Positions 1-64,000 of a DNA stretch of 64,000 nt are shown here, in pieces. The stretch lies in the IMG/VR virus record IMGVR_UViG_3300045988_183350. One strand, given 5' to 3'. The first letter of the stretch is position 1. Every line of letters begins with the position of its first letter. The notes beneath the pieces were generated by a model. That model had not been told where the DNA came from. It ran no database searches and saw nothing but the letters and a program-made list of their open reading frames with translations. The DNA comes from a virus. Position numbers and translations under genes: made by a program.

Positions 1-1032
1 AACACTTATGTCATCATTATTGGTGCCGGTGGTAATGGTAAATCAATCTACCTAAATATGCTCACTAAACTTGCAAGTGGTTATGACGCTAACCTCGATA
101 TGCAAGATATTGGTGACGATAATAAAATCAACGAAATTAGCGAAAGTACAAAGCTAATTTTAGGACACGAACTTGCAACAAATGCTAAATTTACCGGAAA
201 TATGATTTCTCGTATTAAACAATTAGCAACCGGAGACCCAATCAAAGTTAATGTGAAGTTTAAAGACGCAAAAGTTATAGCAGCCGATTGTGTTAAGATT
301 CAAGCGACAAATACTGTTCCTAAGATTTTTGAGAATAACAATGCGATTTTAAGACGTATCAAATTAGTACAGTGGACTGATAAAGATTTCAGTAAACTTG
401 AAACAAATATTGATTTAGACAGTCTAATTGAAGACCCCGAATTTATCGAGGCATTTATTTCATATATTTTTTGTGATACAGGTAAATTTAAAAAGTTCAT
501 CAATATTAAATCAGTTGAGGAAGATTCAGCTAATGCCGTTAATGATGCAGACCAAGTATATCAATTTTTGAGTCATTTACAAGAACAAGACCAGTTAGTT
601 GGTAATATTCCGACAAATGTATTGTATAAAATGTATGACCAATGGAATAAAGCAGAAAATCCAGGTAGTAGACCTTTAAAATCAAAAGAGTTTTTATCTC
701 GTGTCAAGACTCAGTGTTCAAAATTTGGTATTATTTATGACACTAATCGAAAGCCGTTGTCATCACGAGATATTAAAGATTTTAACTTTATGACTCTTAA
801 TAAGTACTACTACAATTACAAGCTTGACGTTAATAAATATTCTAATGCAAGTACGATTATTTGTCCAGACCAAGTAACAGACGATGATATTTTGGATATT
901 CAAATGAAATTAGGTACAGGTGAATTAGACTATGACGTGAATTACAAACGATTATTGATTATTGATTATTTGATTGTTAACAAATTAGATGATGATGCAA
1001 TAACATATAAGAACATAATCGATGAAATGTAG
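1..1032 (+). CDS. DNA primase/helicase, C-terminal part (P4-alpha / D5-like SF3 NTPase); 5' end lies upstream of the window
   Basis: Frame 1 is open from nt 1 and encodes a Walker A motif ..IIIGAGGNGKSIYLN.. before the first Met at 58; downstream 'VNVKFKDAKV' and 'LVQWTDKD' stretches; iteron-rich origin-like region immediately downstream. Confidence 0.6.
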   Translation, partial: NTYVIIIGAGGNGKSIYLNMLTKLASGYDANLDMQDIGDDNKINEISESTKLILGHELATNAKFTGNMISRIKQLATGDPIKVNVKFKDAKVIAADCVKIQATNTVPKIFENNNAILRRIKLVQWTDKDFSKLETNIDLDSLIEDPEFIEAFISYIFCDTGKFKKFINIKSVEEDSANAVNDADQVYQFLSHLQEQDQLVGNIPTNVLYKMYDQWNKAENPGSRPLKSKEFLSRVKTQCSKFGIIYDTNRKPLSSRDIKDFNFMTLNKYYYNYKLDVNKYSNASTIICPDQVTDDDILDIQMKLGTGELDYDVNYKRLLIIDYLIVNKLDDDAITYKNIIDEM

Positions 1033-1189
1033 ATAACCAATTATCTACATTTTTTATTTTCCAATGTAATTCAGGTATTGATTTTGTAAGTTTCATATGA
1101 GTTATATTAACTTGATAATATTATAAATAATTACAGAAAAATAACTTAAGTAGCTGATATATGAAATACAAATGAGATTTTTTCCAATG

Positions 1190-2160
1190 TACTAAAAATT
1201 TTCCAATGGTTGAATTTTTTAATTGTAAAGCTATTTAACTATTGATACAGAAGTAATTCGCGTATATACTATGATTATGGTGTAATATAACGGAAAATTA
1301 CATTGGTTGTTTGATGTTACAGGTAAAGTCAAGAAATTTTCCAATGTAATGTAAATTTCTCTCAAGCATATATATATATTATTCATGTATTTAGGCAAAA
1401 TACCCATTATATATATTTTTTAAATTATATTGGAAAATAATAATAAAAAATATAATAATACCAATACTTCAGGACCTTTCCATTGTACTTTCCAATGTAT
1501 TTTACTGAAAAAATCACATATACCTGAATTACTTCTGTATCAAGGTTAAACCATCTTTCCAATGTTTTTTCCTGTACATTGGAAAATTTCGTATACATTG
1601 GAAAACATTGGAAAATACCATTGAGTTATTGGTACTCAAGGTAGCTAACAAGTTTTCACTGTAATTTTTAGTTTTTCATTGAATTTGTATTCCACTGTAC
1701 TTTATTTAGCTTTATCTTGTAATATCAATACTTGAAGTATATTGGAAAGAATTTCACTAAACTTATCAAAATTGGTAAACCTTTTTCAAAAGTTGGTAAA
1801 CCTTTTCTTGAAATTAGTAAACCTTTTTCAAAAATCAGTAAACCTTTTTAGCATTTTAATTAAATCCTAAATTTTAAGACCTTTTACTTGATACTCAGGT
1901 ATTTATCATCATTTTGCTAATATTTTCCAATTTAATCAATATTTTATTAAACTAACCGTATTGCTTGTGTAACAGTTAATGGCTTAAGTTTTTTGAAAAG
2001 TAAACTTTTTTGAAAAAAGGTTTACTGATTTTGCCAAAAGGTTTACATTTTTCATCAAAAGGTTTACTGTTTTGGTGAAAAGGTTTACTATTTCCGAAAA
2101 AAAGTTTACTTTTAATTTTTTAGCATTGGAAAATTTTTTCCAATGTGTATGAAATGTTGA
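1190..2160. repeat. Origin-like module copy 1 (duplicated at about 2840-3800): 16-bp inverted repeat GATACAGAAGTAATTC (1244-1259 / 1526-1541) flanking an AT-rich core
   Basis: Core 1290-1660 is near-identical to 2950-3320 (e.g. 'ctcaagcatatatatat...ataataccaatacttcaggacctttcca'). Confidence 0.75.
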
Positions 2161-2839
2161 TAATATTAAGCTTGTTTAGTAACTTAAGTTTAGTTGATAT
2201 TAATAAAACTCAATGGGATTGATTCGTAATCAGTAGTATTGATTGAAACTTTCTAATGTATAAAAATTTTTTGGTTGTACAGGAAAGTACATAAAGTGTT
2301 GATACCTTTACAATTATGACTTGTATTACAATCATGGTGTATAACATTAGAAAGTACATTAGAGAGTTGATGTTACAAGTAAGACTGTAAAATTTTCTAA
2401 TGTATAAGAGGTTTTATCCAACTAAATTTAAGATGAATATATTTTAGCTGAATAATTATTATTAATATTAGTTAAGTACATTAGAAAGTTATATCAGACT
2501 GTCAATGATACCAATATCCAATGTACTTTCTAATGTACTTTCTAATGTATTTTGTTATTAAAATTGTATGTTTCAGAATAGATTACGTATTAATAATAAA
2601 GTAATTTTCAAATGATTTACAAGGTATAAATATCATCATTAAGTATTTTTATTATATTATCAGCAGTTGAAATACATTGGAAAGAAATATACAGAATTGG
2701 AAAATATTTTCCAATGTATATTATATATTGATAATGCAACAAAAACAGGTAATTTAGTCTCATAATTAAATTTAAACAAAGTTGATTCAATTTGATATTA
2801 TTGATTGATATACGAACTTATCCAATGAAAAGTATTATA

Positions 2840-3800
2840 ATTTTCCAATGTATTAAAAATTTTCCAATGTTAGTTTCCATTGTATAGGAAAGGTACTTTG
2901 ACTTTGATGCAGAAGTAATTCAGGATAACACTGTGATTATAGTGTAAAACATTGGAAAAACACATTGGTTATTTGATGTTACAGGTAAAGGCAAGAAATC
3001 TTCCAATGTGATGGAATTTTTTCTCAAGCATATATATATATGATACAAGAATTACAGTAAAATACCCATTATATATATTTTTTAAATTATATTGGAAAAT
3101 AATAATAAAAAATATAATAATACCAATACTTCAGGACCTTTCCAATGTCTTTTCCAATGTTTCACACTATAATCACAGTGTTATCCTGAATTACTTCTGC
3201 ATCAAGGTTAAACCATCTTTCCAACGTTTTTCACCTACATTGGAAAGTTTCTCATACATTGGAAAACATTGGAAAATACCATTGAATCATTGATACTCAA
3301 TATAACTAACTACTATTTTGCTATAATTTCGAACTTTCTCTTGAATTTATCATCAAACCTGATTTATTCAGTTTTACTTATAATACCAATACCTGAAATA
3401 CATTGGAAGGAATTTCATTAAACTTGATAAAATTAGTAAACCTTTTGACAAAATCGGTAAACCTTTTTGCGAAATTGGTAAACCTTTTTAGCGTTTTTAT
3501 CAAATCTTAAATTTTAAGGTCTTTAACTTGATACTCATACATTCGATTCTGTTTTAGTTGTAATTTGTGTTTTAGTCGATATTTTCATGAATAGTCTTCA
3601 ATAACTCTGTAACAACCAATAACCTAAGTTTTTCAGAAAGTAAACTTTTTTGAAAAAAGGTTTACTGAATTTGCCAAAAGGTTTACTGTTTTGGTGAAAA
3701 GGTTTACCAATTTCACGAAAAGGTTTACTATTTCCAGAAAAAAGTTTACTTTTAATTTTTTAGTATTAGAAAGTTCTTTCCAATATACCCAACTACCTGA
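2840..3800. repeat. Origin-like module copy 2; ~40-bp inverted repeat (GCAGAAGTAATTCAGGATAACACTGTGATTATAGTGT / reverse complement) flanking an AT-rich core
   Basis: Direct alignment with copy 1; the same order of TTTCCAATGTA boxes, then GGTAAACC direct iterons, then inverted AAAGGTTTAC iterons. Confidence 0.75.
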
Positions 3801-3933
3801 TATTATTGCATTTCTATTTAATTCAATTATCCCTGGTCTATTTTTCTAATATAATTTTCTTCTGCAATCTCAATATCTCAATTACATTGGAAAATTCTTG
3901 CTATTATAATTTTCCATTAATAATATTAGTCAT

Positions 3934-3967
3934 AAAGGCTTACTTTTCAATTAATCTGTGATATAAT
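3934..3967 (+). promoter_or_regulatory. Conserved early-type promoter (-35-like AGGCTTACTTTT; extended -10 TGTGATATAAT)
   Basis: Motif AAAGGTTTACTTTTA-N-TGnTATAAT recurs about 35 times in the window; this copy precedes CDS 4005. Confidence 0.6.
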
Positions 3968-4004
3968 AATATATAATTATAGATAAAAGTAAGGATATTA
4001 TTTT

Positions 4005-4766
4005 ATGAATTTAGCAGAAAAAGCGAAGAAGCATCATGCGTTGATGGAAAATACAAAGTCAATTTATACTGACGGAACCGTATTAGAATCAACAATTTAT
4101 CTTGAAGATGCTTTTGACAATAAAAAACAATCATATAGAACATTTAATAATGACATTGTTATTGCTGACCTTGATTCTATTTCAGCTGCTTACAAATATG
4201 AAATGACAGGTCGTGTTGCCTTATTGAATTTTGCGTCATTTACCCATCCTGGTGGTGCGTTCTTGTTTGGTAGTCGTGCTCAAGAAGAAGCCATTTGTCA
4301 TGAGTCAAATTTGTTTGAAATTTTAAATGACGATAAATTTAGTTTGTTTTATCGTATCAATCAAAAGGACCTTGGCAATCACTTATATTACAATCGTGGC
4401 ATTTACTCACCAGGAGTTATTTTAACTCGAGATAATGACGAACACTTTACTGACGTTATTACTGTTGCGGCTCCTAATGCGATGAAAGCTTATGATGGCA
4501 CAGATGATTTTGATGTGAGAAATCTTGTTATTTTGAAATCTCGAATTGATTTTATCTTAAAAATTGCAGAAGCAAATCATGTTGACACATTGATTCTTGG
4601 AGCTTTTGGTTGCGGTGTCTTTGGTCAAAGTCCATATGACGTAGCAACTTGTTTTAAAGACCTCTTGCCTCATTATAACTTTAAAAAAGTTGTCTTTGCA
4701 ATTCCTGATTTTAATGATGGCAATTTAGAAGCATTCAAAGAAGTCTTTACAGAAGAAAATAAATAA
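4005..4766 (+). CDS. Macro-domain protein, bacterial-type poly(ADP-ribose) glycohydrolase-like (DUF2263/TIGR02452 family)
   Basis: Signature 'NFASFTHPGGAFLFGSRAQEEAICHESNL' matches the GGG-x6-8-QEE PARG motif; RBS AAGGA 9 nt upstream. Confidence 0.55.
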   Translation: MNLAEKAKKHHALMENTKSIYTDGTVLESTIYLEDAFDNKKQSYRTFNNDIVIADLDSISAAYKYEMTGRVALLNFASFTHPGGAFLFGSRAQEEAICHESNLFEILNDDKFSLFYRINQKDLGNHLYYNRGIYSPGVILTRDNDEHFTDVITVAAPNAMKAYDGTDDFDVRNLVILKSRIDFILKIAEANHVDTLILGAFGCGVFGQSPYDVATCFKDLLPHYNFKKVVFAIPDFNDGNLEAFKEVFTEENK

Positions 4767-4814
4767 GATATAATAATATTGTAATAAATTATTTATCTGA
4801 GAAAGGTTTTAAAT

Positions 4815-5408
4815 ATGGGATTATTTAGTAGTAATCGAAATGTGTTAGGTGGGCCAATCAAACAGCCACCAATCAATAATGGCGGTGATTATTACAGATG
4901 GGACGTTCTTGTTACCAAAGCATTAGATGCTGTTCATGGTCGTAATGTATTTGATGGCATGTCAAAACGCGGTCCTGTTAAAGTAATTATCACTAGTCTT
5001 GTTGGTTTTGAGCAATTTATTGATGAACACAATTTTGTAAACAGTGGCATTAAGAGTGCGCCTAAAGCACCACTTGGTTATACAGATGCGCACATTTCAG
5101 TTTTGCGTGGTCTTCTTGCAAATAAATTGAAAGACCCTTATGTGATTGAGTTTATTGAAAAGAATAGTTTGGATGGTTTTCAAATTATTTATGACAGTGG
5201 CAATCCTGACGAATTTAACGAAGGTCTTGACGATTTGATTCATTCAGTTAGTGTAAACGTAAATAACGTTGTCGCTGATTATGAGAAAATCGCTAAACGC
5301 TTAGCTGTTCGTCATGAAATCGATATGATTGAAGTTGCCAATGAGTTCAACTTGTGGGTTCGTCTGTCAAAAGAGTTTCAAGAAACTTTGAACGCATATA
5401 AAAATTAA
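4815..5408 (+). CDS. Hypothetical protein
   Basis: 197-aa ORF with RBS GAAAGG; no recognisable motif. Confidence 0.5.
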   Translation: MGLFSSNRNVLGGPIKQPPINNGGDYYRWDVLVTKALDAVHGRNVFDGMSKRGPVKVIITSLVGFEQFIDEHNFVNSGIKSAPKAPLGYTDAHISVLRGLLANKLKDPYVIEFIEKNSLDGFQIIYDSGNPDEFNEGLDDLIHSVSVNVNNVVADYEKIAKRLAVRHEIDMIEVANEFNLWVRLSKEFQETLNAYKN

Positions 5409-5428
5409 ATATTTGAAGGGAAAATTAT

Positions 5429-6682
5429 ATGGCAATCCAAGATTTACAAGTAATTAAACGTTCAGGCATGATTGAAGCATTTAATTTGGATAAAATTATC
5501 ACTGCAATCACGAAGGCCGCTGAACATACGTTTAAGCCGATTTCGTCAAATGAACTTTCAGCTGTCATTGATTATATTTATGACAAGTTGGCTGTTTATG
5601 ATGACGAAAACAGTTATGAAATTCCTGTTGACGAAGTTCATGATATTGTAATCAATGCTTTATTTGAAGTTCGCGACGACGTTGCTAAACGTTATGTGTC
5701 TTATCATGAGTTTCAAAATAGTCAAAATAAAGTCTTTGATTCATTAAAAGATTTGATTGACATTTCATCGTCTGTTGATTTGCCAGTTAGCCAAAACAAG
5801 CTTGTTGTCGAACACACAACAGCTAAAGAACTGGCTATGCGTTATTCACTCAGACCTGATTGGCAAAAAGCAATCACAGACGGAATTATTGAAATTCCGA
5901 ACATTGAAACACTTTGGTACAAAACGCGAGAAGTCGGATATATCGACTTTGCTAAAAAATTCACAAACTCTGGAAATGACGGTGTATTTGATAGTGTAAT
6001 GAATTTTACAGTGATGATTGACGCCTTGAAACGCGAAATTTTATCAACGTATAACAATTACACATCAGCACTTGTTATTAACTTAAAAGGTATTTTAGCA
6101 AAATATCTTGAATTGAGCTATTACCGCAATTTAATGCTTGCAAAACAAGTCGCTAACCGAACACTTGATTTTAATGGGTCAACAAAAACATTAACTGAAA
6201 AAATCGCGGTTGAAATGACGTATCAAGAAGTTATTGCGGGTACAAGCCAGGTTTGGGATATTGTTAATATTTGTAAAGACAATCATAACATTGACATTGT
6301 GTTTGCGTCGAGTTCATCCTTCCCGACAATTACCGACACAGAAGCAATTAATAATGAATTGCAAGAAATTTTCGATGCAGCGATTGCGACATTGCATATT
6401 GTTCCAGACGTTTTCTTACCAAGGATTAAATCATTTGGTGTGAACTTAAACACAAAAGTTTTACGTGTGTTAGCAACAGATGACCATGATTATCAGCAAT
6501 CGATTTCGAAATATGGTTATATGGTAAGTGATATTATTGCATCATACGTGAAGACTGCTGGTGTGAATCAGTCGTCAGTAACGGTTAAATTGGATTGTCC
6601 ATCAGACGCGTCTGAATTCAAATCCATTGAAAACGTTATGCATGAGACTGAGCTTGGCAGCAATAGCGTCGTGGTTATCTAA
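5429..6682 (+). CDS. ATP-cone domain protein (N-terminal ATP-cone fused to an unknown ~300-aa domain)
   Basis: N-terminus 'VIKRSGMIEAFNLDKIITAITKAAEH' follows the ATP-cone pattern of NrdR/NrdD; RBS GAAGGG. Confidence 0.5.
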   Translation: MAIQDLQVIKRSGMIEAFNLDKIITAITKAAEHTFKPISSNELSAVIDYIYDKLAVYDDENSYEIPVDEVHDIVINALFEVRDDVAKRYVSYHEFQNSQNKVFDSLKDLIDISSSVDLPVSQNKLVVEHTTAKELAMRYSLRPDWQKAITDGIIEIPNIETLWYKTREVGYIDFAKKFTNSGNDGVFDSVMNFTVMIDALKREILSTYNNYTSALVINLKGILAKYLELSYYRNLMLAKQVANRTLDFNGSTKTLTEKIAVEMTYQEVIAGTSQVWDIVNICKDNHNIDIVFASSSSFPTITDTEAINNELQEIFDAAIATLHIVPDVFLPRIKSFGVNLNTKVLRVLATDDHDYQQSISKYGYMVSDIIASYVKTAGVNQSSVTVKLDCPSDASEFKSIENVMHETELGSNSVVVI

Positions 6683-6687
6683 TAAGT

Positions 6688-6718
6688 AAAAAGACTAGTA
6701 ATTAGTCTTTTTATTTTT
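6688..6718 (+). terminator. Rho-independent terminator
   Basis: Hairpin AAAAGACTAGTAATTAGTCTTTTT followed by a T-run. Confidence 0.6.
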
Positions 6719-6794
6719 CATAATATGGTTCACTATCTTTTGATTTTGTGATATAATTAAATATATATTAAAATTATATTTGAAAGGTTAGGAT

Positions 6795-7583
6795 ATGAAA
6801 TATAAAGATATACAAGAAATTTTTAAAGGTGTTGGTAATGACAAATTGTTTAGTAATCACATTTATTTGATTGCTGAGTGTTTATCATTTTTTGCGTTAC
6901 TTGCCTTTGATAATATATTTTCACGGTTAGTTTTCACGCTCGCTTTGATTGTATTTTCGGTACTTTCGGTGACGAGTTCATTGAATTTTTACTCAGTCAT
7001 GCAATCGGACAAAAGTCAGCAAACTGAAATGCTTAATTTGCTTGACATTAGAGACCGCAATTTTGGATTTGATTTAAACATGGCAAGTTTTATTAAATTA
7101 TTTTTGCTTAAGTGGCTAAACATTCTTGGACGTTCAAGCGTATTCATTGTTATTGCAATTATTATGAGTGTGCTTAAGTTCAGTGCATATTTGTGGGTTC
7201 CATTTAGTTTGTTTTTACTTGCGATTTTGTATTATTGGATAATGTATGGATTTGCAAATTTATTGTTTTATAAAAATCGTAACTCGGATACAAAATTGGC
7301 ATTGTATTTAAAGCAAAGTAAAAATCTGATAAGTACACATTTACGTGACCTGGCAAAAACTTACAGTACAATGATTTTGCCATTTATTGGTGCGTGTCTT
7401 CTTGGTTTTGTATTAATTGTCGTCGGTTACATTATGTTTTTAGGCGAGAATTATAACTTCTTGGTATTGCTTAGCGAATTCATTTGTATCGTACCATTTT
7501 TGATTCGATTCCGCTACTTATTTGTTTATACATTTGACAAACTTTATAAGGAAGGACATAAAGACGATGACAAAAACAATTAA
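6795..7583 (+). CDS. Multi-pass membrane protein
   Basis: Several hydrophobic segments; promoter GGTTCAC..TGTGATATAAT at 6727-6757. Confidence 0.5.
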   Translation: MKYKDIQEIFKGVGNDKLFSNHIYLIAECLSFFALLAFDNIFSRLVFTLALIVFSVLSVTSSLNFYSVMQSDKSQQTEMLNLLDIRDRNFGFDLNMASFIKLFLLKWLNILGRSSVFIVIAIIMSVLKFSAYLWVPFSLFLLAILYYWIMYGFANLLFYKNRNSDTKLALYLKQSKNLISTHLRDLAKTYSTMILPFIGACLLGFVLIVVGYIMFLGENYNFLVLLSEFICIVPFLIRFRYLFVYTFDKLYKEGHKDDDKNN

Positions 7584-8520
7584 AAAGACAATTTCACTTG
7601 CATTATTAAGTGTGACTTTATTAGGTACAGCAGGTCCAGCCTTGGCAGACGAAAAGACAGACGTACAAAATCAGATTACGACAATTAACCAAGAGTTAAC
7701 TGATACAACAACTAAAATTTCAGAGTTGCTTGGTAAAATTGGTGACAATGAGGCGGCAATAAAAGATAATGAGGCTAAAATTAAAAGTATTCGCGAGACA
7801 TTAAACAGTCAAGCGAGAGCTATGCAGACAGATTCAGAGCCAACAAATCTTTTCACGCTTTTATTGCAAGCTAAATCTTTATCAGATATTTTTGACATTT
7901 TTAATTCAAGTTCGACCATTGCATCTGCAAATGATGAAAATATTACAAAGATGAATACTTTGATTAAAGAAAATAAAGCCAAACAAGAAAGTTTGACAAA
8001 AGAATTAAATGACTTGCAAAAATCGCAACAAGACCTTGAAAAGTCGAATACTGATTTGCAAAATAAATTACAATCGATTAATGACGCGGAGGCAAAAGCT
8101 AAAGCTGAACAGCAAGTAAAAGCTAACATGCAAAATGCAAAATCTGTTTCAACCGTAGTTGCTCAAACAACAGGTGGTGGTAATTTGCCTAGTCAAGCAA
8201 GCGGTACAAAACAGTTTGCACCTAGTCAAGCTAGGGAAGCTTTCGAGCAAATCACACAAGATTATGGCGTCACGGGTTATGAGAAGCAAATATGGGAACA
8301 AATTATTACAGCTGAATCAGGCTGGAACACGACTGTTTGGAATGGCGGTGGTTCAGGAGCCTATGGTTTAGGTCAAGCATTACCGGCTGACAAGATGGCG
8401 GTTTATGGGTCTGACTACATGACAAATCCATACACACAATTGGTTTGGATGTACAATTATGTTCGCGAGCGTTACGGTAGTTTTGCTGGCGTTCAATGGG
8501 AATCCCGTGGATGGTATTAA
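7567..8520 (+). CDS. Secreted coiled-coil protein with C-terminal lytic-transglycosylase (SLT)-like domain
   Basis: Signal peptide MTKTIKKTISLALLSVTLLGTAGPALA; heptad-rich middle; C-terminus 'AESGWN...AYGLGQA' resembles the SLT ES/GLMQ motifs; start chosen at the Met after RBS AAGGAAGGA (track ORF begins at 7522). Confidence 0.5.
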   Translation: MTKTIKKTISLALLSVTLLGTAGPALADEKTDVQNQITTINQELTDTTTKISELLGKIGDNEAAIKDNEAKIKSIRETLNSQARAMQTDSEPTNLFTLLLQAKSLSDIFDIFNSSSTIASANDENITKMNTLIKENKAKQESLTKELNDLQKSQQDLEKSNTDLQNKLQSINDAEAKAKAEQQVKANMQNAKSVSTVVAQTTGGGNLPSQASGTKQFAPSQAREAFEQITQDYGVTGYEKQIWEQIITAESGWNTTVWNGGGSGAYGLGQALPADKMAVYGSDYMTNPYTQLVWMYNYVRERYGSFAGVQWESRGWY

Positions 8521-8551
8521 AAAAACGCACCGATTTTGGTGCGTTTTTTAT
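8521..8551. terminator. Bidirectional rho-independent terminator
   Basis: AAAAACGCACCGATTTTGGTGCGTTTTTT between convergent genes. Confidence 0.65.
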
Positions 8552-8925
8552 TATGGGATTGTGATTAAAATATTATTATTTTCTTTTAAGTGCGTACGTG
8601 TGTTATAAATGGCACGGCTTAGTTTTTGGTTGTGCTCGATATGGCTTTCGTGCAAAATATGGCGGTAATCGCCAATAATAATAAGTGTATCACGGAGTGT
8701 TTTAAGCTCGTCTTCGATATACTCAGTTGTGTTATTTGTCACCCACTGAGTTTCGAGAGGTTCGTCAAATTTATCTTTAATAATAAGAGCATTAAAGTAT
8801 AGACGTGACGGGTCGATAAAAACGATTTTTGACACTTGAGTACTTTTATCGGCAATTAAATGCAATAGTCGGGTTTGTGTGGTTGGTGAGAGCTCAAACA
8901 AACGTTGTTTCTTCTGTGGTTTCAT
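8551..8925 (-). CDS. Hypothetical protein
   Basis: 124-aa ORF; RBS AAGGAG 10 nt upstream; overlaps the upstream gene by 32 nt. Confidence 0.4.
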   Translation of the reverse strand: MKPQKKQRLFELSPTTQTRLLHLIADKSTQVSKIVFIDPSRLYFNALIIKDKFDEPLETQWVTNNTTEYIEDELKTLRDTLIIIGDYRHILHESHIEHNQKLSRAIYNTRTHLKENNNILITIP

Positions 8926-9379
8926 TTAAAAAATCTCCTTTGAAATTATAAATAGTTGCACTTGTCAAATTAGGTTCCTCATTTACTAAAGTCAAACGAA
9001 TCCAATCATTTAGTGTAAGAACTTCTTTTTCATTACAAATCATGGATTGTACGTTATCTGTAAAACTAAATTCAGACCTTAAGTCGTTGTAAACGTCACT
9101 AACATTGACAACTTCGGTTTCGTAAGCATCGATTTCGACAATACAACAGTCCTTATGAAATGACATTTGAGCAAAATCATAGGCAACGTCGTATGATTGT
9201 GAAAAGCTTTTATTTTTAACAAAAAGTTTATCACCGTCAGTTTCGATAACGTCAAAACCTCTATATATCGGTGTTTCGTTTACTGTGACATATTCGGCAA
9301 GCTCGTCAATATAGTATGTATTGTTATAAGCTACGTGGTCAATAAGCCAGCGATAAAGCTTTTCTTTTGCTGTTGACAT
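8894..9379 (-). CDS. Hypothetical protein
   Basis: 161-aa ORF; minus-strand promoter ACGTTTACTTTTA..TGATATAAT in 9405-9457; RBS AAGGAGAC. Confidence 0.45.
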   Translation of the reverse strand: MSTAKEKLYRWLIDHVAYNNTYYIDELAEYVTVNETPIYRGFDVIETDGDKLFVKNKSFSQSYDVAYDFAQMSFHKDCCIVEIDAYETEVVNVSDVYNDLRSEFSFTDNVQSMICNEKEVLTLNDWIRLTLVNEEPNLTSATIYNFKGDFLNETTEETTFV

Positions 9380-9467
9380 GAAAGATAAGTCTCCTTAATT
9401 TAACAAAGTTTAATATATAATTTTATTATATCATAAATCAAATAAAAGTAAACGTAATTTAAGCAAA

Positions 9468-9512
9468 AAACGGTTTACTTTTATTAATTTTATGATATAA
9501 TTAATTATATCA
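9468..9512 (+). promoter_or_regulatory. Conserved promoter (ACGGTTTACTTTTA ... TTATGATATAAT), divergent from the minus-strand promoter at 9405-9457
   Basis: Direct motif match. Confidence 0.6.
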
Positions 9513-9539
9513 ATTAAACATATAAGGAGTTTTAAACAA

Positions 9540-9758
9540 ATGGCCGATAAATTAATGTCTCGCCGAATGGCATCTCACTATTTGGGCACATCAAAACGCT
9601 ACTTGAAAGCTTTAACACAGGTTGGACGAATGTTTCCTGAAAAGTCGTTTCCTGAACGCTGGTCTAAACAAGACTTAGACCGTTACAAACAGGAAATTGG
9701 TCGTGACATCACGCCTGACCTTGAAGCATCACTAATTCGTAGTGCAAAATCGCGTTAA
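9540..9758 (+). CDS. Small basic protein, possible DNA-binding regulator
   Basis: 72-aa ORF with RBS AAGGAG; Lys/Arg-rich. Confidence 0.4.
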   Translation: MADKLMSRRMASHYLGTSKRYLKALTQVGRMFPEKSFPERWSKQDLDRYKQEIGRDITPDLEASLIRSAKSR

Positions 9759-10009
9759 AACCATTTACAAAATGACAATTACGCGATATAATAAAATTAC
9801 TAAAATTAAAAATTAAGAAAACGTAACATATAGTTCTTTTGATTTATTTTTTTAGTTAATCTTAACAACTTAAAGCCGCTTGGTTTTCAACTAGGTGGCT
9901 TTTTCACGTTACGACTATATTACAAAATTTAAAATTTTATATGCAATTCTAATAATTCGTGTTATAATAATATTATAGACTAAAAAAACTTATACAAAAG
10001 GAAGATTCG

Positions 10010-11110
10010 ATGATACATAAACGATTAAAAGGTAAAATTTTATATAGTTCAGTAATCTTAGGTGTAGCTTTATTTTCAGGAGTTTCGCCTGTAACAGCAT
10101 TAGCTGATGACAATAATTCTGTGAAAATTGACAAAATTATTTCAAGTTCACAAGATATTGACAAGTCGTCAGAGCAATCTTTGAATGCGTCAATTACAAA
10201 ATTGCAAAACTCAATTTCAGATTTGGAGTCTGAAAACAAGCAATTGCAATCTGAGGTTGACAAATTAGCTAAAGATTTGGACAAATTGACAAAAGATATT
10301 ATTGCTCGTAACAAGCAATTAGAGTCACAGGCTGTTGACATGCAAACGTCTACAGGTTCAGATGGCATTATTGGAGCATTGACGTCTTCAAAATCAATTT
10401 CAGATGCAATTTCAAAATTGACAGCTATGGGAACAATCTCGTCTGCAAATGACAATGCCATTAAAGATTTGAAAAAACAAAAGACTGAATTAGAGAAGAA
10501 ACAAAAGGAAAATCAGGCTAAAATCAATGAGATTGTGGAAAACACACAAAAATTGAATGAGGCTAAAGCAAATTTAGACGTAGCTAAACTTGAATTGCAA
10601 GCGAAACAAGAAGAAGCTCGAAAAGCTGACGAAGCTAAAAAAGCTGAAACGGCAAAAGCTTTGAAAGCGGCTGAAAGTAAAGCCGATTCTGTGAAAAATG
10701 CAACAAGTAATCTCGAAGCGCGAAGCAATGAGGCTGTACAACCAGGTGAGGGTAATTTCACGCCTAATTACTCAGGTAATACTTATCCAGCTGGCCAATG
10801 TACTTGGGGCGTGAAATCACTACTTCCTTGGGTTGGTAATTACTGGGGTAATGCAAACCAATGGGGAGCAAGTGCACAAGCTGAAGGACACACTATCGGA
10901 AATACGCCTAAGGTTGGAGCTATTGCCGTTTGGCCTGAGGATGGCGGTGGCTATGGACACGTCGCCGTAGTTTCAAAAGTAAACAGTGCAACGTCTATTG
11001 AAGTATTAGAGTCAAACTATGCAGGTAATATGTCAATCGGTAATTACCGTGGCACATTTAATCCGCAAGCTGTTTGGTCTGGAAGTTCAGTATATTATAT
11101 TTATCAATAA
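10010..11110 (+). CDS. Secreted coiled-coil peptidoglycan hydrolase with C-terminal CHAP domain (PcsB-like)
   Basis: Signal peptide; long heptad/coiled-coil region; C-terminal 'GQCTWGVK...GYGHVAVV' places the Cys/His CHAP catalytic pair. Confidence 0.65.
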   Translation: MIHKRLKGKILYSSVILGVALFSGVSPVTALADDNNSVKIDKIISSSQDIDKSSEQSLNASITKLQNSISDLESENKQLQSEVDKLAKDLDKLTKDIIARNKQLESQAVDMQTSTGSDGIIGALTSSKSISDAISKLTAMGTISSANDNAIKDLKKQKTELEKKQKENQAKINEIVENTQKLNEAKANLDVAKLELQAKQEEARKADEAKKAETAKALKAAESKADSVKNATSNLEARSNEAVQPGEGNFTPNYSGNTYPAGQCTWGVKSLLPWVGNYWGNANQWGASAQAEGHTIGNTPKVGAIAVWPEDGGGYGHVAVVSKVNSATSIEVLESNYAGNMSIGNYRGTFNPQAVWSGSSVYYIYQ

Positions 11111-11137
11111 TTGTCAGAAAATAAAAAATAAATCTTA

Positions 11138-11172
11138 AAAAGGATTTACTTTTTATTTTTATTTGTTATAAT
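11138..11172 (+). promoter_or_regulatory. Conserved promoter (AGGATTTACTTTTT ... TGTTATAAT)
   Basis: Direct motif match. Confidence 0.55.
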
Positions 11173-11207
11173 TAAATAAATACTTAATTAAAAACAAAGG
11201 AAATTTT

Positions 11208-12269
11208 ATGAAGATTAAAAAACTTTTATATAGTACAATGCTTTTAGGAACATTTGCGACAGCAACTTTGCCTAGCGTTCACGCTTTGGCTGAAGACACA
11301 ACTGTCGACAGTATTGTTTCTGAAGCCTCTAATTTGGACCGTTCGTCAATTAGTTCATTGAATGCGTCTATTACAAAGTTGCAAACGGCAATTTCAGATT
11401 TGGAAGCAAAAAACAATGAATTAAAAGCTGAAGTGGACAAGCAAAATGAGGAAGTTGAAGCGTTAGCTAAGAATGTCATTGCACGAACAAAACAATTAAA
11501 CAAACAAGCTGCAGACATGCAAACGACCTCTAAAGGTACATGGCTTGACGCAGTTACTTCGTCGGGGTCATTGTCTGATATATTGTCTAAACTCTCGGCT
11601 ATGGGAACAGTGTCATCGGCAAATAATGACGCGATTACTGATTTGAAAAAACAAAAAGCTGAGCTTGAGAAGAAGCAAAAAGAAAATCAGGATAAGATTA
11701 ATGAAATTAATAGTAACAGTCAAAAGCTTGAAACAACCAAAGCTGATTTGGAAGTAGCTAAACAGGATTTGTTGCATAAGCAAGGTTATAATAATGAAGA
11801 AGAATTGCTCGCGGCAGAACAAAGAGCCAAAGAAGTCAGAAACGGAGCTAATGGTATTCAGGACCGCAGTAATGAAGCTATTCAAGCTGGCGAGGGTAAT
11901 TTCACACCTAATTATGCGGCGAATTCATATCCTGTAGGTCAGTGTACTTGGGGTTGTAAAGTGTTACTTCCTTGGGTCGGTGACTATTGGGGTAACGCAA
12001 ACCAATGGGGAGCAAGTGCTCAAGCAGCTGGACATACAATTAGTTACACACCCAAAGTTGGGGCTGTTATTGTATGGCCTAATGAGGGTGGCGGTTATGG
12101 ACACGTCGCAGTTGTGTCTAAGGTGATTGACGCAAATACCATTGAGGTTTTAGAGGCTAATTACGGTGGAAGTGCGTATGCCGCTGACCCTCGTGGCGTC
12201 GGCAATTATCGTGGGCCTTTTAACTGGCCATCATCTGGTGGTGGCGGTGCCTACTTTATTTACGAGTAG
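11208..12269 (+). CDS. Secreted coiled-coil CHAP-domain peptidoglycan hydrolase, paralog of 10010-11110
   Basis: Same architecture; 'GQCTWGCK...GYGHVAVV'. Confidence 0.65.
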   Translation: MKIKKLLYSTMLLGTFATATLPSVHALAEDTTVDSIVSEASNLDRSSISSLNASITKLQTAISDLEAKNNELKAEVDKQNEEVEALAKNVIARTKQLNKQAADMQTTSKGTWLDAVTSSGSLSDILSKLSAMGTVSSANNDAITDLKKQKAELEKKQKENQDKINEINSNSQKLETTKADLEVAKQDLLHKQGYNNEEELLAAEQRAKEVRNGANGIQDRSNEAIQAGEGNFTPNYAANSYPVGQCTWGCKVLLPWVGDYWGNANQWGASAQAAGHTISYTPKVGAVIVWPNEGGGYGHVAVVSKVIDANTIEVLEANYGGSAYAADPRGVGNYRGPFNWPSSGGGGAYFIYE

Positions 12270-12417
12270 AAAATTAGTGAAAAACGAGGATTTTTTCGCG
12301 AAAAAGGGTTTACAAAACTTTCATATCGCGATATAATATATTCATAATCAATTATTAAGTAGCTTGCGCAGCTCTAATCATATTGGAATATGAGTAAAAA
12401 CTTAAAAAAATATTAGA

Positions 12418-12452
12418 AAAAGCGTTTACTTTATATTAAAATATGATATAAT
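12418..12452 (+). promoter_or_regulatory. Conserved promoter (AGCGTTTACTTTA ... ATATGATATAAT)
   Basis: Direct motif match; ~65-nt leader before hup. Confidence 0.55.
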
Positions 12453-12517
12453 ATATATAAAGAGTAAAGCAATTTACTTAATAAAAAAATATTTTAAATT
12501 AAGAGGTAAAATTAATT

Positions 12518-12796
12518 ATGGCAATTAATAAAAAACAACTTGTTGATGCAGTAGCAGAAAAGACTGGTCTTACTAAGAAAGACTCAGCAGCAGCTTATGA
12601 TGCAGTATTTGCAGCAATCGAAGAATTCCTTGCTGCTGGTGAAAAAGTACAATTGATTGGTTTCGGTAGCTTTGATGTTCGTGACCGTGCAGAACGTAAA
12701 GGTCGTGACTTCCAAACAGGTGAAGAAATCGTTATCCCTGCTACTAAAGTGCCAGGATTTAAAGCTGGTAAAGCACTTAAAGAAGCTGTAAAATAA
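12518..12796 (+). CDS. hup: HU-family DNA-binding protein
   Basis: [23 protein letters not shown]...[41 protein letters not shown] is a canonical HU/IHF fold sequence. Confidence 0.8.
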
Positions 12797-12805
12797 TAAA
12801 TAATT

Positions 12806-12831
12806 AGAGCATTCATGCTCTCTTTATTTAT
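12806..12831 (+). terminator. Rho-independent terminator
   Basis: AGAGCATTCATGCTCT followed by a T-rich tail. Confidence 0.6.
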
Positions 12832-13056
12832 GGCTGAGCAGTCGGTGAACAGGGGTTCGATTCCTCAACTCAGCTTTAACTAATTAAACTCTCTCTTAAT
12901 TAGTTGAATTTATTTTATTTTATTTTAAAATTTTTCTCCCTCTATAATTATAAGGTAGGCAATTCATTTTTGATTGTTTACCTTTTTATTTTATTTACAA
13001 AAGGTTTATTTTATGATATGATAATAACTAATAAGTAAAAGGGGATTATTATTTAT

Positions 13057-15042
13057 ATGAATTTAAAAAAATTGACATTACCAATTGCGGCCCTTGCCGT
13101 AACTTTAGTGCCTACATTAGCTAGTGCCGACAGTTATGGGTCAACAGACTCTTATTCACGTATTGAATCTGACAAAATGTTACTTGTTCAATCTTTTGTG
13201 AATAAATCAGATGATATGGAATCAACTGCAGTTGAGGCATCTGAACAAGCTTATGTGGCATTATCAAATTATCGTTCGAGTGTATCATTTAAAGCGTCAC
13301 GTGAGTTTAATGCTATGAATATTCGATTTACAGTGCCAGATGGTCAAACAGGGAAATTGAGTTTGAAAGTAAATGGACAAATCGTAAAAACGCTTGATTT
13401 ATCGTCTCAATCGTCATGGCAATACTTATCGGGAGATAAGGCCTCAAATGACGCAAGCAACGACGCTCATGCGCGTTTCAGATTTGATGAAACTTACTTT
13501 GTACTCAATCAAACTGTCCATAATGGCGACACAATCGAATTGGTCAATGAGTCAGGAACTCAAGTTGGGCTTGATTTTGTCGAGCTTGAAACAGCACCTG
13601 AACCAATTAAACAACCTGCAAACAGTGTTTCGATTACTGATTTTGGAGCAAGACCTAATGACGGCCAGGATGATTCAGACGCTTTATTTGCAGCAGTTTA
13701 TCAGGCGAAGCAAACTGGAAAATCAGTTTATATTCCTGCAGGCGAATTCACATTTAACCGCAAAATTTGGTTGGAAGCAAACGACTTAAAAATCACTGGT
13801 GCAGGAATGTGGCACACGAAATTATACTTTACAAGTGATGCGCAAGGCGGTGGTGGTTTTGAGTTTGGACACAATTCAAATCGTATTGAGTTGAGTAACT
13901 TGTCAATGGACTCAAATTTAAAATCACGATATGACGAGCGAGCCAATTACAAAGCCATTGCTGGTACGCTAGGTAAAGATTCAAAAATCAGTAATGTTTG
14001 GATTCAACATTTTGAATGTGGACTTTGGATTGGCGACTATACTGATGCAAAAAACATGAAATACACTGACAATTTGGTTGTGGAAAATGCTCGTATTCGT
14101 AACAATTTAGCTGACGGTGTGAATTTCGCTCAAGGAACAAAAAATTCAGTTGTGAAAAATTCAAACATTCGTGGAAATGGAGACGATGGATTGGCAACTT
14201 GGGCGAGTATTTCAGATGGTACTGAATCTGCCATTGCCGAAAACAATAAATTTGTTTATAATACTATTGAATTAGGTTGGCGAGCTGGTGGCGTTGGTAT
14301 CTTTGGAGGTCGTGGTCACGAGGTTGCATATAATAAGATACAAGATAATTTTGCAAATGCGGGTATTCGTGTAAGTACTGTATTTGCTGGACATAATTTC
14401 GATTTGAATGATTCAGGCATTAATATTCATGACAACTACTTGTATCGCACGGGAACTGTGTCAGATTTGTATGGTCAAAAACGTGGTGCTTTTGACTTTG
14501 AACGACAAAGAGGCGATTTAAAAAATATTAATGTAACAAACAATAAAGTACAATACTCTTTTGCGACAGACAAGACTGATAATGAAAATTTAGTTAATTA
14601 TATTAACAATAGTGTCAGTAATGAGCCTGTCAAGATAGTAAGTGATAATAAGCCTCATAATCGTTTTGTCGACGAAGGTGGTTATTATGTTTACTATAAT
14701 AATAATGGAAATAAAGTAACAGGATTTAATACAATTGACGGTATTAATTATTACTTTTATAATGACGGTCGTCAAGCTAAAGGTGATTTAATTAAAGTAG
14801 ACAGCGACTACTATTATACAACCGGTGATATTGGACGCGTTGTTACTAATGAATTTAAAGAAATTAACGGGTCTTGGTATTTCTTTGGTAAAGATGGTAA
14901 AGCTTTAAAAGGATTTAAGACAGTTGACCATTTAAATTATTATTTCCATACTGACGGAAAACAATCAAAAGGTGAAACATTTAATATTAATGGGCATACT
15001 TATACCACTGACGCAAACACAGGAGTCGTCACTAAAAAATAA
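13057..15042 (+). CDS. Secreted right-handed beta-helix (pectin-lyase-fold) protein with C-terminal cell-wall-binding (choline-binding-type YG) repeats
   Basis: Signal peptide; repeated NxxDG/'GDDGLATWA' beta-helix-like turns; C-terminal repeats 'GFNTIDGINYYFYNDGRQAKG', 'GSWYFFGKDGKALKGF', 'LNYYFHTDGKQSKG'. Confidence 0.55.
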   Translation: MNLKKLTLPIAALAVTLVPTLASADSYGSTDSYSRIESDKMLLVQSFVNKSDDMESTAVEASEQAYVALSNYRSSVSFKASREFNAMNIRFTVPDGQTGKLSLKVNGQIVKTLDLSSQSSWQYLSGDKASNDASNDAHARFRFDETYFVLNQTVHNGDTIELVNESGTQVGLDFVELETAPEPIKQPANSVSITDFGARPNDGQDDSDALFAAVYQAKQTGKSVYIPAGEFTFNRKIWLEANDLKITGAGMWHTKLYFTSDAQGGGGFEFGHNSNRIELSNLSMDSNLKSRYDERANYKAIAGTLGKDSKISNVWIQHFECGLWIGDYTDAKNMKYTDNLVVENARIRNNLADGVNFAQGTKNSVVKNSNIRGNGDDGLATWASISDGTESAIAENNKFVYNTIELGWRAGGVGIFGGRGHEVAYNKIQDNFANAGIRVSTVFAGHNFDLNDSGINIHDNYLYRTGTVSDLYGQKRGAFDFERQRGDLKNINVTNNKVQYSFATDKTDNENLVNYINNSVSNEPVKIVSDNKPHNRFVDEGGYYVYYNNNGNKVTGFNTIDGINYYFYNDGRQAKGDLIKVDSDYYYTTGDIGRVVTNEFKEINGSWYFFGKDGKALKGFKTVDHLNYYFHTDGKQSKGETFNINGHTYTTDANTGVVTKK

Positions 15043-15197
15043 AAAACTTTGTAAAAAAGGTTTACTTTATTTTTAAATGTGGTATTATAATAGTATAAAG
15101 TGTTAATGTTTATGTTAATTGTAAGAGACTTTTACTAACTTTTGGTGGGGTTAGTAAGGAGGTATTACAAAAGAATTTTTAAAGGAAAATAACTTAA

Positions 15198-15232
15198 AAG
15201 GGTTTACTTTTAAATCCGATTTGATATAATAG
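15198..15232 (+). promoter_or_regulatory. Conserved promoter (GGGTTTACTTTTA ... TTGATATAAT) driving tRNA-Met plus CDS 15388
   Basis: Direct motif match; a second upstream copy at 15058-15091. Confidence 0.55.
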
Positions 15233-15263
15233 TAACCATGAGAGTTCATTATCCTTTTATATT

Positions 15264-15338
15264 GGACCTTTAGCTTAACTGGTTAAAGCATTCAGCTCAT
15301 AACTGAAGGTATGTGGGTTCGAGTCCTGTAAGGTCCAT
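15264..15338 (+). tRNA. tRNA with anticodon CAT (Met / fMet / Ile-lysidine class)
   Basis: Acceptor GGACCTT/AAGGTCC; anticodon arm TTCAG-CTCATAA-CTGAA; TTCGAGT T-loop. Confidence 0.6.
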
Positions 15339-15387
15339 TAACACAGCTTGTGTTAATAAAAATTATTTTAAGAAAAGGAATTTCAAA

Positions 15388-16350
15388 ATGAAAAAATTGA
15401 TTACACTTTCTGCTACTGTACTTATCGCGGTTTCGGCAGCTGCTCCAGTAACGTCAACATTTGCTGACGAAGTTGGCCAATCTAATGTTACTCTTGTTCG
15501 CTTTGGTGGCGGGCATGCAGGTGGCGGACACGTCGGCGGCGGACATGTAGGTGGAGGCCACGTTGGTGGCGGTCGTTCGGGTGGAGGCCACTTTGGTGGT
15601 GGTCATGCAGGTCGTTCGGGTGGCGGACACGCGGGTCGCTCAGGTGGTGGACACTTTGGTGGTTCAAAATCAGGTAAGACTGGCGGGAGCGTGAAATCCG
15701 GCGGTTCAAAATCTGGTAAAACTGGTGGAAGTGTAAAATCTGGTAAAACTGGCGATACCGTTAAGATTAAAGACAAACAAGGACCTAAAGTATCTGATAA
15801 GACAAAATCATCAGGTTCAAAAGTTACGGACAAGTCTGCGTCAACTAAATCATCTGGTAAAACTGGTGATACAGTTAAAATTAAAGATAAAAAAGCTCCA
15901 AAATTGAATAAAGATGAAAAATCTGTATTTAATACTGGCGGTAAAGTCAAAGATGATTCGACATTGAACAAATACGCAAAGCAATCTGATACTACAGAAG
16001 CTAACAAAAATGCGTCACGTATCTTTAATGACAATGGCTATGGGTCATACGGTTATAACTCATATCGCCGTCAATCAATTTTTGACAATCCATGGTTCTG
16101 GATGTACATGATGAATCACAACCGTTCGCGTTATGGTAATGAATCAAATGAGTACAAACAAAATATGGAAAGCAAAGCTTACTTGCAAGGTTACAAAGAT
16201 GGCTACAAGGACGGTGAAAAGAAAGTTGACAACTCTAAAAAGTTGTCAGATTCAAAATCTGAAAAAGGCAAGTTCAGCAATGATACAGAGAAGTCTGATT
16301 ATCTTAAGGGATATAAAGACGGAAATTCAGACGCAAAATCTGGAAAATAA
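15388..16350 (+). CDS. Secreted Gly/His-rich low-complexity protein
   Basis: Start after RBS AAGGAA (track ORF begins at 15313 inside the tRNA); signal peptide; (GGGHxGGGH) repeats; Lys/Ser/Thr-rich repeats. Confidence 0.5.
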   Translation: MKKLITLSATVLIAVSAAAPVTSTFADEVGQSNVTLVRFGGGHAGGGHVGGGHVGGGHVGGGRSGGGHFGGGHAGRSGGGHAGRSGGGHFGGSKSGKTGGSVKSGGSKSGKTGGSVKSGKTGDTVKIKDKQGPKVSDKTKSSGSKVTDKSASTKSSGKTGDTVKIKDKKAPKLNKDEKSVFNTGGKVKDDSTLNKYAKQSDTTEANKNASRIFNDNGYGSYGYNSYRRQSIFDNPWFWMYMMNHNRSRYGNESNEYKQNMESKAYLQGYKDGYKDGEKKVDNSKKLSDSKSEKGKFSNDTEKSDYLKGYKDGNSDAKSGK

Positions 16351-16412
16351 TTTACAAAAAAGGGTTTACTTTTAAATTATTTGTGATATAATATAAAAGT
16401 AAACTTGATTAT

Positions 16413-16502
16413 GGAGACGTACTCAAGTTGGTTAAGAGGACTGTTTGCTAAACAGTTAGGCGGCTGAAAAGTCGCGCGCAGGTTCGAACCCTGTCGTCTC
16501 CG
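16413..16502 (+). tRNA. tRNA-Ser (anticodon GCT), long variable arm
   Basis: Acceptor GGAGACG/CGTCTCC; anticodon loop TTGCTAA; own promoter at 16362-16392. Confidence 0.7.
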
Positions 16503-16594
16503 TTCATAAAATTTTTTAAAAAACTTTTAAAAAAGGGTTTACTGTAAATTGATTTTATGATATAATGTAAAAGAATTGATTGAATGAATTTTAG

Positions 16595-16667
16595 GCGAGT
16601 TAGCTCAGTTGGTAGAGCGTCCGGCTGTTAACCGGATTGTCGCAGGTTCAAGTCCTGCACTCGCCGT
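16595..16667 (+). tRNA. tRNA-Asn (anticodon GTT)
   Basis: GGCGAGTTAGCTCAGTTGGTAGAGC...CTGTTAA...TTCAAGTCC; own promoter at 16535-16565. Confidence 0.7.
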
Positions 16668-16704
16668 TCTTAAAAAGTAATTTTAAGATATACTTATTAT
16701 TATC

Positions 16705-16777
16705 GCAGGATAGTAACAGTTGGTAGTTCGCTAGGCTCATAACCTAGAGGCCGCGGGTTCGAGTCCCGCTCCTGCAA
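16705..16777 (+). tRNA. tRNA with anticodon CAT (Met class, second copy)
   Basis: Anticodon loop CTCATAA; T-arm GGGTTCGAGTCCC. Confidence 0.65.
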
Positions 16778-16866
16778 TTGTCACAGTAAATTAATTTAAA
16801 AAACTTTTAAAAAAGGGTTTACAGCGAATTGATTTTGTGATATAATATTTATATAATTTAATTGCT

Positions 16867-16937
<71 letters not shown>

Positions 16938-17461
16938 ATTATTATAAAAAATAAAAAAACTTGTAAAAACTTTTAAAAAAGGGTTTACAACATGTCAATT
17001 TTGTGATATAATATATGTATATTCGAAATGACATAAGTACGTTCCTATTTGGTAAATATCTTTTTATATTTGAGTTGATTACGTACCGTCAATGAATAAT
17101 AATTTTAAATTTTAGGCACAAAGAGGTTCCTATTTTCTAACAATTTTTAAGCGAAAAATAATATATACCTCTCGCCATTAATCGTAACACTAAATGAAAG
17201 GAAACAAATACGATGATTAAAACAATTATTACTAAAAAACATTTTTGTGATATTCAACCGTCAGCCGTCGATTCACGTGTCTGGGGCGTATTTGGAGTAC
17301 TCAAATTTAAGAACAATCTTTCTCATCGAGAGACATAATATTCGTATAACCTAGTTGGGAGTATAGGCGAAGCCTATATGGGACACTAGCGATAACGAAT
17401 AATTCAATACTCGAGTGAAAGATTGTAAGCAACAGTGTTTACAATCTTTTTATAATACTTT

Positions 17462-17535
17462 GGACCCTTAGCTCAGCTGGTTAGAGCACTCGACTTTTAA
17501 TCGAGGGGTCATAGGTTCGAATCCTATAGGGTCCA
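17462..17535 (+). tRNA. tRNA-Lys (anticodon TTT)
   Basis: GGACCCTTAGCTCAGCTGGTTAGAGC...CTTTTAA...GGTTCGAATCC. Confidence 0.7.
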
Positions 17536-17552
17536 TTTCTCCAAAAATATTT

Positions 17553-17623
17553 GGGGCCTTAGTTTAGTGGGAAAACGTTGCCCTTGCAAGGCGAAATCAC
17601 GAGTTCGACTCTCGTAGGCTCCA
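17553..17623 (+). tRNA. tRNA-Ala (anticodon TGC)
   Basis: GGGGCCTTAGTTTAGTGGG...TTGCC-CTTGCAA-GGCGA...GAGTTCGACTCTC. Confidence 0.6.
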
Positions 17624-17632
17624 TTAAAATTT

Positions 17633-17705
17633 ATCTCGTTAACTCAGCTGGTAGAGTGCTACTCTTACAAAGTAGAAGTCATAGGTTCAAATCCTATACG
17701 GGATA
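17633..17705 (+). tRNA. tRNA-Val (anticodon TAC)
   Basis: Anticodon arm CTACT-CTTACAA-AGTAG; T-arm GGTTCAAATCC. Confidence 0.6.
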
Positions 17706-17751
17706 TTTCCCACATAAAACGTTAATAGTAATGTTTAATGTGGTGTATCAA

Positions 17752-17834
17752 GCACCTATGGTGGAATTCGGCAGACACGCCAGTCTTAGAAACTGGTGTC
17801 TTAGGACGTGCAGGTTCAAGTCCTGCTGGGTGTA
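17752..17834 (+). tRNA. tRNA-Leu (anticodon TAG), long variable arm
   Basis: Anticodon arm CCAGT-CTTAGAA-ACTGG; extra arm; T-arm GCAGGTTCAAGTCCTGC. Confidence 0.55.
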
Positions 17835-17849
17835 TTATAATAATATAGG

Positions 17850-17922
17850 CTTATAGTTTAATCGGGAAAACAATCGCCTCCAAAGCTTTAGTCGTGGGTT
17901 CGAATCCTACTAAGCCTGTTTC
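17850..17922 (+). tRNA. tRNA-Trp-like (anticodon CCA) with a mismatched anticodon stem; possibly non-functional or a pseudo-tRNA
   Basis: Overall similar to Bacillus tRNA-Trp (AGGCTTATAGTTTAATCGGGAAAAC..CTCCAAA..GTGGGTTCGAATCCTAC) but stem ATCGC/GCTTT has 2 mismatches. Confidence 0.45.
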
Positions 17923-17930
17923 ACAATTAT

Positions 17931-17991
17931 GCGGATATAGTTTAATGGTAAAACCTTAGTCTTCCAAACTAAAGTCGCGGGTTCGACTCCC
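17931..17991 (+). tRNA. tRNA-Gly (anticodon TCC)
   Basis: GCGGATATAGTTTAATGGTAAAAC-CTTAGTCTTCCAAACTAAAG-TCGCGGGTTCGACTCCCG. Confidence 0.6.
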
Positions 17992-18010
17992 GTTATCCGC
18001 TTTATATTTA

Positions 18011-18084
18011 CTGGATATAGCACAGCTTGGTAGTGCACGTGGTTTGGGACCACGGGGTCGCAGGTTCGAATCCTGCTATCCAGA
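18011..18084 (+). tRNA. tRNA-Pro (anticodon TGG)
   Basis: Anticodon arm CGTGG-TTTGGGA-CCACG; T-arm GCAGGTTCGAATCCTGC. Confidence 0.65.
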
Positions 18085-18113
18085 TTACTCTAATATAAAG
18101 GAAGTTAATTAAA

Positions 18114-18296
18114 ATGCTTACAACTACTGAAACAATTATTTTATCATTGATTTTAGGATTACTGGTGATGATACCAATTTTAAGTATTTTATTATTGATT
18201 GCCTTAAATACAATTGCCCTTTTAATCATTGGAGTAGTGTTATATATCGTAATTGTTGGATTTTCAATTAAAATGTTCAATTACGATAAAAACTAA
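18114..18296 (+). CDS. Small hydrophobic (two-TM) peptide, tentative
   Basis: 60-aa ORF with RBS AAAGGAAG 8 nt upstream, between tRNA genes; almost entirely Leu/Ile/Val. Confidence 0.3.
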   Translation: MLTTTETIILSLILGLLVMIPILSILLLIALNTIALLIIGVVLYIVIVGFSIKMFNYDKN

Positions 18297-18302
18297 CATT
18301 TT

Positions 18303-18374
18303 TGTCCTATAGTTAAGTTTGGTATAATGCACGACTGATAATCGTGTGTCACTGGTTCAAATCCAGTTGGGACA
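18303..18374 (+). tRNA. tRNA-Ile (anticodon GAT)
   Basis: Anticodon arm CACGA-CTGATAA-TCGTG; T-arm CTGGTTCAAATCCAG. Confidence 0.65.
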
Positions 18375-18380
18375 ATTTAA

Positions 18381-18453
18381 TGACTGTTGGTCTAACGGAG
18401 CATGACGTCCGGCTACGAACCGGGAGATACGGGTTCGATTCCTGTGCGGTCAA
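18381..18453 (+). tRNA. tRNA-Arg (anticodon ACG)
   Basis: Anticodon arm TCCGG-CTACGAA-CCGGG; T-arm CGGGTTCGATTCCTG. Confidence 0.6.
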
Positions 18454-18463
18454 TTAAATTTTG

Positions 18464-18538
18464 GTGGTATAGTGCAAAGTTGGTTGAGCAACCAGACTGT
18501 GAATCTGGCGTTACTCGGTTCAAATCCGAGGTATCACC
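18464..18538 (+). tRNA. tRNA-His (anticodon GTG) with 5' G-1
   Basis: GGTGGTATAGTG...CCAGA-CTGTGAA-TCTGG...CGGTTCAAATCCG; discriminator C. Confidence 0.6.
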
Positions 18539-18551
18539 CTATCAATACTAT

Positions 18552-18638
18552 GGAGTCGTAGACATAATTGGTATTGGGCTGGTCTTGAAAACCAGTGGCG
18601 TGTAAAAGCGTTTGTGGGTTCGAGTCCCACCGGCTCCT
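18552..18638 (+). tRNA. tRNA-Ser (anticodon TGA), long variable arm
   Basis: Acceptor GGAGTCG/CGGCTCC; anticodon arm CTGGT-CTTGAAA-ACCAG; T-arm GGGTTCGAGTCCC. Confidence 0.55.
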
Positions 18639-18646
18639 TAAAATAA

Positions 18647-18718
18647 GCTGAAATAGCTCAACTGGTAGAGCACTCGCCTTGTAAGCGAGCGGTTGCAGGT
18701 TCGATTCCTGTTTTCAGC
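18647..18718 (+). tRNA. tRNA-Thr (anticodon TGT)
   Basis: GCTGAAATAGCTCAACTGGTAGAGC-ACTCGC-CTTGTAA-GCGAG...GCAGGTTCGATTCCTG. Confidence 0.7.
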
Positions 18719-18728
18719 ATTAAATTTA

Positions 18729-18801
18729 GGTCGCATAGCTCAGTTAGGTAGAGCACTCGGTTGAAGCCCGAGGCGCACTGGTTCAATTCCAGTTGTGACC
18801 A
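18729..18801 (+). tRNA. tRNA-Phe (anticodon GAA)
   Basis: GGTCGCATAGCTCAGTTAGGTAGAGC...TTGAAGC...CTGGTTCAATTCCAG. Confidence 0.65.
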
Positions 18802-18891
18802 TAAAATAAATGTAAAAAAACTTTAAAAAAAAGGGTTTACTTTTATTTTAAATATGATATAATATAAATATATATTTTAACTTTAAAATAT

Positions 18892-18964
18892 GGTCTCGTA
18901 GCGCAGCTGGTTAGCGCACTTGCCTGTCACGCAAGGGGTCGCGGGTTCGAATCCCGTCGGGACC
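18892..18964 (+). tRNA. tRNA-Asp (anticodon GTC)
   Basis: GGTCTCGTAGCGCAGCTGGTTAGCGC-ACTTGC-CTGTCAC-GCAAG...CGGGTTCGAATCCCG; own promoter at 18833-18863. Confidence 0.7.
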
Positions 18965-18965
18965 G

Positions 18966-19457
18966 TTCGATTTTAATGTTAACGGCAAATAGACTATTTA
19001 GTCTATAGCTCCGTGAGAGTTTAGCACTCTCTAACATTAAAATCATCTGCCCAGCCTAGGGGCAATACAGTATGGCAACATGCTGAAAGGAATTGTTTGA
19101 GACAACGTTCCGCCAGGTGAAAGCCTGGTTAATTAGGCAATCCATTTTTTAAATCAAACCAATGTAATGCTCCAGAGCTTCCTCACGGGAAGTCCTTCGG
19201 GAACTTTTGGCAGAAAGTCATAAGTTGACTAGCTAGCAAAGTTAGCTTGTGGGCAACGGAGTAGTAAAATGGAAGGATTAGTAGTTAGCCTATGCAGGGG
19301 CTAGCGGAATCCATGGTAATACGTAAATGGTTGGCGGATTATGATAAGTATTATCGAGTTTCATATACCGTAGCGGGTAGCGAAATAATAAATTGGCGTG
19401 GAGCATTTTGTCGGTCAAAAGCTGACGAAACTCCGAGGCACAGCACGTCAATGTCTC
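18966..19457 (+). ncRNA. Unassigned ~490-nt highly structured non-coding segment (candidate ncRNA; identity unresolved)
   Basis: No ORF; many stable hairpins (AGACTATTTAGTCT, GAGAGTTTAGCACTCTC, GGGAAGTCCTTCGGGAACTT); sits inside the tRNA operon. Confidence 0.3.
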
Positions 19458-19535
19458 ATAGGTAATTAGCTCACGTTGGTAGAGCAGTTGACAGTAAATC
19501 GATAGGTCGTGGGTTCGATTCCCACATTACCCTCC
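19458..19535 (+). tRNA. tRNA-like element, anticodon GTA (Tyr), atypical (A33, short variable arm, A1:C72)
   Basis: AGGTAATTAGCTCACGTTGGTAGAGC-AGTTGA-CAGTAAA-TCGAT-AGGTC-GTGGGTTCGATTCCCAC-ATTACCC; the 3' end resembles a tmRNA/tRNA T-arm. Confidence 0.4.
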
Positions 19536-19855
19536 AGGAAAGCGAAAGTCTGTGTCAGACTTAAAAAGAAAGAACATTAAATCCATACAGTTTTTACTGA
19601 ATATGGAGGCGTTACGAGCTCGCAAGCAAGTATCGCTTTAGTCCAAGTATTTCCGCAAACTTGAGCCGTACAACTCAGGTCTAACGAAATCGGGCCGAGT
19701 AAGTTTAGGTCTTAAGAGTTAGCATCACTCGCGGGTTTGTAACCGTAAACGATGAATGTTTGTGAGATACAACTGGGAACAGTTGTGGATAAGTGATTAA
19801 CCAATAAGGTCACTAAAGGCTCACATTTTAATGCCGTAATCTCAGGCATGACTAA

Positions 19856-19937
19856 TCCAGGATAGCCAAGCGGTAAGGCATGGGACTTTGACTCCTAGAC
19901 GCGCTGGTTCGAATCCAGCTCCTGGAATTCCATTTAA
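19856..19937 (+). tRNA. tRNA-Gln (anticodon TTG)
   Basis: Acceptor TCCAGGA/TCCTGGA; anticodon arm TGGGA-CTTTGAC-TCCTA; T-arm GCTGGTTCGAATCCAGC. Confidence 0.55.
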
Positions 19938-20025
19938 AATTAAGAAATGAGGAAACATAAAATGAAAACAAATACAAATACAAAACGATGTTGGACAACT
20001 TTTTAATTTAGTATATTATTAAGTT

Positions 20026-20103
20026 GTCTGTGTAGCCAAGTGGTTTAAGGCGGTGGATTGCAACCCCACTATTTTTTCGCAGGTTCGAATCCTGTCGCAG
20101 ACT
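20026..20103 (+). tRNA. tRNA-Cys (anticodon GCA)
   Basis: Acceptor GTCTGTG/CGCAGAC; anticodon loop TTGCAAC; T-arm GCAGGTTCGAATCCTGT. Confidence 0.5.
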
Positions 20104-20605
20104 TAAAATGAAAGGATGATATAAAAAAATGTTTAATTCAGACATTCACAAATTGATGGCACATGCACCAACTCATGTTCGTGAACTTCCAATGTTCAAA
20201 GAACACCTATCACACATGGTTGCTCAAACAAGCCATCAGAAACAAGAAAAGAAAGACTAACAAATTGTTAGCCTTTTCTTTTTATTCATTTTGAGATATA
20301 ATTATAGTATAATATTTATTCATTAACCAAAATGCACTATTTATGTACTTATTATTCGTAGTATTTAAATACAAGTACACCTTTTTGGAAAAAAATGATA
20401 AAAAAGGGTTTACTTTTATGAGTTTTATGTTATAATACTAAATGTACTGGTAAATTAGAGCCTAGTATATGAGTGTTATGCACATAAATAAACCCAATCT
20501 TAAAAAATTTTTTAAAAAATTATAAAAATAAGGTTTACTTTTATTTTAAATGCGCTATAATGTATGTATAATCAATAAATATTAAATAAAAAGAGGTAAA
20601 AAAAC

Positions 20606-23167
20606 ATGAAATCTAATAAAAAAACACTTTCAACCATCGCTGCAGCTGCAGCTGTCGTAACTGCATCAGGTACAGTCGTTGCACATGCTGATACAACCGA
20701 TGTAACAGTTAATGCAAATACTGCTCCTACAACTGAAACAGTAAAACCTGCTGAAAATACAGGTGTCACTGCTGAACCAACTAATTTGCAAGAAGCTGAA
20801 ACTAATCTTTCACAGATTGAACCAGCCTATCAAAATGCGGTCGCAGAACAATCAAATGCGCAAACTAATTTAAATGCGGCAACAGATGCACAAAATCAAG
20901 CAGTTGAGTTTGCCAATCAAAATGCACGAGCTTTGAATGATGCAAATGCACAGCTTGACTCAAAAGCCGCTGAACTTAGCGACGCTAAGAATGACCAGGC
21001 TAATGCACAAGCTGATGTCAATGCAGCTGAACAAGCTCTTAATAAAGAAGTTGCCAAAAATCCAACAGCTGAAGCTGATTTGACTCAAGCGGAAACTGAC
21101 GCTCAAAAAGCAAATCAAGCAAAAGTTGCCGCTGAAAACCACGAAGCTGATGTGCAAAAAGAAATTGCAAAAGCTGACAAATCTGCGGGTGAATTGTCTG
21201 AAAAAGTTGCAAAAGAACAAGGTTCAGTAGACACTTTGGCAAAACAAGCTCAAGATTTGGCTAAAACTTCTGACGAAGCACACAAAGCACAAGCTGACGC
21301 TGAAAATGAATTGGCTGAAAAACAAACTGAAGTGAACACTAAAGTGGCTAAATTGCAAAGTGATGTGGACAACGCATCAACTGATGACATTATCACGTAC
21401 GAACGTACAGACGCGAAAACACTTAACGGATTTGACTATGACCGTGACGACGCGAATGAAGGCGCTGGTAAAACTAAGGAAGTTGTCATCACTGACGGTA
21501 AAGAAACTGTTAATATTAATTTGACTCCAGAACAACAATTGGATTACCAATCAACAGGTGGATTCACTTACACACCAAATATGGCAGAAGTGAACAAACA
21601 TTTGGTTGCTTACATTAATCGTCTTCGCGAAATCAATGGTATTACTGACAAAGTAACTACAGATGACGTTGCTCAAGCATTCGCTCAAGCTCGTGCAGAT
21701 GAATTGACAAAAAATGATGTATTGTCTCACCACTCATCAATGGGTCATCCACATTCTTGGGAAAATATTGGCGGCGTTATGTACAACACTAGCAGCAACT
21801 ACTTTTACAATCCGTACATTGTATTGTCTGACCAACAATTCGCTTACATGGAATTGGCTCACTGGTTTGCCGAATACCGTAATGCCGCATCAGGCGCAGG
21901 AAGTGTACAATATGGACACCGCCTTGCATTGCTCTTCTCAGTAGGTAATGTTGGATTTGGTGCTACAAATAAACCTGGCACTGAAGCCAATGAATTCGAC
22001 GGTTATGCGTCACTAAATGTATTTGCATATCCAGGTCAAAGTTCGAAATCTGAAGCACTTAAAAATGTTACTTACGAAAACGAAGATGGCCGTTTGGTAA
22101 TGTACCTTAACGGTAAACGTGTGAAATTCTTGCCTGAAATCACATTTAACTATGTATCAAACAAGAAAATTGTAACACCATCAACAGCTAAACAAGATGC
22201 TCAAGCGCGTCTTGACGCTTACAAAGCTGAAGCTGCGAAAGTATTGGCCGAAGCTCAAACTAAAGTTAACGAAGCAAAAGCACAAACAGCTGATATTGAC
22301 GGTCAATTGGCTAAAGTTAATGCAGATTTGGCATCACACCAAGCATCTCTTGATAGTCTTAAAGCTGAATTGGCTAACTCTAAATCAATTTCAAATGATT
22401 TGAAAGCTCGTCTTGTCGAAGCTACTGCTGACGTGAATGCGACAAAAGCTGACAAAGAAAAAGCTGACGCGAAACTTGCTGAAATCAAAGCTCAAAACAA
22501 AGCTTTGACTGAAGCTCGTACTAAATACACTGAAGCTGTCAATAAAGTTGAAACTCTTAAAGAAAACGTTCAAAAACTTGAATCTGACATTAAAGGTTTG
22601 ACTGAAACTCGTGACGGTCTTGCAGCTAAACAAGATGGTTTGAACAAAGCTGTCGAAACTGCAAAAGCTAAAGTCGCTGAAGCTAAAACCGCTTATGAAG
22701 CTGCGAAAACAAAAGCAAATGAATTGACTAAAGCCTACGTGAAAGCTCAAGCTGACGTGCTTAAATTCACACCTAAAGAAGCTCCAAAACCTGAAGTAAA
22801 CCAAGGTGCAAACGTTGAAGTGAAACCAGAGGCAAAAGTTGAAGTAAAACCAGGCCAAGCAGGTGTTAAAACAAATGGTCAAACTGTGGCTAAAACAAAT
22901 GGTCAAACAGCTCAAGTACAACCAGGTACAGTGGCGACTCAAACAGCCAATGGTACACACGTAAACGTGAATTACGTGGCTCAAGCGACGCCTGAAACTG
23001 GTTCAGTAAAAGCGGATGGCGCATTTGTTGGCTCACGTGTGGCTAAACATACAAACGAATTGCCATCAACTGGTGACAATGGTTCAATGCTCGGTGCAGC
23101 TGGACTCGCAATTGTATCGGCGCTTGGATTGGCTGGATTTGTGAACCGTCGTCGTAAAAATAGTTAA
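20606..23167 (+). CDS. LPXTG-anchored surface protein with long coiled-coil (M-protein-like) regions and a central globular domain
   Basis: Signal peptide; Ala/Glu/Lys-rich heptads; C-terminal LPSTGD + hydrophobic segment + RRRKNS sortase signal; tandem promoters at 20406-20436 and 20531-20562. Confidence 0.65.
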   Translation: MKSNKKTLSTIAAAAAVVTASGTVVAHADTTDVTVNANTAPTTETVKPAENTGVTAEPTNLQEAETNLSQIEPAYQNAVAEQSNAQTNLNAATDAQNQAVEFANQNARALNDANAQLDSKAAELSDAKNDQANAQADVNAAEQALNKEVAKNPTAEADLTQAETDAQKANQAKVAAENHEADVQKEIAKADKSAGELSEKVAKEQGSVDTLAKQAQDLAKTSDEAHKAQADAENELAEKQTEVNTKVAKLQSDVDNASTDDIITYERTDAKTLNGFDYDRDDANEGAGKTKEVVITDGKETVNINLTPEQQLDYQSTGGFTYTPNMAEVNKHLVAYINRLREINGITDKVTTDDVAQAFAQARADELTKNDVLSHHSSMGHPHSWENIGGVMYNTSSNYFYNPYIVLSDQQFAYMELAHWFAEYRNAASGAGSVQYGHRLALLFSVGNVGFGATNKPGTEANEFDGYASLNVFAYPGQSSKSEALKNVTYENEDGRLVMYLNGKRVKFLPEITFNYVSNKKIVTPSTAKQDAQARLDAYKAEAAKVLAEAQTKVNEAKAQTADIDGQLAKVNADLASHQASLDSLKAELANSKSISNDLKARLVEATADVNATKADKEKADAKLAEIKAQNKALTEARTKYTEAVNKVETLKENVQKLESDIKGLTETRDGLAAKQDGLNKAVETAKAKVAEAKTAYEAAKTKANELTKAYVKAQADVLKFTPKEAPKPEVNQGANVEVKPEAKVEVKPGQAGVKTNGQTVAKTNGQTAQVQPGTVATQTANGTHVNVNYVAQATPETGSVKADGAFVGSRVAKHTNELPSTGDNGSMLGAAGLAIVSALGLAGFVNRRRKNS

Positions 23168-23176
23168 TTAAATCTG

Positions 23177-23204
23177 AAAATAGCCTAAATTTAGGCTATT
23201 TTTT
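23177..23204 (+). terminator. Rho-independent terminator
   Basis: AAAATAGCCTAAATTTAGGCTATTTTTT. Confidence 0.65.
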
Positions 23205-23276
23205 AGTAAAATTAAGGCTTACTTTACTTTGATTTTGTGATATAATAATCATATAAAAGTATAGGAGGCTAATGAA

Positions 23277-23507
23277 ATGACTGTTACTGTGTATTCAAAA
23301 GATAAATGTCAGCAATGCAAAGGTGTAAAACGCTGGTTGAAGTCTAATGGAATTGCATTTAACGAAATTAATGTTTCGGAACAACCTGAGTACATTCAAG
23401 AAGTCAAAGACCTCGGATTTACGTCACTTCCAGTGGTTAAATCTGGTGATTTGGTCTTTTCAGGCTTGGATATTCCGAAACTTAATGAATTAAAATCGCG
23501 AGGATAA
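23277..23507 (+). CDS. nrdH: NrdH-like glutaredoxin (redoxin for class Ib ribonucleotide reductase)
   Basis: MTVTVYSKDKCQQCKGVKRWL...LPVVKSGDLVFSGL: a CxxC motif in an NrdH-like context. Confidence 0.7.
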   Translation: MTVTVYSKDKCQQCKGVKRWLKSNGIAFNEINVSEQPEYIQEVKDLGFTSLPVVKSGDLVFSGLDIPKLNELKSRG

Positions 23508-23509
23508 GA

Positions 23510-23707
23510 ATGTCAAAAAAGAAAAAATACAAGCATTCGTTGATTAAAGCTGAAAAGCAAGCTAAAAAATTAACGAATTTTAAGCCTGAATTGTATGCTG
23601 ATACAGTTCCGGAATTTAATCCCGAATTGCATGCAGAGGTTGAACCTCTCAAACAGCATAATGTCGATGTAAGTGTAACGGAAACAACAATAGTTGAATT
23701 TCCCTAA
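23510..23707 (+). CDS. Small basic hypothetical protein
   Basis: 65-aa ORF immediately after nrdH. Confidence 0.4.
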   Translation: MSKKKKYKHSLIKAEKQAKKLTNFKPELYADTVPEFNPELHAEVEPLKQHNVDVSVTETTIVEFP

Positions 23708-23728
23708 TTAATGAAAGGTAATATTAAT

Positions 23729-24652
23729 ATGTCAAAATACGATAACGAAATCAAAGCCGCTGAAGCTCATTTGGCTGAACTTAAAGCAAAAAAAGCACAA
23801 GAAAACGAAACTCACGGATTTAATTTCCGTGACATTGCCGAAATCTTTGGTGGTCAAAAAGTAACTGAAGATAAAGCTCAAGAAGGTCGCAAAGCTGATT
23901 TGGAAGAATACCTTGGTATTAACAAGGACCACGAAGCAACTCACGAAGACGTATATGTCGTTGAGGTGTCACCTGAAGCTTATGCTGAACTTAGCCGTTT
24001 GCTTGAGGATGGCGAAGCAACTGACGACGAAATTCGCGAACAGTTGAACGAACTTGAAAAACTTTTTGCTGAAACTCGTGGTGAAGGCGAAGCTGAAACA
24101 CCTGATTTTGGTAAAATCTTCAATGATACTGTTGCATCTGTGAAAACTAAAGGTGAAGAATTGTTCACTAAAGTTAAAGATTCAGATACTGTTGCAAAAG
24201 TTCGTGAAAACGAATTGTTCAACAAAGCACAAACCAAAGCAACTGACTGGTTCACTAAAGCAAAAGAAAAAGCAACTGACGTGGTTGAAGCTGGTAAAGA
24301 TAAGTTTTATGAAATCAAAGACGATTACGAATACTTTAAAGAACTTAAAGCTAAATACCCAGATGCTGAGTTTGTAAAACTTAGCGAAGATACATTCAGT
24401 GTACGCTTGCCACAATTCGGAAATGATTTTGTGTTTACATTTGTAGACGAACATAGCCTTGTAGGTGTGGATTACGTTGCCGAAGAAGAACACGAACCAG
24501 CACCTGTTCATGAAGATGGTTTTATTACAAGTATCGTCTCAGGTCATGCACATGTACACCACAAGATTGAATTCGTAAACGAGATTGAGGTTGAAGGCAT
24601 TGACGACGTTGACACACTTGCTGAAGTTTTGGATGATTACTTCACTCTTTAA
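23729..24652 (+). CDS. Acidic hypothetical protein
   Basis: About 307 aa, Glu/Asp-rich; start chosen at the ATG with RBS AAAGG (track ORF begins at 23711). Confidence 0.45.
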   Translation: MSKYDNEIKAAEAHLAELKAKKAQENETHGFNFRDIAEIFGGQKVTEDKAQEGRKADLEEYLGINKDHEATHEDVYVVEVSPEAYAELSRLLEDGEATDDEIREQLNELEKLFAETRGEGEAETPDFGKIFNDTVASVKTKGEELFTKVKDSDTVAKVRENELFNKAQTKATDWFTKAKEKATDVVEAGKDKFYEIKDDYEYFKELKAKYPDAEFVKLSEDTFSVRLPQFGNDFVFTFVDEHSLVGVDYVAEEEHEPAPVHEDGFITSIVSGHAHVHHKIEFVNEIEVEGIDDVDTLAEVLDDYFTL

Positions 24653-24770
24653 TCATTAAAATTGTCAAAAAACTTAAAAAAAACCTTACAAAAGTAAGGT
24701 TTTTTCATTTACTTTTATTTTATTTGTGGTATAATATAAATAAGTAATTGAATAAGAAAGGATTCATTAT

Positions 24771-25457
24771 ATGACAAATAATGCAATTAAAATGACTAAC
24801 GTTGCCAAAACATATAGCAACGGCGTTAAAGCATTGAGTGATATTAATTTAACTGTGAAACCCGGAGAGTTTGTTTATATTACAGGCCAGTCCGGCTCAG
24901 GTAAATCAACACTCATTAAAAGCTTGTATCGCGAGGAACGTGTGGACGGGGGACGTATTACAGTAAATGATTATGACGTCACTGCTTTAGGTGACTCTGA
25001 GATTTATAAACTCAGACAAGAAATCGGTATTGTCTTCCAAGATTACAAACTCCTTAAAAATAAAACTGTTTATGAAAACATTGTTTACACACTTGATGTG
25101 ACGGACCAAGACCCTGAGACGTTTAGAGCTCGTGTTCTTGAGGTCCTTAAATTCGTAGGTCTTGCCCATAAAATTAATGTGTTCCCAACTGAATTGTCTG
25201 GTGGTGAACAACAACGTGTGGCAATTGCTCGTGCGATTGTAAACCAACCAAAGGTTATTATTGCCGACGAACCTACAGGAAATCTTGACCCTGACACGTC
25301 ATGGGACATTATGAACTTGCTTGAGCGAATCAACCTTAATGGGACAACTGTTCTTATGGTAACACACAACGAAAAAATTGTCAGCAAACTTCGCCACCGA
25401 ACATTGACCATTGAGAGTGGCAAAATCAAATCTGATAAGAAAGAAGCAGGTGAGTAA
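24771..25457 (+). CDS. ftsE: Cell-division ABC transporter ATP-binding protein FtsE
   Basis: Walker A GQSGSGKST, ABC signature LSGGEQQRVAIARA, Walker B IIADEPTGNLD. Confidence 0.8.
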   Translation: MTNNAIKMTNVAKTYSNGVKALSDINLTVKPGEFVYITGQSGSGKSTLIKSLYREERVDGGRITVNDYDVTALGDSEIYKLRQEIGIVFQDYKLLKNKTVYENIVYTLDVTDQDPETFRARVLEVLKFVGLAHKINVFPTELSGGEQQRVAIARAIVNQPKVIIADEPTGNLDPDTSWDIMNLLERINLNGTTVLMVTHNEKIVSKLRHRTLTIESGKIKSDKKEAGE

Positions 25458-25459
25458 AT

Positions 25460-26401
25460 ATGTTCAAACGTAAATGCCAAAAAATTTGGAAGCTCGTAAT
25501 TGCATCATTACTAAATCTTAAACGTAATATTTGGATGTCAGTTATCGCAATTACGTCGACCTCAGTAATGCTTGCTTTGGTTGGTCTATTCGTCGGTGTA
25601 CTTGTAAATACGTCAAAACTAACAAATGATATTGAGAACAAAGTAACAATCAATACTTACTTGGCGACGTCTACAGCCGACAATAGTCAAACTATCAAAA
25701 ATGACCAAGGCCAAGAAGTACCAAACACTGAATACCAAAAAATCAAAACTGAACTTGTTCAGATTGAGGGTGTGAAATCAGTTACATGGTCAAGTAAAGA
25801 CGAGCAATTGAAAAAACTTGTCAAAACAATGGGTAAATCATGGGAAAATATTTCAGGTGACGCCAACCCATTGCATGACACTTATATTGTAAAAGTTAAC
25901 AATCCGAATCAAGTGAAATCAGTTGTCGCAAAAATTAAAAAACTAAATAATATTGCAAAAGTTAATTATGGTGGTGAGACTACTGATAAGATTATTAAAA
26001 TTGCAAATATCACCAAAACTTGGGGTGCAATCGGTATTATTATCTTATTATTTGTTGCGGTCTTCCTTATCTCAAATACAATCCGTATTACAATTATGGC
26101 TCGAAAAGATGAAATCCAAATTACACGTTTGGTTGGTGCAAAAAACAGCTACATTCGTTTGCCATTCATCTTTGAAGGTCTCTGGATTGGTATTTTAGGT
26201 TCGGTGATTCCATCGATTCTTATTGGTTGGGTGTATAACGTTATTTATGCAACTTACAGTCAATCAATCGCCGCTCAAAACTTAGCTTTGGTAACACCAG
26301 GTTCAATGGTAACACGAGTTATCTTAGTTATGATTATCTTGAGTTCATTAATTGGTGCCGGCTCATCACTATTTGCAATGCAAAAGCATCTTAAAATTTA
26401 A
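25460..26401 (+). CDS. ftsX: Cell-division permease-like protein FtsX
   Basis: Immediately follows ftsE; N-terminal TM, large extracellular loop, C-terminal TM bundle (FtsX topology). Confidence 0.7.
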   Translation: MFKRKCQKIWKLVIASLLNLKRNIWMSVIAITSTSVMLALVGLFVGVLVNTSKLTNDIENKVTINTYLATSTADNSQTIKNDQGQEVPNTEYQKIKTELVQIEGVKSVTWSSKDEQLKKLVKTMGKSWENISGDANPLHDTYIVKVNNPNQVKSVVAKIKKLNNIAKVNYGGETTDKIIKIANITKTWGAIGIIILLFVAVFLISNTIRITIMARKDEIQITRLVGAKNSYIRLPFIFEGLWIGILGSVIPSILIGWVYNVIYATYSQSIAAQNLALVTPGSMVTRVILVMIILSSLIGAGSSLFAMQKHLKI

Positions 26402-26440
26402 AATAAAGGAATTCCCTTTATTTTTTTTTTATCAAATAAA

Positions 26441-26470
26441 GGTTTACTTTTATTTTAGTTATGGTATAAT
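26441..26470 (+). promoter_or_regulatory. Conserved promoter plus conserved leader ATAAGTAATGATTAAAGAAATGAGGA
   Basis: The same promoter-leader cassette recurs at 27511, 28931, 62721, 63679 and on the minus strand at 34927, 36474, 37311, 39726. Confidence 0.6.
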
Positions 26471-26503
26471 ATAAGTAATGATTAAAGAAATGAGGACATT
26501 AAA

Positions 26504-27478
26504 ATGGTTTCAAAACGAGACAAAATGATTGAAAACTTAAACCACGAAGACAAGATTAACTTGCTTTGGATGGCGATGAATGGCAATCCACAAAATGTGG
26601 TTTATGGTTATGACGAGATTAAATCATACATTGCTTATATTAAAGCGATTACAAGTAAAAAGAAAATCTCACGAGTGTCGTCTGAAAAAACTCCTTTTGA
26701 CAACTCTGAAAAATCAAAAGAATTCTTTGAAAAGTACCAAGCTAAAGTTGCGTCTATGGCACATTTGACACAGCTAAATGAGGCCGAAATGGTGGACCTT
26801 ATTAAGCGTATCAAAGCTGGTGTCGGCAAAGATAGTCAAACACTTACTGACAATCAGTATAACTTCTTGTATGGTGATTCACACCCTGCCGAATTGCGAG
26901 ATTATATTGACAATATTAAATTGCCAACACTTACAAAAATTGATTCCCGTACAAAACACGGTAAGGAAATTCTTGAGATGGCGTCACAAGATAAGTACTT
27001 TAATGACCACTTCGCCATTGAAGCTATCTTTGAACCTGACTTTAAGCGTCGTAAATTCCCTAAAAAAGATGGTTGGAAAGTGATGCGAGGCGTTCACGGA
27101 ACGACTAATAAATCATTGCTTGGTATTTTGAATGGTGGGTTTAAGTTGGCAAGCCAATTGCGAAAAGATGGAGCTGATTTTAAATATATGGGCTCAGCTT
27201 TTGGTGACGCGATTTATTTTGCTCGCCTTGACCAAATTTCAAAGCCAATCAATTATATGGACAGCTCATATCCAACAACATATATTATTGTTGCAGACCT
27301 TTATTACAAAGATAAAGTTGACATTAAGCTTGGTGGTATGCGTTTTGATGGCTCAACACATTATACAGGCGAAAACCTTGTTCACGCTCACGACGCTGGT
27401 CGTTACAATCGTGACGAATTGATGGTTCAACCAAATCAAATAGATATTCGTTATATCCTCCAAGTGGGACGCAAATAG
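26504..27478 (+). CDS. PARP-like ADP-ribosyltransferase (catalytic H-Y-E-type fold)
   Basis: 'VMRGVHGTTNKSLLGILNGGFKLAS...YMGSAFGDAIYFARLDQISKPINY' parallels the PARP1 catalytic core '[23 protein letters not shown]...[20 protein letters not shown]'. Confidence 0.55.
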   Translation: MVSKRDKMIENLNHEDKINLLWMAMNGNPQNVVYGYDEIKSYIAYIKAITSKKKISRVSSEKTPFDNSEKSKEFFEKYQAKVASMAHLTQLNEAEMVDLIKRIKAGVGKDSQTLTDNQYNFLYGDSHPAELRDYIDNIKLPTLTKIDSRTKHGKEILEMASQDKYFNDHFAIEAIFEPDFKRRKFPKKDGWKVMRGVHGTTNKSLLGILNGGFKLASQLRKDGADFKYMGSAFGDAIYFARLDQISKPINYMDSSYPTTYIIVADLYYKDKVDIKLGGMRFDGSTHYTGENLVHAHDAGRYNRDELMVQPNQIDIRYILQVGRK

Positions 27479-27499
27479 GCTAAATTTAGCCTATTTTTT
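27477..27499 (+). terminator. Rho-independent terminator
   Basis: AGGCTAAATTTAGCCTATTTTTT. Confidence 0.6.
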
Positions 27500-27574
27500 A
27501 TTACATAAAAGGTTTACTTTTATTTTTTATGTGGTATAATATAAGTAATGAATAAAGAAATGAGGAAACAAAAC

Positions 27575-28891
27575 ATGACATTTAAGCTATATCCAAAGCA
27601 ACAAGAAAAAGCTGAAATCTTACTTGAAAACTTTAAAACTAAAGATTTTATGTTTATGACTGGTGAGGTTGGTGTCGGTAAAACATATATTGGTACGTAT
27701 GTATTGCGACAATGGCAAAAAGAAAACCCTGATAAACACTTCTTGGTTATCTCACCAAAACAAGTTATTGCAAAATGGAAAAAAGTGCTTGCTGAAGCTG
27801 GCGTCGACATGGCAAATGTAACTGTGAAATCAACATTTAATGCCGAAGATGTCAATAAAAGCTTTGCCGTTATTTATGACGAGATTCACGAAATTAAAAC
27901 CAAAGTAAAACACTTCAGTGATTTTGTCGAAACTCACAAAAAAGTACTTGGGTTGACAGGCTCAATTATTGATAAAAGTGTTCGCGATATTACAAATATC
28001 ACAAATGCGTTTTCAAATAAAGGTGAAAAATTCCCTCAATACAAAGACGTATCGGTTTGTTATCACGATATGATTGCTTATGCTCGTTTGTTTATCGAAC
28101 CTGTAATGACCGTTGGTTTGTCAAAAGACGACGTTATTGAAACTAATGATGACGACGCAATTATCATCGATACATACACTAAATCAATTGCAATGAATGA
28201 TGAGGAATCAGCCTTTTATGACTTTATGTCGGGCCGTCTTGCAAAACTACAAATTAGTCCAGACCAACGTATGCGTGTATTGAATGAATCTTTGGACCGT
28301 GTGCCTGGTCGTACGGAATTTATCCAAAAGACAAATCGTAATACAAATGAAGATGGCACAATTGAAACTGTCACTAATTCATACTTTATCGGCGAGAAAC
28401 TTCATAAAACAAAATCAAAGAAAGATTATATTGTCAGTGAATTGCTCGAAACTTACGACAAACGTACTTTGATTTATACATTTGATAACTCAGTTGCTAA
28501 ACGTATTGCCGAAAGTACTGAAGCTGTCTTTGTAGACACGTCTAAACGTGAAACTGCTGAAGCTGAAATCAACGAAAAACTCGAACAAAGTGCTGTTGTT
28601 ATCAATATCAGTAACATTTTGACTGGTGTCGACCTTCATGCAGACACAATTATTTGGTATCAAACACCTATTTCACTTGTACAAGATGTGCAAGGTGTTG
28701 GACGTATTACTCGTTTGTCAAGTTCTCGAAATGACAAAAAAGTTATTTACTTGTATCATGAAAATACAATGCAAGAAACACAAACAAAAGCTTTGCAAGA
28801 AAACCACAAACTCAATAACGAAATGATTGCTAAGAAAGACAAATCAAAAATGGGTAATGATTACTTCCCATTTGGTTTGTCTCGTAACTAA
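27575..28891 (+). CDS. Superfamily-2 helicase / ATPase
   Basis: Walker A GEVGVGKTY, DEIH motif II (VIYDEIHEIK), C-terminal QGVGRITR (motif VI); start at the ATG after the conserved leader (track ORF begins at 27548). Confidence 0.55.
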   Translation: MTFKLYPKQQEKAEILLENFKTKDFMFMTGEVGVGKTYIGTYVLRQWQKENPDKHFLVISPKQVIAKWKKVLAEAGVDMANVTVKSTFNAEDVNKSFAVIYDEIHEIKTKVKHFSDFVETHKKVLGLTGSIIDKSVRDITNITNAFSNKGEKFPQYKDVSVCYHDMIAYARLFIEPVMTVGLSKDDVIETNDDDAIIIDTYTKSIAMNDEESAFYDFMSGRLAKLQISPDQRMRVLNESLDRVPGRTEFIQKTNRNTNEDGTIETVTNSYFIGEKLHKTKSKKDYIVSELLETYDKRTLIYTFDNSVAKRIAESTEAVFVDTSKRETAEAEINEKLEQSAVVINISNILTGVDLHADTIIWYQTPISLVQDVQGVGRITRLSSSRNDKKVIYLYHENTMQETQTKALQENHKLNNEMIAKKDKSKMGNDYFPFGLSRN

Positions 28892-28919
28892 AACGTTAAG
28901 AAACTCTTAACGTTTTTTA
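28892..28919 (+). terminator. Rho-independent terminator
   Basis: AACGTTAAGAAACTCTTAACGTTTTTT. Confidence 0.65.
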
Positions 28920-28992
28920 TTATATAAAAAGGTTTACTTTTATTTTGGTTGTGGTATAATATAAGTAATGAATAAAGAAATGAGGAAACAAA

Positions 28993-30009
28993 ATGGTACT
29001 TAACAAATCACAAATGATGATGTATAAAAAATACAACGGTGTGTTATCAGATATTTCAGACTTTACAAATATCGATTGGAATAGTCTTTTGGTTGATGGC
29101 AAATATGACAAAGATTTTGGTGATTACTCAAGTAATTATGACCTTAAAGAAAATATCACAATTCAAACGTTGCCTATTGGGTTTTTAAGCAGTGAAAATT
29201 ACGGTATGCGAATTACAAAGGCAAAAGATACTGAAGGTGGCGACATTATTATTTTGACAAGTTATGCGTCAACACCAATGTTTTTGATGTCACCTATAGT
29301 ACAAATTGGACAAGCTATTTATTACTTGCCATTTGATTATTTTGTAAAAATTCTCGAACTTAATATTGTCAATCTTGACAAGTTGTCAAGCGACGTTCGC
29401 GTACGTATGCGTGACCAATACCACAAAAACATTCACGAGATTTATACAAAGGCTCAAGAGACACCTCTTGTAACTAAAATCAATGAGGCGAAAGTGTCAT
29501 ACACAAACGATTGCCGTGATTTTGTGTATCAAAACCCAGACAATATGAATGAATTGATTTTTGTTAAGTTGTATATCAATAAACTTATGCAACAATACCG
29601 TACAATGAATAAGCAATCGCCTCTTTACATTGGGGGACGTCCAATTCAAGGTAAACAAATTGCAATTTTTAATGCCCATCCGGCAATGGAACTTTTGACC
29701 CAAGACCAATATAACGCTAAGCCTTATGGTGTCGGTTATTATGGCTCATCAATGTACTCAGTCATGATGTCTGCTCAAAATTCAGCTGTTCACTATCACA
29801 TTGCGGTTGACAGTGTGGAAAATCGCCTGAAAGCTCACTTTATGACGTCAAGGAATAAAAACACCGAACCATTTTATTATGACTATGGCGTGTCTGACAA
29901 ATTTTATCAATTTAGACTTAACCTAAACTCAGGTAACTCAGGTGTACGCGTTGAATATTGTTCGTTAAACACATACACACCTGAAGGCCTTGTACAATGT
30001 CTTGACTAA
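28993..30009 (+). CDS. Hypothetical protein
   Basis: 338-aa ORF after the conserved promoter-leader cassette (28931-28992). Confidence 0.5.
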   Translation: MVLNKSQMMMYKKYNGVLSDISDFTNIDWNSLLVDGKYDKDFGDYSSNYDLKENITIQTLPIGFLSSENYGMRITKAKDTEGGDIIILTSYASTPMFLMSPIVQIGQAIYYLPFDYFVKILELNIVNLDKLSSDVRVRMRDQYHKNIHEIYTKAQETPLVTKINEAKVSYTNDCRDFVYQNPDNMNELIFVKLYINKLMQQYRTMNKQSPLYIGGRPIQGKQIAIFNAHPAMELLTQDQYNAKPYGVGYYGSSMYSVMMSAQNSAVHYHIAVDSVENRLKAHFMTSRNKNTEPFYYDYGVSDKFYQFRLNLNSGNSGVRVEYCSLNTYTPEGLVQCLD

Positions 30010-30231
30010 AATAAATAAAACTCATGTATTATTGGTACATGAGTTTTCATTTTATTTAAAAGGAAAATTAATATAATTTGCAATCTTTATTTTAATTGTA
30101 TCAAGTCCCGAAACTTTCGTAAAGTTTTCATGTTTTCACTAACTTTTTTCCTTGAAAGCGTTTACTTTTATTGTAATTGCAGTATAATATAATTAAGTTT
30201 AAATTAAATGAGCAAAGGATTGATAAAATAA

Positions 30232-30768
30232 GTGAGTGAAAAATTTAAAAAGAAAAAAGTCACCATGCATGGTCAGACGTTTGATTCATATAGCGAAGCC
30301 GCGGAAACACTCGGCAAATCATTAAGTGCCATTTCCCGTTATGTCAAAAAACATGGGTCACTTGATTTGCCAGAGTCGCCAACTAAAGAATTATTGACAA
30401 GTGGGAGACTAGGCAAAGTATATCACACAACCAAAGAGGCTAAAAAAGATTTATTCATCACTACTGATTGGGCCGTTTTTATGAAACGTTTTAACAATGG
30501 CATTCCTCTTGAAGCCGCAAAGGACGATGACACGTTTAAAATTTATAAACGTCAGCTAAAGGAACGTGACAAGCACACGTTCAAAGAGCCGATTGTCATT
30601 AAAAACAAGTCATATAAAACGTATTATGAATTACAACAAGCCTTTGGTAAAAAGTTAAATGGCATTGCCTCACCTCAAACTATCCAGCGTCGTCGTAAAC
30701 GTGGCGTTACTGGTTTGGACCTTTTAAAAATCAAACACTATAAAACCGTGAAAAGGGGTAAACTATGA
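30232..30768 (+). CDS. Basic hypothetical protein (possible DNA-binding), GTG start
   Basis: 178-aa ORF; RBS AAAGGA then GTG; internally repeated basic segments. Confidence 0.4.
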   Translation: MSEKFKKKKVTMHGQTFDSYSEAAETLGKSLSAISRYVKKHGSLDLPESPTKELLTSGRLGKVYHTTKEAKKDLFITTDWAVFMKRFNNGIPLEAAKDDDTFKIYKRQLKERDKHTFKEPIVIKNKSYKTYYELQQAFGKKLNGIASPQTIQRRRKRGVTGLDLLKIKHYKTVKRGKL

Positions 30769-31109
30769 TTAAATTTAGAGTTTACAGAGCTTGTGAACAT
30801 GTACTATATCAGCATTGCTCAGTATTTAATAATAATGTGTTTGCCTTTAAAAAGTCAAAACAATTGATTAAACCTTTAACAAACTTTACACTTGCAAAGG
30901 ATGATAAAGTGATGCTTGGTTATGAATCACTTTATTTTAATCAAACGTTATTTGACGGTGACATTGTGCGTTGGAATAATGCTAGGTATAAAGTTATTCA
31001 AACTAATAGCAAATTGCAATTGCAATCATTAACTGATAATAAAATTTATGAGTTGCCCGACACTAAACTTAAAATTATAGACAATATCTTTCACTGCAAA
31101 ACCATATAA
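30765..31109 (+). CDS. Hypothetical protein
   Basis: 114 aa; ATGA overlap with the upstream gene. Confidence 0.4.
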   Translation: MIKFRVYRACEHVLYQHCSVFNNNVFAFKKSKQLIKPLTNFTLAKDDKVMLGYESLYFNQTLFDGDIVRWNNARYKVIQTNSKLQLQSLTDNKIYELPDTKLKIIDNIFHCKTI

Positions 31110-31223
31110 AATGGTCGTTGTTTGCAATGTGCCACAGTTTTTAATCTCCTGTTTACTGTGGCAGACTGCAAATAATGAACTAACATTTGCAATTTATTTT
31201 ATTTTTAAGAAAGGTATTTTCAT

Positions 31224-32795
31224 ATGATTTTACTTATTGTCATTGCAGTAGTTGCACTGCTTGCAATTCTTCTCTTTGCAAGTGGCTATGTGTCAGCCCG
31301 TCCAAATGAGGTCCTCATCATCACAGGGCTTGGTAAGCCACGTTCTTTAGTTGGTAAAGCCGGTTGGAAAGTTCCATTACTTGAAAAAACGTCGTCAATT
31401 AATATTGAACAATTTTCAGTAGACGTTAACACAAGCGAAGCTGTACCAACACAAGACTTTATTAACGTAATGGCTGATGCCGTTGTTAAAGTTAAAGTTG
31501 CCACTCATGATATTGTCGAAAAAGACGATAATGGTAACGCAAGAGTTCTTTATACCAAGGAAGAACTCCTTGAAGCTGCGGCTCAAAACTTCTTGAATCG
31601 TGATACAGATTGGATTGCTAGTCAAATCCAGGACGTTCTTGAAGGTAATCTCCGTGAGATTATTGGTCAAATGGAACTCAAAGCAATGGTAAGCGACCGC
31701 CAAGCATTTGCCGATAAAGTATTCCGTAATGCACAACCTGACCTTGCAAAAATGGGTCTTGAGATTATTGCCTTTACTGTTCAAAACTTTAAAGACAATC
31801 AAAATGCGATTGAAAACTTAGGTGCAGATAATCTTGCCCGAATTCAAAAAGACGCCACAAATGCAAAAGCTAAGGCTGAAGCTGAAATGGCTACTGTTAA
31901 AGCGGAACAAGCTAAGCTTGCAGCGGATGCTCAAGCTGAATCAGATTTGGCGATTGCTGCTAAGCAAAATGAAGTTAAGATTCAAAAAGCCGAACTTAAG
32001 GCACAATCAAGCCGTAAAGAAGCTGAAGCTAATGCTGTTGGATTGATTGAAGAACAAAACCAACGTAAGACAATTGAATCTGCAACCGCAGACGCAAACA
32101 TTGTTAAGCAAAAGAAAGAGGCTGAAGTTGCCGAACAAGAAGCAAAAGTTGCCGAACAACGCTTAAACGCAACTGTTCGTAACCAAGCTGATGCCGACCG
32201 TTATGCGAAGGAACAACAAGCCAATGCCGACTTGTACACTCGTAAACAACAAGCCGAAGCTGAAAAAGCTGAACGCCAAGCTGACGCAGATGCAAAATAT
32301 TACGAAGTCACACAAGAAGCTGACGCTAAAGCTAAAAAGGCTGAGGCTGAATTGCAGGCTGCAAAAGCTGAAGCTGAAGGAATCGAAGCTATTGGTAATG
32401 CGAATGCCCGTGCAAAATATGCTGAACTTAAGGCTGAAGCTGACGGTCTTCGTGAAAAAGCTGAAGCTCAACGTTTAATGGGTGAAGCCTCAATTATCGA
32501 AATGATTGTTGAACAATTGCCTAAAGTTGCTGAAGCTGTTGCGTCTCCACTTTCAAATATCGATAACATGACTGTTTATGGTTCAGACGGTGGTTCAAAA
32601 ATTGTTGCAGACATGATGCAATCAATCAACCAAATCTCTGAAGGCGTTGGTCTTAATATTCCCAACCTTCTCGCCTCTACATTGACAGGCCGTGCGATGG
32701 CTACAGGCTTGAAACAAGCCGATGTAACCAAAGAAGTTACAACAGAAAAAGTTGAAGATGTAACACCGGAAGTTACAACTGAAGACGCTGAATAA
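31224..32795 (+). CDS. SPFH/band-7 flotillin-like protein (FloT/YuaG-like)
   Basis: N-terminal TM hairpin, SPFH core, long Ala/Glu/Lys-rich EA-repeat coiled-coil, C-terminal segment. Confidence 0.7.
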   Translation: MILLIVIAVVALLAILLFASGYVSARPNEVLIITGLGKPRSLVGKAGWKVPLLEKTSSINIEQFSVDVNTSEAVPTQDFINVMADAVVKVKVATHDIVEKDDNGNARVLYTKEELLEAAAQNFLNRDTDWIASQIQDVLEGNLREIIGQMELKAMVSDRQAFADKVFRNAQPDLAKMGLEIIAFTVQNFKDNQNAIENLGADNLARIQKDATNAKAKAEAEMATVKAEQAKLAADAQAESDLAIAAKQNEVKIQKAELKAQSSRKEAEANAVGLIEEQNQRKTIESATADANIVKQKKEAEVAEQEAKVAEQRLNATVRNQADADRYAKEQQANADLYTRKQQAEAEKAERQADADAKYYEVTQEADAKAKKAEAELQAAKAEAEGIEAIGNANARAKYAELKAEADGLREKAEAQRLMGEASIIEMIVEQLPKVAEAVASPLSNIDNMTVYGSDGGSKIVADMMQSINQISEGVGLNIPNLLASTLTGRAMATGLKQADVTKEVTTEKVEDVTPEVTTEDAE

Positions 32796-32802
32796 TAAAA
32801 GA

Positions 32803-32832
32803 AAAGACTAAAGATTACTTTAGTCTTTTTTC
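32803..32832. terminator. Bidirectional terminator between convergent flotillin and minus-strand array
   Basis: AGACTAAAGATTACTTTAGTCT hairpin flanked by A/T runs. Confidence 0.55.
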
Positions 32833-33119
32833 ATGTTTAAATCACGCAAAACAACATAATTGCTTGTCTGCAAATGCAAAATCAATTGCCCTTCGTCGTC
32901 GATACAACGTGCTTGTAGCTTGTCAGGACCTTTTTCAGTGAGTTCTTGTAGTTTTTGAATTGCCTTATCACAAAGTTTGTGAATTTCTTCACAAACTTTT
33001 TTAAGTCTGGCAGTTGACATTTTGTCAAGGTTGTCGCTAATCAATTGGCCTTTACCTTTGATTTGACGTTCAATGTTTACAACCTCATTCATTTTATTTG
33101 CAAAATAACCGTTTTTCAT
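32820..33119 (-). CDS. Small hypothetical protein, last gene of the minus-strand array operon
   Basis: Start MKNGYFANK after RBS AAGAAAGGAA (the track ORF 32820-33212 overlaps the upstream gene; internal Met chosen). Confidence 0.45.
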   Translation of the reverse strand: MKNGYFANKMNEVVNIERQIKGKGQLISDNLDKMSTARLKKVCEEIHKLCDKAIQKLQELTEKGPDKLQARCIDDEGQLILHLQTSNYVVLRDLNMKKD

Positions 33120-33132
33120 AAAGATTCCTTTC

Positions 33133-33705
33133 TTATAAATCAAATGCCACTGCAGGTTTTTCTTCAGTTTTAATTGCAGGATTAAGTTGTTCAAATGAGT
33201 AATCATTCGCATTACTAATTAAATAATCGATAAAATCACGTTTTGCAGGAATGTGTTGCGTTAAATCATCAGCGGCAACTAACATATTGTTAATGTCATT
33301 GCCGAAAATATCGCCTACAACATAAAAGGTATTATGGGCTGTAACGAATTTTTTAACAACTGACCAAAACCCTTTTTTAAATGTCGATTTAGTATAGGTG
33401 ACCTTATACTTAACGGCAATTCGACGAAATTCATAATTATATACGGCAATCAAATATTTTGTAGTCATATCGTCAAGATAATTTTCATAATTTGCTTTGT
33501 CATTAAGAATTTTTTTCATAACGTCCGCAATTTTACGACATCGTTTTCGATTTTGTTCGTAACCTTCCCAGGATAAATAATTACCACAATAAGGGGCTCG
33601 TTCAAAGCCAAAATAATTAAATTGACATTGAGGCCCATAAGCCTCATCGCTAACACCAGTTAAAATCTCAACCATAAAATCAAGTTTGTATTTTGTATCA
33701 ACCAT
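33133..33705 (-). CDS. Family-B paralog (190 aa), C-terminal tail ...AVAFDL
   Basis: Paralogous to 33724-34302, 34320-34898, 35162-35671 (shared KLDFMVEIL, ANYKKYL, VKYKVTYTS, NTFY, AADDL motifs). Confidence 0.55.
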   Translation of the reverse strand: MVDTKYKLDFMVEILTGVSDEAYGPQCQFNYFGFERAPYCGNYLSWEGYEQNRKRCRKIADVMKKILNDKANYENYLDDMTTKYLIAVYNYEFRRIAVKYKVTYTKSTFKKGFWSVVKKFVTAHNTFYVVGDIFGNDINNMLVAADDLTQHIPAKRDFIDYLISNANDYSFEQLNPAIKTEEKPAVAFDL

Positions 33706-33723
33706 TAGTTTTACCTCCTAAGC

Positions 33724-34302
33724 TTACAATTCTGTAAAATTTGTTGATTCATGTACGTATTCAAGTAATTGACCAGTATTTGCAAATGACCACGCCGTTG
33801 CATTAGCTAACAAAAACTTTATGTCATCAGCTAGCAACAAAGCATGCTGGTTTAAATCGTCAGCCGCAATTAGCGTATTGACCTCACTACCATAAAGGCA
33901 ATCACCTGCAATATAAAATGTATTGTGTTTTAGTACAAAAGATTTCGCATTTTCTGGAAAAAACGTTGGAAAAGTTTCGCTTGTATACGTAACTTTATAT
34001 TTAACGATAAACATACAAAACACTTCATTATAAATATTAAGTAGGTATCGCTCGGTGTTTGCGTTCAAATATTTTTTATAATTAGTCTTGTCTTTGACAA
34101 TTTGATTCATTACTTTTGAAACATTTTCGATTACAATTGAATCGATAGTTTCTAAATACTCATCAAAACCAGCGTCATAGTCCCAGCCATAATAATTAAA
34201 TCGACAACTGCCAAAACCAAAGCCATAACTAAACTCATCCATAGCTGTAACACTCTTTAAAATCTTAACCATAAAATCAAGTTTGTATTCTTTATCAATC
34301 AT
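33724..34302 (-). CDS. Family-B paralog (192 aa), C-terminal tail ...STNFTEL
   Basis: Paralog alignment; RBS AGGAGG. Confidence 0.55.
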   Translation of the reverse strand: MIDKEYKLDFMVKILKSVTAMDEFSYGFGFGSCRFNYYGWDYDAGFDEYLETIDSIVIENVSKVMNQIVKDKTNYKKYLNANTERYLLNIYNEVFCMFIVKYKVTYTSETFPTFFPENAKSFVLKHNTFYIAGDCLYGSEVNTLIAADDLNQHALLLADDIKFLLANATAWSFANTGQLLEYVHESTNFTEL

Positions 34303-34319
34303 TAGTTTTACCTCCTGTA

Positions 34320-34898
34320 TTACAATTTTGTAAAATCAGCCGATTCACGTACTGGTCCGGCAATTGGGCTAAGCTGTTCAAATGAGCAATCGCTTGCATT
34401 TTTAAGCAATGCTGCAGTGTCGCCAGGTGTCGTTACGACATATTGGCTTAAATCGTCTACAGCAACTAATGCGTTATATGCTTTAGTGTCAAGACAGTCA
34501 CCAATCGCATAAAATTCGCTGTTTTCCAATACGAAAGTTTTAACATGTTTTGGGAAGTATTTCGGAAAAGTCTTACTTGTATAAGTCATTTTAAATTTGA
34601 CAATCATTGTACGGAAAATACGGTCATAAGCTGTGACTAAGTATTCTTCAGTAATTGCGTCTAAATACTTTTTATAATTAGCTTTGTCGTCTGAAATTTG
34701 TTTCATTGCATTTACAATAATATCAGCCTTTTCTTTAGCTTTCGCATAACCTTCATACTTTACATACTCACTGCATACAGCATCACGTTGCAAACCAAAA
34801 TAAGAAAAACGGCACTCACCGTAACCTTCGCCCACTTTGCCTGTAACTTCAGTTAAAACCTCAACCATAAAGGCAAGTTTACTTGTGTTATCAATCAT
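34320..34898 (-). CDS. Family-B paralog (192 aa), C-terminal tail ...SADFTKL
   Basis: Paralog alignment; own promoter-leader cassette at 34927-34962 (-). Confidence 0.55.
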   Translation of the reverse strand: MIDNTSKLAFMVEVLTEVTGKVGEGYGECRFSYFGLQRDAVCSEYVKYEGYAKAKEKADIIVNAMKQISDDKANYKKYLDAITEEYLVTAYDRIFRTMIVKFKMTYTSKTFPKYFPKHVKTFVLENSEFYAIGDCLDTKAYNALVAVDDLSQYVVTTPGDTAALLKNASDCSFEQLSPIAGPVRESADFTKL

Positions 34899-35161
34899 TG
34901 TATTTACCTCATTTCAATTTATATAATCATTATACCACAATAAATTTAAAAGTAAACCTTTTTAAGTGAATTAATGTAGCCTAAAAGTATGCTATAAACG
35001 GGCTATTGGTCGCTATTTAAAAAATAAGCAATGCTTATTGACCACAATAGCGTTTAAAAGCCCATATCAAGCATATATCGCGGCTAATCTTAAGTCTAGG
35101 CTAAATACATAGGCTGGCTTTAAAACGCGATACGGGCTTAATATGGACTATTTAAAGACGA

Positions 35162-35671
35162 TTACAAATTTACTGAATCAGTATCGGCTTTTACAATTGG
35201 CAATTGGTTGTTATGGAAACATTTACTACTGCAAATTAATTGGTCAATATAGGCTTCAGAGGTCTCAACATGGTCGTCGGTATTTGTAACTGACGCTAAT
35301 CGATAAAACTTTCCGCGAGTATAAATCTTATGCAAAATATAAAATCGTGGATTGCGTTTAAGAAACGCTTTTACATTTTTCCTAAACCCTTTAAAGTTGT
35401 CATTTGGGTCAACCTCAATTTCAGTCAAAACAGCTACCTGCCAATAAATTTTTTTGTACTGTTGCACTAATGCAGTTACCACTTCTTCTGTCAAGTAAGC
35501 TTTATAATTTGCTTTGTCATTTGTAATGGCAATAAGATTCGTCATAATGTCTGCGTTATACTCTACTGGTTTAATATAGCCGGCATAATCGGTATAAAGT
35601 TTACATTCCCCGTATTCTTCAACCTCGACTAAAATATCAATCATAAATGTTACAATTTCGTCATTAGTCAT
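35162..35671 (-). CDS. Family-B paralog (169 aa), C-terminal tail ...TDSVNL
   Basis: Paralog alignment (DKANYKAYL, FY). Confidence 0.5.
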   Translation of the reverse strand: MTNDEIVTFMIDILVEVEEYGECKLYTDYAGYIKPVEYNADIMTNLIAITNDKANYKAYLTEEVVTALVQQYKKIYWQVAVLTEIEVDPNDNFKGFRKNVKAFLKRNPRFYILHKIYTRGKFYRLASVTNTDDHVETSEAYIDQLICSSKCFHNNQLPIVKADTDSVNL

Positions 35672-35688
35672 AATTACTTCCTTTCATC

Positions 35689-36444
35689 TTACAGTTCAAA
35701 ACTTACAGGTTTACCAGAGTCCGCATTTACAGGTTTGTCTACTTTTTCAATATAGCCAAACATGCGGTCACAATTATATTTTGGAAGAAAGACTTTTTTG
35801 CCGTCACTAAAGTTTACCTCATATTGGCAAGCGTCACGCTTTGCAAAAATACTTGTGGTAAATGTGAAAATTGAATCCTTGTCAAACTCTGTTAAGTCTG
35901 AAACTCTACTACAAATGTCAAAATCTTTAATGCGAAATGGACCAAGTGTCGTTGTACTATTTAGTTCATCTAAAATGAAATACCTTGCATCCTCATTTTC
36001 AGTGACTATATAACTAAGCATTGAGCCTTTAATAAATGTTTCATTAATTGTCCAAAAATTATCCTCGTCGATGAGATTTGTCATTAATTTTTTAAGATTA
36101 GTGACTCCGGCTTTATTAAATTCGCGCCTACACAAGTTATCAGCCATGCTATACATAAATTGTTTTGTACCGTCATCACCAGTACGAACAAGTATATCGC
36201 CGAAAGCCCGGTTATCACCTGTAAGGGCATTTAATTTTTCAATAAGCTCGGCCTTATTTGACAAACAATTTACTGGAACATTAATCCACGTTTTCATGCG
36301 TGTAAACTTTTTCATAAACTCAAAGTTAATGTAGTAATTACCGGCTTTAGTTTTATAAATACATTCGCAGGTATATTTACTACCACCAGGCATATTCACT
36401 GAATCGCTCAAAAATTGTGTTTCTGGATATTTAAAAGTTGTCAT
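35689..36444 (-). CDS. Family-A paralog (251 aa), C-terminal tail ...KPVSFEL
   Basis: Shares GPFRIKDF and FTFTTSIF motifs with 36555-37277; promoter-leader at 36474-36512 (-). Confidence 0.55.
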   Translation of the reverse strand: MTTFKYPETQFLSDSVNMPGGSKYTCECIYKTKAGNYYINFEFMKKFTRMKTWINVPVNCLSNKAELIEKLNALTGDNRAFGDILVRTGDDGTKQFMYSMADNLCRREFNKAGVTNLKKLMTNLIDEDNFWTINETFIKGSMLSYIVTENEDARYFILDELNSTTTLGPFRIKDFDICSRVSDLTEFDKDSIFTFTTSIFAKRDACQYEVNFSDGKKVFLPKYNCDRMFGYIEKVDKPVNADSGKPVSFEL

Positions 36445-36554
36445 TGTTTAATTCCTCATTTCTTAATTTATAACTATATTATACCAAAATATATTTAAAA
36501 GTAAACCTTTTTGTAAATAAAAAAATTGCATTAATGTGTTAATGCAATTTAAAA

Positions 36555-37277
36555 TTATAGTTCGAAAGCCATAGTGTCAGTTTCAATTTCGTCAGCTGTG
36601 GTTTCTTTTTCCTCGATACGTTCAACATGTTTCCAAGCTGTCTTAAAGTCACCAGCTTTAATAGTAAATGTGTCACCATTATCCTTAGTTACAAGCATAC
36701 GACTTATGGCTCTGTCTTGTCCAAAGTAATTCGTTGTAATTGTAAAAAGCTTACTGTCAAAGTTCTCAAAACCTTTATAATAATTATATGGATGGTCACG
36801 CTTAAACGTGATGAAATCTGTGATTTGGAAAGGTCCCATAGTCACCAAACCATTCAACTCAGTTTGAATTCGAGGGCGAACATTACGATTGTCATGCAAT
36901 TCCAAAATTGCGTCTACATCAGCAACTTGTGCAATCACACGGTCAAACTTAGTCACTAAAAGTTGGCGCAATTTTGCTTTGTCTTCTTTGTCAATGTGCG
37001 GGTAATAATAATATAGACCACCTGCAACGTGAGAATAATGCCTTTGAGTTTTCCAAGTTTGAACCAACGGTTTAAGCTTTTGATTAAGTTCATCCGCATT
37101 TGCAAGCTCATCCACAGGAATACTTAGTGTAACATCTGCCCAAGTGTAGTCAGGACGAACTCTAAAGTATAAATACAATTTATCAGTTTCACGTGTCTGA
37201 ATAATACCTAAGAATGTACTATTTTTTGTGTTAGCTTTAAACTCTTGCAAGTACTTTGCTTCTTTTGATACCGTCAT
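36555..37277 (-). CDS. Family-A paralog (240 aa), C-terminal tail ...DTMAFEL
   Basis: GPFQITDF, FTITTNYF; promoter-leader at 37311-37345 (-). Confidence 0.55.
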   Translation of the reverse strand: MTVSKEAKYLQEFKANTKNSTFLGIIQTRETDKLYLYFRVRPDYTWADVTLSIPVDELANADELNQKLKPLVQTWKTQRHYSHVAGGLYYYYPHIDKEDKAKLRQLLVTKFDRVIAQVADVDAILELHDNRNVRPRIQTELNGLVTMGPFQITDFITFKRDHPYNYYKGFENFDSKLFTITTNYFGQDRAISRMLVTKDNGDTFTIKAGDFKTAWKHVERIEEKETTADEIETDTMAFEL

Positions 37278-37449
37278 TACTTATGTCCTCATTTCTTAAT
37301 TTATATTTACATTATACCATAAAATTTTTAAAAGTAAACCTTTTTATAGTAAAAAATTGTACTAATGTACTAATACAATGATACAAGAAAAAGCCGTTTT
37401 AATCTACTTTTATATGGCGAAGCTATTGTTTAATGGATTAAAATGGCTT

Positions 37450-38160
37450 TTATAAATCAAATGCAATCGCATTTTTAGTAGTTGTTTCAGGTTTAAAATC
37501 GACAGGTTCACTTAATCGTACAAGAGTCGCTAAATATTTAAACTGAAAGAAATCTTTAAAGCCATCAGGTGATTCAAATAAAACACGGCTAATTTTTGAA
37601 GGGTATTCAACATCAATCGCCAATTTAAAGGTTGGATAATCAGTAACCCATTGTTTAACTTTTGCGGGCAAACTACCACCAAATCTGCCAGTAAATGTGC
37701 GATAACCTAATGAAACAATGGTTGATGCTCGCTCTTTAATGTCAGCATTAGCATGAATCGAAAATGTAATGTCAGGATATTGAGCAAAAATACCTTTTAG
37801 CGTACTAATTCCATTTGTATCAATGAAGTCGCGAATATCAAGTCCAACTTTGCGAAAACGTGAAAATTCGACTGTTACAACACCGTCATAGTCATCCCAA
37901 TCGTCTTTGTCACTGTAAATTAGTTTAACTAAATCAGTAAAAATGTCATATAATTCCTCATTCATATAAGGTTTTTGAACATGAATTTTAAAATCATTTC
38001 TTTTAAGAACTGGTCCAACCAATGATTCAACTTTAAAATACAAGTCGAAACTATGCAAAGCTGGGTAATACTCAATGCCATCAAGCCCAGTTTTGCAATA
38101 CTCAGACAAATAAGTAATCGCTTGTTTAGACAGTGGCTCAACGCCATGTGTTTGTGTCAT
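37450..38160 (-). CDS. Family-A-related protein (236 aa), C-terminal tail ...NAIAFDL
   Basis: ORF with 11-nt spacing to the upstream gene; same C-terminal tail motif. Confidence 0.5.
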   Translation of the reverse strand: MTQTHGVEPLSKQAITYLSEYCKTGLDGIEYYPALHSFDLYFKVESLVGPVLKRNDFKIHVQKPYMNEELYDIFTDLVKLIYSDKDDWDDYDGVVTVEFSRFRKVGLDIRDFIDTNGISTLKGIFAQYPDITFSIHANADIKERASTIVSLGYRTFTGRFGGSLPAKVKQWVTDYPTFKLAIDVEYPSKISRVLFESPDGFKDFFQFKYLATLVRLSEPVDFKPETTTKNAIAFDL

Positions 38161-38171
38161 AAAAGTCCTCC

Positions 38172-38939
38172 TTATAAATCAAAATTTGTATTGCCATTAA
38201 TAATAGCCACAGGTTTAATATAAGGCATAATAAGGTCTAAATATTTAACCGGAAATTCGAATGTATCACCTTGTGTAATGTCTGTGCGAACGACACTAAA
38301 CGCATTGCGATGCAAGAAACTAGTTGTAAATGTAAATTCGCTCATCTTATCAAAATGTGATACAATATGTTTGTTTACAAAAAGCTTTTGACTATAAGAT
38401 AACCCAATATCAATAGACTTAACAAATCCGTCATAGTCGTCAAAACAATAAGTAGGTGTTGTGATAATTGAATTCATCTCAGCTAAAATATAATCATAGC
38501 CCCAAATGTCATAAGCATTGTCACTAGCTGATACCTTGTCGACAAAGTTTTTAATATCTGTTAGCCCTTGTTTTCGCAAATATGTACCAAAATCAGACGA
38601 GTATGTACTCCAATAAATTTCGAAACATCCATAATCCAACAACTGATTTTTCAAATTATTATTGTTAGACGCTAAAATCATATTTTCAATTTTGTCAGCC
38701 AGATTTTGTACAAGTGATTGGTCTTTCCAAGCATTCAAATTAAATGTAATTGATACAGTCTCTTTAGTAAATGGCAATTTAACATAAAATTTAAATAAAT
38801 TGACGGTATTGCCATTGATAACCTCACGTGAGATTTTGTTTATAGTAAATGCCTTTGGATGAGTACGTACTAATTCTTTCAAATACGCAAATGTTTTTTC
38901 ATCTAATGTTTTAATATTATTATTTAGTTGTTCAGTCAT
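38172..38939 (-). CDS. Family-A paralog (255 aa), C-terminal tail ...GNTNFDL
   Basis: Closely paralogous to 38951-39694 (FAYLKELVRTHPKAF; EFTFTTSFLHRNAFSVVRT). Confidence 0.55.
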   Translation of the reverse strand: MTEQLNNNIKTLDEKTFAYLKELVRTHPKAFTINKISREVINGNTVNLFKFYVKLPFTKETVSITFNLNAWKDQSLVQNLADKIENMILASNNNNLKNQLLDYGCFEIYWSTYSSDFGTYLRKQGLTDIKNFVDKVSASDNAYDIWGYDYILAEMNSIITTPTYCFDDYDGFVKSIDIGLSYSQKLFVNKHIVSHFDKMSEFTFTTSFLHRNAFSVVRTDITQGDTFEFPVKYLDLIMPYIKPVAIINGNTNFDL

Positions 38940-38950
38940 AAAATCTTCCT

Positions 38951-39694
38951 TTATAAATCAAAACTTGTATTGTTTGCTTGCATGTTAGGCGTGAGTTCCA
39001 CATAAGGCATAAGAAATTCCAAATATTTAGTTGGAAATTCGACAATATTGCCTTGTGTTTTTGTGATTCTTACGATACTGTGAGCAGGCTTATATATAAA
39101 GCTCGAAGTAAATGTAAATGTGTCAGATTCAGCTAATTTTGAAACAATATTTTTATTACAATAATTTCTAGCTTTTGATGGCAAGCAATTTACATCAGTA
39201 ACAAAGCCGTCAAAGTTGGTAAAATGATAAACTGGTGTCGTAATAAGCGAATTAATCTCAATGAAAATTAAATGTTCAGCATCAATATCCACAGCACTTG
39301 ATTCTGATACTTTATCAAAGAATGTCGATACCTGTGTCAAGTTAAGATTTTTCAAATAAAACTCACAATCGGCCTTGTACAAATCCCAGCTAATAGTTAC
39401 TAAGCCGTCATTACGAGCTAACATATCTTTAAGCTCGTCATAATCCGACCCTAAAATGATATTGTCGATTTTGTCAGTTAAATTTGTAACAAATTCTTTG
39501 TCGCCTAATTCATTTATACTAAATGTAATATTAACTTCAGACTTTGTGAAAGGCAATTTAGCAGCGAACTCAAACAAGTAATAAGCTCGGCTATCGCTCT
39601 TGTTAATATCCCGATAAATGCAACACAAGCGAAATGCCTTTGGATGTGTTCGTGACAGTTCTTTTAAGTAATTAAAAGCTTTTTGTTCAGTCAT
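38951..39694 (-). CDS. Family-A paralog (about 247 aa), C-terminal tail ...NNTSFDL; first gene of the array
   Basis: Start MTEQKAF after the conserved leader GAAATGAGG (the track ORF start at 39709 is the in-leader ATG); promoter at 39726-39760 (-). Confidence 0.55.
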   Translation of the reverse strand: MTEQKAFNYLKELSRTHPKAFRLCCIYRDINKSDSRAYYLFEFAAKLPFTKSEVNITFSINELGDKEFVTNLTDKIDNIILGSDYDELKDMLARNDGLVTISWDLYKADCEFYLKNLNLTQVSTFFDKVSESSAVDIDAEHLIFIEINSLITTPVYHFTNFDGFVTDVNCLPSKARNYCNKNIVSKLAESDTFTFTSSFIYKPAHSIVRITKTQGNIVEFPTKYLEFLMPYVELTPNMQANNTSFDL

Positions 39695-39759
39695 ATGAAT
39701 TAACCTCATTTCTTATTTAGTCATTTTATTATAACACGTCTTATTTAAAAGTAAACCTT

Positions 39760-39995
39760 TTTATAAAAATAACTTATTTTAAAATTAAGTTTGTAACTTT
39801 ATATAAAAATCGTAAAACACGCCCGATTAGACCAATTTTTCACATAAAATGTACGCGAAGTCTTTAATACCAATGCTTTAATAGCTATGCTATCTTTTAA
39901 TTGGTACTCAACGCTTCGTTCGAGTTTTTACTTTAAAATTGATTTTCGTCGGGCAAAAAATCGAATTTCGGATAATTTTATAACATACTAAAAGT
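39760..39995. repeat. ~240-bp inverted-repeat arm (partner at 48600-48845, about 85% identical)
   Basis: Direct comparison, e.g. 'aaataacttattttaaaattaagtttgtaacttta..cgtaaaaca/gcgcccgattagaccaatttt...ctaaaagtatgctata'. Confidence 0.7.
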
Positions 39996-40039
39996 ATGCT
40001 ATAGGCAAAAATAAAAAAATCTTTAAATTTATTCAAATA

Positions 40040-40083
40040 AACGGCTTACAGTAAATGAATTTTATGATATAATAAAGATATAA
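40040..40083 (+). promoter_or_regulatory. Conserved-type promoter (CGGCTTACAG ... TTATGATATAAT)
   Basis: Motif match upstream of CDS 40109. Confidence 0.5.
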
Positions 40084-40108
40084 ATTTAAAAAGAAGAGGT
40101 ACATTTCA

Positions 40109-40351
40109 ATGTATAAAATTGATAACTCCGTAAGTCTTAATGACTTCGACACAATTTCACAATATATCAAATGGCTTTGCAAGCGTAAAGGTATTACGAT
40201 TAAAAAAATGTGCGAGAATACCGGCTATAAGTATAATACAATCGCAGGTAATTATAAAAATCAATATTTAAGTCGTCAAACGTTGGTTGACGTGATTAAT
40301 TACTTGGAAGGCGATTTTAATATCGCTATGAACTTGCCTTACAGAAAATAA
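40109..40351 (+). CDS. Small hypothetical protein
   Basis: 80 aa; RBS AGAGG. Confidence 0.45.
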   Translation: MYKIDNSVSLNDFDTISQYIKWLCKRKGITIKKMCENTGYKYNTIAGNYKNQYLSRQTLVDVINYLEGDFNIAMNLPYRK

Positions 40352-40442
40352 AAGAAAGGACTACTTTTAAAAGTAGACCTTGATACAAAAGATGAATCTC
40401 TGTATTTATTATATCAAGGTTTACCGAAAAAGTAAATAGTTT

Positions 40443-42149
40443 ATGATGAAATTATTTGATACTAAAGATGATTTTAAAAATCATATCAAATCACTCGTCC
40501 GTAAAGCTAGTCCATTATTAAATGAAGGCAAACCTGTTACAACTCTTAGAACTCCTGAAGTAGTCGAACATCTTGATACATGTTTAGACTTAATTTATGA
40601 AAAAGAAATTGTCGAGAGTACCGTTACATTCAGATGGTATTATCGCAATTATGACTCATATCTTTACAATGAATTAACGTCTAATGAACTAAAGGCACTT
40701 ATCAGGTTAATTGCGAAAGGTATTGGTGCAAAAAATTATGATTTAGCTAAAATCGCTTACAGTGTCGTCGACGAATTAAATGCCGGCGCATCGTATGACG
40801 AACTTAAAGCTAAACCATACAAAAAACCACCATGGAATTATGTACTAACAGTTAATGGGATATTCAATCTCAAATCAGCTGAATTCTATACAATTGATTC
40901 AGATAAATACAAACAGTTAGTTACAACATATCACTTTTTTAATAATGTCACAATTAGCTATTATGAACAACCACATAATAAGTCGAAATTTGAATTGTAT
41001 AAAACATACATGGACTCATTATGCAACGGTGAGGAAGACTTACAAAAGTTACTCAAACAAGGAATGTTTGCCGTTATCGAAGGTAATGGACGACATAAAT
41101 ATTTTATGATTTCCGGAGACCCAGGTATTGGGAAATCTACGTTAGGCTATTTGTTTATGGCACTAGCTGGACAAGCAAATACTAAAATATTGAATATTGA
41201 CAAATTAGCAAATAATAACGCAATTAATGCAATTTCGCCGCAGACAAGATTGATTATTGGCGACGACTTAAAAAATAATGCGAAAATTTCAGACGATGCA
41301 ATTACAAACTATAAAATTTTAGTGGATGGTAATGCGTTGTCAGCTGAAGTTAAATACGAGCACAATCGTATTATTAAAACAAATGCGTTTTGGATGCAAA
41401 TGATGAATGAAGCACCAAGGATTTACGAGGCCGGTGAAGCAATTACAGACCGAACGATTTTTATTCACTTAAAAGGGAAAAATCACAGGAATGACAAAGA
41501 AGCCGCAGCTAAAGAAATGGCTAAACGTTTAGACGAGTATTTAGGCCGACGTGGGAATGGCATTGACCAGGAATTTATTAATGAGATTGCGTCAGATGTA
41601 TTAAGAAGTATTAAATACTTTGACGAATTTGATATTCCAGAGTCAATTAAGAAAGCAACAGCTAATATGGTTAATGAAAATAACTGGATGCACCAGTTTA
41701 TTGACCATGCCACAGAAGTTGGTTTGTTCGAATTTAATACATTGAAGCAATCAACAATTGTCTCATGTGTGGAACTGTTTTTACGTGAGAATAATCCAGG
41801 CATGACTATTCCAGCAGCAAGACGGATTGTTAAAGAGTGGAAAAAACAGCTGGATGATTTGGGTTATAAAGAAGAAACTGTTCGTCAACGTAGTGTACCA
41901 GAGATTGATTACAATGCAGACATTATAAAAAATTATATGTTTGAAGGATTCAATGACAAAAACACAATGACAACAATGTATTCTAAAACAAGAGGCAGAA
42001 TTGACGACAAAAATATTAAGAAATTTGAAGCCGAACTTGAACAAGGGTTGGTTCCAAAAGAATTGTCAATACGACAAATGATTATGCTTGAGCATTTAAT
42101 CAGTAAAGGCAATTTAACTGCAGCAAGTTATAAAACAGATGCAAAATGA
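40443..42149 (+). CDS. P-loop NTPase (putative replication initiator / SF3-like helicase)
   Basis: Walker A 'ISGDPGIGKSTLGY'; large N-terminal domain; followed by a 2.4-kb repeat-rich non-coding region. Confidence 0.45.
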   Translation: MMKLFDTKDDFKNHIKSLVRKASPLLNEGKPVTTLRTPEVVEHLDTCLDLIYEKEIVESTVTFRWYYRNYDSYLYNELTSNELKALIRLIAKGIGAKNYDLAKIAYSVVDELNAGASYDELKAKPYKKPPWNYVLTVNGIFNLKSAEFYTIDSDKYKQLVTTYHFFNNVTISYYEQPHNKSKFELYKTYMDSLCNGEEDLQKLLKQGMFAVIEGNGRHKYFMISGDPGIGKSTLGYLFMALAGQANTKILNIDKLANNNAINAISPQTRLIIGDDLKNNAKISDDAITNYKILVDGNALSAEVKYEHNRIIKTNAFWMQMMNEAPRIYEAGEAITDRTIFIHLKGKNHRNDKEAAAKEMAKRLDEYLGRRGNGIDQEFINEIASDVLRSIKYFDEFDIPESIKKATANMVNENNWMHQFIDHATEVGLFEFNTLKQSTIVSCVELFLRENNPGMTIPAARRIVKEWKKQLDDLGYKEETVRQRSVPEIDYNADIIKNYMFEGFNDKNTMTTMYSKTRGRIDDKNIKKFEAELEQGLVPKELSIRQMIMLEHLISKGNLTAASYKTDAK

Positions 42150-44636
42150 ACTTATTGATTTAAGTTTATTTTTTTTTTTATATAAAAACTTGACAAAAAA
42201 TCAGAAGCGTGCGTGAATGGGTTTTTTCATGCACAAATTTAGTGAATTAACTGGTACGTATACTGTCGAGCTAACTCTAATTATTACTGGTGAATTACAG
42301 GATATTTACTGTAAGTATTGGTAATCATACTGTTCATGATACTGTGCATGAACTTTTTTTCATGCACGAATTTAGTGAATTAACTGGTAGACATACTATC
42401 AAGATGACGTTGGTTATTACTGGTGAATACAGATAAATTACAGGATATTTACAGTAAGTATTGGTAATTATACTGTTCATGATACTGTGCGCGAACTTTT
42501 TTCGCGCACAAACTTAACCTATTACTTGATACTGTTGGTACAGGGATGATACTGGTAAAAATAGGTAAATTTTAGGGTATTTACCGTAAGTATTGGTAAT
42601 CATACTGTTCATGATACTGTGCGCGAACTAGGGTATACTTTCGTACGCGCACACTTTCGCGCACGCTTCCTCAAGTACTGGTATTCTTACGTAAATTAAC
42701 AGTGAATTTAGGTGTACTACCGTACACGCACACCTTCACGCACACCGTCCTGACTATTGGTAACCATGAGTTATGCACACTTCGTGTGCATATAAATTTA
42801 AAAAATAGTACAAAAGAATATTTTTTTAACTTTTATTTTATTAAAAAAAAAGTTGTATTTCATATAGGTTACAGCCAATTTTTGTGAATTCACGCACACT
42901 GCGTGTGCGGAAGGTAAGAGTACCAGTAATTAGAAGGTTGTGCATGAAGGTGTGCGTCTAATTTTGCTCACGCACAAATTTGAATTTGCGAGGTCGACAG
43001 CGAGCTGTCTCTCAATCAAATGGGAAATTGTGGTCCGAAAAAATTACGCGCACACTCTTACGCACACATATACTGTTTGCTTGATAGTCAATACATTGGT
43101 CAAATTTATGGTTAAAAAATAAATTTACCGTATGATAGTGTAAATTGACTGGTAATCAACTAAAGTAAAAGAGTTGTGCACGTAATTAGGTGTACTTACG
43201 TACACGCACAGTTCATGCACAGTTACGCACAGTAATTGACTGTCATATATCCGTCAAATTTATGGTTAAAAAATAAATTTACTGTATCATACCGTAAATT
43301 GGCTGGTACCCAACTAAAGTAAAGAGATTGTTCATATAATTAGGTATACTTACGTACGCGCACAACTTAATGATTTTGCGTAAATATTTGGCTAATCAAA
43401 ACACATACTCAGATAAATTATACAAAGAATTACTCGCACATATGACTAATCCTAAACGCATTACCGTATAAATTATAAGCAGATACGGTTATAACATTAA
43501 ATGATTCAAGTAAAACTTAAGACAAAGTTATTGGATGAGTTAAGACATTTAATGATACAAAAATAACTAATTGCAAAAAACCTTAAATAAGTCTAAATGA
43601 ATGATGAGGTAGAGGTATGTGGCAGGCCATAGACTATTATGTTTAATAGTTTAAAAGCAGAATTTGCTAGCACTTTGCAGTCATGCAGTAAATTTTTTCA
43701 AGAAATAATATCCTGAATTTTTTTGGGATATTATTTTTTTATTTCAAGAAACTTGTAAAAATAAATTTTTGTGCAGTAAAAGCGCACGGCAAAAAAATAC
43801 TGCACAATTTTGACTATAATGATTGAGTACCTGTAAATACAGTTAAATATTCTTTTGATTTTGTTTAATTTGATTTAATTTTATGAAATTTTCATTGTAC
43901 TGGTACTCAATACCTTTATTATACTGTGCGCTATAATAGTATACCAAAATTTGGTGCACAGTTTGGTGCACACGCTGTTGACTATTGGTACACAACAGTT
44001 ATTTGACTGTTGATTTCAGGTATACTATTATAGCGCACAACTTGGTGCACAAATATCTTTTGCTTGGTACTGTTACAATCCACACACGTTGTGTGCGGTA
44101 TTTTTTAAAATTTATATCAAAAGAATATTTTTTTATTTTTTATTTTATTAAAAAAAAAGTTGTATTTCATATAGGTTACAGCCTGTTTTCCTGTTTTGCT
44201 GCACGCAGCGCGTGCAGACATCAACTATACCAGTTAAAAGGTATGTGTGCAGTAAGTTGTGCGGTAAATTTTCTTGGTGCACAAATTTGACTTTGCCAAG
44301 TCGACAGCGCGCTGTCGCTCAATCAAAGCGTCAATCTTGAAAGACCGAAAAATAGTGCACAACTTGCTGCACAGGTATCTTGACAGTAAGAGTACCAATC
44401 CATACGGCTGGTTTTCTGTAAATCGCAATTTTATACCAAAATTCAACTGTATAGTCTGTGTACCAAATAAAAGTAAGTAAAATCCAAAAATCATGCACCA
44501 AAAATTTTTTCCTGCACGCAATATTAACCTTTACCTTGATTACCAGTAGTTCGGCTGAGATTTTTTACTGCACAACTTAATGATTTTGCTTCAATTTTTC
44601 CTGAAAAATAAAAAATAAGCAGTAAAATTTTACTGC
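42150..44636. repeat. Repeat-rich non-coding region (second origin / packaging / terminal-repeat candidate)
   Basis: No credible ORF; three copies of TGGTAATCATACTGTTCATGATACTGTGC (about 42320, 42460, 42600); many GTGCGCG/TGCACAA boxes; two palindromes GTCGACAGCG(A/C)GCTGTC (42992-43010, 44302-44320); ~100-bp unit duplicated at 43105-43205 / 43270-43370; ~70-bp unit duplicated at 42810-42880 / 44110-44180. Confidence 0.7.
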
Positions 44637-44999
44637 TTAATAATAGTAATAATATCCATTCCATTCGTACATTCCGTAACCAAATTCATCTGTGTAATTG
44701 TACCAATAACCGTCATTGCCATAATAACCATATGAAATGTAATTACCTTGATAATCATAATACTGAAATTCGTTCGGATAACTCACATAAATTGAATCCG
44801 TTGTCATTGCCTGATTATCCTCTGCATAATAATTATTGTCATTATAAGTATTCACGTTTGTGTTATTTACATATGACCATGCTGGTGGTTGATGATTTCC
44901 ACCCATTACCTCACCTTCATCAGCTGACGCTAGTACAGGCATCATTGCGGGCAATACTGATACAGTTCCGAGTGCAATTGTTTTCAACTTGTTTGTCAT
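44637..44999 (-). CDS. Secreted Tyr/Asn/Gly-rich small protein
   Basis: Signal peptide MTNKLKTIALGTVSVLPAMMPVLASA; C-terminal half is more than 30% Tyr; RBS AAAGGGGA. Confidence 0.45.
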   Translation of the reverse strand: MTNKLKTIALGTVSVLPAMMPVLASADEGEVMGGNHQPPAWSYVNNTNVNTYNDNNYYAEDNQAMTTDSIYVSYPNEFQYYDYQGNYISYGYYGNDGYWYNYTDEFGYGMYEWNGYYYYY

Positions 45000-45282
45000 A
45001 AAATAAATCCCCTTTATTTAGTATATCCCCATCATATCACATTTTCCTGTAATTTTAAATAGAATCAATTTTATAGCCCTTAAATCAGCCCGTATTGCGT
45101 CCAAAAACATTTTTAGTATAATCATATACCCACGCCACCAGACGCGATACAGAGCAAATTAGAGCTGTTTAAAGCAATGTAGCCTAAAAGTATGCTATAG
45201 TAAAAAGTCAACTAAAAAAGGCCGTAGACCCTATTTCACACTTAAGCAATGCTTAATTAAAACATAGGTTTGTTGGCCTTTT

Positions 45283-45672
45283 TTAGTTGACTTTTTTAGT
45301 CCTTGCGATTGTCGCTAAATAGTGTTCGTGATAATATGTATTAAACGTATCAAACACAGTTCTTGTTTCGGTGACATTCACATTATATTTACTCACAATA
45401 TCACGAATTTTTGAAACAGTTTCACTTAAGTTATCAATAGTTTTGTCAATTTTTTTGACGGCATCTTTGCCATATTGTTTGACAAGTGATTTTTTCAAAT
45501 CGTTTAGCTCATTTATCTTGTCGTCAAGATATGTTGTTGATGCCAAAATCTCGTCGATATTCTCAGACAAAGCTGTAAGTTCTTTGTCTAATCCCTTTGA
45601 GATATTTTCGAGTTTATCTGGATTTTTCAGCGAATTACCTTCTTGATATGACGTGTCAATTTTTGTAATCAT
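45283..45672 (-). CDS. Coiled-coil hypothetical protein
   Basis: 129 aa; RBS AAGGGAG. Confidence 0.45.
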   Translation of the reverse strand: MITKIDTSYQEGNSLKNPDKLENISKGLDKELTALSENIDEILASTTYLDDKINELNDLKKSLVKQYGKDAVKKIDKTIDNLSETVSKIRDIVSKYNVNVTETRTVFDTFNTYYHEHYLATIARTKKVN

Positions 45673-45683
45673 AATAAACTCCC

Positions 45684-46349
45684 TTAAATCATCTCAATCA
45701 AATAATTATTTGTCCAGCTGATTTCCATGCTTGGAATGTCTGAATTATCCTCTGTTTCGAGATTGAATTCAAGACCTTCTTTAGTGAGAAAATCCTCTAA
45801 AACAAATGTTAACTGTGTTCGTAGTTCTGACAAATACTGAATTCGCAATTTATTATTGATTATAGTTGAATTTTGAATTTTATAATGATTTTGCAACAAA
45901 CTGCGATTCATTAAAGCAAGTTTGTCTGTCAAATCTTTTAATGTTGGACAGTCTGTATCTTTAAAGTGGTCTCTGTATTTGATATTTTTTAAATACTCTG
46001 AAATCACTGCTTTAGTGATTAAACCTGTTTTTGAGTATGATGGTGAATAACCAAGAAGTTTTTCGAATAGGTCAATGTCCCAAGAATCAGATGATACAAA
46101 GAAGGTCGTATCACCTTTGCGAATCTTTTCAAGCATTTGCGTTTTAATATCATTGATAAAAATATCTTTTTTAAGAGACGTTTTTAACGCGGTCTCAAAC
46201 GTCGTATGTTGCAATTCAAAATATTTTTTTGTGTCATTAATAATATAATTGGCAAACTTAGCTGACAGGTCGTCAATAATCTTTGCAATACGTTTTTGGC
46301 GTTCTTGATAATCTTTATATTCTTTTTTTAGTTCGTCTTTAAAACTCAT
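45684..46349 (-). CDS. Hypothetical protein
   Basis: 221 aa; RBS AGGAGACG; 4-nt overlap with the upstream gene. Confidence 0.45.
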   Translation of the reverse strand: MSFKDELKKEYKDYQERQKRIAKIIDDLSAKFANYIINDTKKYFELQHTTFETALKTSLKKDIFINDIKTQMLEKIRKGDTTFFVSSDSWDIDLFEKLLGYSPSYSKTGLITKAVISEYLKNIKYRDHFKDTDCPTLKDLTDKLALMNRSLLQNHYKIQNSTIINNKLRIQYLSELRTQLTFVLEDFLTKEGLEFNLETEDNSDIPSMEISWTNNYLIEMI

Positions 46350-46999
46350 TCATCGTCTCCTGTATTATTTAGTGATTTAATGTCATCTTCACTTTGTGCG
46401 ATTGTTGTTAATCCTGTACGTACTGGGTGAATGTATAATCCACCATTTTCATAAGTACTAGCTTCAACTGTGATTTTACTTGGTTCACGATTTAGTTTAT
46501 AGAGGGCATATTCAGCGGCATTGATTCGGTAAGTTGTTCCAGAATTTTGGAAAGTGACAAAGTAGTCATCACTGTTTGGATTCTTCTCAACTTTTTGTAC
46601 AATACCTGTAATAAAGAATTGTGTCTTGCGTGGATTATGATTGGTCACCAGGTCTTTAAAAGGATAAACTTTATAAGGCAATCCAGAGTTGTTGTATTGG
46701 GTTACGGCATCTTCAAGGTGAGCATCCATTTCTTGTGGCGACAAGAAAGTTGATTTGCCAATATAATGCTGATTGTATTTAGCCACTACATTTTTATTGT
46801 AGTTGTGGAACATAACCGGAATGGCAAAAGCAGTGATAACGGCGATGACAGCTATGATTGCTGAGACTTTGGCACGTTTTTGATTTAGTGCAAAGTCATC
46901 TTGATGTTTAAAGTATTTAGCTGAGCCAAGAGTGTCTCTGAAATAATAGGTTGAAAAACCTGCTGCGACAATAGCAACAATAATTAATATAATAGTCAT
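46346..46999 (-). CDS. Membrane-anchored hypothetical protein
   Basis: N-terminal TM (MTIILIIVAIVAAGF) plus a second TM; RBS GAAAGGA. Confidence 0.45.
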   Translation of the reverse strand: MTIILIIVAIVAAGFSTYYFRDTLGSAKYFKHQDDFALNQKRAKVSAIIAVIAVITAFAIPVMFHNYNKNVVAKYNQHYIGKSTFLSPQEMDAHLEDAVTQYNNSGLPYKVYPFKDLVTNHNPRKTQFFITGIVQKVEKNPNSDDYFVTFQNSGTTYRINAAEYALYKLNREPSKITVEASTYENGGLYIHPVRTGLTTIAQSEDDIKSLNNTGDDE

Positions 47000-47084
47000 A
47001 AGATATAAGTCCTTTCATTAATTAAAGTTTAGTTTTATCTTATCTTTCAATAACTTAATTATATCACGTTTAAAATAAAAGTAA

Positions 47085-47108
47085 ACCTAGGTTTACTTTT
47101 ATGATTTT
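47085..47108. promoter_or_regulatory. Palindromic -35 region AAAAGTAAACC-TAG-GTTTACTTTT shared by divergent promoters (-10 TATGATATAAT on the plus strand at 47110-47120; ACGTGATATAAT on the minus strand)
   Basis: Direct reading; the sequence is its own reverse complement. Confidence 0.55.
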
Positions 47109-47157
47109 TATGATATAATAAAGATAACTAAATACCATTTAGAGGAGAGACGATTAA

Positions 47158-47925
47158 ATGAAAATAGCGGTTATTGGTGACACGCATAAGAATTTTCACA
47201 AGTTCCAAGAAACAGTCATGTATGCAAAACAAAAGCTTGACGCATCTGTTTTGATACAAGTTGGCGATTTTGGATTGACTGGTGATTTCACTTATTATTT
47301 AGAGCAGGTTGAATCATTTTTAAATATAGTAAAAATGAAACTGTATTTTATAGATGGAAACCACGACAACATTGACTGGTTACAATCGAAGGCTATGCGT
47401 GCTGGGCTTACGGCAACTAAAATCAGTAATCATATTTATTATATGCCAAGAGGTTCGCAATTAAATATTGATGGCAAACAGTTTTTCTTTTGCGGTGGTG
47501 GTTTTTCAGCGAATTATAAAAAGCTAACACCTAATGTCACTTATTGGTCAGGGGAAACTTTAACACAAGAAGACCTTACACGTGTAAAGGAAGCTTACCA
47601 TACGCAAGTGAAGCCTTGTGATTATTTTATTTCACACGACACAATTCCTGTATTTAACCATTTGATTTCAATTATACCTAAGTGGTTTGTGAAATGGAAG
47701 TGGCCGACAGACTATAATCACAGACAGTATTTAAAAGAAATGTTTGACTTGTCAGGAGCTAAAACAATTATTCATGGACATTATCATAGTCCGTTGCAAT
47801 TGACTGACGACGGCATTATTGACATAAGTTTGGGCAGTGAAAAGAGTAGTGTAAATGACCGCTGTTATCTGATTGACACAACGAAACCTACTTGTAAATT
47901 GTCAGACAAATTCACTAAAATTTAG
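47158..47925 (+). CDS. Calcineurin-like metallophosphoesterase (Ser/Thr protein phosphatase-like)
   Basis: Motifs GDTH, GDFG, GNHD, HGHYH. Confidence 0.65.
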   Translation: MKIAVIGDTHKNFHKFQETVMYAKQKLDASVLIQVGDFGLTGDFTYYLEQVESFLNIVKMKLYFIDGNHDNIDWLQSKAMRAGLTATKISNHIYYMPRGSQLNIDGKQFFFCGGGFSANYKKLTPNVTYWSGETLTQEDLTRVKEAYHTQVKPCDYFISHDTIPVFNHLISIIPKWFVKWKWPTDYNHRQYLKEMFDLSGAKTIIHGHYHSPLQLTDDGIIDISLGSEKSSVNDRCYLIDTTKPTCKLSDKFTKI

Positions 47926-48228
47926 TGGAAAAAGTTAGCTTTTAGGGCTTACTTTTTTTCAATTTATGATATAATAAAAACATAAATAAAGTTAAGTGTT
48001 GCAAGCCTTTAACAAGCCTGCGATGACTGAAAATATGGTGAAAGGTAACTTATAAAATGCCAAAGGAATTCATTCAATCAATCAACAATTTGGAACCCCA
48101 AGCGACTACAGAAGACATGCAAAAACTGTATGACAGTTTCATGACATTCTGTGCCCAACCTGCACCTGAGATGGTCGCATAATTTTTTTATTTTATTTTA
48201 TTTTATATTAAGGAAGGAACATAATAAT

Positions 48229-48567
48229 ATGTTAAGATTTATTTTTAAAGTAGCGGGAACAACTTTTCGTCCAGAGGCTGTAAAGAAAGTAGCCGACAAA
48301 CTAGGTCGTGGCACTCAGCCTTATGTAAAACTCGAAAAAGAGCCTGACAATCCGTATGACCCAAAAGCCGTTAAAGTAATTGCCGATGGGGAATTTATTG
48401 GTTATGTGCCACAATCTGAGGTTGACAAAGTTCATGACATTTTGGATAACTCTGAAAATACTGTGATTGTGAATACACTTCGTCGTACAGGGTCAGGCTA
48501 TCAAAATATTGGGTTCTTGGTAACGACATATTATGGTCCTGATTATGACGAGGACGAAGTGATTTAA
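48229..48567 (+). CDS. HIRAN-domain protein
   Basis: 'VAGTTFRPEAV...PDNPYDPKAVKVIADGEFIGYVPQSEVDKVHDIL' fits the HIRAN consensus (the track ORF begins at 48151; start chosen after RBS AAGGAAGG). Confidence 0.55.
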   Translation: MLRFIFKVAGTTFRPEAVKKVADKLGRGTQPYVKLEKEPDNPYDPKAVKVIADGEFIGYVPQSEVDKVHDILDNSENTVIVNTLRRTGSGYQNIGFLVTTYYGPDYDEDEVI

Positions 48568-48599
48568 AACTTGTATTTTACATACAGGTTTTTTATTTT

Positions 48600-48845
48600 T
48601 ACTTATAGCATACTTTTAGCATGCTATAAAATCGCCTAAAAATCGTCTTTTTTCGCCCGACAAAATCAATTTTGTAGACAAAACGTGTACGAAGCCTTGT
48701 CTACCAATTAAAAGATAGCGTAGCTATTAAAGTTTTGGTATTCAAAGCTTCGCGTGAGTTTTTGTTAAAAAATTGGTCTAATCGGGCGCGTTTTACGATT
48801 TTGTGATAAAGTTACAAACTTAATTTTAAAATAAGTTATTTTTAT
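48600..48845. repeat. Inverted-repeat arm, partner of 39760-39995
   Basis: Reverse complement aligns with 39760-39995. Confidence 0.7.
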
Positions 48846-48914
48846 AAAAAGGTTTACTTTTATTAAATAATGTGGTATAATTAGTTTATCAACGAATGAA
48901 AAGGAGATAAACAA

Positions 48915-49097
48915 ATGTTTAATAAACGAGATTTTGTCAAAGTAGTTGACAGCAACGACCCAATGTTTGGTAAAATTGGCGTTGTACAGGAATTTTATCC
49001 ATTGTCTGGTACTGTACAAGTACAATTTCCACGTGAGTCTGTTGGATTATATACATATCTTTCGTGGCAACTTGAATTAACTCAAGATTGGGTTTAA
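48915..49097 (+). CDS. Small hypothetical protein
   Basis: 60 aa; RBS AAAGGAG; conserved promoter at 48851-48881. Confidence 0.45.
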   Translation: MFNKRDFVKVVDSNDPMFGKIGVVQEFYPLSGTVQVQFPRESVGLYTYLSWQLELTQDWV

Positions 49098-49130
49098 CAA
49101 ATTAATTATATTTGCAAGATGCGATATAAT

Positions 49131-49160
49131 TAAATTAAATTAAATTAAATTAAATTAAAT
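49131..49160. repeat. (TAAAT)6 pentanucleotide microsatellite in the 5' leader of CDS 49182
   Basis: Direct reading: taaattaaattaaattaaattaaattaaat. Confidence 0.8.
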
Positions 49161-49181
49161 AATTTAAAAGGAGTTTCAACT

Positions 49182-49604
49182 ATGCAAGTTGACAAAAAAA
49201 TTTTATTTAAACTTGAGATGATTCCAGACAATAAGGTTACCGAGGAAAAATTGTTGCCGGATTTTGAAACAACGGCTATTGCTGCAAAGAAAGACCGACT
49301 TTTGCGTGAGATTAATAAAAAGATTGAACGCTTGATTGCAAATGGATTTGACAACAAGCAACCTGTTGACGGATTAACGATTGGTTTCAAAGACATTTTT
49401 GTTGGGGGTCAAACAAATCAAATGACAGTTAGTTACAAATTCAATCGCGAGTACACAGATGCGATTGACCAAAAGCTTTACGAGGCAACTGACTTAATTG
49501 CTCAAGAGTTTGTGAAAAATTTCACAATGTATTTTGATTATCGTGCGATTGACCTTAACCGTTACAAAGGAATGGTTAGAGCTGTAGGTTATTCAATTAA
49601 TTAA
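49182..49604 (+). CDS. Hypothetical protein
   Basis: 140 aa; RBS AAAGGAG. Confidence 0.5.
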   Translation: MQVDKKILFKLEMIPDNKVTEEKLLPDFETTAIAAKKDRLLREINKKIERLIANGFDNKQPVDGLTIGFKDIFVGGQTNQMTVSYKFNREYTDAIDQKLYEATDLIAQEFVKNFTMYFDYRAIDLNRYKGMVRAVGYSIN

Positions 49605-49614
49605 GGAAGAACAA

Positions 49615-49944
49615 ATGATTTTAGTAAAGATTAATGACAAGAAGTCGTCAAATTATAATAAGATTGCTCAAGTGACACGTGAATTGCCTGACACTTATTT
49701 CGTCAAATTTTCAGATGGTCGTTTTCGCGAGTATGGCAAAAATGCCGTTGACGTGATTTCGGATATTGACGAGTTGTCTACAATCGTAGACAAAAAATAT
49801 GTGATTAAAGTGGCAGGACGTTACTTAAATCCGAATTACATTGAGTGGACGCTTTCACCATTTAAGTCAAGCGAATGCTGTGTCACTGAGTCTTGGATTG
49901 ATGAGCATTGTCCTGAATTAAAACAATTTGCAGAAGAAGTTTAG
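49615..49944 (+). CDS. Hypothetical protein
   Basis: 109 aa; RBS AAGGAAG. Confidence 0.5.
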   Translation: MILVKINDKKSSNYNKIAQVTRELPDTYFVKFSDGRFREYGKNAVDVISDIDELSTIVDKKYVIKVAGRYLNPNYIEWTLSPFKSSECCVTESWIDEHCPELKQFAEEV

Positions 49945-49976
49945 GCTTCTTTTTTATTAAACGAAAGGAATTTAAT

Positions 49977-50465
49977 ATGAAAACTGTAATTTTTCTTGAC
50001 GTTGATGGCGTTTTAAATGGTGGGTCAACTGAATCTGATAAAGACTTGGACCCACGTTATATTGCGAATTTTAAAAAATTAGTTGATGTTACGAAAGCTG
50101 ATGTTGTCTTGTCGTCAGCCTGGTTGAATTTTTTCGAAGTAGACGGCGACTACTTTTATCCTGTCTCAAGAAGAGGTTATTGGTTGACAGATGCACTTGC
50201 TGAAGTTGGCATTACAATTAAAGATTTGTTGCATAAGCCCTATGATTTCAATAAATCAAGAGGTGACCAAATTGCAGATTATTTAGACACTCATGACTAT
50301 GACAACTTTATTATTCTTGACGACGACTCGCCTGTGCATGACTACTTAGTTGACAATTGGATTGAGACTGATTATGGTGGACGTTTGCCAATTAATCCTG
50401 AGACTGAGGGATTTAATGATAAAAAGCTTGATGAGGCATTGGCTCTTTATTATAGTTTCACATAA
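49977..50465 (+). CDS. HAD-superfamily phosphatase-like protein
   Basis: Motif I 'VIFLDVDGVLN'; Asp-rich C-terminal half. Confidence 0.5.
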   Translation: MKTVIFLDVDGVLNGGSTESDKDLDPRYIANFKKLVDVTKADVVLSSAWLNFFEVDGDYFYPVSRRGYWLTDALAEVGITIKDLLHKPYDFNKSRGDQIADYLDTHDYDNFIILDDDSPVHDYLVDNWIETDYGGRLPINPETEGFNDKKLDEALALYYSFT

Positions 50466-50557
50466 TTTAATCTTATAAAAGTGAATTTTATGGTTCACTT
50501 TTATTTTTTTTGTGATATAATTTAAATTATAAAATATTATAAAGTGAGGAATCGCCT

Positions 50558-51049
50558 ATGAATAACAAACAATTGCAAACAGCATTAGAGATTGCGACAA
50601 TGGCACATAAGAATGTGACAAGGCGAAACGGTGACCCTTACATTTTCCATCCTTGCCGTGTTGCGAACAATAGCCGATATATCAAAACAAAGCTCCAGAA
50701 AACGGCAGCTTTACTCCATGATGTGATTGAGGACACGCCATATGATGAGCAGTTTTTGATTCAGCAAGGTATCGGCCAGGAAGTGGTTAACGTACTTAAA
50801 CTGTTGACACATGATAAGGAAAATGTCAGTTATGAATCTTACATTGACAAGATTTGTACAAATCCCGATGCCATGCTTGTGAAACTGTCGGACTTGGCAG
50901 ACAACCTTGACCAAGGAACGCTTGACGTGATTCAAGAGCGTGACAAAGAGCGATTTGTTACTTATAGCAATGCCCAATGTAAAATCATGGCAACGCTTGC
51001 AATCGACTATCCGGAATTGTTTAAGACAATTTTAACGACACATTATTAA
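50558..51049 (+). CDS. HD-domain phosphohydrolase, SpoT/Mesh1-like (possible small alarmone hydrolase)
   Basis: 'MAHKNVTRRNGDPYIFHPCRVANN...AALLHDVIEDT' matches the HD-domain metal-binding pattern of RelA/SpoT hydrolase domains. Confidence 0.5.
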   Translation: MNNKQLQTALEIATMAHKNVTRRNGDPYIFHPCRVANNSRYIKTKLQKTAALLHDVIEDTPYDEQFLIQQGIGQEVVNVLKLLTHDKENVSYESYIDKICTNPDAMLVKLSDLADNLDQGTLDVIQERDKERFVTYSNAQCKIMATLAIDYPELFKTILTTHY

Positions 51050-51069
51050 GAAAATTGAGGTAAAATACA

Positions 51070-51555
51070 TTGAAAAATCCATACAAACAACTACTTGACG
51101 AATTGAATTCAGAGAACTTTTACGCATCATTTATTACAGGTAATGATTATGCGAATAAAGAAGACAATTATATTCCCGAGCTTTTAATTTATGGCCGAAA
51201 TGATTCATTGCCATACGTAAAAGTAAATAATGATTCGACATTCCAAATGCTTAGTTTTGGGCAATTCTTGTTTGATACAAAATCGGCATTTAGTGGACAG
51301 TCATTCACATTTACACCAGCCGAACACTTGGATATTCAGCATTGGGTCTTTGTTTATGACGAGCTTAACGACTTACAAAGACAAAAATTTGAAGATGGGC
51401 TTGACGTCACTTATAAGAAACAAGGCTTTATTACAAATACTGTTCATGTGAGCAGTTTAGCTGAATTTTTTGTAAAATATCAAGATGACATTGTTAAATA
51501 TAAAGTTCGTCCGGAAGAATTGATTATTGCAAGTAGCGAGGACGACGCGAAATGA
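51070..51555 (+). CDS. Hypothetical protein (TTG start)
   Basis: 161 aa; RBS TGAGG. Confidence 0.4.
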   Translation: MKNPYKQLLDELNSENFYASFITGNDYANKEDNYIPELLIYGRNDSLPYVKVNNDSTFQMLSFGQFLFDTKSAFSGQSFTFTPAEHLDIQHWVFVYDELNDLQRQKFEDGLDVTYKKQGFITNTVHVSSLAEFFVKYQDDIVKYKVRPEELIIASSEDDAK

Positions 51556-52007
51556 AAGAACTTCGAGTAATTTATATCAGTTTGTCCGGCAATACGGCAA
51601 GTTTTGTAAAGCGCCTCGCTGAGCATATGGCTTTGTGGCGTGATGTTATAATTAATGCGACGAATGTTTATGATTTAGTCAAAAATGACGTGGCCTTTTC
51701 AGTCGAGTCTGAACCTTTTGTCATTTTTTTGCCAACTTATCTTGAAGGTGGAGATGGCGTTGAGACGGGGACAACTGAAGTTTTGACGACACCGCTTCGT
51801 GATTACATGGGTTATCAGAATAATTACAAACAATGTTTAGGTGTTATTGGTTCAGGAAATCGTAATTTTAACGAGCAATATTGCCTAACTGCCAAACAGT
51901 ACAGCGAGCAATTTAGTTTTCCAGTATTAGACACGTTTGAGCTTCGTGGCACTCAAAAAGATATTGAGCGTATTGCAGATAAGCTTGTTTCATTGATGAA
52001 TAAGTGA
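51552..52007 (+). CDS. nrdI: NrdI-like flavodoxin
   Basis: 'LRVIYISLSGNTASFVKRLAE' matches the NrdI N-terminal FMN-binding motif (xVYxSxxGNTxxFVxxL). Confidence 0.6.
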   Translation: MKELRVIYISLSGNTASFVKRLAEHMALWRDVIINATNVYDLVKNDVAFSVESEPFVIFLPTYLEGGDGVETGTTEVLTTPLRDYMGYQNNYKQCLGVIGSGNRNFNEQYCLTAKQYSEQFSFPVLDTFELRGTQKDIERIADKLVSLMNK

Positions 52008-52022
52008 AAGGGTTGAAATTTT

Positions 52023-52412
52023 ATGTTAAATTTTAAACAACTGGACCATTCACAGTTAGTTGCAATTAATGATAAGGCAAATGAATTGTATGGGCGAGTA
52101 GCTTTAGTGCCTTTGACGCCTATGGTTTATACAAGTAATATTGATTTTGGCAAGTCGAAAGAATTGCTTGGAACTGTGAAGTCTGAACTTTTGACAGTTT
52201 ATGACGACACAATTAGTGATGGTTTAATTGATTTTATAGAGTATATTCATAAGCAAACAAATCTTAATCAAGGTGTGCGTTTGACCGATTGTTTGATTGT
52301 TGTTGAGCATGTGAAAACTGAAACAATTAAAGATACAAAGCAGTATCACGGGTCATTTGATTTGGATAAGGTAATGTATGTTTATGGATTTCATTTAGTA
52401 GAGGTTGAATAA
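52023..52412 (+). CDS. Hypothetical protein
   Basis: 129 aa. Confidence 0.45.
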   Translation: MLNFKQLDHSQLVAINDKANELYGRVALVPLTPMVYTSNIDFGKSKELLGTVKSELLTVYDDTISDGLIDFIEYIHKQTNLNQGVRLTDCLIVVEHVKTETIKDTKQYHGSFDLDKVMYVYGFHLVEVE

Positions 52413-52777
52413 TGAAAAAAACAAAATTTTATAAAGATGACAAACAATTTTATATTGTCGATAAGGATTCTTGGGCTGAATTTGCCCAAGAAATGATTAA
52501 CCTAGGTTTTGAATGGTCCGGTCATTCAAAAATTGATACAAAATTGGCACAAAATCATGGACTAAAGGTTGAATACATGTCAGGACAAAAACCTTTTGTC
52601 GTTAATGTATATGACCCTGACGCAAAATTGATTTGTTATTCGATGCTTGAGGCATTAGACCCAGACGTTATTGATAATGTCGTATATTGTATTAGTGCAA
52701 TGACACAACGTGAAACCAAATCGTATTTAAAAGCTCTTAAAAAGGCTGAGGACGAACGAAAAAATAAAGAAGAATAG
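52412..52777 (+). CDS. Hypothetical protein
   Basis: 121 aa. Confidence 0.45.
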   Translation: MKKTKFYKDDKQFYIVDKDSWAEFAQEMINLGFEWSGHSKIDTKLAQNHGLKVEYMSGQKPFVVNVYDPDAKLICYSMLEALDPDVIDNVVYCISAMTQRETKSYLKALKKAEDERKNKEE

Positions 52778-52790
52778 AGGATATTTAATT

Positions 52791-53258
52791 ATGACAATTA
52801 TGGAAAAAATTAATGCAGACATGAAAACTGCAATGAAAGCAAAAGACAAGGTGACATTGGGAGTACTTCGCTCAATGAAAGCTGCAATTGTGAAAGAATC
52901 ACAAGCAAAAAATCAACACAATTCAGAAGATGTGATTGAGTTGACAGCTTTAACTAAAGAAGTGAAGTCACGTCAAAAATCAATTGAAGAATATCGCGAA
53001 AAAACAACTCGTCAAGATAAGATTGACGAATTGGAAGCTGAAATCGCAATTATTGAAGCTTACACACCGAAACCTTTAACTGAAGATGAGGTTAAAGGCA
53101 TTGTAAATACAGTAGTCGCTGATTATGGCAAGCCTGTTGATGAGCTTAGCATGAAAGACATGAACCCATTGATTAACAGTGCAAAGGCTAAAATTGGACC
53201 AGCAGCTGATGGTGAACTTATCTCAAATCTTGTACGTAACATTATTCAAGGGAAGTAA
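52791..53258 (+). CDS. GatB/YqeY-domain protein
   Basis: 'MEKINADMKTAMKAKDKVTLGVLRSMKAAIVKE' is typical of the YqeY family. Confidence 0.55.
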   Translation: MTIMEKINADMKTAMKAKDKVTLGVLRSMKAAIVKESQAKNQHNSEDVIELTALTKEVKSRQKSIEEYREKTTRQDKIDELEAEIAIIEAYTPKPLTEDEVKGIVNTVVADYGKPVDELSMKDMNPLINSAKAKIGPAADGELISNLVRNIIQGK

Positions 53259-53263
53259 TTTTT

Positions 53264-53530
53264 ATGAATAATATTGACGAATTGTTATTGAAGTCGCCTG
53301 AGTATGAGATTATAGACAAAATTCGAACAAGTGTTAGTTATGTCAAAGATTTTAGACTCGGTGACGTGATTCAGTGGAAAATGGAAAGTTATAAAACTGT
53401 TGGCTCAAAACAGTTGTCGTTTACAGTGTATCTTAATGGCAAACTTTTGGCTAAACATATACCTGCCAATCGTTTAGGGACATGGCTTGAATTTTTAAAA
53501 CTAGAAGATATAGCCACTCAGGATTATTGA
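53264..53530 (+). CDS. Hypothetical protein
   Basis: 88 aa. Confidence 0.45.
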   Translation: MNNIDELLLKSPEYEIIDKIRTSVSYVKDFRLGDVIQWKMESYKTVGSKQLSFTVYLNGKLLAKHIPANRLGTWLEFLKLEDIATQDY

Positions 53531-53631
53531 GTGGTTATTTTTTTCATATAAGGCTTACTTTTTTCGCGATTCATGGTATAATAAGTATATGTAAGATAAA
53601 ACAAAATGCAAGGAAAGGATTTAAAAAAAAT

Positions 53632-54711
53632 ATGAGACCTATTATTGATTTAGGTTTTAATTACAAAGGTGTTATGTGTTTTAACGACGGTAAAGCATAT
53701 GTACTTTGTGATTCGAACCTATGGCCAATCGGCCGTGTCCAGGTATCACTACCTAAAAAATTGCATTCGATTTACCGAATGATTGGCTTTGACGAAGACG
53801 GAAATGAGACTGAGTTTACATTTAATCGCTTTATGAATGACTATGACACGCATAAAGTGATTGAGACATATAACAAAGGCAAACTTGCCAAAATGATTTC
53901 AGACGCATTTCCACGAACAATTACATATCCAAAGTGGTACACACCACGACAAAATATCGCTGAAATTAATCAGCTAGCAAAGGAAGAATTAAAAAATAAT
54001 CCAATTAATGACTATCAAGTATCACGAACACGTAAACGAATCTTTAAAGAATACCATGGTATTTTAAAATATTTGCGCAAAAATACAAAAGCCTACACGC
54101 TAAACGGAGAGTTGATTGTCAGTGCAGGGTCATTGTATTTGCCTGACGGTGCGGTGGAATACAGTTTACCAGACGTAATGGCAGATGTGAGTAAATTAGT
54201 TTGCCGTATTTCAAATCGCGAATTTGAATATACCTTAAATGCGTATGAACGCAGTATGAAGACTAATGATTTTATGTACAATCAGTTGCCGATTATTTTT
54301 AGTACTCTCGAGATAGCCGGCGATAAAATCAGCATTGAATCTCTCGACGAGCGAGACTTTTTAGCTGAGAATATCGCCGAGTTTGCCGAGAGACTCAATC
54401 TGGAATTACCTGAGGAAACAATAAAATTTAAGTGGTCGACAATCGGTGATAAAATTGTTGCAAGAAAAGTTAGAGCAACGTATACAGGTCGTGTGCCAAA
54501 GCTTGAGTATGGTAAGATTATTTCAAATAAAAATATGGCTGACACATTGCAGGCACTGAATTTGATTGACCCTCAAACACGACAGTCTGAAAATGACCAT
54601 GTTTGGGGAACGATTTTCGAAGCATTGATTTATATTGCGAACAAGCAAAAAGCGTATGAGACCATTGACAAACTCATCAAAAAATTAGTACGAACGGGGA
54701 AAGGATGGTAA
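53632..54711 (+). CDS. Hypothetical protein
   Basis: Start MRPIIDLG after promoter 53551-53583 and RBS AAGGAAAGGA (the track ORF begins at 53527, upstream of the promoter). Confidence 0.5.
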   Translation: MRPIIDLGFNYKGVMCFNDGKAYVLCDSNLWPIGRVQVSLPKKLHSIYRMIGFDEDGNETEFTFNRFMNDYDTHKVIETYNKGKLAKMISDAFPRTITYPKWYTPRQNIAEINQLAKEELKNNPINDYQVSRTRKRIFKEYHGILKYLRKNTKAYTLNGELIVSAGSLYLPDGAVEYSLPDVMADVSKLVCRISNREFEYTLNAYERSMKTNDFMYNQLPIIFSTLEIAGDKISIESLDERDFLAENIAEFAERLNLELPEETIKFKWSTIGDKIVARKVRATYTGRVPKLEYGKIISNKNMADTLQALNLIDPQTRQSENDHVWGTIFEALIYIANKQKAYETIDKLIKKLVRTGKGW

Positions 54712-54859
54712 ATGAATGATAGCTGTATTATGGGCTATTGCAACACTAGCTCAATTAGTGGTTCTGCCAAAATTAAATAAACGATTTATCCGAAATTACC
54801 TTAGACTGGTATACTCATCAGCTGAGCTATGATATTTACGTGAATGCCATTCGGGTGTT

Positions 54860-55066
54860 ATGAATATACCATACATGGAAATTTGTTTCATGACAAATGT
54901 AATTACGTATATTTTAGTTTTTATCGGAATTTGTAAAACTTTAGGTACAGTTGCTGGAGTATTATTTATGGCAGTAATCGCATTTGTTATTTATTATTGG
55001 ATGTGTAAGGCTATTGCTGCATATATTCGCGAGGATGCGAATAAACATGCAATGATTAAAATTTAA
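54860..55066 (+). CDS. Small membrane protein, first member of the tandem small-TM-protein array (C-terminus ...AMIKI)
   Basis: Two TM segments; weak RBS; C-terminal IKI. Confidence 0.4.
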   Translation: MNIPYMEICFMTNVITYILVFIGICKTLGTVAGVLFMAVIAFVIYYWMCKAIAAYIREDANKHAMIKI

Positions 55067-55083
55067 GAAAGGAATTTTACAAT

Positions 55084-55131
55084 GAGACGATTTTTGTCAT
55101 ATATTTATTATCTTATTGGCCATTATTAGTT
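55084..55131 (+). CDS. Tiny ORF (MRRFLSYIYYLIGHY), duplicated at 55545-55592; likely a remnant/junction micro-ORF of the array
   Basis: Perfect array junction AAGAAAGGAATTTTACA-ATG upstream; identical copy about 460 bp downstream. Confidence 0.3.
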
Positions 55132-55191
55132 TTTAGTAATGATGGCTAAATAATCAATTGGAAAGATTAAACTTTAAGAAAGGAAGATTAA

Positions 55192-55512
55192 ATGGATGTC
55201 ATTATTTTATGGTTAAATATGTTTTGCCAAATCTTAGCCATATGTTCGGGAATGTTTAATATGCCATTGGCCGTAATTGTACTAATATATTTCGCTAAAT
55301 TTTGCAAATCTAAATTTAAACAAACGTATGTATTTGTTTTTGTAATTGGCATGGGTATTTATTTTATAATTAGCTCATCAGTAATTTTCTTTACTGTAAA
55401 TTATTTTATCGATTACGGTTGGCTTGTCGGGCTTATACAATTAGCATTTTTTGGAATTAATGCGCTGATTGGACGGATTTTAGCTAAGGCTGGCGATAAC
55501 ATAATCGAATAA
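55192..55512 (+). CDS. Array member (106 aa, three TM; C-terminus ...DNIIE, divergent)
   Basis: RBS AAGAAAGGAAG; hydrophobic. Confidence 0.5.
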   Translation: MDVIILWLNMFCQILAICSGMFNMPLAVIVLIYFAKFCKSKFKQTYVFVFVIGMGIYFIISSSVIFFTVNYFIDYGWLVGLIQLAFFGINALIGRILAKAGDNIIE

Positions 55513-55682
55513 CCATATTATAAACTTAAACTTTAAGAAAGGAATTTTATAATGAGACGATTTTTGTCATATATTTATTATCTTATTGGTCATTACTAAA
55601 AATTAGTAATGACCGACGTAAAAACAGTAGCTAATATGAAAGCTACGTATCACAAAATTAAAATTTAAGAACGGAGCTTAAA

Positions 55683-56000
55683 ATGAATGCGCTTTTGTTT
55701 TCGGCCATTATATTTTTAGTTATTATTAATTTATTGGCGTTAATGTTTACTGGTCGTACGTTTCTCGAAACATATAATATTGAAGACTCATTTGGATATA
55801 CCTTTGCTTTATCAGTGTTGGTTGTACTAGCGTTTGTAACAAATGCAGTCTTGGTGGTTACACTTAATGAATCTAATCAAAATGGGCTATCGTTTTTAAT
55901 ACAAATTGGCATTTTAATTACTTGTATTTTATTGATTAAATTATTTGATAATGTTGATTACAAACGTAATGTAAAGCCATATTTGCGAATTAAAATTTAA
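55683..56000 (+). CDS. Array member (105 aa; C-terminus YKRNVKPYLRIKI)
   Basis: Paralog of 56016-56324. Confidence 0.55.
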   Translation: MNALLFSAIIFLVIINLLALMFTGRTFLETYNIEDSFGYTFALSVLVVLAFVTNAVLVVTLNESNQNGLSFLIQIGILITCILLIKLFDNVDYKRNVKPYLRIKI

Positions 56001-56015
56001 GAAAGGAGACTTATA

Positions 56016-56324
56016 ATGAGTAATATGTTAAATAATATATTTACAGTATTATTTATAGCTAACCTATTGGCAACAGTGTACTCAAGTGTTGTTATTGCCA
56101 ATATATATGAAGACGATGTATGTTCGGATGAGGCAATTCCAGCCTTATACGCCGGCACATATGGCTTAACTCTATTACTTACATTAAAATTGACTGAATA
56201 TAATATTAATTTGGCATTGTTAATTCCAATTGTTGCTTCAATTGTTAATGTTGTAGTTGCTAAATTAGCTATTAGAGTCGATTACAAACGTAATGTAAAA
56301 CCATATTTGCAAATTAAGTTTTAA
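56016..56324 (+). CDS. Array member (102 aa; C-terminus YKRNVKPYLQIKF)
   Basis: Junction TTAAAATTTAAGAAAGGAG. Confidence 0.55.
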   Translation: MSNMLNNIFTVLFIANLLATVYSSVVIANIYEDDVCSDEAIPALYAGTYGLTLLLTLKLTEYNINLALLIPIVASIVNVVVAKLAIRVDYKRNVKPYLQIKF

Positions 56325-56339
56325 GAAAGGAAAATACCG

Positions 56340-56660
56340 ATGACATATTTATTATTAATTTTCATAGCAATATTTTTATGTTTTATTAATACGGCTATAA
56401 CAATGCGTGTAGCTGACAACGTTTGTGTTTCATATGAAATTAATGATGATATAAAAGTATTGACAGATTCCTTTGTAGGCGCGATTGCATTCGTTGCATG
56501 TTTAGTTTTGGTGCATTTAGGTTGGGTTTTCGATAACCTTGACTTCATTATATTAATATTAATTGGAATTTTCATTGCATGTTCCGCAGTGTCCTTGATT
56601 ACGGCTACCCCTACCTATAAAACAAATATTAAGCCAGCCCTTCATAAAATTAAACTTTAA
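56340..56660 (+). CDS. Array member (106 aa; C-terminus ...KPALHKIKL)
   Basis: TM-rich. Confidence 0.55.
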   Translation: MTYLLLIFIAIFLCFINTAITMRVADNVCVSYEINDDIKVLTDSFVGAIAFVACLVLVHLGWVFDNLDFIILILIGIFIACSAVSLITATPTYKTNIKPALHKIKL

Positions 56661-56678
56661 GAAAGGAGACTAAAAACA

Positions 56679-56963
56679 ATGACGACTATCAATTTTATCA
56701 TGCTTGGTTTATTTCTTATTGAAATAGCATTATCAGCTTACGTTTTATACAAGTCTTCTGTTAAAGACCCCGATGATATACTTTTTATGATGATTTGGCC
56801 TTTGTTCGAACTTATAAAAGCCGGGGGCTTCTTAGTGGTTTTTAAATCAGATGCAGTTTATATAGTTGTAGCTTTGTTTTACATGATTGACTTTGTAATT
56901 ATATCCGCGATTTGCGGACCTACAACTAATATAAAAAATACTTACCACAAAATTAAACTTTAA
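56679..56963 (+). CDS. Array member (94 aa; C-terminus ...NTYHKIKL)
   Basis: TM-rich. Confidence 0.55.
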   Translation: MTTINFIMLGLFLIEIALSAYVLYKSSVKDPDDILFMMIWPLFELIKAGGFLVVFKSDAVYIVVALFYMIDFVIISAICGPTTNIKNTYHKIKL

Positions 56964-56978
56964 GAAAGGAAATAAAAA

Positions 56979-57335
56979 ATGTTTGAGATTATTAAATGGT
57001 TTATGCTAATAGCCCTGCTTATTGCAATGGCTAAAGCTTCAGAAACCTTAGAAACCTTGGAAAACTTAGGACTTTTAACAAGCGATGTTTTATATGATAA
57101 TATATTAGTACTTAGTGCCTTGTTTAATTTCTTTTTATTGATTATTACAGGACTTGTGTTTGTCCTTACGTTATCATCAGGTTTTCCGTCAGTATTTTCA
57201 AATATAATGACAGTTATTATTATTGTTGAATTTATGTATCTGTTATTTGTTTATGGCAAAGTAATTCCAGGCTACAAAGGTCTTATAGCAGAGCGTTCAA
57301 CTAATAAAACTAAAGAAACCATTAAGATTAATTAA
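56979..57335 (+). CDS. Array member (118 aa; C-terminus ...KETIKIN)
   Basis: Paralog of 57355-57696. Confidence 0.55.
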   Translation: MFEIIKWFMLIALLIAMAKASETLETLENLGLLTSDVLYDNILVLSALFNFFLLIITGLVFVLTLSSGFPSVFSNIMTVIIIVEFMYLLFVYGKVIPGYKGLIAERSTNKTKETIKIN

Positions 57336-57354
57336 AAAAAGGGGGGCTAAAAAA

Positions 57355-57696
57355 ATGTTTGAACTTACTAAATTGTTTATGTTAGCTGCCTTGATGATTT
57401 GTATGGTCAGAGCTTCTGATAATTTGACCGAACTAGATAATGACTCTTTGCATTCATGGGTAACTGCTGGTATTGCCTTTATTGATTTTTTTGTAGTATT
57501 AATTACAGGGTTGATACTTGTCATTACAGCATCGTCAAATGATTTTCCGCAGGAGTTTTCAGCTATAATGACAATTGCTATCACTGTTGAATTTGTTTAT
57601 ATGTTATTTGTTTATGGTAAAGTAATTCCAGACTATGAAGGCTCTAAAGTAACGCATCCAATTAATAAAAATAAAGAAATAATTAAAATTGATTAA
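57355..57696 (+). CDS. Array member (113 aa; C-terminus ...KEIIKID)
   Basis: Paralog of 56979-57335. Confidence 0.55.
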   Translation: MFELTKLFMLAALMICMVRASDNLTELDNDSLHSWVTAGIAFIDFFVVLITGLILVITASSNDFPQEFSAIMTIAITVEFVYMLFVYGKVIPDYEGSKVTHPINKNKEIIKID

Positions 57697-57709
57697 AGGA
57701 AATTAAAAT

Positions 57710-58075
57710 ATGATGGCTTGGTTATATTGGATAATTCCTGTGATATTTGAAATTGGTTTAATATCATTAAGCATATATCTTGGATATGTGTTTAAAGTTC
57801 GATGCAATTATACAAAATTTGAAATGTATAATAAAATAGCTGAGTTTATGCTTGTACATACTGTTTATGTGTTTGCGACTATAACGATAACATTTATTTG
57901 TCAAGCAGTTGATACAATTTTTAAAGGTCAAATTGGTTTAATTATATTACCATTTATTATCGCAATTATATTCGGATTCATTTCATTTAATTGGATAAAT
58001 GTTAATTTTATTGAAATTAATGAAGAACTTGGGCGAGTGCATCGCCGAAAACTTCGTAAAGAAATTAAAATTTGA
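57710..58075 (+). CDS. Array member (121 aa; C-terminus ...RKEIKI)
   Basis: TM-rich. Confidence 0.55.
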   Translation: MMAWLYWIIPVIFEIGLISLSIYLGYVFKVRCNYTKFEMYNKIAEFMLVHTVYVFATITITFICQAVDTIFKGQIGLIILPFIIAIIFGFISFNWINVNFIEINEELGRVHRRKLRKEIKI

Positions 58076-58087
58076 AAAGGAGGCTAA

Positions 58088-58450
58088 ATGACTAATTTTA
58101 ATCAATATTTATCACTAATATTAGCAATTTTAACAGTTACAATTACTTCATTATACTTTATTAATAAGATACGCCAACTTGTAACTAGTTATAATTTTAA
58201 ATTCAACTGGAATGATAACTTTGTATCAGCATTATGCGATATATTATTTTATAGTGGATTAGCATTAGTAGTTGATGGTTATATATTTATTCAAAAAATT
58301 GAAACCTTTTCAGTGGATATAAGTCTTATACTTATTGTATTGCTTACATTATTATTTCATGTTTGGATAGTATATATCTGTAAATATGAAATTGATTTAT
58401 ATATCGATATGGCATTATATAATTTACAAAATAAATCAATTAAACTTTAA
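58088..58450 (+). CDS. Array member (120 aa; C-terminus ...NKSIKL)
   Basis: TM-rich. Confidence 0.55.
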   Translation: MTNFNQYLSLILAILTVTITSLYFINKIRQLVTSYNFKFNWNDNFVSALCDILFYSGLALVVDGYIFIQKIETFSVDISLILIVLLTLLFHVWIVYICKYEIDLYIDMALYNLQNKSIKL

Positions 58451-58465
58451 AAGGAGAACAAAAAT

Positions 58466-58813
58466 ATGTATGAAATTATAAATTGGATAATTTTTGGATT
58501 ATTCACTACAACACTTATTGCTTACAGTGCATATGCACTTAATTGTTTACTTAAAACCGAGACAGATTTTTTAGGCATGTACTTAGTATTATTTTTCATT
58601 ATGAATGTGATATGTTTATCAGCTATTACATTGTTGTCAACACACGTTAAACCCGAACAATTAAATCCGACTACATTGCTGGGTACATTTGTACTAGATA
58701 CGATTATATTATCAATGGCTATTGTAGCTTATCATGATGACATAGTTAGTGACTACAATTGGCAACAAAACCAACATAAAGACTATATTAAACAAAAAAC
58801 TATTAAACTTTAA
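58466..58813 (+). CDS. Array member (115 aa; C-terminus ...KQKTIKL)
   Basis: TM-rich. Confidence 0.55.
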   Translation: MYEIINWIIFGLFTTTLIAYSAYALNCLLKTETDFLGMYLVLFFIMNVICLSAITLLSTHVKPEQLNPTTLLGTFVLDTIILSMAIVAYHDDIVSDYNWQQNQHKDYIKQKTIKL

Positions 58814-58829
58814 AAGGAAAAATTAAATT

Positions 58830-59201
58830 ATGGCTGATATAATTTTTTGGATAATTATTGGATTACTACTAGTTAGTGATATTTCCGATAATGGATATAT
58901 CCTTTATAGAGCTTATAAATCACAAATACATAAGCATATATTCGAATATGGTTTCATTATGTTTACTTTATTAGCGTCAAGTTTAATAACATTGCTTTGT
59001 ATTGCCTTAGTGACACTCATTGGAAGTATCGTAACGGTGAATTTTGGTATTGCTACAGGCCTTATTGTTAATGCTTTGCTTGGTCTTTTGGCTATCTTTT
59101 GTATCATTAAAATGCGACATTATTTGTTTATTAGTGATTGGATAGCCGATGAGGAAAGGTATTTAAAATATAAAAACATGCGAAAACATATTAAATTTTG
59201 A
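58830..59201 (+). CDS. Array member (123 aa; C-terminus ...MRKHIKF)
   Basis: TM-rich. Confidence 0.55.
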   Translation: MADIIFWIIIGLLLVSDISDNGYILYRAYKSQIHKHIFEYGFIMFTLLASSLITLLCIALVTLIGSIVTVNFGIATGLIVNALLGLLAIFCIIKMRHYLFISDWIADEERYLKYKNMRKHIKF

Positions 59202-59213
59202 AAGGAGTTTTAA

Positions 59214-59591
59214 ATGATGGAAACATTTACAAAATGGTTTTATCTGATAGGGTCAATTATATCAGCAATTAGTATATTAACATACTTTTTGTATAAGGCA
59301 AAAACACTTAGTCCAAACGGTAAATCAGAAAGAGAATCCGTGGAATTTTATTGGTCACTATTCAGATTAGTCGTATTTCATATTCTTAGTATAATTGTGG
59401 GCATTTTAATGGTTCGCGAGCATAATCATAATAATGTAAATTTGAGTACTGATATTACGTTTTCAGGTTTAATTTTGATTTTCTTCATTACGACTGTAGC
59501 TTTGTCGCGCTTTGAAATTATTGATGATTATATTAAAAATATAACTGAAATTAAACAAAATCAACTTATGCGACAATCAATTAAAATCTGA
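59214..59591 (+). CDS. Array member (125 aa; C-terminus ...MRQSIKI)
   Basis: TM-rich. Confidence 0.55.
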   Translation: MMETFTKWFYLIGSIISAISILTYFLYKAKTLSPNGKSERESVEFYWSLFRLVVFHILSIIVGILMVREHNHNNVNLSTDITFSGLILIFFITTVALSRFEIIDDYIKNITEIKQNQLMRQSIKI

Positions 59592-59603
59592 GAGGAGTCT
59601 TAA

Positions 59604-59945
59604 ATGATTTTTAATATTATAAATTGGATAATTAGTAGCTTAGTTATATTTGCTATTATAATAAATGTTATATATACGCTTGTATATTTATATAAAATTA
59701 ATTATAGCCATACATTTGATTTTACCGACTTTTTCATAGGAAATTCTTTAAGTGTTTTTGGTTGTACCGTAAATGTATTTCTTGCTGAGCCTAATAATAT
59801 GCCACAGTTATTCGTAGCTATAATATTCAACGTAGCCTTCCTTGCACTTCCATATATTTATAGTTATGATAAGGTTTATAGTAAGTATGAAAGACAATTA
59901 AAACGATTAAAGCAAAATAAATTAAATAAAACAATTAAAATTTAA
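59604..59945 (+). CDS. Array member (113 aa; C-terminus ...LNKTIKI)
   Basis: TM-rich. Confidence 0.55.
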   Translation: MIFNIINWIISSLVIFAIIINVIYTLVYLYKINYSHTFDFTDFFIGNSLSVFGCTVNVFLAEPNNMPQLFVAIIFNVAFLALPYIYSYDKVYSKYERQLKRLKQNKLNKTIKI

Positions 59946-59959
59946 AGGAGACTTGATTA

Positions 59960-60313
59960 ATGAACACATTTTTAAATTATATTCCAGGTATCATACCTGT
60001 AGTCACGGCTGTTATTGTAATTGTTTTACATATTAAAACAAGTAAACATAACTTTGCCTTTGAAAATCAAAAGTTAAAGGTAAATGTTAATTCAAAATGG
60101 TCAATTCAATGGTTTGATTTTGCAATTATCGCTTTACATCTGACATTTATTACATTTATGAATATGTACTTTTTAGCTGGCCAGCATGATGACATTATTT
60201 TGTCAGTATTGATAAACGGATTTACTCTTTTCCTTATTGATATACAAAATCTTGTCTTTGAAATTGACATGAGTAATGATGTCATGGCCCGTATGAAAAC
60301 AATTAAAATTTAA
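59960..60313 (+). CDS. Array member (117 aa; C-terminus ...RMKTIKI)
   Basis: TM-rich. Confidence 0.55.
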   Translation: MNTFLNYIPGIIPVVTAVIVIVLHIKTSKHNFAFENQKLKVNVNSKWSIQWFDFAIIALHLTFITFMNMYFLAGQHDDIILSVLINGFTLFLIDIQNLVFEIDMSNDVMARMKTIKI

Positions 60314-60327
60314 AGGATACTTAAGTT

Positions 60328-60696
60328 ATGAACACGATTTTATCAATACTTGCAAATATAAGTATATTAGCCGTTGCATATGCTGTTCCAAAAGTAATTT
60401 TATATTGTTATGCAAGGAAATATAATACAACAGCGGAAATATTACTTAATTATTGTTCAGATTTTAAGTTTTCGATTAAATCAGTCAATATGCTTATAAT
60501 TATTTTGGCAATCAACTGTTTAATATCACCTGCAATTGGTATTGCCGCTGGCGAGGCATTTAATGATATGTTATTCGCTTCTGCTGTTTGTAATTTAGGA
60601 CTAATTATTACATTAGGAAGTTTATTTTTAGCATATGGTATATTATACATTGGTAACGCAAGCAAAAAATTGCCTAAACGGCGAATTAAAATTTAA
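60328..60696 (+). CDS. Array member (122 aa; C-terminus ...PKRRIKI)
   Basis: Paralog of 61952-62323 (shared ILAxxYxxxxVILxxxARKxxTT). Confidence 0.55.
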   Translation: MNTILSILANISILAVAYAVPKVILYCYARKYNTTAEILLNYCSDFKFSIKSVNMLIIILAINCLISPAIGIAAGEAFNDMLFASAVCNLGLIITLGSLFLAYGILYIGNASKKLPKRRIKI

Positions 60697-60709
60697 AGGA
60701 ACATAAGCC

Positions 60710-61123
60710 ATGATTACATTTTTAACAACCCTTAGTTGTATAGCGGCTGAAATATTTGTTTATATTGGTTTGTTTATTTTAGCATATAAAATTCCAAGAC
60801 TATACTTAAGTCGTTATGCAAAAAAACATGATATAACATTAAATGAGCTACTTAATGAAAATGACCTTTTTGGCAATTTATCTTATAATCTTAATTGTTT
60901 AGACGGATTTTTGATTTTAATATTCGTAGCCAATGTGATGACACTTTTTGCAACATTAGATGGCTTTTCACTTAGTGAAATTTTAGCAGGCCTAGTGCTC
61001 TATGATTCAGGTGTATTAATTATTATGGCAATTGGATTTTTCGCTGATTTAAATGACTGTCTTAAATATATCAGTGACCACCTATATAAACAATTTGTTG
61101 AACACCAACCAATTAAAATTTAA
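60710..61123 (+). CDS. Array member (137 aa; C-terminus ...HQPIKI)
   Basis: TM-rich. Confidence 0.55.
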   Translation: MITFLTTLSCIAAEIFVYIGLFILAYKIPRLYLSRYAKKHDITLNELLNENDLFGNLSYNLNCLDGFLILIFVANVMTLFATLDGFSLSEILAGLVLYDSGVLIIMAIGFFADLNDCLKYISDHLYKQFVEHQPIKI

Positions 61124-61139
61124 GAAAGGAATTTAAATT

Positions 61140-61532
61140 ATGAATATATCTTTACTAACATTCGCTGTAATATCAATTACCTGTATGGTTGCAATGGGAT
61201 ATATAATCCCATATATTGTTCTTGGATTTTATGCAATAAAGCGAAATACAACCGTAAAATCATTACATTCATTAATCAAAAAATATGCTAATGTATTTGA
61301 TTCATTTGGGGTATCAAAAGCTGAAGGTTGGGGCTGTGGAATTTTTGGAATGTTATTATATTTCTTATTTCCACTGATGTCAGTTGAGCTATCTTATAAT
61401 GATAAAATAACTCTTTTTATCATATATCTAACAATCTTGTTTGGCGCTTTATTATATATAAATATTGCATTGATTAATTCCAGTATTGATATTATTGATA
61501 AAAAATTGTCTGAACAATCCATTAAAATTTAA
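61140..61532 (+). CDS. Array member (130 aa; C-terminus ...EQSIKI)
   Basis: TM-rich. Confidence 0.55.
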   Translation: MNISLLTFAVISITCMVAMGYIIPYIVLGFYAIKRNTTVKSLHSLIKKYANVFDSFGVSKAEGWGCGIFGMLLYFLFPLMSVELSYNDKITLFIIYLTILFGALLYINIALINSSIDIIDKKLSEQSIKI

Positions 61533-61543
61533 AGGAGTAAATT

Positions 61544-61948
61544 ATGAACGTATTACTTGTTGTTATACCTTTATTAAGTATTGGTATTACAATTTATTGG
61601 AGTATAATTGCCAGTCAGGAATTTCGCAAACCGCTTGAAGCTTATTTTGAAAAATCTTTAAAAAATTCAAAATCATTTCGTAAAAAGTTTTATAAAACAT
61701 TTCCCGATATTGATTGGCCAATGATGCTAACAATGGCAGCTATGGTAATTATAGGCGACATTTTTACAATTGTTGTTTTTTATGACAACCTTGTAGAGGC
61801 TTTAATTTGTATGTTAGGATTTAATGTGATTGCCTTAAGTCTGAACTCTTTAATGATGCGTTTTTATATAGGCGGTGCCTATTTCGCGGTTAATCAATTT
61901 GAATATAACGATAAAAAGAAAATTAAGGTCAATTCGGGAGATAATTAA
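61544..61948 (+). CDS. Array member (134 aa; C-terminus ...KKKIKVNSGDN, motif followed by a short extension)
   Basis: TM-rich. Confidence 0.5.
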   Translation: MNVLLVVIPLLSIGITIYWSIIASQEFRKPLEAYFEKSLKNSKSFRKKFYKTFPDIDWPMMLTMAAMVIIGDIFTIVVFYDNLVEALICMLGFNVIALSLNSLMMRFYIGGAYFAVNQFEYNDKKKIKVNSGDN

Positions 61949-61951
61949 CGT

Positions 61952-62323
61952 ATGATTACATTTTTATTAATACTTGCTGATATTAGTATTTTAGCCATTG
62001 CATATATAAGATTTCAAGTGATTTTACATAATCTTGCACGAAAACACGGTACGACAGTACCAACATTGCTTAATAGTTGTTCAAATTTATCAGCTATTTA
62101 TGACGATAAAAATAAAATGCTTATTATGTCAATAGTTTCCAAAGTAGCTGTAAGTTTATCAGCTTTATCACAACATTATGGTCTTACTGATGCTCTGATA
62201 GGTTTTATAATCCTTGATTTAATATTAATTATTATTGATTATTATGCCGGTGAAGACGTTGATGGATTTTATGTTAAGACAAACGATGAAATTAAATTAC
62301 GCAAACGGCACATTAAACTTTAA
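61952..62323 (+). CDS. Array member (123 aa; C-terminus ...RKRHIKL)
   Basis: Paralog of 60328-60696. Confidence 0.55.
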   Translation: MITFLLILADISILAIAYIRFQVILHNLARKHGTTVPTLLNSCSNLSAIYDDKNKMLIMSIVSKVAVSLSALSQHYGLTDALIGFIILDLILIIIDYYAGEDVDGFYVKTNDEIKLRKRHIKL

Positions 62324-62339
62324 GAAAGGAAATTAAGTT

Positions 62340-62714
62340 ATGGATATACTCTTGATATTACTTATAAATATTATTGCTTTTGCAATACCATATATTTTTA
62401 TTTTTATAGTATCAAAGCATTTTGCAAATAAAAACAATATACCGTTTAAAACTGTACTAAATTTTAATGACTATGTAAAAAATACAATCGGTGGAACTAC
62501 CATATTTCAAATTGTTGTTCTTATAATTGATTTGCTTATATTCTTTTATGTGGGTGGAAATAATGATTATTCGACAACTGAAGTTTTAATTATGGTTACT
62601 TGTACTAATTTAATGCTTTTTGCACCAGCAGCATCACTAACAACGTTAGACTCAATTCGCGAAGATATGAGCAACATTAAAAAAACATTGCCTAATAAGT
62701 CGATTAAATTTTAA
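62340..62714 (+). CDS. Array member (124 aa; C-terminus ...PNKSIKF)
   Basis: TM-rich. Confidence 0.55.
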   Translation: MDILLILLINIIAFAIPYIFIFIVSKHFANKNNIPFKTVLNFNDYVKNTIGGTTIFQIVVLIIDLLIFFYVGGNNDYSTTEVLIMVTCTNLMLFAPAASLTTLDSIREDMSNIKKTLPNKSIKF

Positions 62715-62720
62715 ATAAAA

Positions 62721-62782
62721 GGTTTACTTTTATTTAAAACATGATATAATAAGAGTATAAATAAAGAAATGAGGACTTTTAT
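62721..62782 (+). promoter_or_regulatory. Conserved promoter-leader cassette (GGTTTACTTTTA..CATGATATAAT + AAATAAAGAAATGAGGA)
   Basis: Direct motif match. Confidence 0.6.
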
Positions 62783-63016
62783 ATGGTTATTTTAACAATT
62801 ATTACAATTATTATTGCACTTCTTGCACAACTTGTATTTGACATTAAAGTCATTGATTTTATGTTCAAACATGTTGGCTTGCTTATTGGTGTAGGTGTTG
62901 CTGTGATTTTGCTTCGTGTATTATTTATGGTTTTGCCTGCTCTTATGTCTCTTTTACTTAGTGTTGTCATCGCCATTGTGCTTACAAACCTAGTTGTAAA
63001 AATTATTACAAAGTAG
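62783..63016 (+). CDS. Small membrane protein (77 aa; C-terminus ...VKIITK)
   Basis: Two TM segments; follows the promoter-leader cassette. Confidence 0.5.
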   Translation: MVILTIITIIIALLAQLVFDIKVIDFMFKHVGLLIGVGVAVILLRVLFMVLPALMSLLLSVVIAIVLTNLVVKIITK

Positions 63017-63028
63017 GGGGCCGTTATT

Positions 63029-63397
63029 ATGGGATATGTTGGTGGTAACATAGTATCATTATTTATAGTTTTAGCACTTTTATTTTTAGTAACAATTTCA
63101 GCATATGCTGATGATATGACGCATCCAAAAAACCTTACATTAAAGGATTATATTTGTAAACTATCAAAGGCATTGGCAGTGCTACTGCTTGCGAATTTTC
63201 TTTTAGCAGGTCTGATAACTACCTTTAATGACTTGTGCGGTAATTTCCCAGTGGATTCATTCAGTGAGTATTTAAATCATATGATTTGGCCATTCAGTTA
63301 TTTAGCCGTGGCCCTTTGTATTGTAATTATTCATATTATTATTGCTCATACGAAAAAACAACCAAAATCCAAGACCATTAAAATTGAGGCTGACTAA
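63029..63397 (+). CDS. Array-type small membrane protein (122 aa; C-terminus ...KSKTIKIEAD)
   Basis: RBS GGGGG; TM-rich. Confidence 0.5.
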   Translation: MGYVGGNIVSLFIVLALLFLVTISAYADDMTHPKNLTLKDYICKLSKALAVLLLANFLLAGLITTFNDLCGNFPVDSFSEYLNHMIWPFSYLAVALCIVIIHIIIAHTKKQPKSKTIKIEAD

Positions 63398-63398
63398 T

Positions 63399-63629
63399 AT
63401 GTTATATTTTGCTTATATTGTATTTACAATTTATTTGATTGCAATATTTCCATATGTTGAACAAAGTTCAAAATTTAAATTTTTTATGAATTTACTGTTA
63501 CTTTTGGTAATACCGATAATCTTATTAATTGTATTTTGGTCGGTTATTTTTGTGACAAGTATTGCCGTTATGTACATTTATATTTTCGGTCGCGAATTTA
63601 TAGACGATATTAAAACCGAAAATCAATAA
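63399..63629 (+). CDS. Small membrane protein (76 aa)
   Basis: Start MLYFAYIVF (an internal Met of track ORF 63342-63629 chosen to avoid overlap); two TM segments. Confidence 0.4.
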   Translation: MLYFAYIVFTIYLIAIFPYVEQSSKFKFFMNLLLLLVIPIILLIVFWSVIFVTSIAVMYIYIFGREFIDDIKTENQ

Positions 63630-63655
63630 TACCTCTATATAGAGGTATTTTTTTT
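63628..63655 (+). terminator. Rho-independent terminator ending the membrane-protein array
   Basis: AATACCTCTATATAGAGGTATTTTTTTT. Confidence 0.7.
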
Positions 63656-63678
63656 ATAACCTTTTATTTACATAAAAA

Positions 63679-63739
63679 GGTTTACTTTTATTTTATATGC
63701 GGTATAATAAAGGTATAAATAAAGAAATGAGGTTAACAC
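63679..63739 (+). promoter_or_regulatory. Conserved promoter-leader cassette
   Basis: GGTTTACTTTTATTTTATATGCGGTATAAT + AAATAAAGAAATGAGG. Confidence 0.6.
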
Positions 63740-64000
63740 ATGAGTAAATTTTTCGAATATCGTAATTTTCGAATTATTGGTGTTCCAGGTAATTACAAGT
63801 TGATAAGCACGTTAAGTTTAAAGTCTAATGTAAAACTTAAATCCAAGGTTACACGTAAATTTGTGTCACTTGATGTTAAGCCTTCTGAAATCGTAACTGT
63901 TATTATTAAAGGTAAAGGCGACGACTTTAGCTCACAATATGCGTTAAAATCCAAAGCCGTACGCAACTATAAAACAGTATATGATTTGATTGACGCCTTA
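63740..64000 (+). CDS. Hypothetical protein, 3'-truncated by the window end
   Basis: ATG after the conserved leader; open to the end of the window. Confidence 0.4.
   Translation, partial: MSKFFEYRNFRIIGVPGNYKLISTLSLKSNVKLKSKVTRKFVSLDVKPSEIVTVIIKGKGDDFSSQYALKSKAVRNYKTVYDLIDAL

What the first reader, a model, noticed from the sequence alone, without database searches (positions are those of the whole stretch)
39760..48845. ~240-bp inverted repeats bracketing an 8.6-kb segment, plus a dispersed family of CTAAAAGTATGCTATA-containing intergenic elements
Seen directly: 39760-39995 and the reverse complement of 48600-48845 align over ~240 bp at roughly 85% identity. They bracket the NTPase gene, the repeat-rich region, four minus-strand genes, the metallophosphatase and the HIRAN gene. 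The 16-mer core CTAAAAGTATGCTATA (or its complement) also occurs in two other intergenic regions (34976-35000 and 45180-45200) with ~40 bp of flanking similarity (..AAGCAATGCTTA..). Every copy sits just upstream (in the transcribed direction) of a conserved early promoter. Inference: this is either a MITE-like mobile repeat, a site for an invertase or recombinase (the bracketed 8.6 kb would be an invertible or excisable cassette), or a second class of regulatory element (for example a middle/late promoter or activator site) placed in front of early promoters.
Basis: partly seen in the sequence, partly recalled or inferred. Interest (0 to 1): 0.55.

Follow-up and report, generated by a model that had tools for sequence, protein, structure and literature searches.

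The report
Hairpin-plus-promoter modules flanking phage helicase genes
The two inverted ~270-bp repeats are real, but they are two copies of a recurring non-coding module (a long DNA/RNA hairpin, a conserved 16-base box and an early promoter) that marks gene-cassette boundaries in a group of uncultivated giant phages; they are not a flip-switch or a jumping element.

Summary
Observation confirmed and extended. Window 39746-40019 and the reverse complement of 48589-48862 align over 274 bp at 85% identity, and the 16-mer CTAAAAGTATGCTATA occurs four times (0.17 expected).

Each arm has the same parts: an outward-reading early promoter, a ~55-bp conserved AT-rich block, a 134-158-nt imperfect hairpin capped by AGC-NNN-GCT, and the 16-mer box. 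All four 16-mers in the window sit beside such a long capped hairpin, and no other such hairpin exists in the 64 kb.

The family is absent from Rfam, the phage collection and bacterial reference genomes. It recurs on related metagenomic contigs of up to 371 kb: 86 distinct 16-mer copies and 28 hairpin-A copies. Hairpin stems covary.

Hairpin A lies almost always within 250-600 bp of a paralogous HTH + P4/D5-type helicase cassette. In relatives the 16-mer contains an extended -10 promoter box directly upstream of genes.

Three syntenic genomes show one orientation, no recombinase, no target duplications and no presence/absence polymorphism. Invertible-cassette and MITE readings are therefore not supported.

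Best reading (0.4): a promoter/terminator punctuation module, analogous to T4 PeSLs. Main rival (0.28): origin-type stem-loops for the SF3 helicase, as in plasmid pRN1.

The parts
39746..40019 (+). Left arm of the inverted repeat (whole homologous module)
   Evidence: 274-nt alignment to rc of 48589-48862, 84.7% identity, E=4e-80; orthologous copies in L070:9299-9605 and L086
48589..48862 (-). Right arm of the inverted repeat (whole homologous module, read on the minus strand)
   Evidence: orthologous copy L070:18200-18487
39728..39755 (-). Outward early promoter of the left arm (TTTACT-16-TATAAT with TG), drives gene 39709<-38951
   Evidence: scan_promoters_terminators; clade-wide -35 box AAAGGTTTACTTTT at 39747-39760
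39761..39818 (+). Conserved AT-rich block with TTAAGTTTGTAAC (39785-39797) and AAAATCGTAAAAC (39806-39818). On the minus strand the latter is the U-tract GUUUUACGAUUUU that follows the hairpin
   Evidence: 88-97% identical among all five arms, paralogous and orthologous; motif map; sequence read
39821..39954 (.). Hairpin A, left copy: 134-nt imperfect hairpin, 39 pairs, GC-rich base CGCCCGA/TCGGGC, apex AATAGCTATGCTAT
   Evidence: fold z = -4.0 on both strands; apex-anchored fold; covariation across 9 and 28 copies
39979..40003 (+). SH box, left arm: palindrome TATAACATAC-TAAAA-GTATGCTATA containing the 16-mer (39988-40003)
   Evidence: family alignment of 86 distinct copies
40045..40073 (+). 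Canonical promoter of the HTH-helicase operon, about 40 nt downstream of the 16-mer
   Evidence: the same 16-mer-to-ATG spacing (101-106 nt) in 10 copies from two lineages
48568..48590 (+). Short terminator hairpin of the HIRAN gene. Its U-tract (48591-48603) lies inside the repeat homology; its stem does not
   Evidence: sequence read; homology boundary
48604..48628 (-). SH box, right arm (16-mer 48604-48619 on the minus strand)
48642..48799 (.). Hairpin A, right copy: 158 nt, 48 pairs. On the + strand it is followed by CGUUUUACGAUUUUGUG
   Evidence: fold z = -8.9 / -6.5
48853..48881 (+). Outward early promoter of the right arm (TTTACT-17-TATAAT with TG), drives 48915->
34977..35086 (+). Copy 1: 16-mer (34981-34996) plus a 110-nt capped hairpin (apex AAGCAATGCTT). 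It lies between gene 35162-35671(-) and the promoter box 34948-34961 of gene 34898<-
45173..45326 (+). Copy 3: 16-mer (45184-45199) plus a long capped hairpin (47-nt arms 45202-45248 / 45250-45296, GGCC...GGCC followed by a T-run). It is the bidirectional terminator of gene 45283-45672(-)
   Evidence: (I5)
40109..42149 (+). HTH (40109-40351) + P4/D5-family SF3 NTPase (40443-42149): the cassette type with which hairpin A co-occurs
   Evidence: Pfam HTH_26, DUF5906; PHROG DNA primase families; TIGR01613 P4-family primase C-terminal domain, E=1.8e-18, below cutoff; association map
42150..44636 (.). ORF-free repeat field between the arms, carrying 15 AYTGGTA heptamers: candidate iteron/origin region. 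It shares the heptamer with hairpin A (39868-39874, 39900-39906, 48702-48708)
   Evidence: partly replaced by a TnpB gene in L070

Best explanation
The two arms are paralogous copies of a clade-specific, vertically inherited intergenic boundary module. They are not a switch and not a transposon.

Read in the direction of the promoter at its outer end, each arm has four parts: (i) the 16-mer (SH) box; (ii) a 134-158-nt hairpin with a GC-rich clamp at its base, followed by a U-tract (GUUUUACGAUUUU); (iii) a ~55-bp conserved AT-rich upstream block; (iv) a sigma-A-type early promoter (TTTACT-16/17-TGnTATAAT).

Proposed mechanism (inferred): the module punctuates transcription. The long hairpin stops or insulates transcription arriving from the neighbouring unit, and the promoter restarts it. 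The 16-mer is an extended -10 box (TATGCTATAAx) that acts as a second promoter or a factor-binding site. The arms are inverted only because each is fused to an outward-reading operon (39709<- and 48915->).

Shown: the anatomy, the family, structural covariation of the hairpin, intergenic location, canonical promoters, constant synteny, and association with HTH-helicase cassettes.

Inferred: termination, promoter activity of the 16-mer, and the strand that matters.
For: Anatomy and homology.

Promoters: canonical promoters sit at the outer end of each arm and in front of the HTH gene. The -35 box AAAGGTTTACTTTT is the general promoter box of the whole clade.

Terminator-like features: in L081 a solitary hairpin-A unit starts at the stop codon of gene 10421-10894 and, in that direction, ends in CGGGCG + UGUUUUUCGAUUUUG. 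In L085 hairpin A lies between two convergent helicase genes. In many loci it lies at the 3' end of a gene. Window copies 1 and 3 are the hairpins directly downstream of genes 35162-35671 and 45283-45672, and they precede the next promoter.

16-mer as promoter: in the L081/L082/L087/L091-93 arrays it is preceded by TTTTACA, carries TATGCTATAA(T/C/G), and lies 7-36 nt upstream of the ATG of consecutive genes that have no other promoter box. 24 of 86 distinct copies have a co-directional ORF starting within 200 nt, versus 9 of 86 in the opposite direction. 88 of 89 copies are intergenic.

Selection: the promoter-proximal 55 bp are 88-97% identical in all five arms, while the hairpin is 77-89% identical. 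That points to selection on the upstream region.

Published analogue: PeSL promoter + stem-loop cassettes of T4-like phages, with experimentally shown promoter and terminator activity (PMC2839356, PMC4122927).
Against: The U-tract after the hairpin is interrupted (4-5 U in the first 8).

A dedicated short terminator already precedes the module at the right arm and at helicase 3' ends in L073, so a second terminator of over 130 nt is not obviously needed.

The left arm lies between divergent promoters, where no transcript is known to arrive.

A plain terminator does not need the conserved sequence blocks seen here: apex AATAGCTATGCTAT, GATTAGGTCAAATTTT and TTAAGTTTGTAAC.

G·U versus A·C mismatches (49 vs 21) weakly favour the strand opposite to the one that would terminate toward the outward promoter.

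The last base of the putative -10 is T in only 19 of 86 copies (TATAAA in 44). Most 16-mers point into a hairpin, not into an ORF.

The tight linkage of hairpin A to helicase cassettes and the shared AYTGGTA heptamer are not predicted by pure transcriptional punctuation.
Confidence: 0.4

Rival explanations
1. Origin-type stem-loops. Hairpin A is a cis-acting DNA site where the adjacent P4/D5-family SF3 helicase (with its small HTH partner) assembles, as the ~100-bp stem-loop next to the repressor + SF3-helicase Rep operon does in plasmid pRN1. The ORF-free AYTGGTA field beside the helicase gene would be the iteron part of the same system. The two arms would then be a bipartite pair of replication sites around it.
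For: In loci fetched only through the SH pattern, nearly every hairpin-A copy lies within about 250-600 bp of an HTH/helicase paralog. SH-only loci have no helicase.

The third copy in the ODIA genome (L081) sits upstream of a paralogous HTH (31% identity) + helicase (23% identity, DUF5906 + Pox_D5) pair.

The helicase hits TIGR01613, P4-family primase C-terminal domain.

AYTGGTA: 41 observed vs 19.6 ± 4.5 expected. 23 of the 41 lie in the two ORF-free regions that follow helicase paralogs, and an inverted pair forms the upper stem of hairpin A. In relatives the heptamer is enriched only in module/helicase loci (z = 3.7-5.3 versus about 1), and 22 of 28 A copies carry it at a fixed position.

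Stems covary while flanks and apex are conserved. The same pattern is described for the pRN1 origin, where the stem-loop is necessary and sufficient, and similar stem-loops are noted next to such genes in phages (PMC4234260). A short terminator lies between gene and stem-loop in pRN1, as it does here.
Against: Hairpin A copies are about 81% identical while the adjacent helicases are only 23% identical. This argues for a common trans factor or homogenisation, not cognate initiator-origin pairs.

Three to four modules within 16 kb (L073, L096, L101) is odd for origins.

The right arm is 6.4 kb from the helicase gene, and the window's first helicase paralog (1-1032) has no hairpin A.

No primase/prim-pol domain was detected in the N-terminal part.

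The association could simply reflect co-duplication of cassettes with their flanking regulatory DNA. This model does not explain the 16-mer arrays or copies 1 and 3, which are not next to helicases.
Confidence: 0.28
2. Small structured RNA genes. Each arm is a self-contained transcription unit in which the SH extended -10 box drives a ~165-175-nt RNA made of a short leader and hairpin A, ending at the U-tract. In the L073 lineage the unit would be a ~300-nt RNA with hairpins B and A. Copies 1 and 3 would give ~70-100-nt hairpin RNAs antisense to the 3' ends of the convergent genes.
For: In both lineages an SH box with a good TRTGnTATAAA sequence points into the hairpin orientation that is followed by the U-tract.

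Compensatory changes occur in 11 of 27 pairs. 615 Watson-Crick cells versus 84 non-Watson-Crick in 28 copies.

The leader AAUAAAGUCACUCAGUACCAGU is conserved after most 16-mers.

The left arm lies between divergent promoters, where only a self-contained unit makes sense.

The window already carries one large ncRNA (GOLLD).
Against: No Rfam family matches.

The G·U/A·C asymmetry points to the other strand.

The relative orientation of hairpin A and the SH box differs between lineages. One sub-family has its apex flipped.

The solitary L081 copy has no SH box.

Covariation comes mostly from one split between two lineages, and quasi-palindromes covary on both strands. There are no expression data.
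Confidence: 0.15
3. MITE/PATE-like non-autonomous mobile element that has spread through the phage genomes, possibly mobilised by an IS200/IS605-type enzyme.
For: The family is multi-copy, intergenic, non-coding and hairpin-forming. SH boxes are co-oriented within contigs. TnpB (OrfB_IS605) genes occur in related loci. A solitary ~195-bp unit sits in an unrelated context (L081).
Against: The arms are at orthologous sites in three genomes, with divergence similar to the flanking DNA. No insertion polymorphism and no consistent target duplication were seen. No TnpA is present. The TnpB element has its own RNA (Transposase-1, RF03014) and no SH or hairpin-A motifs at its ends. There are no copies in bacterial reference genomes and none in IMG/VR beyond chance.
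Confidence: 0.05
4. Recombination sites of an invertible or excisable 8.6-kb cassette, through a site-specific invertase or frequent homologous flip-flop between the arms.
For: 274-bp inverted homology is enough for homologous recombination. Four clustered sites (39842-39856) are shared by the two arms of one genome and differ from both arms of L070, which suggests a conversion patch.
Against: The orientation of the segment relative to outside genes is the same in window, L070 and ODIA/L086. No resolvase/invertase/integrase domain was found in the ten ORFs in and around the segment. Eight informative sites support plain orthology of left with left and right with right. Arm identity is only 79-90%. 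Inversion would put the HTH-helicase operon and its neighbours behind the wrong promoters.
Confidence: 0.03

Closest known systems
PeSL (promoter-early stem-loop) cassettes of T4-like phages (Arbiol, Comeau & Krisch 2010, PMC2839356; Comeau et al. 2014, PMC4122927)
   Same: Both are repeated composite intergenic cassettes. Both combine a strong sigma-70-like early promoter, an AT-rich upstream region and an adjacent stem-loop at terminator position. Both flank variable or paralogous genes and can provide about 100 bp or more of dispersed homology.
   Different: There is no sequence or lineage relationship: this is a Gram-positive-type phage clade. The hairpins here are 110-158 nt rather than short G/C stems, and they carry conserved sequence blocks. 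An extra 16-mer box is present. The indels seen between close relatives do not have their breakpoints at the modules. Hairpin A is tied to one gene class, the HTH + helicase cassettes.
pRN1-type replication origin stem-loop next to a repressor + SF3-helicase Rep operon (PMC4234260)
   Same: Both have a small DNA-binding protein gene plus an SF3 helicase-family gene, with a large stem-loop of about 100 nt or more adjacent. In both the stem is conserved in structure rather than sequence, with conserved flanks. In both a short terminator lies between gene and stem-loop.
   Different: Origin function is untested here. No prim-pol domain was detected. There are many copies per genome, at both 5' and 3' sides of cassettes. 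The hairpin sequence is much better conserved than the neighbouring helicases.
Phage P4 alpha primase-helicase with two separated cis sites (ori and crr)
   Same: The helicase belongs to the P4-family primase C-terminal domain (TIGR01613 hit). Two homologous cis elements bracket the helicase gene, as ori and crr do around alpha. That P4 detail is recalled from my own knowledge and I could not verify it in the searchable library.
   Different: From memory, P4 ori/crr are arrays of an octamer iteron and not long hairpins. No primase domain was found here. The resemblance is a lead, not a test.
Intrinsic (Rho-independent) terminators and RNase III-type intergenic processing hairpins of phage early transcripts (T7, SP82/SPO1; from established knowledge)
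   Same: Both are intergenic hairpins flanked by A- and U-tracts, located between transcription units.
   Different: The hairpins here are about ten times longer than ordinary terminators. The U-tract is interrupted. The only RNase III-like hint in the window (53527-54711, Pfam E=0.001, below cutoff) was not confirmed.

Membership tests
PeSL-type promoter/terminator cassette | Sigma-70-like early promoter with an AT-rich upstream region inside the repeated unit | tested here: met
   TTTACT-16/17-TATAAT with TG at 39755-39728 and 48853-48881. Conserved AT-rich 55 bp upstream.
PeSL-type promoter/terminator cassette | Adjacent stem-loop that terminates or attenuates transcription | tested here: inconclusive
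   A stable hairpin with a GC clamp and U-tract is present. The U-tract is weak and the terminator scan was negative. Function is untestable in silico.
PeSL-type promoter/terminator cassette | Indels or replacements between close relatives have breakpoints at the cassettes (recombination points, mini-circles) | tested here: not met
   The differences among window, L070 and L086 map to paralogous genes (33717-34851, 38270-38940) and to the TnpB/repeat field (42179-43367), not to the arms. There is only a 4-site conversion patch.
MITE / PATE | Insertion polymorphism and target-site duplication | tested here: not met
   The arms are at orthologous sites in three genomes. Flanks of the 195-bp unit in the window and in L081 show no consistent duplication.
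MITE / PATE | Ends related to an autonomous IS (here IS200/IS605-TnpB) present in the same genomes | tested here: not met
   The TnpB loci carry Transposase-1 RNA but no SH or hairpin-A motifs at their ends. No TnpA was seen.
Site-specific invertible segment (Hin/Gin-type or shufflon) | Recombinase gene in or next to the segment | tested here: not met
   No resolvase or integrase domain in ten ORFs between 38951 and 49097. Four of them have no annotation at all.
Site-specific invertible segment (Hin/Gin-type or shufflon) | Both orientations found in populations or relatives | tested here: not met
   Same orientation in window, L070 and L086. Reads of the source samples could not be examined.
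pRN1-type origin stem-loop | Operon of a small DNA-binding protein plus an SF3-helicase replication protein | tested here: met
   HTH_26 + DUF5906/TIGR01613. Paralogous pairs in L081, L073, L096 and L101.
pRN1-type origin stem-loop | Large stem-loop adjacent to that operon, structure conserved and stem sequence variable | tested here: met
   Adjacency within about 250-600 bp in most copies. 11 of 27 pairs have compensatory changes. 28-copy alignment.
pRN1-type origin stem-loop | Stem-loop required and sufficient for replication; Rep carries a primase (prim-pol) domain | not testable with these tools
   Replication cannot be tested. No primase domain was detected by Pfam, PHROGs or NCBIfam in residues 1-130, which counts against strict membership.
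Any Rfam RNA family | Covariance-model match | tested here: not met
   No hit at gathering threshold in the window or in nine related loci. The best E-value hit on the arm is 0.038, to a yeast snoRNA model.
Sigma-A extended -10 promoter (16-mer box) | TRTGnTATAAT with a gene or transcript downstream | tested here: inconclusive
   TATGC-TATAA is invariant. The last base is T in 14 of 86 copies (plus 5 TATAGT), A in 44, G in 10 and C in 10. A co-directional ORF starts within 200 nt in 24 of 86 copies. Arrays lie directly upstream of genes in L081.

The most novel reading that the evidence does not exclude
The long capped stem-loops are origin-type assembly sites for P4/D5-family SF3 helicases. 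This uncultivated jumbo-phage clade would then carry arrays of semi-autonomous 'HTH + helicase + stem-loop' replicon-like cassettes. In the window, the two arms plus the AYTGGTA iteron field would form a multipartite replication locus, a phage counterpart of the pRN1 stem-loop origin and of P4 ori/crr. The 16-mer promoter would supply transcriptional activation or priming.
Probability: 0.25. Interest if true: 0.7.

Novelty: new variant of a known kind. Interest (0 to 1): 0.45.

Why it matters
This lineage has no close DNA relative in the phage collection or IMG/VR, and most of its proteins have no PHROG match.

If the module is transcriptional punctuation, it extends the PeSL idea to a Gram-positive-type jumbo-phage clade. 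The idea is that portable promoter/terminator cassettes define and shuffle gene cassettes. It would also give ready-made promoter and terminator motifs for annotating these genomes.

If the hairpins are instead helicase assembly sites, they would mark the replication origins of a whole group of giant phages. They would also explain why these genomes hold several paralogous HTH-helicase cassettes. That is directly testable with purified proteins and ori mapping.

Either way, the result removes a false lead (an invertible 8.6-kb switch). It replaces that lead with a defined family of 86 sixteen-mer copies and 28 hairpin-A copies that can be modelled and searched.

Tried and rejected
- Phage collection: megablast and blastn of the segment and of the arm gave no match.
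- Exact-pattern scans of IMG/VR: the 16-mer gave 68 single, chance-level hits and the hairpin-base 20-mer gave none.
- The search for related loci with the helicase and the metallophosphatase in IMG/VR found nothing.
- Rfam at gathering and E-value thresholds returned only GOLLD, tRNAs and, in relatives, Transposase-1 RNA next to TnpB.
- Host REP/MITE origin is rejected: only two chance hits in 185,579 species genomes.
- A phage RNA polymerase or sigma factor that might read the 16-mer was not found among ten large window proteins. This covers only 64 kb of a genome of more than 190 kb.
- The RNase III lead (53527-54711) was not confirmed.
- Exact-protein look-ups of the flanking genes, meant to find alternative neighbour arrangements, returned nothing, probably because the start codons differ. 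Two look-ups were wasted.
- The identical first 55-59 bp of the two arms are not a recent conversion tract, because the block is equally conserved in orthologous arms.
- The idea that AGC-NNN-GCT-capped long hairpins are the genome's general terminator style is rejected for the window: only the four 16-mer-associated hairpins have this form. Such caps do occur on ordinary terminators in more distant relatives.
- The first capped-hairpin scan returned nothing because my gapless stem extension was too strict. It was redone by folding.
- The strand assignment of hairpin B by G·U versus A·C counts was uninformative, at 3 vs 3.
- TTGTAA-16-TAAAAC as a promoter for hairpin A is rejected. The '-10' is CAAAAC, AAAAAC or TGAAAC in many copies, and it reads better as the complement of a U-tract.

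Full report
**1.

The repeat finder reports inverted arms 39746-39960 / 48648-48862 (215 nt, 85%) and 39955-40018 / 48589-48652 (64 nt, 81%). Sensitive blastn joins them into one 274-nt alignment at 84.7% identity, E = 4e-80 (alignment).

The 16-mer CTAAAAGTATGCTATA occurs exactly four times, at 34981+, 39988+, 45184+ and 48604-. The chance expectation is 0.17.

- a Cro-like HTH (40109-40351);
- a D5/P4-family NTPase (40443-42149; DUF5906, and TIGR01613 below its cutoff);
- an ORF-free repeat field (42150-44636);
- four unannotated minus-strand genes;
- a metallophosphatase and a HIRAN protein.

**2. What the window is**

It carries 21 tRNAs and a GOLLD RNA. Its promoters have a Gram-positive look. 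It also encodes LPXTG-anchor, FtsX and PcsB-like proteins.

It has no DNA relative in the phage collection or IMG/VR. Homologues of its helicase (36-95% identity) lie on metagenomic contigs of up to 428 kb. This is therefore an uncultivated, jumbo-sized phage lineage.

**3. Anatomy of an arm**

Each arm has four parts.

(i) At its outer end is a canonical promoter reading outward: TTTACT-16/17-TATAAT with an upstream TG. These lie at 39755-39728 on the minus strand and 48853-48881 on the plus strand. The -35 box AAAGGTTTACTTTT is the general promoter box of the whole clade.

(ii) Next is a ~55-bp AT-rich block. It is 88-97% identical in all five arms available, whether paralogous or orthologous.

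(iii) Then comes a 134-158-nt imperfect hairpin, which I call hairpin A (39821-39954 and 48642-48799). It has a GC-rich base (CGCCCGA/TCGGGCG) and the apex AATAGCTATGCTAT. Folding z-scores range from -4 to -8.9.

(iv) Last is a short palindrome whose loop and 3' half are the 16-mer, followed by an A-run.

The inner boundary of the homology cuts through the terminator of the HIRAN gene. The terminator's U-tract lies inside the repeat and its stem lies outside. This suggests the left arm was copied from a right-arm-like context.

In the whole 64-kb window only four long hairpins are capped by AGC-NNN-GCT, and they are exactly the four that accompany the four 16-mers. The family unit is therefore the 16-mer plus a long capped hairpin.

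**4. The family outside the window**

The 95%-identity relative L070 and the ODIA contig (L086) carry the arms at orthologous positions.

A more distant lineage (L073-75; helicase 53% identical) has a ~330-bp module in this order:
1. SH box;
2. TTAAGTTTGTAAC;
3. hairpin A;
4. hairpin B;
5. SH box.

A 20-nt SH core is absent from 185,579 bacterial species genomes apart from two chance hits. It occurs on 23 metagenomic stretches, often several times per contig and co-oriented.

I collected 86 distinct 16-mer copies and 28 distinct hairpin-A copies. 88 of 89 SH copies are intergenic. The conserved core is the 16-mer itself together with a flanking T/A-run. The other half of the palindrome varies.

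Hairpin A covaries. 11 of 27 pairs show compensatory changes. Across the 28 copies there are 615 Watson-Crick cells against 84 non-Watson-Crick cells. Its apex and 5' flank are conserved in sequence.

No Rfam family matches these elements.

**5.

*Inversion.* Synteny across the left arm is identical in the window, L070 and L086. No recombinase domain occurs in or beside the segment. Eight informative sites support plain orthology of the arms. Four clustered sites (39842-39856) suggest one short conversion patch.

*MITE.* I found no insertion polymorphism, no target duplication and no host copies. The TnpB element of relatives has its own RNA and lacks these motifs.

*Regulatory element.* This is the closest of the three, as the next two sections show.

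**6. Evidence on function: transcription**

In L081 a solitary ~195-bp hairpin-A unit (81% identical to the arms) begins at the stop codon of a gene. Read in that direction, it ends with the GC clamp followed by UGUUUUUCGAUUUUG. The arms have the same clamp and U-tract in the direction of their outward promoter.

Hairpin A also lies between convergent genes and at many gene 3' ends. Window copies 1 and 3 are the hairpins just downstream of genes 35162-35671 and 45283-45672.

The 16-mer contains TATGC-TATAA. From established knowledge, this matches the Gram-positive '-16 region' extended -10 consensus, TRTGnTATAAT. The canonical promoters of this phage carry the same consensus.

In arrays of paralogous genes in L081, L082, L087 and L091-93 the 16-mer is preceded by TTTTACA. 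It lies 7-36 nt upstream of each ATG, with no other promoter box present.

In ten copies from two lineages the 16-mer sits 101-106 nt upstream of the ATG of an HTH-helicase cassette, about 40 nt before a canonical -35 box.

Several points count against this reading:
- The last -10 base is T in a minority of copies.
- Most 16-mers face a hairpin and not an ORF.
- The left arm lies between divergent promoters.
- A short terminator already precedes the module in several places.

**7. Evidence on function: link to the helicase**

A tblastn map shows that the L073-type contigs are arrays of paralogous HTH + D5-like helicase cassettes separated by these modules.

In loci fetched only through the SH pattern, nearly every hairpin-A copy is within about 250-600 bp of such a cassette. 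SH-only loci have none. The L081 copy sits upstream of a paralogous HTH (31% identity) and helicase (23% identity) pair.

The heptamer AYTGGTA is enriched in the window: 41 observed against 19.6 ± 4.5 expected. Fifteen copies lie in the ORF-free field beside the helicase. Eight lie in the ORF-free region after the other helicase paralog at the window start. An inverted pair forms the upper stem of hairpin A.

In relatives the heptamer is enriched only in module/helicase loci, and 22 of 28 hairpin-A copies carry it.

A published precedent exists. Plasmid pRN1 has a repressor + SF3-helicase Rep operon with an adjacent ~100-bp stem-loop. That stem-loop is necessary and sufficient for origin function and is conserved in structure but not in sequence. 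The authors report similar stem-loops next to such genes in phages (PMC4234260).

Against a cognate-origin reading, the hairpins are far better conserved (81%) than the neighbouring helicases (23%). Three or four modules also occur within 16 kb.

**8. Verdict**

The arms are two paralogous copies of a clade-wide, vertically inherited boundary module.

The explanation that covers all members of the family is transcriptional punctuation: a long insulating or terminating hairpin, an extended -10 box and an early promoter. It accounts for the arms, window copies 1 and 3, the SH-only arrays, and modules at the 5' ends, at the 3' ends and between convergent genes. It is analogous to the PeSL cassettes of T4-like phages, whose promoter and terminator activities were shown experimentally (PMC2839356, PMC4122927). 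I put this at 0.4.

The main rival, at 0.28, is that hairpin A is an origin-type assembly site for the SF3 helicase. A self-contained small-RNA gene is third at 0.15. The MITE (0.05) and invertible-cassette (0.03) readings are poorly supported.

The strand on which the hairpin acts is unresolved. G·U-type mismatches outnumber A·C-type 49 to 21 on one strand, but the counts are not independent and come from about five sites. The same test on hairpin B was uninformative.

**9. Novelty and interest**

The element family is undescribed: there is no Rfam match, no database match, and nothing in the library on this phage group. Its most likely role is a variant of a known kind. Interest is moderate (0.45).

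It would rise if the helicase-origin reading proved right. These modules would then mark replication origins, and possibly semi-autonomous replicon cassettes, in a group of giant phages.

Noticed in passing
window 19391-19848 (+), and 15263-20103: A GOLLD RNA (RF02032, 165.7 bits) has a tRNA-Tyr embedded at 19460-19536. It sits inside an array of 21 tRNA genes.
   Followed up: no
window 42150-44636: A 2.5-kb ORF-free repeat field lies directly downstream of the helicase gene. It contains 80-nt, 120-nt and 224-nt repeat families and two ~240-nt palindromes (42723-42960 and 44031-44266). It carries 15 AYTGGTA heptamers whose orientation switches near 44.1-44.2 kb, so it is a candidate iteron-type origin. 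In L070, about 1.2 kb of it (window 42179-43367) is replaced by a TnpB (OrfB_IS605) gene.
   Followed up: partly
window 1-4004: A second D5-like helicase paralog (cut by the window start; 58-1032, DUF5906 + Pox_D5) is followed by a 3-kb ORF-free region of 25-28% GC. That region holds tandem arrays of the promoter -35 box AAAGGTTTAC at 21-bp spacing (1813-2113, 3432-3947) and eight AYTGGTA heptamers. The '-35 box' may also be a protein-binding iteron.
   Followed up: no
L073, L074, L088, L096, L101, L102 (whole loci): Related contigs carry arrays of two or three paralogous HTH + D5-like helicase cassettes within 10-16 kb, including a 481-aa HTH-helicase fusion at L073:6378-7823. It is unexplained why a phage keeps so many copies.
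   Followed up: partly
L073:242-452, L083:2047-2300, L099:10572-10830: One sub-family of hairpin A has its ~110-nt apical part inverted relative to its flanks and base stem, a 'flip' form of the quasi-palindrome.
   Followed up: no
window 33133-39709 (minus strand): An array of paralogous 190-255-aa genes of unknown function varies in copy number between close relatives. Window 33717-34851 is absent from L070 and L086, and 38270-38940 is absent from L086. This is consistent with unequal recombination between paralogs.
   Followed up: partly
window 45087-45175 (minus-strand sense): An ~90-nt non-coding block (…CTTTAAACAGCTCTAATTTGCTCTGTATCGCGTCTGGTGG…) lies next to the 16-mer of copy 3. It is conserved in L070, L073, L074, L083 and L099, and even in L071, which lacks the 16-mer. 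Its function is unknown.
   Followed up: no
window 20606-27478: The phage carries host-like cell-envelope genes: an 853-aa coiled-coil protein with an LPXTG anchor, an FtsX-like permease and a PARP-like protein. A PcsB-like coiled-coil protein lies at 7522-8520. These point to a Gram-positive (Lactobacillales-like) host.
   Followed up: no
L073:13145-13204, L099:3578-3637: Transposase-1 RNA (RF03014, 69.9 bits) lies just downstream of TnpB genes. It probably belongs to their guide (omega) RNA and is unrelated to the hairpin modules.
   Followed up: no
L076:5480-5560, L070:6940-7010, L086:5530-5600: Ordinary-looking terminators in relatives are also capped by (A/G)ATAGC-NNN-GCTAT, the same apex as hairpin A. 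This suggests a clade-wide preferred hairpin cap.
   Followed up: partly

What the first reader, a model, noticed from the sequence alone, without database searches (positions are those of the whole stretch)
42150..44636. 2.4-kb repeat-laden non-coding region downstream of a P-loop NTPase: second origin, packaging site or genome terminus candidate
Seen directly: there is no credible ORF. A 29-mer (TGGTAATCATACTGTTCATGATACTGTGC) is present three times in 42320-42620. GTGCGCG/CGCACAC and TTGTGCAC boxes are dense. Two near-identical palindromes GTCGACAGCG(A/C)GCTGTC lie within a conserved 35-bp context (GAGGTCGACAGCGAGCTGTCTCTCAATCAAATGGG at 42990; CCAAGTCGACAGCGCGCTGTCGCTCAATCAAAGCG at 44300). 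A ~100-bp unit is duplicated (43105-43205 / 43270-43370), and so is a ~70-bp unit (42810-42880 / 44110-44180). GC content is locally much higher than the surroundings (CGCGCAC-type boxes in an AT-rich genome). Inference: by analogy with the first iteron region, which sits beside the primase-helicase, this one sits beside the Walker-A NTPase 40443-42149. It could be a second origin (as in SPP1 oriL/oriR), a pac/cos or terminal-repeat boundary, or a recombination hotspot. Its GC-rich boxes differ completely from the TTTCCAATGTA boxes, implying a different binding protein.
Basis: partly seen in the sequence, partly recalled or inferred. Interest (0 to 1): 0.65.

Follow-up and report, generated by a model that had tools for sequence, protein, structure and literature searches.

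The report
Duplicated helicase-linked iteron origin candidate
The 2.5-kb gene-free stretch is most likely two versions of a plasmid/satellite-type replication origin lying side by side (short protein-binding boxes arranged head-to-head around an AT-rich centre, just after the gene for a self-loading helicase), separated by the stump of a transposon gene; it is a recognisable kind of element in a little-studied giant extrachromosomal DNA, not a packaging site or genome end.

Summary
The repeats are real, and the region holds no intact gene. It is a composite of three parts. (1) A 1.2-kb "B block" (42180-43366). (2) The last 35 codons and 3' untranslated part of an IS605-family tnpB (43364-43745). 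(3) A 0.9-kb "A block" (43746-44615).

In seven related metagenomic contigs the same site holds only one block. B alone occurs in three contigs. An intact tnpB followed by A occurs in two, and a sixth, truncated contig shows an A block only. The window is therefore a recombinant that carries both alleles.

Each block has a 66-bp, almost invariant AT core. The core is flanked by two 7-8-bp hairpin palindromes with compensatory changes, then by YGCACA boxes in opposite orientation, usually 12 bp apart.

The upstream 568-aa protein is an SF3 helicase. Its best structural match is the SaPI5 PriRep self-loading helicase. Its C-terminal third co-varies with block type.

This anatomy matches the published definition of SaPI Rep-ori. 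It also matches the annotated origin position in Streptococcus phage Sfi19.

The best reading is a cognate helicase/iteron origin cassette (confidence about 0.55). Origin activity is untested, and gene orientation argues against it being the element's main origin. Nothing supports a pac, cos or terminus reading. GC content is not raised (0.329 against 0.334).

The parts
40109..40351 (+). 80-aa Cro/C1-type HTH protein, first gene of the HTH-helicase pair
   Evidence: Pfam HTH_26 E=2e-4 and PHROG transcriptional regulator. A small HTH ORF precedes the helicase homologue in L001, L002 and L004/L005.
40443..42149 (+). 568-aa SF3 (P4/D5-type) helicase, the putative self-loading initiator, with a C-terminal domain of about 148 aa
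42144..42182 (+). Intrinsic-terminator-like hairpin plus U-run that ends the helicase transcript
   Evidence: RNA fold -8 kcal/mol, z -4.1. The equivalent hairpin in L001 scores -11.7 kcal/mol.
42222..42629 (.). Three direct repeats of about 133-143 bp (B block). Each holds the 29-mer and ends in a 9-10-bp box-pair palindrome TGTGC(RY)GAA-N5-6-TTC(RY)GCACA
   Evidence: Repeat families D2, D3, D7 and the 29-mer count. The ssDNA hairpins score -8.4 and -12.6 kcal/mol, z about -6.5 and -6.3. Copy number is 2 or 3 in relatives L009-L011.
42629..42790 (.). Two 79-bp units, each with a tandem pair of + oriented CGCACA boxes 12 bp apart. This is the left iteron arm of module 1
   Evidence: Families D5, D6, D8 and the box map. 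GCAC columns are invariant across 7 homologous modules.
42772..42792 (.). Left core-flanking palindrome or hairpin of module 1 (TGCACAC-TTC-GTGTGCA)
   Evidence: ssDNA fold -8 kcal/mol, z -5.6. Compensatory changes across relatives.
42811..42876 (.). 66-bp near-invariant AT core of module 1. It lies inside the ~100-bp AT-rich spacer 42793-42892, where GC is 0.21
   Evidence: 63 of 66 columns are invariant across A-type and B-type modules that are otherwise about 77% identical. GC profile.
42893..42909 (.). Right core-flanking palindrome or hairpin of module 1 (CGCACAC-TGC-GTGTGCG)
   Evidence: ssDNA fold -8.2 kcal/mol, z -3.3. 100% paired, with 2 of its 7 pairs changed on both sides.
42939..43066 (.). 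Right iteron arm of module 1: two - oriented boxes (42939, 42951), a + box (42971), the 6+2+6 palindrome GTCGACAGCGAGCTGTC (42993-43009), and a tandem + pair (43049, 43061)
   Evidence: Inverted repeat I1, 42723-42789 / 42894-42960, 72% complementary. The palindrome is not a stable hairpin (z about 0), so it is more likely a duplex binding site.
43091..43364 (.). Two 154-bp direct repeats with clusters of boxes spaced 10-11 bp (auxiliary arrays). The B block ends with the tag GCACAACTTAATGATTTTGC (43360-43379)
   Evidence: Family D4 at 84% and D9. Two or more copies of the 154-bp unit are present in relatives. The same end tag closes the A block at 44570.
43364..43471 (+). Relic of an IS605-family tnpB: last 35 codons plus stop, with the 5' ~1.1 kb missing
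   Evidence: tblastn to the intact 409-aa TnpB of L001 gives 77% identity, E=3e-11. The L001 gene carries OrfB_IS605 and Cas12f1-like_TNB. An intact copy is also present in L008.
43472..43745 (+). 3' non-coding part of the IS relic (where a TnpB guide RNA would be encoded), ending in a strong terminator hairpin at 43700-43740
   Evidence: 82% identical to L001 13047-13417. One stem shows a compensatory change, CTGTTA/TAACAG in L001 against CTATTA/TAATAG here, read. Terminator -16.8 kcal/mol, z -5.9.
43746..44615 (.). A block, the allelic second module. It contains a box palindrome (43769-43807), a 21-nt perfect inverted repeat with tandem TGCACA pairs (43925-44051), a decayed left hairpin (44081-44095), the AT core (44118-44183), the right hairpin (44200-44216), - oriented boxes (44246, 44258), the palindrome (44300-44316), a tandem + pair (44356, 44368) and the end tag (44570-44589)
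   Evidence: About 90% identical to L001, L008 and L012. Aligns with module 1 over about 480 nt. Inverted repeats I2 and I9. Box map.
44616..44639 (-). Hairpin terminator of the convergent downstream operon (genes 44637-46999 on the - strand)
   Evidence: -11.5 kcal/mol, followed by U6 on the - strand.

Best explanation
The region is a cis-acting, helicase-linked iteron origin cassette. It is of the type used by staphylococcal pathogenicity islands (Rep-ori), by Streptococcus thermophilus Sfi21/Sfi19-type phages and, more distantly, by satellite phage P4. Here it is present as two allelic copies in tandem.

Proposed mechanism. The 568-aa SF3 helicase, encoded immediately upstream, would recognise the YGCACA boxes through its C-terminal winged-helix-like domain. 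The boxes face each other across a ~100-bp AT-rich spacer, so two hexamers would be positioned on either side. The spacer would melt. The two perfectly symmetric 7-8-bp palindromes that border it could extrude as hairpins once the strands separate. The helicase would then load itself without a separate loader. The 133-bp and 154-bp sub-repeats carry further boxes and could act as auxiliary or copy-control arrays.

History. Normally there is one block per genome, with two alleles: A (mostly TGCACA boxes) and B (mostly CGCACA boxes). An IS605-family tnpB element sits between the helicase gene and the block in A-type genomes. The window's genome joined a B block to the 3' end of that IS plus its A block, at the 7-nt microhomology ATTTTGC.

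What is shown and what is inferred. Shown: the anatomy, the conservation pattern, the structural alleles and the fold of the neighbouring protein. Inferred: binding of the boxes by the helicase, melting, and origin firing.
For: 1. Neighbour. The helicase carries DUF5906 and P4-family primase C-terminal matches. The best PDB fold match of its AF2 model is the SaPI5 PriRep self-loading helicase (7OLA, E=9e-15, TM 0.57-0.76), followed by poxvirus D5/E5 and the ASFV primase-helicase.

2. Published definition of the SaPI ori (PMC9371898). The ori lies immediately downstream of rep. It has 6-12 penta- or hexanucleotide iterons and a central AT-rich region, with at least 2 iterons on each side pointing in opposite directions. 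The Rep C-terminal winged-helix domain binds the iterons. Here the hexamer YGCACA occurs 37 times in the region against 23 times elsewhere in the window. The + oriented tandem pairs lie left of the core and the - oriented pairs lie right of it. The commonest same-strand spacing is 12 bp. The AT spacer has GC 0.17-0.21.

3. Selection on the sites. Across 7 homologous modules, 31 of 32 GCAC columns are invariant against 57 of 153 other flank columns (Fisher p=1.3e-10). The AT core is invariant at 63 of 66 columns.

4. Core-flanking palindromes. They are 99% paired, 6 of 15 pairs changed on both sides, and none changed on one side only.

5. Co-variation. Differences between A-type and B-type helicases cluster in the C-terminal third (22 of 27). 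DNA identity falls to 81-88% there against A-type L001, but stays at 90-98% against B-type relatives.

6. Generality. The paralogous helicase at the window start is also followed by an internally duplicated 3-kb region with inverted iteron arrays around AT spacers, built from unrelated boxes. Homologues at 56% and 38% identity have their own adjacent arrays: TGAGATTGA boxes inverted around an AT spacer in L002, and TCATAAAACTTG x3 at 12-bp spacing directly downstream in L014.

7. The GenBank record of phage Sfi19 annotates rep_origin directly after the homologous 'putative primase'.

8. The blocks lie between convergent, terminated operons and contain none of the 22 copies of the element's own promoter consensus. 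They therefore do not look like gene-regulatory DNA or an ordinary transcription unit.
Against: 1. No experiment or read-depth data exists, so origin firing is wholly inferred.

2. Most genes on both sides of the locus lie on the + strand. GC skew in the window simply follows the coding strand. The locus is therefore not at the ORF-orientation switch that the Inocle paper uses to place the main origin. At best it is a secondary, conditional or module-specific origin.

3. One homologue (L013, 44% identity) has no adjacent repeat region. In L002 and L005 the repeats lie upstream rather than downstream.

5. No primase gene accompanies the helicase, unlike SaPI pri-rep or P4 alpha.

6. The C-terminal domain and the block are physically adjacent, so their co-variation could be linkage alone.

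7. Within A-type genomes the dinucleotide before the boxes differs (AC, AG, GG) although the helicase C-terminal domains are identical.

8. The AT core is 650 bp from the stop codon in B-type genomes, and behind a 1.6-kb IS in A-type genomes. This is further than 'immediately downstream'.
Confidence: 0.55

Rival explanations
1. The region is a protein-binding array with a function other than initiation. Candidates are a centromere-like partition site, a copy-control or incompatibility ('handcuffing') array, a fork barrier, or a set of operators for the 80-aa HTH protein. The boxes would be bound by that HTH or by another factor, not by the helicase.
For: Phased 12-bp boxes in two clusters around a core also describe type II plasmid centromeres (own knowledge). 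A duplex palindrome GACAGC-GN-GCTGTC with a free central base is conserved in every module and does not fold well as a hairpin, which fits a dimeric binder. An HTH gene precedes the helicase in most lineages. The locus lies between convergent operons.
Against: No ParA-, ParM- or ParB-like gene was found among the neighbours scanned. HTH sequence variants do not track block type: A-type L001 shares its substitutions with B-type L009 and L011. The helicase C-terminal domain does track block type. The opposed orientation of boxes around an AT-rich spacer next to an SF3 helicase is the specific signature of self-loading helicase origins.
Confidence: 0.15
2. The region is a hypervariable recombination and IS landing zone with no function of its own. 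The repeats would be by-products of slippage, gene conversion and transposon activity.
For: Eight genomes show three structural alleles, an intact or truncated tnpB, and sub-repeat copy-number variation. Short-read contigs break inside the region. The Inocle paper reports assembly breakpoints at ISs and hypervariable regions.
Against: Strong site-specific constraint is present. GCAC columns are invariant at 31 of 32, the AT core at 63 of 66, and the palindromes show only compensatory changes, while the intervening sequence has diverged to about 37% invariant columns. The blocks exist without any IS in B-type genomes. Other tnpB copies in related loci have no box clusters.
Confidence: 0.1
3. 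The region encodes one or more hairpin-rich non-coding RNAs, and the compensatory changes reflect RNA stems.
For: Compensatory changes occur in the two core-flanking stems and between copies of the 133-bp-unit stems. The same element carries a GOLLD RNA. The IS relic keeps the segment where a TnpB guide RNA would be encoded, together with a strong terminator.
Against: No Rfam family passes threshold. The only hits are sub-threshold microRNA-precursor matches that reflect inverted repeats. None of the element's 22 consensus promoters lies in the region. None of the box hairpins is followed by a U-run (sequence). The most conserved segment is an ~85% AT tract unlikely to be structured RNA. The boxes are conserved as short words on both strands, which is typical of duplex binding sites.
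Confidence: 0.07
4. The region is a site-specific recombination site (attP-like or multimer-resolution site). The invariant 66-bp core would be the crossover region and the boxes would be arm or accessory sites.
For: A near-identical core shared by otherwise diverged alleles, flanked by repeated short motifs in both orientations, resembles attP or res architecture (own knowledge). Core variants are shared across A and B types, which suggests exchange within the core.
Against: No integrase or resolvase was found among the neighbouring genes scanned. The core has no exact match in 185,579 species-representative genomes or in IMG/VR, so there is no candidate attB. The elements are reported as extrachromosomal circles.
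Confidence: 0.05
5. The region is a packaging site (pac or cos) or the junction of terminal repeats of a phage genome.
For: Only the general point that pac and cos regions can be repeat-rich and non-coding.
Against: Contigs of 193, 339-344 and 371 kb pass through this locus or its homologues. No terminase or other structural gene was seen among the ORFs scanned. Nothing matches the phage collection at DNA level. The Inocle paper reports no read-end pile-ups for this kind of element.
Confidence: 0.03

Closest known systems
SaPI Rep-ori (Staphylococcus aureus pathogenicity islands; Ubeda et al. 2007/2012 as summarised in PMC9371898)
   Same: A self-loading SF3 helicase (best structural match is SaPI5 PriRep). 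The origin lies downstream of its gene. Short hexanucleotide iterons are used. There is a central AT-rich region with at least 2 iterons on each side in opposite orientation. Paralogues and homologues have private iteron sequences.
   Different: Only about 17% sequence identity to PriRep5. No primase domain or adjacent pri gene. The cassette is 0.9-1.2 kb rather than about 0.3 kb, with extra 133-bp and 154-bp repeat arrays. Two compensating hairpin palindromes border the AT spacer. It sits in a putative ~300-kb extrachromosomal element that holds at least two such cassettes. Binding and replication are untested.
Origin of Streptococcus thermophilus Sfi21/Sfi19-type phages (rep_origin in GenBank AF077306.1)
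   Same: The phage 'putative primase' (orf506) is a detectable sequence homologue of the window helicase (about 27% over residues 133-422). The annotated origin starts at the 3' end of that gene. The host genus is the same or related.
   Different: The phage origin is about 300 bp. No DNA similarity to it was found. The window element is not a recognisable phage.
Satellite phage P4 alpha protein with ori and crr
   Same: A P4-family helicase domain (TIGR01613 match). From own knowledge, alpha binds short iterons through a C-terminal winged-helix domain and needs two separate iteron-bearing cis regions. This resembles the core module plus auxiliary repeat arrays seen here.
   Different: The match is below the family cut-off (66.5 against 108.7 bits). 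There is no primase domain. The iterons here are arranged head-to-head around an AT spacer.
IS200/IS605-family tnpB element (for the central 43364-43745 segment only)
   Same: The last 35 codons and the 3' flank are homologous to an intact OrfB_IS605/Cas12f-like TnpB gene at the same site in L001 and L008.
   Different: It is 5'-truncated and non-functional as a gene. The flanking blocks are not part of the IS, because they occur without it in L009-L011.

Membership tests
SaPI-type self-loading helicase origin (Rep-ori) | The adjacent initiator is an SF3 helicase of the Rep/PriRep type | tested here: met
   AF2 model (pLDDT 79). The top PDB fold matches are all chains of SaPI5 PriRep 7OLA/7OM0, E=9e-15 to 2e-11. 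DUF5906 and P4-family matches.
SaPI-type self-loading helicase origin (Rep-ori) | C-terminal winged-helix domain that reads the iterons | tested here: inconclusive
SaPI-type self-loading helicase origin (Rep-ori) | Origin located directly downstream of the helicase gene | tested here: met
   The B block starts about 30 bp after the stop codon, and the AT core is 650 bp downstream. In A-type genomes a 1.6-kb IS intervenes. The same position is seen in L014 and in phage Sfi19. In L002 and L005 the repeats lie upstream instead.
SaPI-type self-loading helicase origin (Rep-ori) | Six to twelve short (5-6 nt) iterons | tested here: met
   The YGCACA hexamer occurs about 10-12 times within +/-250 bp of each core and 37 times in all. 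GCAC is invariant across modules.
SaPI-type self-loading helicase origin (Rep-ori) | Central AT-rich region with at least two iterons on each side pointing in opposite directions | tested here: met
   Module 1: + boxes at 42727 and 42739, an AT spacer at 42793-42892, and - boxes at 42939 and 42951. Module 2: + boxes at 44034 and 44046, the spacer, and - boxes at 44246 and 44258.
SaPI-type self-loading helicase origin (Rep-ori) | The helicase binds and melts its own origin and supports autonomous replication | not testable with these tools
   Needs EMSA or footprinting, permanganate probing and a replication assay.
SaPI-type self-loading helicase origin (Rep-ori) | Dedicated primase (separate pri gene or fused domain) | tested here: not met
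   No primase domain was found in the 568-aa protein. The N-terminal 130 aa have no family match. The upstream gene is an 80-aa HTH. A primase elsewhere in the element was not searched for exhaustively.
IS200/IS605 tnpB element (central segment) | Intact TnpB ORF with an OrfB_IS605 RuvC-like domain and a zinc-ribbon TNB domain | tested here: not met
   Only the last 35 codons remain in the window. The intact 409-aa gene is at the same site in L001 and L008.
Phage pac/cos or terminal-repeat junction | Adjacent terminase genes or genome ends at the site | tested here: not met
   No terminase was found among the scanned neighbours. Long contigs run through the site. Read-end data were not available.
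Inocle giant extrachromosomal elements (context only) | InoC marker gene (replication-relaxation domain), ~245-370-kb circle, ~32% GC, IS-rich, oral Streptococcus host | tested here: inconclusive
   GC is 0.334. Relatives lie on 280-428-kb contigs. ISs are present. Cell-wall genes typical of streptococci are present. No InoC-like ORF was found among the large ORFs scanned. The window is only 64 kb.

The most novel reading that the evidence does not exclude
The giant (~300-kb) streptococcal extrachromosomal elements, probably Inocles, would be multi-origin replicons that initiate the way eukaryotic DNA viruses do. They would carry at least two paralogous self-loading SF3 helicases, each with a private iteron origin. 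Natural populations would hold interchangeable 'helicase C-terminal domain + origin' specificity alleles (A and B). The window's genome would be a natural recombinant with one initiator facing two allelic origins. The hairpin palindromes bordering the AT spacer would be a melting or loading device not described for SaPI origins.
Probability: 0.3. Interest if true: 0.65.

Novelty: new member of a known kind. Interest (0 to 1): 0.45.

Why it matters
If the reading is right, it identifies concrete replicon modules (initiator plus cis site) in a class of giant oral extrachromosomal elements. So far their origins have only been guessed from GC skew (PMC12340149).

That would give a minimal cassette to test for autonomous replication and to build vectors. 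It would give a handle on incompatibility and copy control. It would also provide a natural set of allelic initiator-origin pairs for studying how the specificity of self-loading SF3 helicases evolves.

The finding also explains why short-read assemblies break at this locus.

Tried and rejected
1. DNA similarity searches of the region and of 24 kb around it against the phage collection found nothing. Protein-level searches of the plasmid and phage collections found only distant helicase homologues.

2. The search for related loci with the helicase found nothing in IMG/VR or in the species-representative genomes. Relatives came only from the protein database and one metagenome pattern scan.

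3. Rfam gave no family for the region at gathering or permissive thresholds.

4. The generic sigma-70 promoter scan was no better than shuffles, 18 against 15.6. The element's own promoter consensus is absent from the region.

5. The two longest ORFs were rejected as genes because they are interrupted in L001.

6. Sequence search of the helicase against PDB chains gave nothing. Only the fold search was informative.

7. I considered that the boxes belong to the IS. This was rejected because B-type loci have the block without the IS, and other tnpB loci lack box clusters.

8. I considered an assembly chimera for the tandem arrangement. The junction shares only 7 nt (ATTTTGC), too short for an assembler overlap. 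Independent short-read contigs from run ERR589524 are 100% identical to both outer parts. The inner junction itself is not independently confirmed.

9. Depletion of YGCACA outside the region is explained by a general shortage of GCAC, since a third-order Markov expectation matches the observed count. It is not evidence of site avoidance.

10. GC skew is uninformative about replication direction here, because it follows the coding strand.
Full report
OBSERVATION

The region 42150-44636 has no ORF longer than 101 aa. The two longest ORFs are interrupted by stop codons in the closest relative.

- The 29-mer occurs three times, two exact and one with a single mismatch, against none expected.
- The two GTCGACAGCG(A/C)GCTGTC palindromes lie at 42993 and 44300.
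- A 120-nt unit is duplicated at a 154-bp offset.
- The '70-bp' duplication is the centre of a 224-nt ungapped homology, about 480 nt when gapped.

The GC-rich 'boxes' reduce to one hexamer, YGCACA. It occurs 37 times in these 2.5 kb and 23 times in the other 61.5 kb (Poisson p about 2e-45). The commonest spacing between same-strand neighbours is 12 bp.

The claim of raised GC content is wrong at any scale above about 100 bp. The region is 0.329 against 0.334 for the window.

WHAT THE REGION IS MADE OF

The closest relative, L001 (helicase 95% identical), is collinear with the window at about 90% identity, with one exception. Window 42180-43366 is replaced in L001 by an intact 409-aa tnpB gene (OrfB_IS605 plus Cas12f-like TNB). 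Window 43364-43471 is the last 35 codons of that gene. It is followed by the IS 3' flank and a strong terminator.

A metagenome pattern scan added five more loci. Together they define three arrangements between the helicase stop codon and the downstream terminator:
- Helicase, intact IS, A block (L001 and L008). L012 is cut within the A block, so its upstream part is unknown.
- Helicase, B block only (L009, L010, L011).
- The window: B block, IS stump, A block.

Every other genome has exactly one AT core, one palindrome and one end tag; the window has two of each. A and B are therefore alleles of one locus, about 77% identical. The window is a recombinant joined at the microhomology ATTTTGC, between the B-block end tag and the interior of tnpB (sequence).

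Sub-repeat copy number varies among B-type genomes. Short-read contigs from run ERR589524 are 100% identical to both outer parts of the window locus and break inside the repeats.

ANATOMY OF ONE MODULE

An alignment of seven modules shows the following parts:
- A 66-bp AT core that is almost invariant (63 of 66 columns) although the flanks have diverged.
- Immediately on each side, a 7-8-bp palindrome with a 3-nt spacer, built from two opposed boxes. These are 99% paired. Six of 15 pairs changed on both sides and none changed on one side only. They are stable as single-stranded DNA hairpins.
- Outside these, tandem box pairs 12 bp apart. They are + oriented on the left and - oriented on the right.
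- A conserved duplex palindrome, GACAGC-GN-GCTGTC, that does not fold well as a hairpin.
- A second symmetric motif, TTGGTA / TACCAG.

GCAC itself is invariant in 31 of 32 columns, against 57 of 153 other flank columns (Fisher p=1.3e-10). The dinucleotide in front of the boxes changes in concert within a lineage: CG or CA in B, GG in the window's A block, AC in L001 and AG in L008.

The blocks are insulated from their surroundings:
- The helicase gene ends in a hairpin plus U-run.
- The downstream genes converge on the region and end in a terminator.
- The element's own promoter consensus, GGTTTAC-N15-19-TAWAAT, has 22 copies in the window against 0.07 expected. None of them lies in the region.

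THE NEIGHBOUR

The 568-aa protein matches DUF5906, PHROG 'DNA primase' C-terminal halves, and the P4-family primase C-terminal model below its cut-off.

Its AlphaFold model (pLDDT 79) is most similar to the SaPI5 PriRep self-loading helicase (7OLA, E=9e-15). Poxvirus D5/E5 and the ASFV primase-helicase follow.

Modelled alone, the C-terminal 148 residues give weak but consistently winged-helix matches, including Orc1/Cdc6 and Cdt1.

Amino-acid differences between A-type and B-type helicases are concentrated in this C-terminal third (22 of 27). DNA identity falls there only against A-type relatives. The small HTH protein encoded upstream does not track block type.

COMPARISON WITH KNOWN SYSTEMS

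The published description of SaPI origins (PMC9371898) lists these features:
- The origin lies immediately downstream of rep.
- It has 6-12 penta- or hexanucleotide iterons.
- It has a central AT-rich region.
- At least two iterons lie on each side, pointing in opposite directions.
- The iterons are recognised by a C-terminal winged-helix domain of a self-loading SF3 helicase.

The sequence-level features are met here. The winged-helix domain is only weakly supported. Binding and replication cannot be tested with these tools. No primase accompanies the helicase.

Independently, the GenBank record of Streptococcus phage Sfi19 annotates its origin directly after the 'putative primase', which is a sequence homologue of the window helicase.

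The design recurs in related loci:
- The window begins inside a paralogous helicase gene (24% identity, collinear). That gene is followed by a 3-kb, internally duplicated region with inverted arrays of AAAAGGTTTAC iterons around AT spacers, plus TTTCCAATGTA boxes.
- L002 (56% identity) has TGAGATTGA boxes inverted around an AT spacer.
- L014 (38% identity) has TCATAAAACTTG x3 at 12-bp spacing directly after the gene.
- L013 (44% identity) has none.

INTERPRETATION AND LIMITS

The best-supported reading is a cognate helicase/iteron origin cassette, present here as two alleles in tandem with an IS stump between them (confidence about 0.55).

What is shown: the anatomy, the site-specific constraint, the population variation, and the fold of the neighbouring protein.

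What is inferred: that the helicase binds the boxes, that the AT spacer melts, and that replication starts here.

Evidence against a main-origin role: most genes on both sides point the same way, and GC skew merely follows the coding strand.

The rivals are less likely for the reasons given in their entries:
- A partition, copy-control or operator array.
- Functionless hypervariable DNA.
- Hairpin-rich RNA.
- A recombination site.
- A pac, cos or terminal-repeat site. This is the weakest rival, because long contigs cross the locus and no packaging genes are nearby.

CONTEXT

Several features fit the recently described Inocle giant extrachromosomal elements of oral Streptococcus, whose origins were placed only by GC skew:
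- 33% GC.
- A 21-tRNA array with a GOLLD RNA.
- FtsEX, PcsB-like CHAP hydrolases, and LPXTG and choline-binding proteins.
- IS elements.
- Relatives on 280-428-kb contigs.

The marker gene InoC was not found in this 64-kb window, so this assignment is provisional.

Noticed in passing
window 19391-19848 and 15263-20103: A GOLLD RNA (Rfam RF02032, 165.7 bits, full length) with tRNA-Tyr embedded at 19460-19536. It sits at the end of an array of 21 tRNA genes, all on the + strand.
   Followed up: no
window, 22 sites (e.g. 9472, 16363, 26441, 39757-, 47090, 63679): The element has its own strong promoter consensus, GGTTTAC(TTTTA)-N-TG-n-TATAAT. There are 22 matches against 0.07 expected, in front of most operons and between tRNA genes. 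None lies in 42150-44636, and none lies in front of the HTH-helicase pair on the + strand.
   Followed up: partly
window 1-4004: The window starts inside a paralogous SF3 helicase gene (Walker A GAGGNGKS in the first 15 codons). It is followed by a 3-kb ORF-free region (GC 0.246) made of a ~1.66-kb tandem duplication. Each copy has 4-5 AAAAGGTTTAC iterons at ~22-bp spacing, inverted around a ~160-bp AT spacer, plus TTTCCAATGTA boxes. The AAAGGTTTAC iteron is the same word as the upstream (-35-like) hexamer region of the element's promoter consensus. This suggests the protein that reads those promoters might also bind this region.
   Followed up: partly
window 39740-40020 and 48590-48870: A ~280-bp inverted repeat (84% identical) brackets the 9-kb segment that holds the HTH, the helicase, the repeat region, four - strand genes and a metallophosphoesterase. 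Each copy carries an outward-facing consensus promoter. This could be an invertible or mobile module, or two copies of one regulatory region.
   Followed up: partly
window 43472-43745 vs L001 13047-13340: The 3' flank of the tnpB relic, where a TnpB guide RNA would be encoded, is kept at 82% identity. One stem shows a compensatory change (CTGTTA/TAACAG in L001, CTATTA/TAATAG here). L001 has a tandem duplication of TTTTGCAGTCATGC that the window lacks. It may be a solo guide-RNA remnant.
   Followed up: no
window, whole: The tetranucleotide GCAC is under-represented outside the region: 160 observed on both strands against 288 (first-order Markov) or 216 (second-order) expected. This accounts for the scarcity of YGCACA elsewhere.
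   Followed up: partly
window 55192-63397: About 24 tightly packed, same-strand small ORFs of similar size (94-137 aa) in a low-GC (0.25-0.30) stretch. One pairwise test found no significant similarity (E=0.17), and the one ORF scanned had no Pfam match.
   Followed up: partly
window 33133-39709 (- strand): A run of about nine - strand ORFs of 169-255 aa with no family match. At least two are weak paralogues (E=3e-5). L001 has one fewer ORF in this run, so copy number may vary.
   Followed up: partly
window 4005-4766, 26504-27478, 24771-26401, 7522-12269: The element encodes a microbial PARG-like protein and a weak PARP-catalytic-domain protein. It also encodes an FtsE/FtsX pair and three PcsB-coiled-coil proteins, two of them with CHAP domains. 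This is cell-division and cell-wall hydrolase machinery, unusual for a mobile element.
   Followed up: no
L005 630-2249 and 18466-19863; L001 11817-13046; L008: TnpB (Cas12f-like TNB) genes recur at different sites in related giant contigs. This is consistent with the IS-rich nature reported for Inocles.
   Followed up: no

What the first reader, a model, noticed from the sequence alone, without database searches (positions are those of the whole stretch)
54860..63629. About 24 tandem paralogous small multi-pass membrane protein genes with a conserved basic-x-I-K-[I/L/F] C-terminus and recombinogenic junctions
Seen directly: from 55192 to 62714, 20 genes of 94-137 aa follow one another with 12-18 nt spacers and no internal promoter or terminator, so they form one long operon. 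It is bounded by a terminator at 63628 and preceded upstream by genes from the preceding cluster. Each product is dominated by 2-4 hydrophobic helices. Almost every one ends in ..[K/R]-x-I-K-[I/L/F]-stop, for example LRIKI, LQIKF, HKIKL, KSIKL, KTIKI, RRIKI, RHIKL, occasionally with a 1-4 residue extension (IKIN, IKID, IKVNSGDN, IKIEAD). The next gene's RBS (AAGAAAGGA or AAAGGAG) follows immediately. Stop codons (TAA/TGA) and codon choice vary, so the motif is constrained at protein level. Bodies are highly diverged, with a few close pairs (55683/56016, 56979/57355, 60328/61952). Three tiny ORFs in 55063-55680 (MRRFLSYIYYLIGHY twice, in a duplicated ~75-bp junction segment, and MKATYHKIKI) look like collapsed copies. 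Inference: the array expands and contracts by recombination at the conserved junction. Candidate functions include a diversified family of holin-, antiholin-, immunity- or superinfection-exclusion-like membrane proteins, decoys, or cytoplasmic-tail-tagged membrane proteins recognised by a common factor. No such array is known to me.
Basis: partly seen in the sequence, partly recalled or inferred. Interest (0 to 1): 0.8.

Follow-up and report, generated by a model that had tools for sequence, protein, structure and literature searches.

The report
Tandem array of small membrane proteins
A giant plasmid-like element of mouth streptococci carries one operon of about 21 diverged copies of an unknown three-helix membrane protein, all ending in the same three amino acids; it is real, unannotated and probably a protective repertoire, but its function is untested.

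Summary
Window 54860-63649 (+) contains 19 intact genes, 3 damaged or extended ones and 3 gene fragments of one orphan family (94-137 aa). It also holds two unrelated 2-TM genes and ends at a strong terminator. The proteins have three TM helices with an N-out/C-in topology, so the invariant Ile-Lys-[I/L/F/V] C-terminus is cytoplasmic. The family matches nothing in Pfam, NCBIfam, PHROGs, PADLOC, PDB or BFVD. A scan of 1.84 billion protein representatives found only 23 clusters, all from the same lineage. That lineage consists of 360-428 kb metagenomic contigs that fit the recently described "Inocle" elements of oral Streptococcus. Thirteen related loci keep the array collinear with 21-28 copies. 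Orthologue dN/dS is 0.2-0.5. Whole genes are gained or lost with breakpoints in the tail and junction. The basic residue before I-K is not universal. The most likely function, inferred and at low confidence, is a co-expressed repertoire of specificity-diversified membrane immunity or exclusion proteins that share a cytoplasmic handle.

The parts
53510..53538 (+). Terminator-like hairpin followed by a T-run. It is the likely upstream limit of the transcription unit.
53632..54711 (+). 359-aa soluble protein of unknown function that directly precedes the array. In related loci the first array gene starts 4 nt after it. It is not a dedicated partner: a 44-46% homologue in a distant element is followed by a different array.
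54860..55066 (+). 68-aa, 2-TM truncated family member ending ..AMIKI.
55038..55142 (+). Copy 1 of a duplicated 107-bp segment. It contains a junction motif, the 15-codon mini-ORF MRRFLSYIYYLIGHY (55082-55129) and a stem-loop.
55192..55512 (+). 106-aa family member with a premature stop. A relic in-frame ..KLKL* tail and junction follow at 55513-55545.
55506..55612 (+). Copy 2 of the duplicated segment. It contains the mini-ORF at 55552-55599 and a 14-bp stem-loop (fold z = -3.95). The segment is conserved at 84% identity in related elements.
55636..55668 (+). Gene remnant MKATYHKIKI*, which keeps the tail and junction ahead of the next gene.
55683..56000 (+). Family gene, 105 aa, tail LRIKI.
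56016..56324 (+). Family gene, 102 aa, tail LQIKF.
56340..56660 (+). Family gene, 106 aa, tail HKIKL.
56679..56963 (+). Family gene, 94 aa, tail HKIKL.
56979..57335 (+). Family gene, 118 aa, tail TIKIN (one-residue extension).
57355..57696 (+). Family gene, 113 aa, tail IIKID (one-residue extension).
57710..58075 (+). Family gene, 121 aa, tail KEIKI, TGA stop.
58088..58450 (+). Family gene, 120 aa, tail KSIKL.
58466..58813 (+). Family gene, 115 aa, tail KTIKL.
58830..59201 (+). Family gene, 123 aa, tail KHIKF. This is the member modelled with AlphaFold2: three long helices plus a C-terminal helix, pLDDT 77.5.
59214..59591 (+). Family gene, 125 aa, tail QSIKI.
59604..59945 (+). Family gene, 113 aa, tail KTIKI.
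59960..60313 (+). Family gene, 117 aa, tail KTIKI.
60328..60696 (+). Family gene, 122 aa, tail RRIKI. The exact protein is found on other metagenomic contigs.
60710..61123 (+). Family gene, 137 aa, tail QPIKI. Present only in window-type arrays.
61140..61532 (+). Family gene, 130 aa, tail QSIKI. Present only in window-type arrays; its tail is one parent of a hybrid tail seen in L007.
61544..61948 (+). Family gene, 134 aa, tail KKIKVNSGDN. I-K-V is internal and encoded ATT AAG GTC.
61952..62323 (+). Family gene, 123 aa, tail RHIKL.
62340..62714 (+). Last contiguous family gene, 124 aa, tail KSIKF. It keeps ATT AAA TTT TAA although the conserved (G)AAAGGA junction SD is absent; the next gene starts 68 nt downstream with its own AAATGAGGA site.
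62783..63016 (+). 77-aa 2-TM protein without the tail. It is conserved at this position in all related loci. Family membership is not shown.
63029..63397 (+). Family-like gene, 122 aa, 3 TM, tail KTIKIEAD. Its body is not detectably homologous to the others.
63399..63629 (+). 76-aa 2-TM protein without the tail; last gene of the unit.
63628..63649 (+). Intrinsic terminator: 9-bp stem, 4-nt loop, T8 run.

Best explanation
What is shown: this is a lineage-specific operon of 21-28 tandem paralogues of an orphan family of ~95-140-aa membrane proteins. Each has three TM helices with the N-terminus outside and the C-terminus inside. Each ends in an invariant cytoplasmic Ile-Lys-hydrophobic C-terminus. 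The operon sits on a ~360-430 kb Inocle-like extrachromosomal element of oral streptococci. Every copy has its own strong Shine-Dalgarno site, so all copies are probably made together. The duplications are old (10-35% identity between paralogues), yet each copy is kept under purifying selection. Elements differ by whole-gene gains and losses, produced by homologous exchange across the ~20-30-nt conserved tail, stop, extended-SD junction.

What is inferred: the array is a simultaneously expressed repertoire of specificity-diversified membrane immunity or exclusion proteins. Each paralogue neutralises a different membrane-acting agent, such as a pore-forming bacteriocin or another membrane toxin of competitors, through helix-helix contacts inside the bilayer. 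The common cytoplasmic I-K-hydrophobic end is a shared handle for one cytosolic factor, for example a protease or adaptor that sets the proteins' level. The same codons also double as part of the next gene's translation-initiation and recombination junction.

The confidence given is for the inferred functional reading. The structural and evolutionary description stands at about 0.9.
For: Real, expressed-type genes:
- ORFs, SD sites and spacing.
- Orthologues in 13 loci with dN/dS of 0.2-0.5.

Topology:
- Three TM helices in 37 of 40 groups.
- Mean K+R counts are 0.08 (N-terminus), 3.2 (loop 1), 0.5 (loop 2) and 5.1 (tail).
- The AF2 model has three long helices plus a C-terminal helix.

Orphan family confined to one element lineage.

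Repertoire pattern: the array is collinear across elements with individual paralogues present or absent.

Recombination at the junction: a hybrid tail at the 31/[34,38]/32 indel.

The motif is array-specific.

Protein-level signal at I and K:
- Only ATT/ATC/ATA and AAA/AAG variants occur.
- I-K-V is kept with AAG GTC.
- The tail is kept on the last array gene.

Analogies from the literature:
- Immunity genes occur in tandem arrays of non-identical copies, and multiple tsaI copies sit next to a membrane-depolarising toxin (PMC10765036).
- Small cationic three-TM immunity proteins such as AucIA exist (PMC8538875).
- A three-residue C-terminal tag (LPF) suffices for ClpXP degradation in S. mutans, and the MuA tag RRKKAI is a basic run ending in a hydrophobic residue (PMC5143411).
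- Inocles are proposed to raise host adaptability and carry many cell-envelope genes (PMC12340149).
Against: - No toxin, bacteriocin, ABC transporter or T7SS gene lies within the window or within 10 kb downstream.
- There is no sequence or fold similarity to any known immunity, exclusion or holin family.
- The proteins are only mildly cationic: mean net charge +1.1, positive in 24 of 40 groups.
- Orthologue divergence is uniform along the protein, so no specificity region stands out.
- Part of the tail conservation is at nucleotide level, so the 'shared handle' may be weaker than it looks.
- Expression was not tested.
Confidence: 0.33

Rival explanations
1. The conserved I-K-hydrophobic end is mainly a nucleotide-level feature. 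Under this reading ATTAAANTTTRA plus (G)AAAGGA(G) forms the translation-initiation and coupling region of the next gene and the homology patch for unequal recombination or gene conversion. The amino acids would simply be what those bases encode. The proteins could still have any membrane function.
For: - Third codon positions are conserved beyond codon usage: ATT in 32 of 35 groups against 0.57 expected (P 1e-5); NTT in 33 of 35 (P 2e-5); Leu is almost always CTT although TTA makes up 49% of Leu codons in the gene bodies.
- The conserved block runs without a break from the Ile codon through the stop into the SD, with a single free base in the middle.
- The core TTAAA-N-TTTAA is a palindrome (read).
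- Junction relics survive where the upstream gene is gone, at 55166-55177 and 55525-55536.
- Crossovers map to this patch.
- TAAGAAAGGAG is complementary to the 3' end of Firmicute 16S rRNA (textbook knowledge, not tested here).
Against: - Ile and Lys never change to another amino acid in 40 groups or 141 unique proteins, whereas synonymous ATC, ATA and AAG variants do occur.
- The last array gene keeps ATT AAA TTT TAA without the conserved junction SD after it; the next gene starts 68 nt downstream.
- The 61544 gene keeps I-K-V internally with different codons.
- Conservation starts abruptly at a codon boundary rather than decaying gradually.
- A 5+1+5 palindrome in an A/T-only 11-mer has about a 1 in 32 chance of arising by accident (own estimate).
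Confidence: 0.25
2. The array is an entry-exclusion or superinfection-exclusion battery. Each small inner-membrane protein would block DNA entry from a different related conjugative element or phage, as TraS/Eex-type proteins do for conjugative plasmids and Sie/Imm-type proteins do for phages.
For: - Inocles encode VirB4 and VirD4, so conjugative transfer and competition between elements are plausible (PMC12340149).
- The proteins are small polytopic membrane proteins with a cytoplasmic C-terminus.
- The repertoire varies between elements.
- The window also carries phage-type features: a cluster of 21 tRNA genes and a GOLLD RNA.
- From my own recollection, not checked here: in SXT/R391 Eex proteins, cytoplasmic C-terminal residues set exclusion specificity.
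Against: - There is no homology to any known exclusion protein.
- Known systems use one or two exclusion genes, not more than 20.
- Only four Inocle taxa are described (PMC12340149), which is far fewer than the number of paralogues.
- In this family the C-terminus is the invariant part, not the specificity-bearing part.
Confidence: 0.15
3. The genes encode holin/antiholin-like or other membrane-permeabilising proteins, or small membrane toxins, kept in check by tail-dependent proteolysis.
For: - The size (94-137 aa), three TM helices, N-out/C-in topology and charged C-terminal tail match the textbook description of class I holins.
- Several weak BFVD neighbours are annotated as holins.
- C-terminal tripeptide degrons exist in streptococci (PMC5143411).
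Against: - All fold matches are non-significant, with E of at least 0.7.
- No adjacent endolysin or lysis cassette was found, and the flanking genes are unrelated.
- Twenty to 28 co-expressed holins on a stably maintained plasmid-like element would be lethal or pointless.
- Purifying selection on each of many diverged copies does not fit a timing device.
Confidence: 0.1
4. The region is not made of genes. It would be a non-coding tandem repeat that happens to contain open frames.
For: None found, apart from the AT-rich, repeat-like junctions.
Against: - ORFs are intact, and their order and length are conserved in 13 independent loci.
- dN/dS is 0.14-0.6 in most groups.
- Each gene has a strong SD and an ATG at the right distance.
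- The three-TM hydropathy pattern is consistent, with positive-inside charge bias.
- The AF2 model is confident.
Confidence: 0.01

Closest known systems
Tandem arrays of non-identical immunity genes next to polymorphic toxins in Firmicutes (T7SSb: multiple tsaI copies beside the membrane-depolarising toxin TspA; EsaG/DUF600 arrays) (PMC10765036)
   Same: Many non-identical paralogues stand head to tail in one orientation. Copy number and content vary between strains. TsaI proteins, like these, are membrane proteins that counter a membrane-acting toxin.
   Different: No LXG/WXG toxin, toxin fragment or T7SS gene lies nearby. There is no homology to TsaI or DUF600. Copy number (21-28) is higher. 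The invariant C-terminal tripeptide has no counterpart.
Small multi-TM immunity proteins of class II, leaderless and circular bacteriocins (AucIA/AurI with three TM helices and cationic; LagC and LciM with four TM; As-48D1) (PMC8538875)
   Same: Comparable size, several TM helices, little extracellular exposure and no conserved catalytic residues. Function by contacts within the membrane is a plausible shared mode.
   Different: Those genes sit singly beside their bacteriocin and transporter genes, whereas here there are more than 20 copies and no bacteriocin locus within reach. There is no sequence similarity. This family is only weakly cationic overall.
Class I holins (3 TM, N-out/C-in, charged C-terminus)
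   Same: Length, TM number, predicted topology and basic cytoplasmic tail.
   Different: There is no lysis cassette, no holin Pfam/PHROG match and no significant fold match. The family occurs in 21-28 copies instead of one or two.
C-terminal tripeptide or hexapeptide degrons for ClpXP (LPF in S. mutans SsbA/B; RRKKAI of MuA; ssrA ..LAA) (PMC5143411)
   Same: A very short, strictly C-terminal, cytoplasm-exposed motif ending in a hydrophobic residue, often preceded by basic residues.
   Different: The sequence I-K-[ILFV] is not a known degron, the substrates would be integral membrane proteins, and no degradation data exist.
Cassette arrays with repeated recombination sites (integron attC arrays; Borrelia vls silent cassettes with 17-bp direct repeats; the latter from my own recollection)
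   Same: Gene-sized units are separated by a short conserved sequence at which units are gained and lost.
   Different: No integrase or dedicated recombinase was found next to the array. The conserved patch is only ~20-30 nt and overlaps the coding end and the SD. Every unit has its own start and SD, so none is silent. The one mapped exchange looks like ordinary homologous exchange between paralogous 3' ends.
Inocle giant extrachromosomal elements of oral Streptococcus (Kiguchi et al. 2025, PMC12340149)
   Same: - GC content is ~32%.
- Related contigs are 360-428 kb.
- The window carries Streptococcus-type envelope genes (LPXTG, PcsB-CHAP, choline-binding mutanase, GH66 dextranase) and tRNA genes.
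- IS elements are frequent.
- The family is found in metagenomes (Logan, ENA, JGI); one cluster member is also listed under NCBI, on a ~1-kb contig.
   Different: The InoC marker gene was not looked for here. The paper does not mention this array, and its 329 'cell wall/membrane' protein families are almost all unannotated.

Membership tests
Class I holins | Small protein with three TM helices, N-out/C-in, and a charged C-terminal cytoplasmic tail | tested here: met
   Hydropathy scan and positive-inside counts; AF2 helices.
Class I holins | Gene lies in a lysis cassette next to an endolysin, usually in one or two copies | tested here: not met
   Flanking genes are a 359-aa unknown, a 446-aa unknown, a GH66 dextranase and an adhesin. 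The family is present in 21-28 copies.
Class I holins | Sequence or fold match to a described holin family | tested here: not met
   No Pfam or PHROG hit. The best BFVD holin hits have E above 0.9.
Class I holins | Forms lethal membrane lesions at a set time | not testable with these tools
   Needs expression experiments.
Bacteriocin immunity proteins (membrane type) | Small membrane-embedded protein, typically cationic | tested here: inconclusive
   The proteins have three TM helices and are 94-137 aa, which fits. Net charge is only +1.1 on average and positive in 24 of 40 groups.
Bacteriocin immunity proteins (membrane type) | Encoded beside the cognate bacteriocin and export genes | tested here: not met
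   None found in the 64-kb window or 10 kb downstream. The rest of the ~400-kb element was not examined.
Bacteriocin immunity proteins (membrane type) | Homology to a known immunity family | tested here: not met
   Pfam and NCBIfam give only sub-threshold noise.
Bacteriocin immunity proteins (membrane type) | Confers specific protection | not testable with these tools
   Needs challenge assays.
Polymorphic-toxin immunity arrays (T7SSb/CDI type) | Tandem non-identical paralogues with strain-variable content | tested here: met
Polymorphic-toxin immunity arrays (T7SSb/CDI type) | Linked full-length or orphan toxin modules (LXG, WXG100 and similar) | tested here: not met
   No such ORF or Pfam hit within the array or its flanks.
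Integron-like cassette array | Conserved recombination site between cassettes | tested here: inconclusive
   A conserved ~20-nt junction with a palindromic core exists. The one mapped exchange, however, spans ~35 nt of paralogous tail, as in homologous recombination.
Integron-like cassette array | Adjacent integrase or site-specific recombinase and a single promoter driving promoterless cassettes | tested here: not met
   No recombinase lies next to the array in the window. The resolvase and TnpB genes seen in L005 and L009 belong to inserted IS elements.
Inocle elements | Giant (245-395 kb average) circular element, ~32% GC, Streptococcus-like genes, not found in the >3000 oral isolate genome datasets the authors searched | tested here: met
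   - Window GC is 0.25-0.41, mostly ~0.33.
- Related contigs reach up to 428 kb.
- Streptococcus-type domains are present.
- Hits come from Logan, ENA and JGI; one cluster member is also listed under NCBI, on a ~1-kb contig.
- Circularity was not tested.
Inocle elements | Carries the InoC marker gene (454 aa, PF13814) | not tested
   It was not looked for in the 64-kb window, and the full contigs are not readable with these tools.
ClpXP C-terminal degron | Motif at the extreme C-terminus and exposed to the cytoplasm | tested here: met
   Topology prediction. The motif is terminal in 35 of 40 groups.
ClpXP C-terminal degron | Tag-dependent degradation by ClpXP or another AAA+ protease | not testable with these tools
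   Needs GFP-IKI reporter assays in wild-type, clpX and ftsH strains.

The most novel reading that the evidence does not exclude
A previously unknown kind of plasmid-borne 'membrane immunity arsenal'. More than 20 co-expressed three-TM proteins would each be tuned to a different membrane-acting competitor weapon or invading element. All would be marked by one cytoplasmic C-terminal tripeptide (I-K-hydrophobic) that a single cytosolic factor reads to control their abundance or assembly. The tripeptide's own codons would form the recombination and translation junction that lets the arsenal gain and lose members.
Probability: 0.2. Interest if true: 0.8.

Novelty: new variant of a known kind. Interest (0 to 1): 0.6.

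Why it matters
Inocle-type elements are reported in about three quarters of human mouths, yet most of their genes have no known function (PMC12340149). This array takes up ~9 kb in every element of one lineage that was examined. Each copy is kept under purifying selection, and the content varies gene by gene between elements. That is the pattern expected of a conflict or protection repertoire.

If the array is such a repertoire, it would explain one concrete benefit these elements give their streptococcal hosts. The invariant three-residue cytoplasmic end gives a simple experimental handle: tag transfer to GFP, peptide pull-down and point mutants. The junction is also a compact natural case in which coding, translation-start and recombination constraints overlap.

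Tried and rejected
- **HMM libraries.** Pfam, NCBIfam, PHROGs and PADLOC scans of array members and neighbours gave only sub-threshold noise.
- **Phage genomes.** A megablast of the array against 50,697 phage records found no match.
- **Fold search.** Foldseek with the AF2 model found nothing below E 0.7 in PDB or BFVD. The afdb50 library was unavailable.
- **Junction scans.** Scanning GTDB genomes and IMG/VR with the 19-nt junction returned only single, scattered chance hits and no arrays.
- **The 359-aa upstream gene as reader of the tail.** This was rejected. The protein has no PDB or Pfam relatives. Its homologue in a more distant element is followed by a different, soluble paralogue array.
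- **+1 or -1 frameshifting or read-through joining neighbouring genes.** This was rejected. The stop-to-ATG distances (3 and 11-19 nt) put neighbours in no consistent frame.
- **Specificity region.** Identity between orthologues is uniform at 0.84-0.89 across TM helices, loops and tail.
- **IS elements targeting the junction palindrome.** This is not supported. The IS607-like insertion in L005 lies inside the 5' end of the next gene.

Full report
**1. The observation**

The + strand of window 54860-63649 is filled with short ORFs, each preceded by a strong Shine-Dalgarno site and an ATG. From 55192 to 62714 there are 20 genes of 94-137 aa. From 55683 onward they are 11-19 nt apart, apart from one 3-nt spacing.

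Seventeen of the 24 + strand ORFs of at least 60 aa in the array end in I-K-[I/L/F/V]. None of 90 such ORFs elsewhere in the window does. Three more array genes carry the motif followed by 1-7 extra residues.

At DNA level ATTAAANTTTRA occurs 17 times, all on the + strand between 55055 and 62714. Shuffles give 1.8 expected and none of 100 reaches 17.

A clean intrinsic terminator (9-bp stem, T8) closes the unit at 63628-63649, and a terminator-like hairpin at 53510-53538 precedes the 359-aa gene upstream. Promoter-like matches inside the array are at chance level.

The three mini-ORFs are real relics. Two copies of MRRFLSYIYYLIGHY sit in a duplicated 107-bp segment (86% identity), each followed by a stem-loop. 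MKATYHKIKI is a collapsed gene that keeps only its tail and junction. Gene 55192-55512 has a premature stop eight codons before a relic ..KLKL* end.

**2. The proteins**

A hydropathy scan finds three TM segments in 37 of 40 orthologue groups. The 4-residue N-terminus and the ~11-residue second loop hold almost no Lys or Arg (0.08 and 0.5 on average). The ~26-residue first loop and ~25-residue tail hold 3.2 and 5.1. By the positive-inside rule the topology is N-out/C-in, so the I-K-hydrophobic end is cytoplasmic.

AlphaFold2 on a 63-sequence family alignment gives three long helices (residues 2-30, 37-72, 74-102) and a less confident C-terminal helix. Mean pLDDT is 77.5.

Paralogues are 10-35% identical, with three closer pairs. 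In a leave-one-out profile search with the last six residues removed, 14 of 20 bodies are detected at 2 or fewer of 500 shuffles. A few members (56679, 61544, 63029) share little beyond architecture and tail.

The residue two positions before Ile is basic in only 16 of 40 groups, so the invariant part is I-K-hydrophobic.

**3. The host genome**

The window has ~33% GC. It carries 21 tRNA genes at 15263-20103 and a GOLLD RNA at 19391-19848 enclosing tRNA-Tyr. Its recognisable genes include:
- a choline-binding alpha-1,3-glucanase
- two PcsB-type CHAP hydrolases
- an LPXTG coiled-coil protein
- a flotillin
- a DUF5906 primase-helicase (all)

Downstream of the array in related contigs lie a GH66 dextranase and an LPXTG collagen-binding adhesin.

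Family members are found in metagenome assemblies (Logan, ENA, JGI), on contigs up to 428 kb. One cluster member is also listed under NCBI, on a ~1-kb contig.

These traits match the "Inocle" elements of oral Streptococcus (PMC12340149): ~395 kb, 32% GC, LPXTG and cell-wall genes, IS-rich, lost on liquid culture and not found in the >3000 oral isolate genome datasets the authors searched. I did not test for the InoC marker, so the assignment is an inference. That paper does not mention this array.

**4. How widespread and how known**

Pfam, NCBIfam, PHROGs and PADLOC give nothing above threshold. Foldseek against PDB and BFVD gives nothing below E 0.7.

A full HMMER scan of 1.84 billion cluster representatives with the family profile finds 23 proteins. 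All are 105-137 aa, and all end in IK[ILFV] or, in two cases, IKI plus one extra residue. They are the paralogues of this same array in related elements. The family is an orphan confined to one element lineage.

A more distant element has a 44-46% homologue of the 359-aa upstream gene in the same synteny. The slot after it holds five acidic soluble paralogues instead. The 359-aa protein is therefore not a dedicated partner of the array, and the array is specific to one lineage.

**5. Evolution**

In 13 related loci the array is collinear and has 21-28 copies. Individual paralogues are present or absent, and IS605/IS607-type insertions occur in some loci. Orthologue dN/dS is mostly 0.14-0.6. 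This excludes a non-coding repeat and shows that each diverged copy is kept by selection.

Indel boundaries fall in the tail and junction. In L007 the tail of the 60328-type gene is a hybrid of the window's 60328 and 61140 tails, exactly where the two genes 60710 and 61140 are missing. The mechanism looks like ordinary homologous exchange between similar 3' ends. No recombinase gene is associated with the array.

**6. Protein-level or nucleotide-level constraint**

Both apply.

For a nucleotide-level component:
- With one junction per orthologue group, conservation runs from the Ile codon through the stop into the purine-rich SD, with one free base in the middle, the first base of the last codon.
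- Ile is ATT in 32 of 35 groups, although ATT accounts for 57% of Ile codons in the gene bodies (P 1e-5).
- The last codon is NTT in 33 of 35 groups (P 2e-5). Leu is almost always CTT although TTA is the common Leu codon.
- Junction relics persist without an upstream gene.

For a protein-level component:
- Ile and Lys never change to another residue in 40 groups, while ATC, ATA and AAG variants do occur.
- The last array gene keeps the tail although no SD follows directly.
- The 61544 gene keeps I-K-V internally as ATT AAG GTC.

TAAGAAAGGAG matches the complement of the Firmicute 16S 3' end (textbook knowledge). The core TTAAA-N-TTTAA is a palindrome, but in an A/T-only 11-mer this has roughly a 1 in 32 chance of arising by accident, so I give it little weight.

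**7. Mechanism**

The following points are shown:
- many diverged copies are individually maintained
- all copies are equipped for simultaneous translation
- extracellular exposure is minimal
- the cytoplasmic end is common to all
- gene content varies between elements

This pattern fits a standing repertoire rather than dosage amplification or one-at-a-time variation.

The best-fitting inference is a set of membrane immunity or exclusion proteins, each matched to a different membrane-acting agent. Supporting analogies are the tandem immunity arrays of T7SSb systems, including multiple tsaI copies against the depolarising toxin TspA (PMC10765036), and small three-TM immunity proteins such as AucIA (PMC8538875). 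The shared tail could be read by one cytosolic factor. Three-residue C-terminal ClpXP tags exist in streptococci (LPF), and MuA's RRKKAI is a basic run ending in a hydrophobic residue (PMC5143411).

Against this reading, no toxin or bacteriocin locus lies within reach, the family has no detectable homology to known immunity proteins, it is only weakly cationic, and orthologue divergence reveals no specificity region. I put this functional reading at about one in three. The rivals are a mainly RNA/DNA role for the motif, an entry or superinfection exclusion battery, and holin-like proteins.

**8. Verdict**

This is a real, well-delimited, previously undescribed gene family and array in a recently discovered and very common human-associated element. 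The kind of thing, a tandem paralogue repertoire of small membrane proteins, is known. The family, the copy number and the invariant tripeptide overlapping the junction are new. Function is untested.

Noticed in passing
window 19391-19848 (+), within the tRNA cluster 15263-20103: A GOLLD RNA (Rfam RF02032, 165.7 bits against a gathering score of 150) encloses tRNA-Tyr (19460-19536). It sits inside a run of 21-22 tRNA genes. This is a phage-like trait on a plasmid-like element.
   Followed up: no
window 33133-39709 (-): Nine tandem soluble paralogues fall into two size classes (169-192 aa and 236-255 aa). All end in a hydrophobic-x-[D/E/N/K]-L tail (AFDL, SFEL, NFDL, FTEL, FTKL, SVNL). Unlike the IKI array, the tail codons vary (TTT GAT TTA, TTC GAA CTA, TTT GAA CTG, GAA TTG), so this motif looks protein-level. 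There are no Pfam, PHROG or PADLOC hits.
   Followed up: partly
window 42150-44630: A ~2.5-kb stretch just downstream of the DUF5906 primase-helicase gene has no credible ORFs. It is packed with direct repeat families (80-nt units x3 about 135-145 nt apart, 120-nt x2, 224-nt x2, 25-nt x4) and a 67-nt inverted repeat. It may be an iteron or origin region or a set of non-coding RNAs.
   Followed up: partly
window 1032-4005: A 3-kb stretch of very low GC (25-28%) has no ORF above 58 aa. Its nature is unknown.
   Followed up: no
window 55082-55142 and 55552-55612: A 15-codon mini-ORF (MRRFLSYIYYLIGHY) is followed immediately by a stable stem-loop (14 bp in the second copy, fold z -3.95). It occurs twice in the window, and the segment around the second copy is conserved at ~84% in related elements, between the upstream sub-array and the main array. 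It could be a leader-peptide or attenuator-like or processing element rather than mere debris.
   Followed up: partly
L005 280-2254 and 12321-14208; L007 2128-3525; L008 1018-2415; L009 9916-11803; L010 824-2167: IS605-type (OrfB/TnpB, with Y1 transposase in L005) and IS607-type (resolvase plus TnpB) elements are inserted in or beside the array in several related elements. The L005/L009 insertion truncates the 5' end of the last array gene.
   Followed up: partly
L169 12323-14611 (also L170, L171): In a more distant relative of the element, the syntenic slot after the 359/365-aa gene holds a secreted Lys/Asp-rich 195-aa protein. Five tightly packed acidic soluble paralogues (144-158 aa) follow it in place of the membrane array. 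Tandem paralogue arrays seem to be a general habit of these elements.
   Followed up: no
window 44637-44999 (-): A 120-aa protein with a signal peptide has an extremely Tyr/Asn/Gly-rich mature part that ends in YYYY. No function is known.
   Followed up: no
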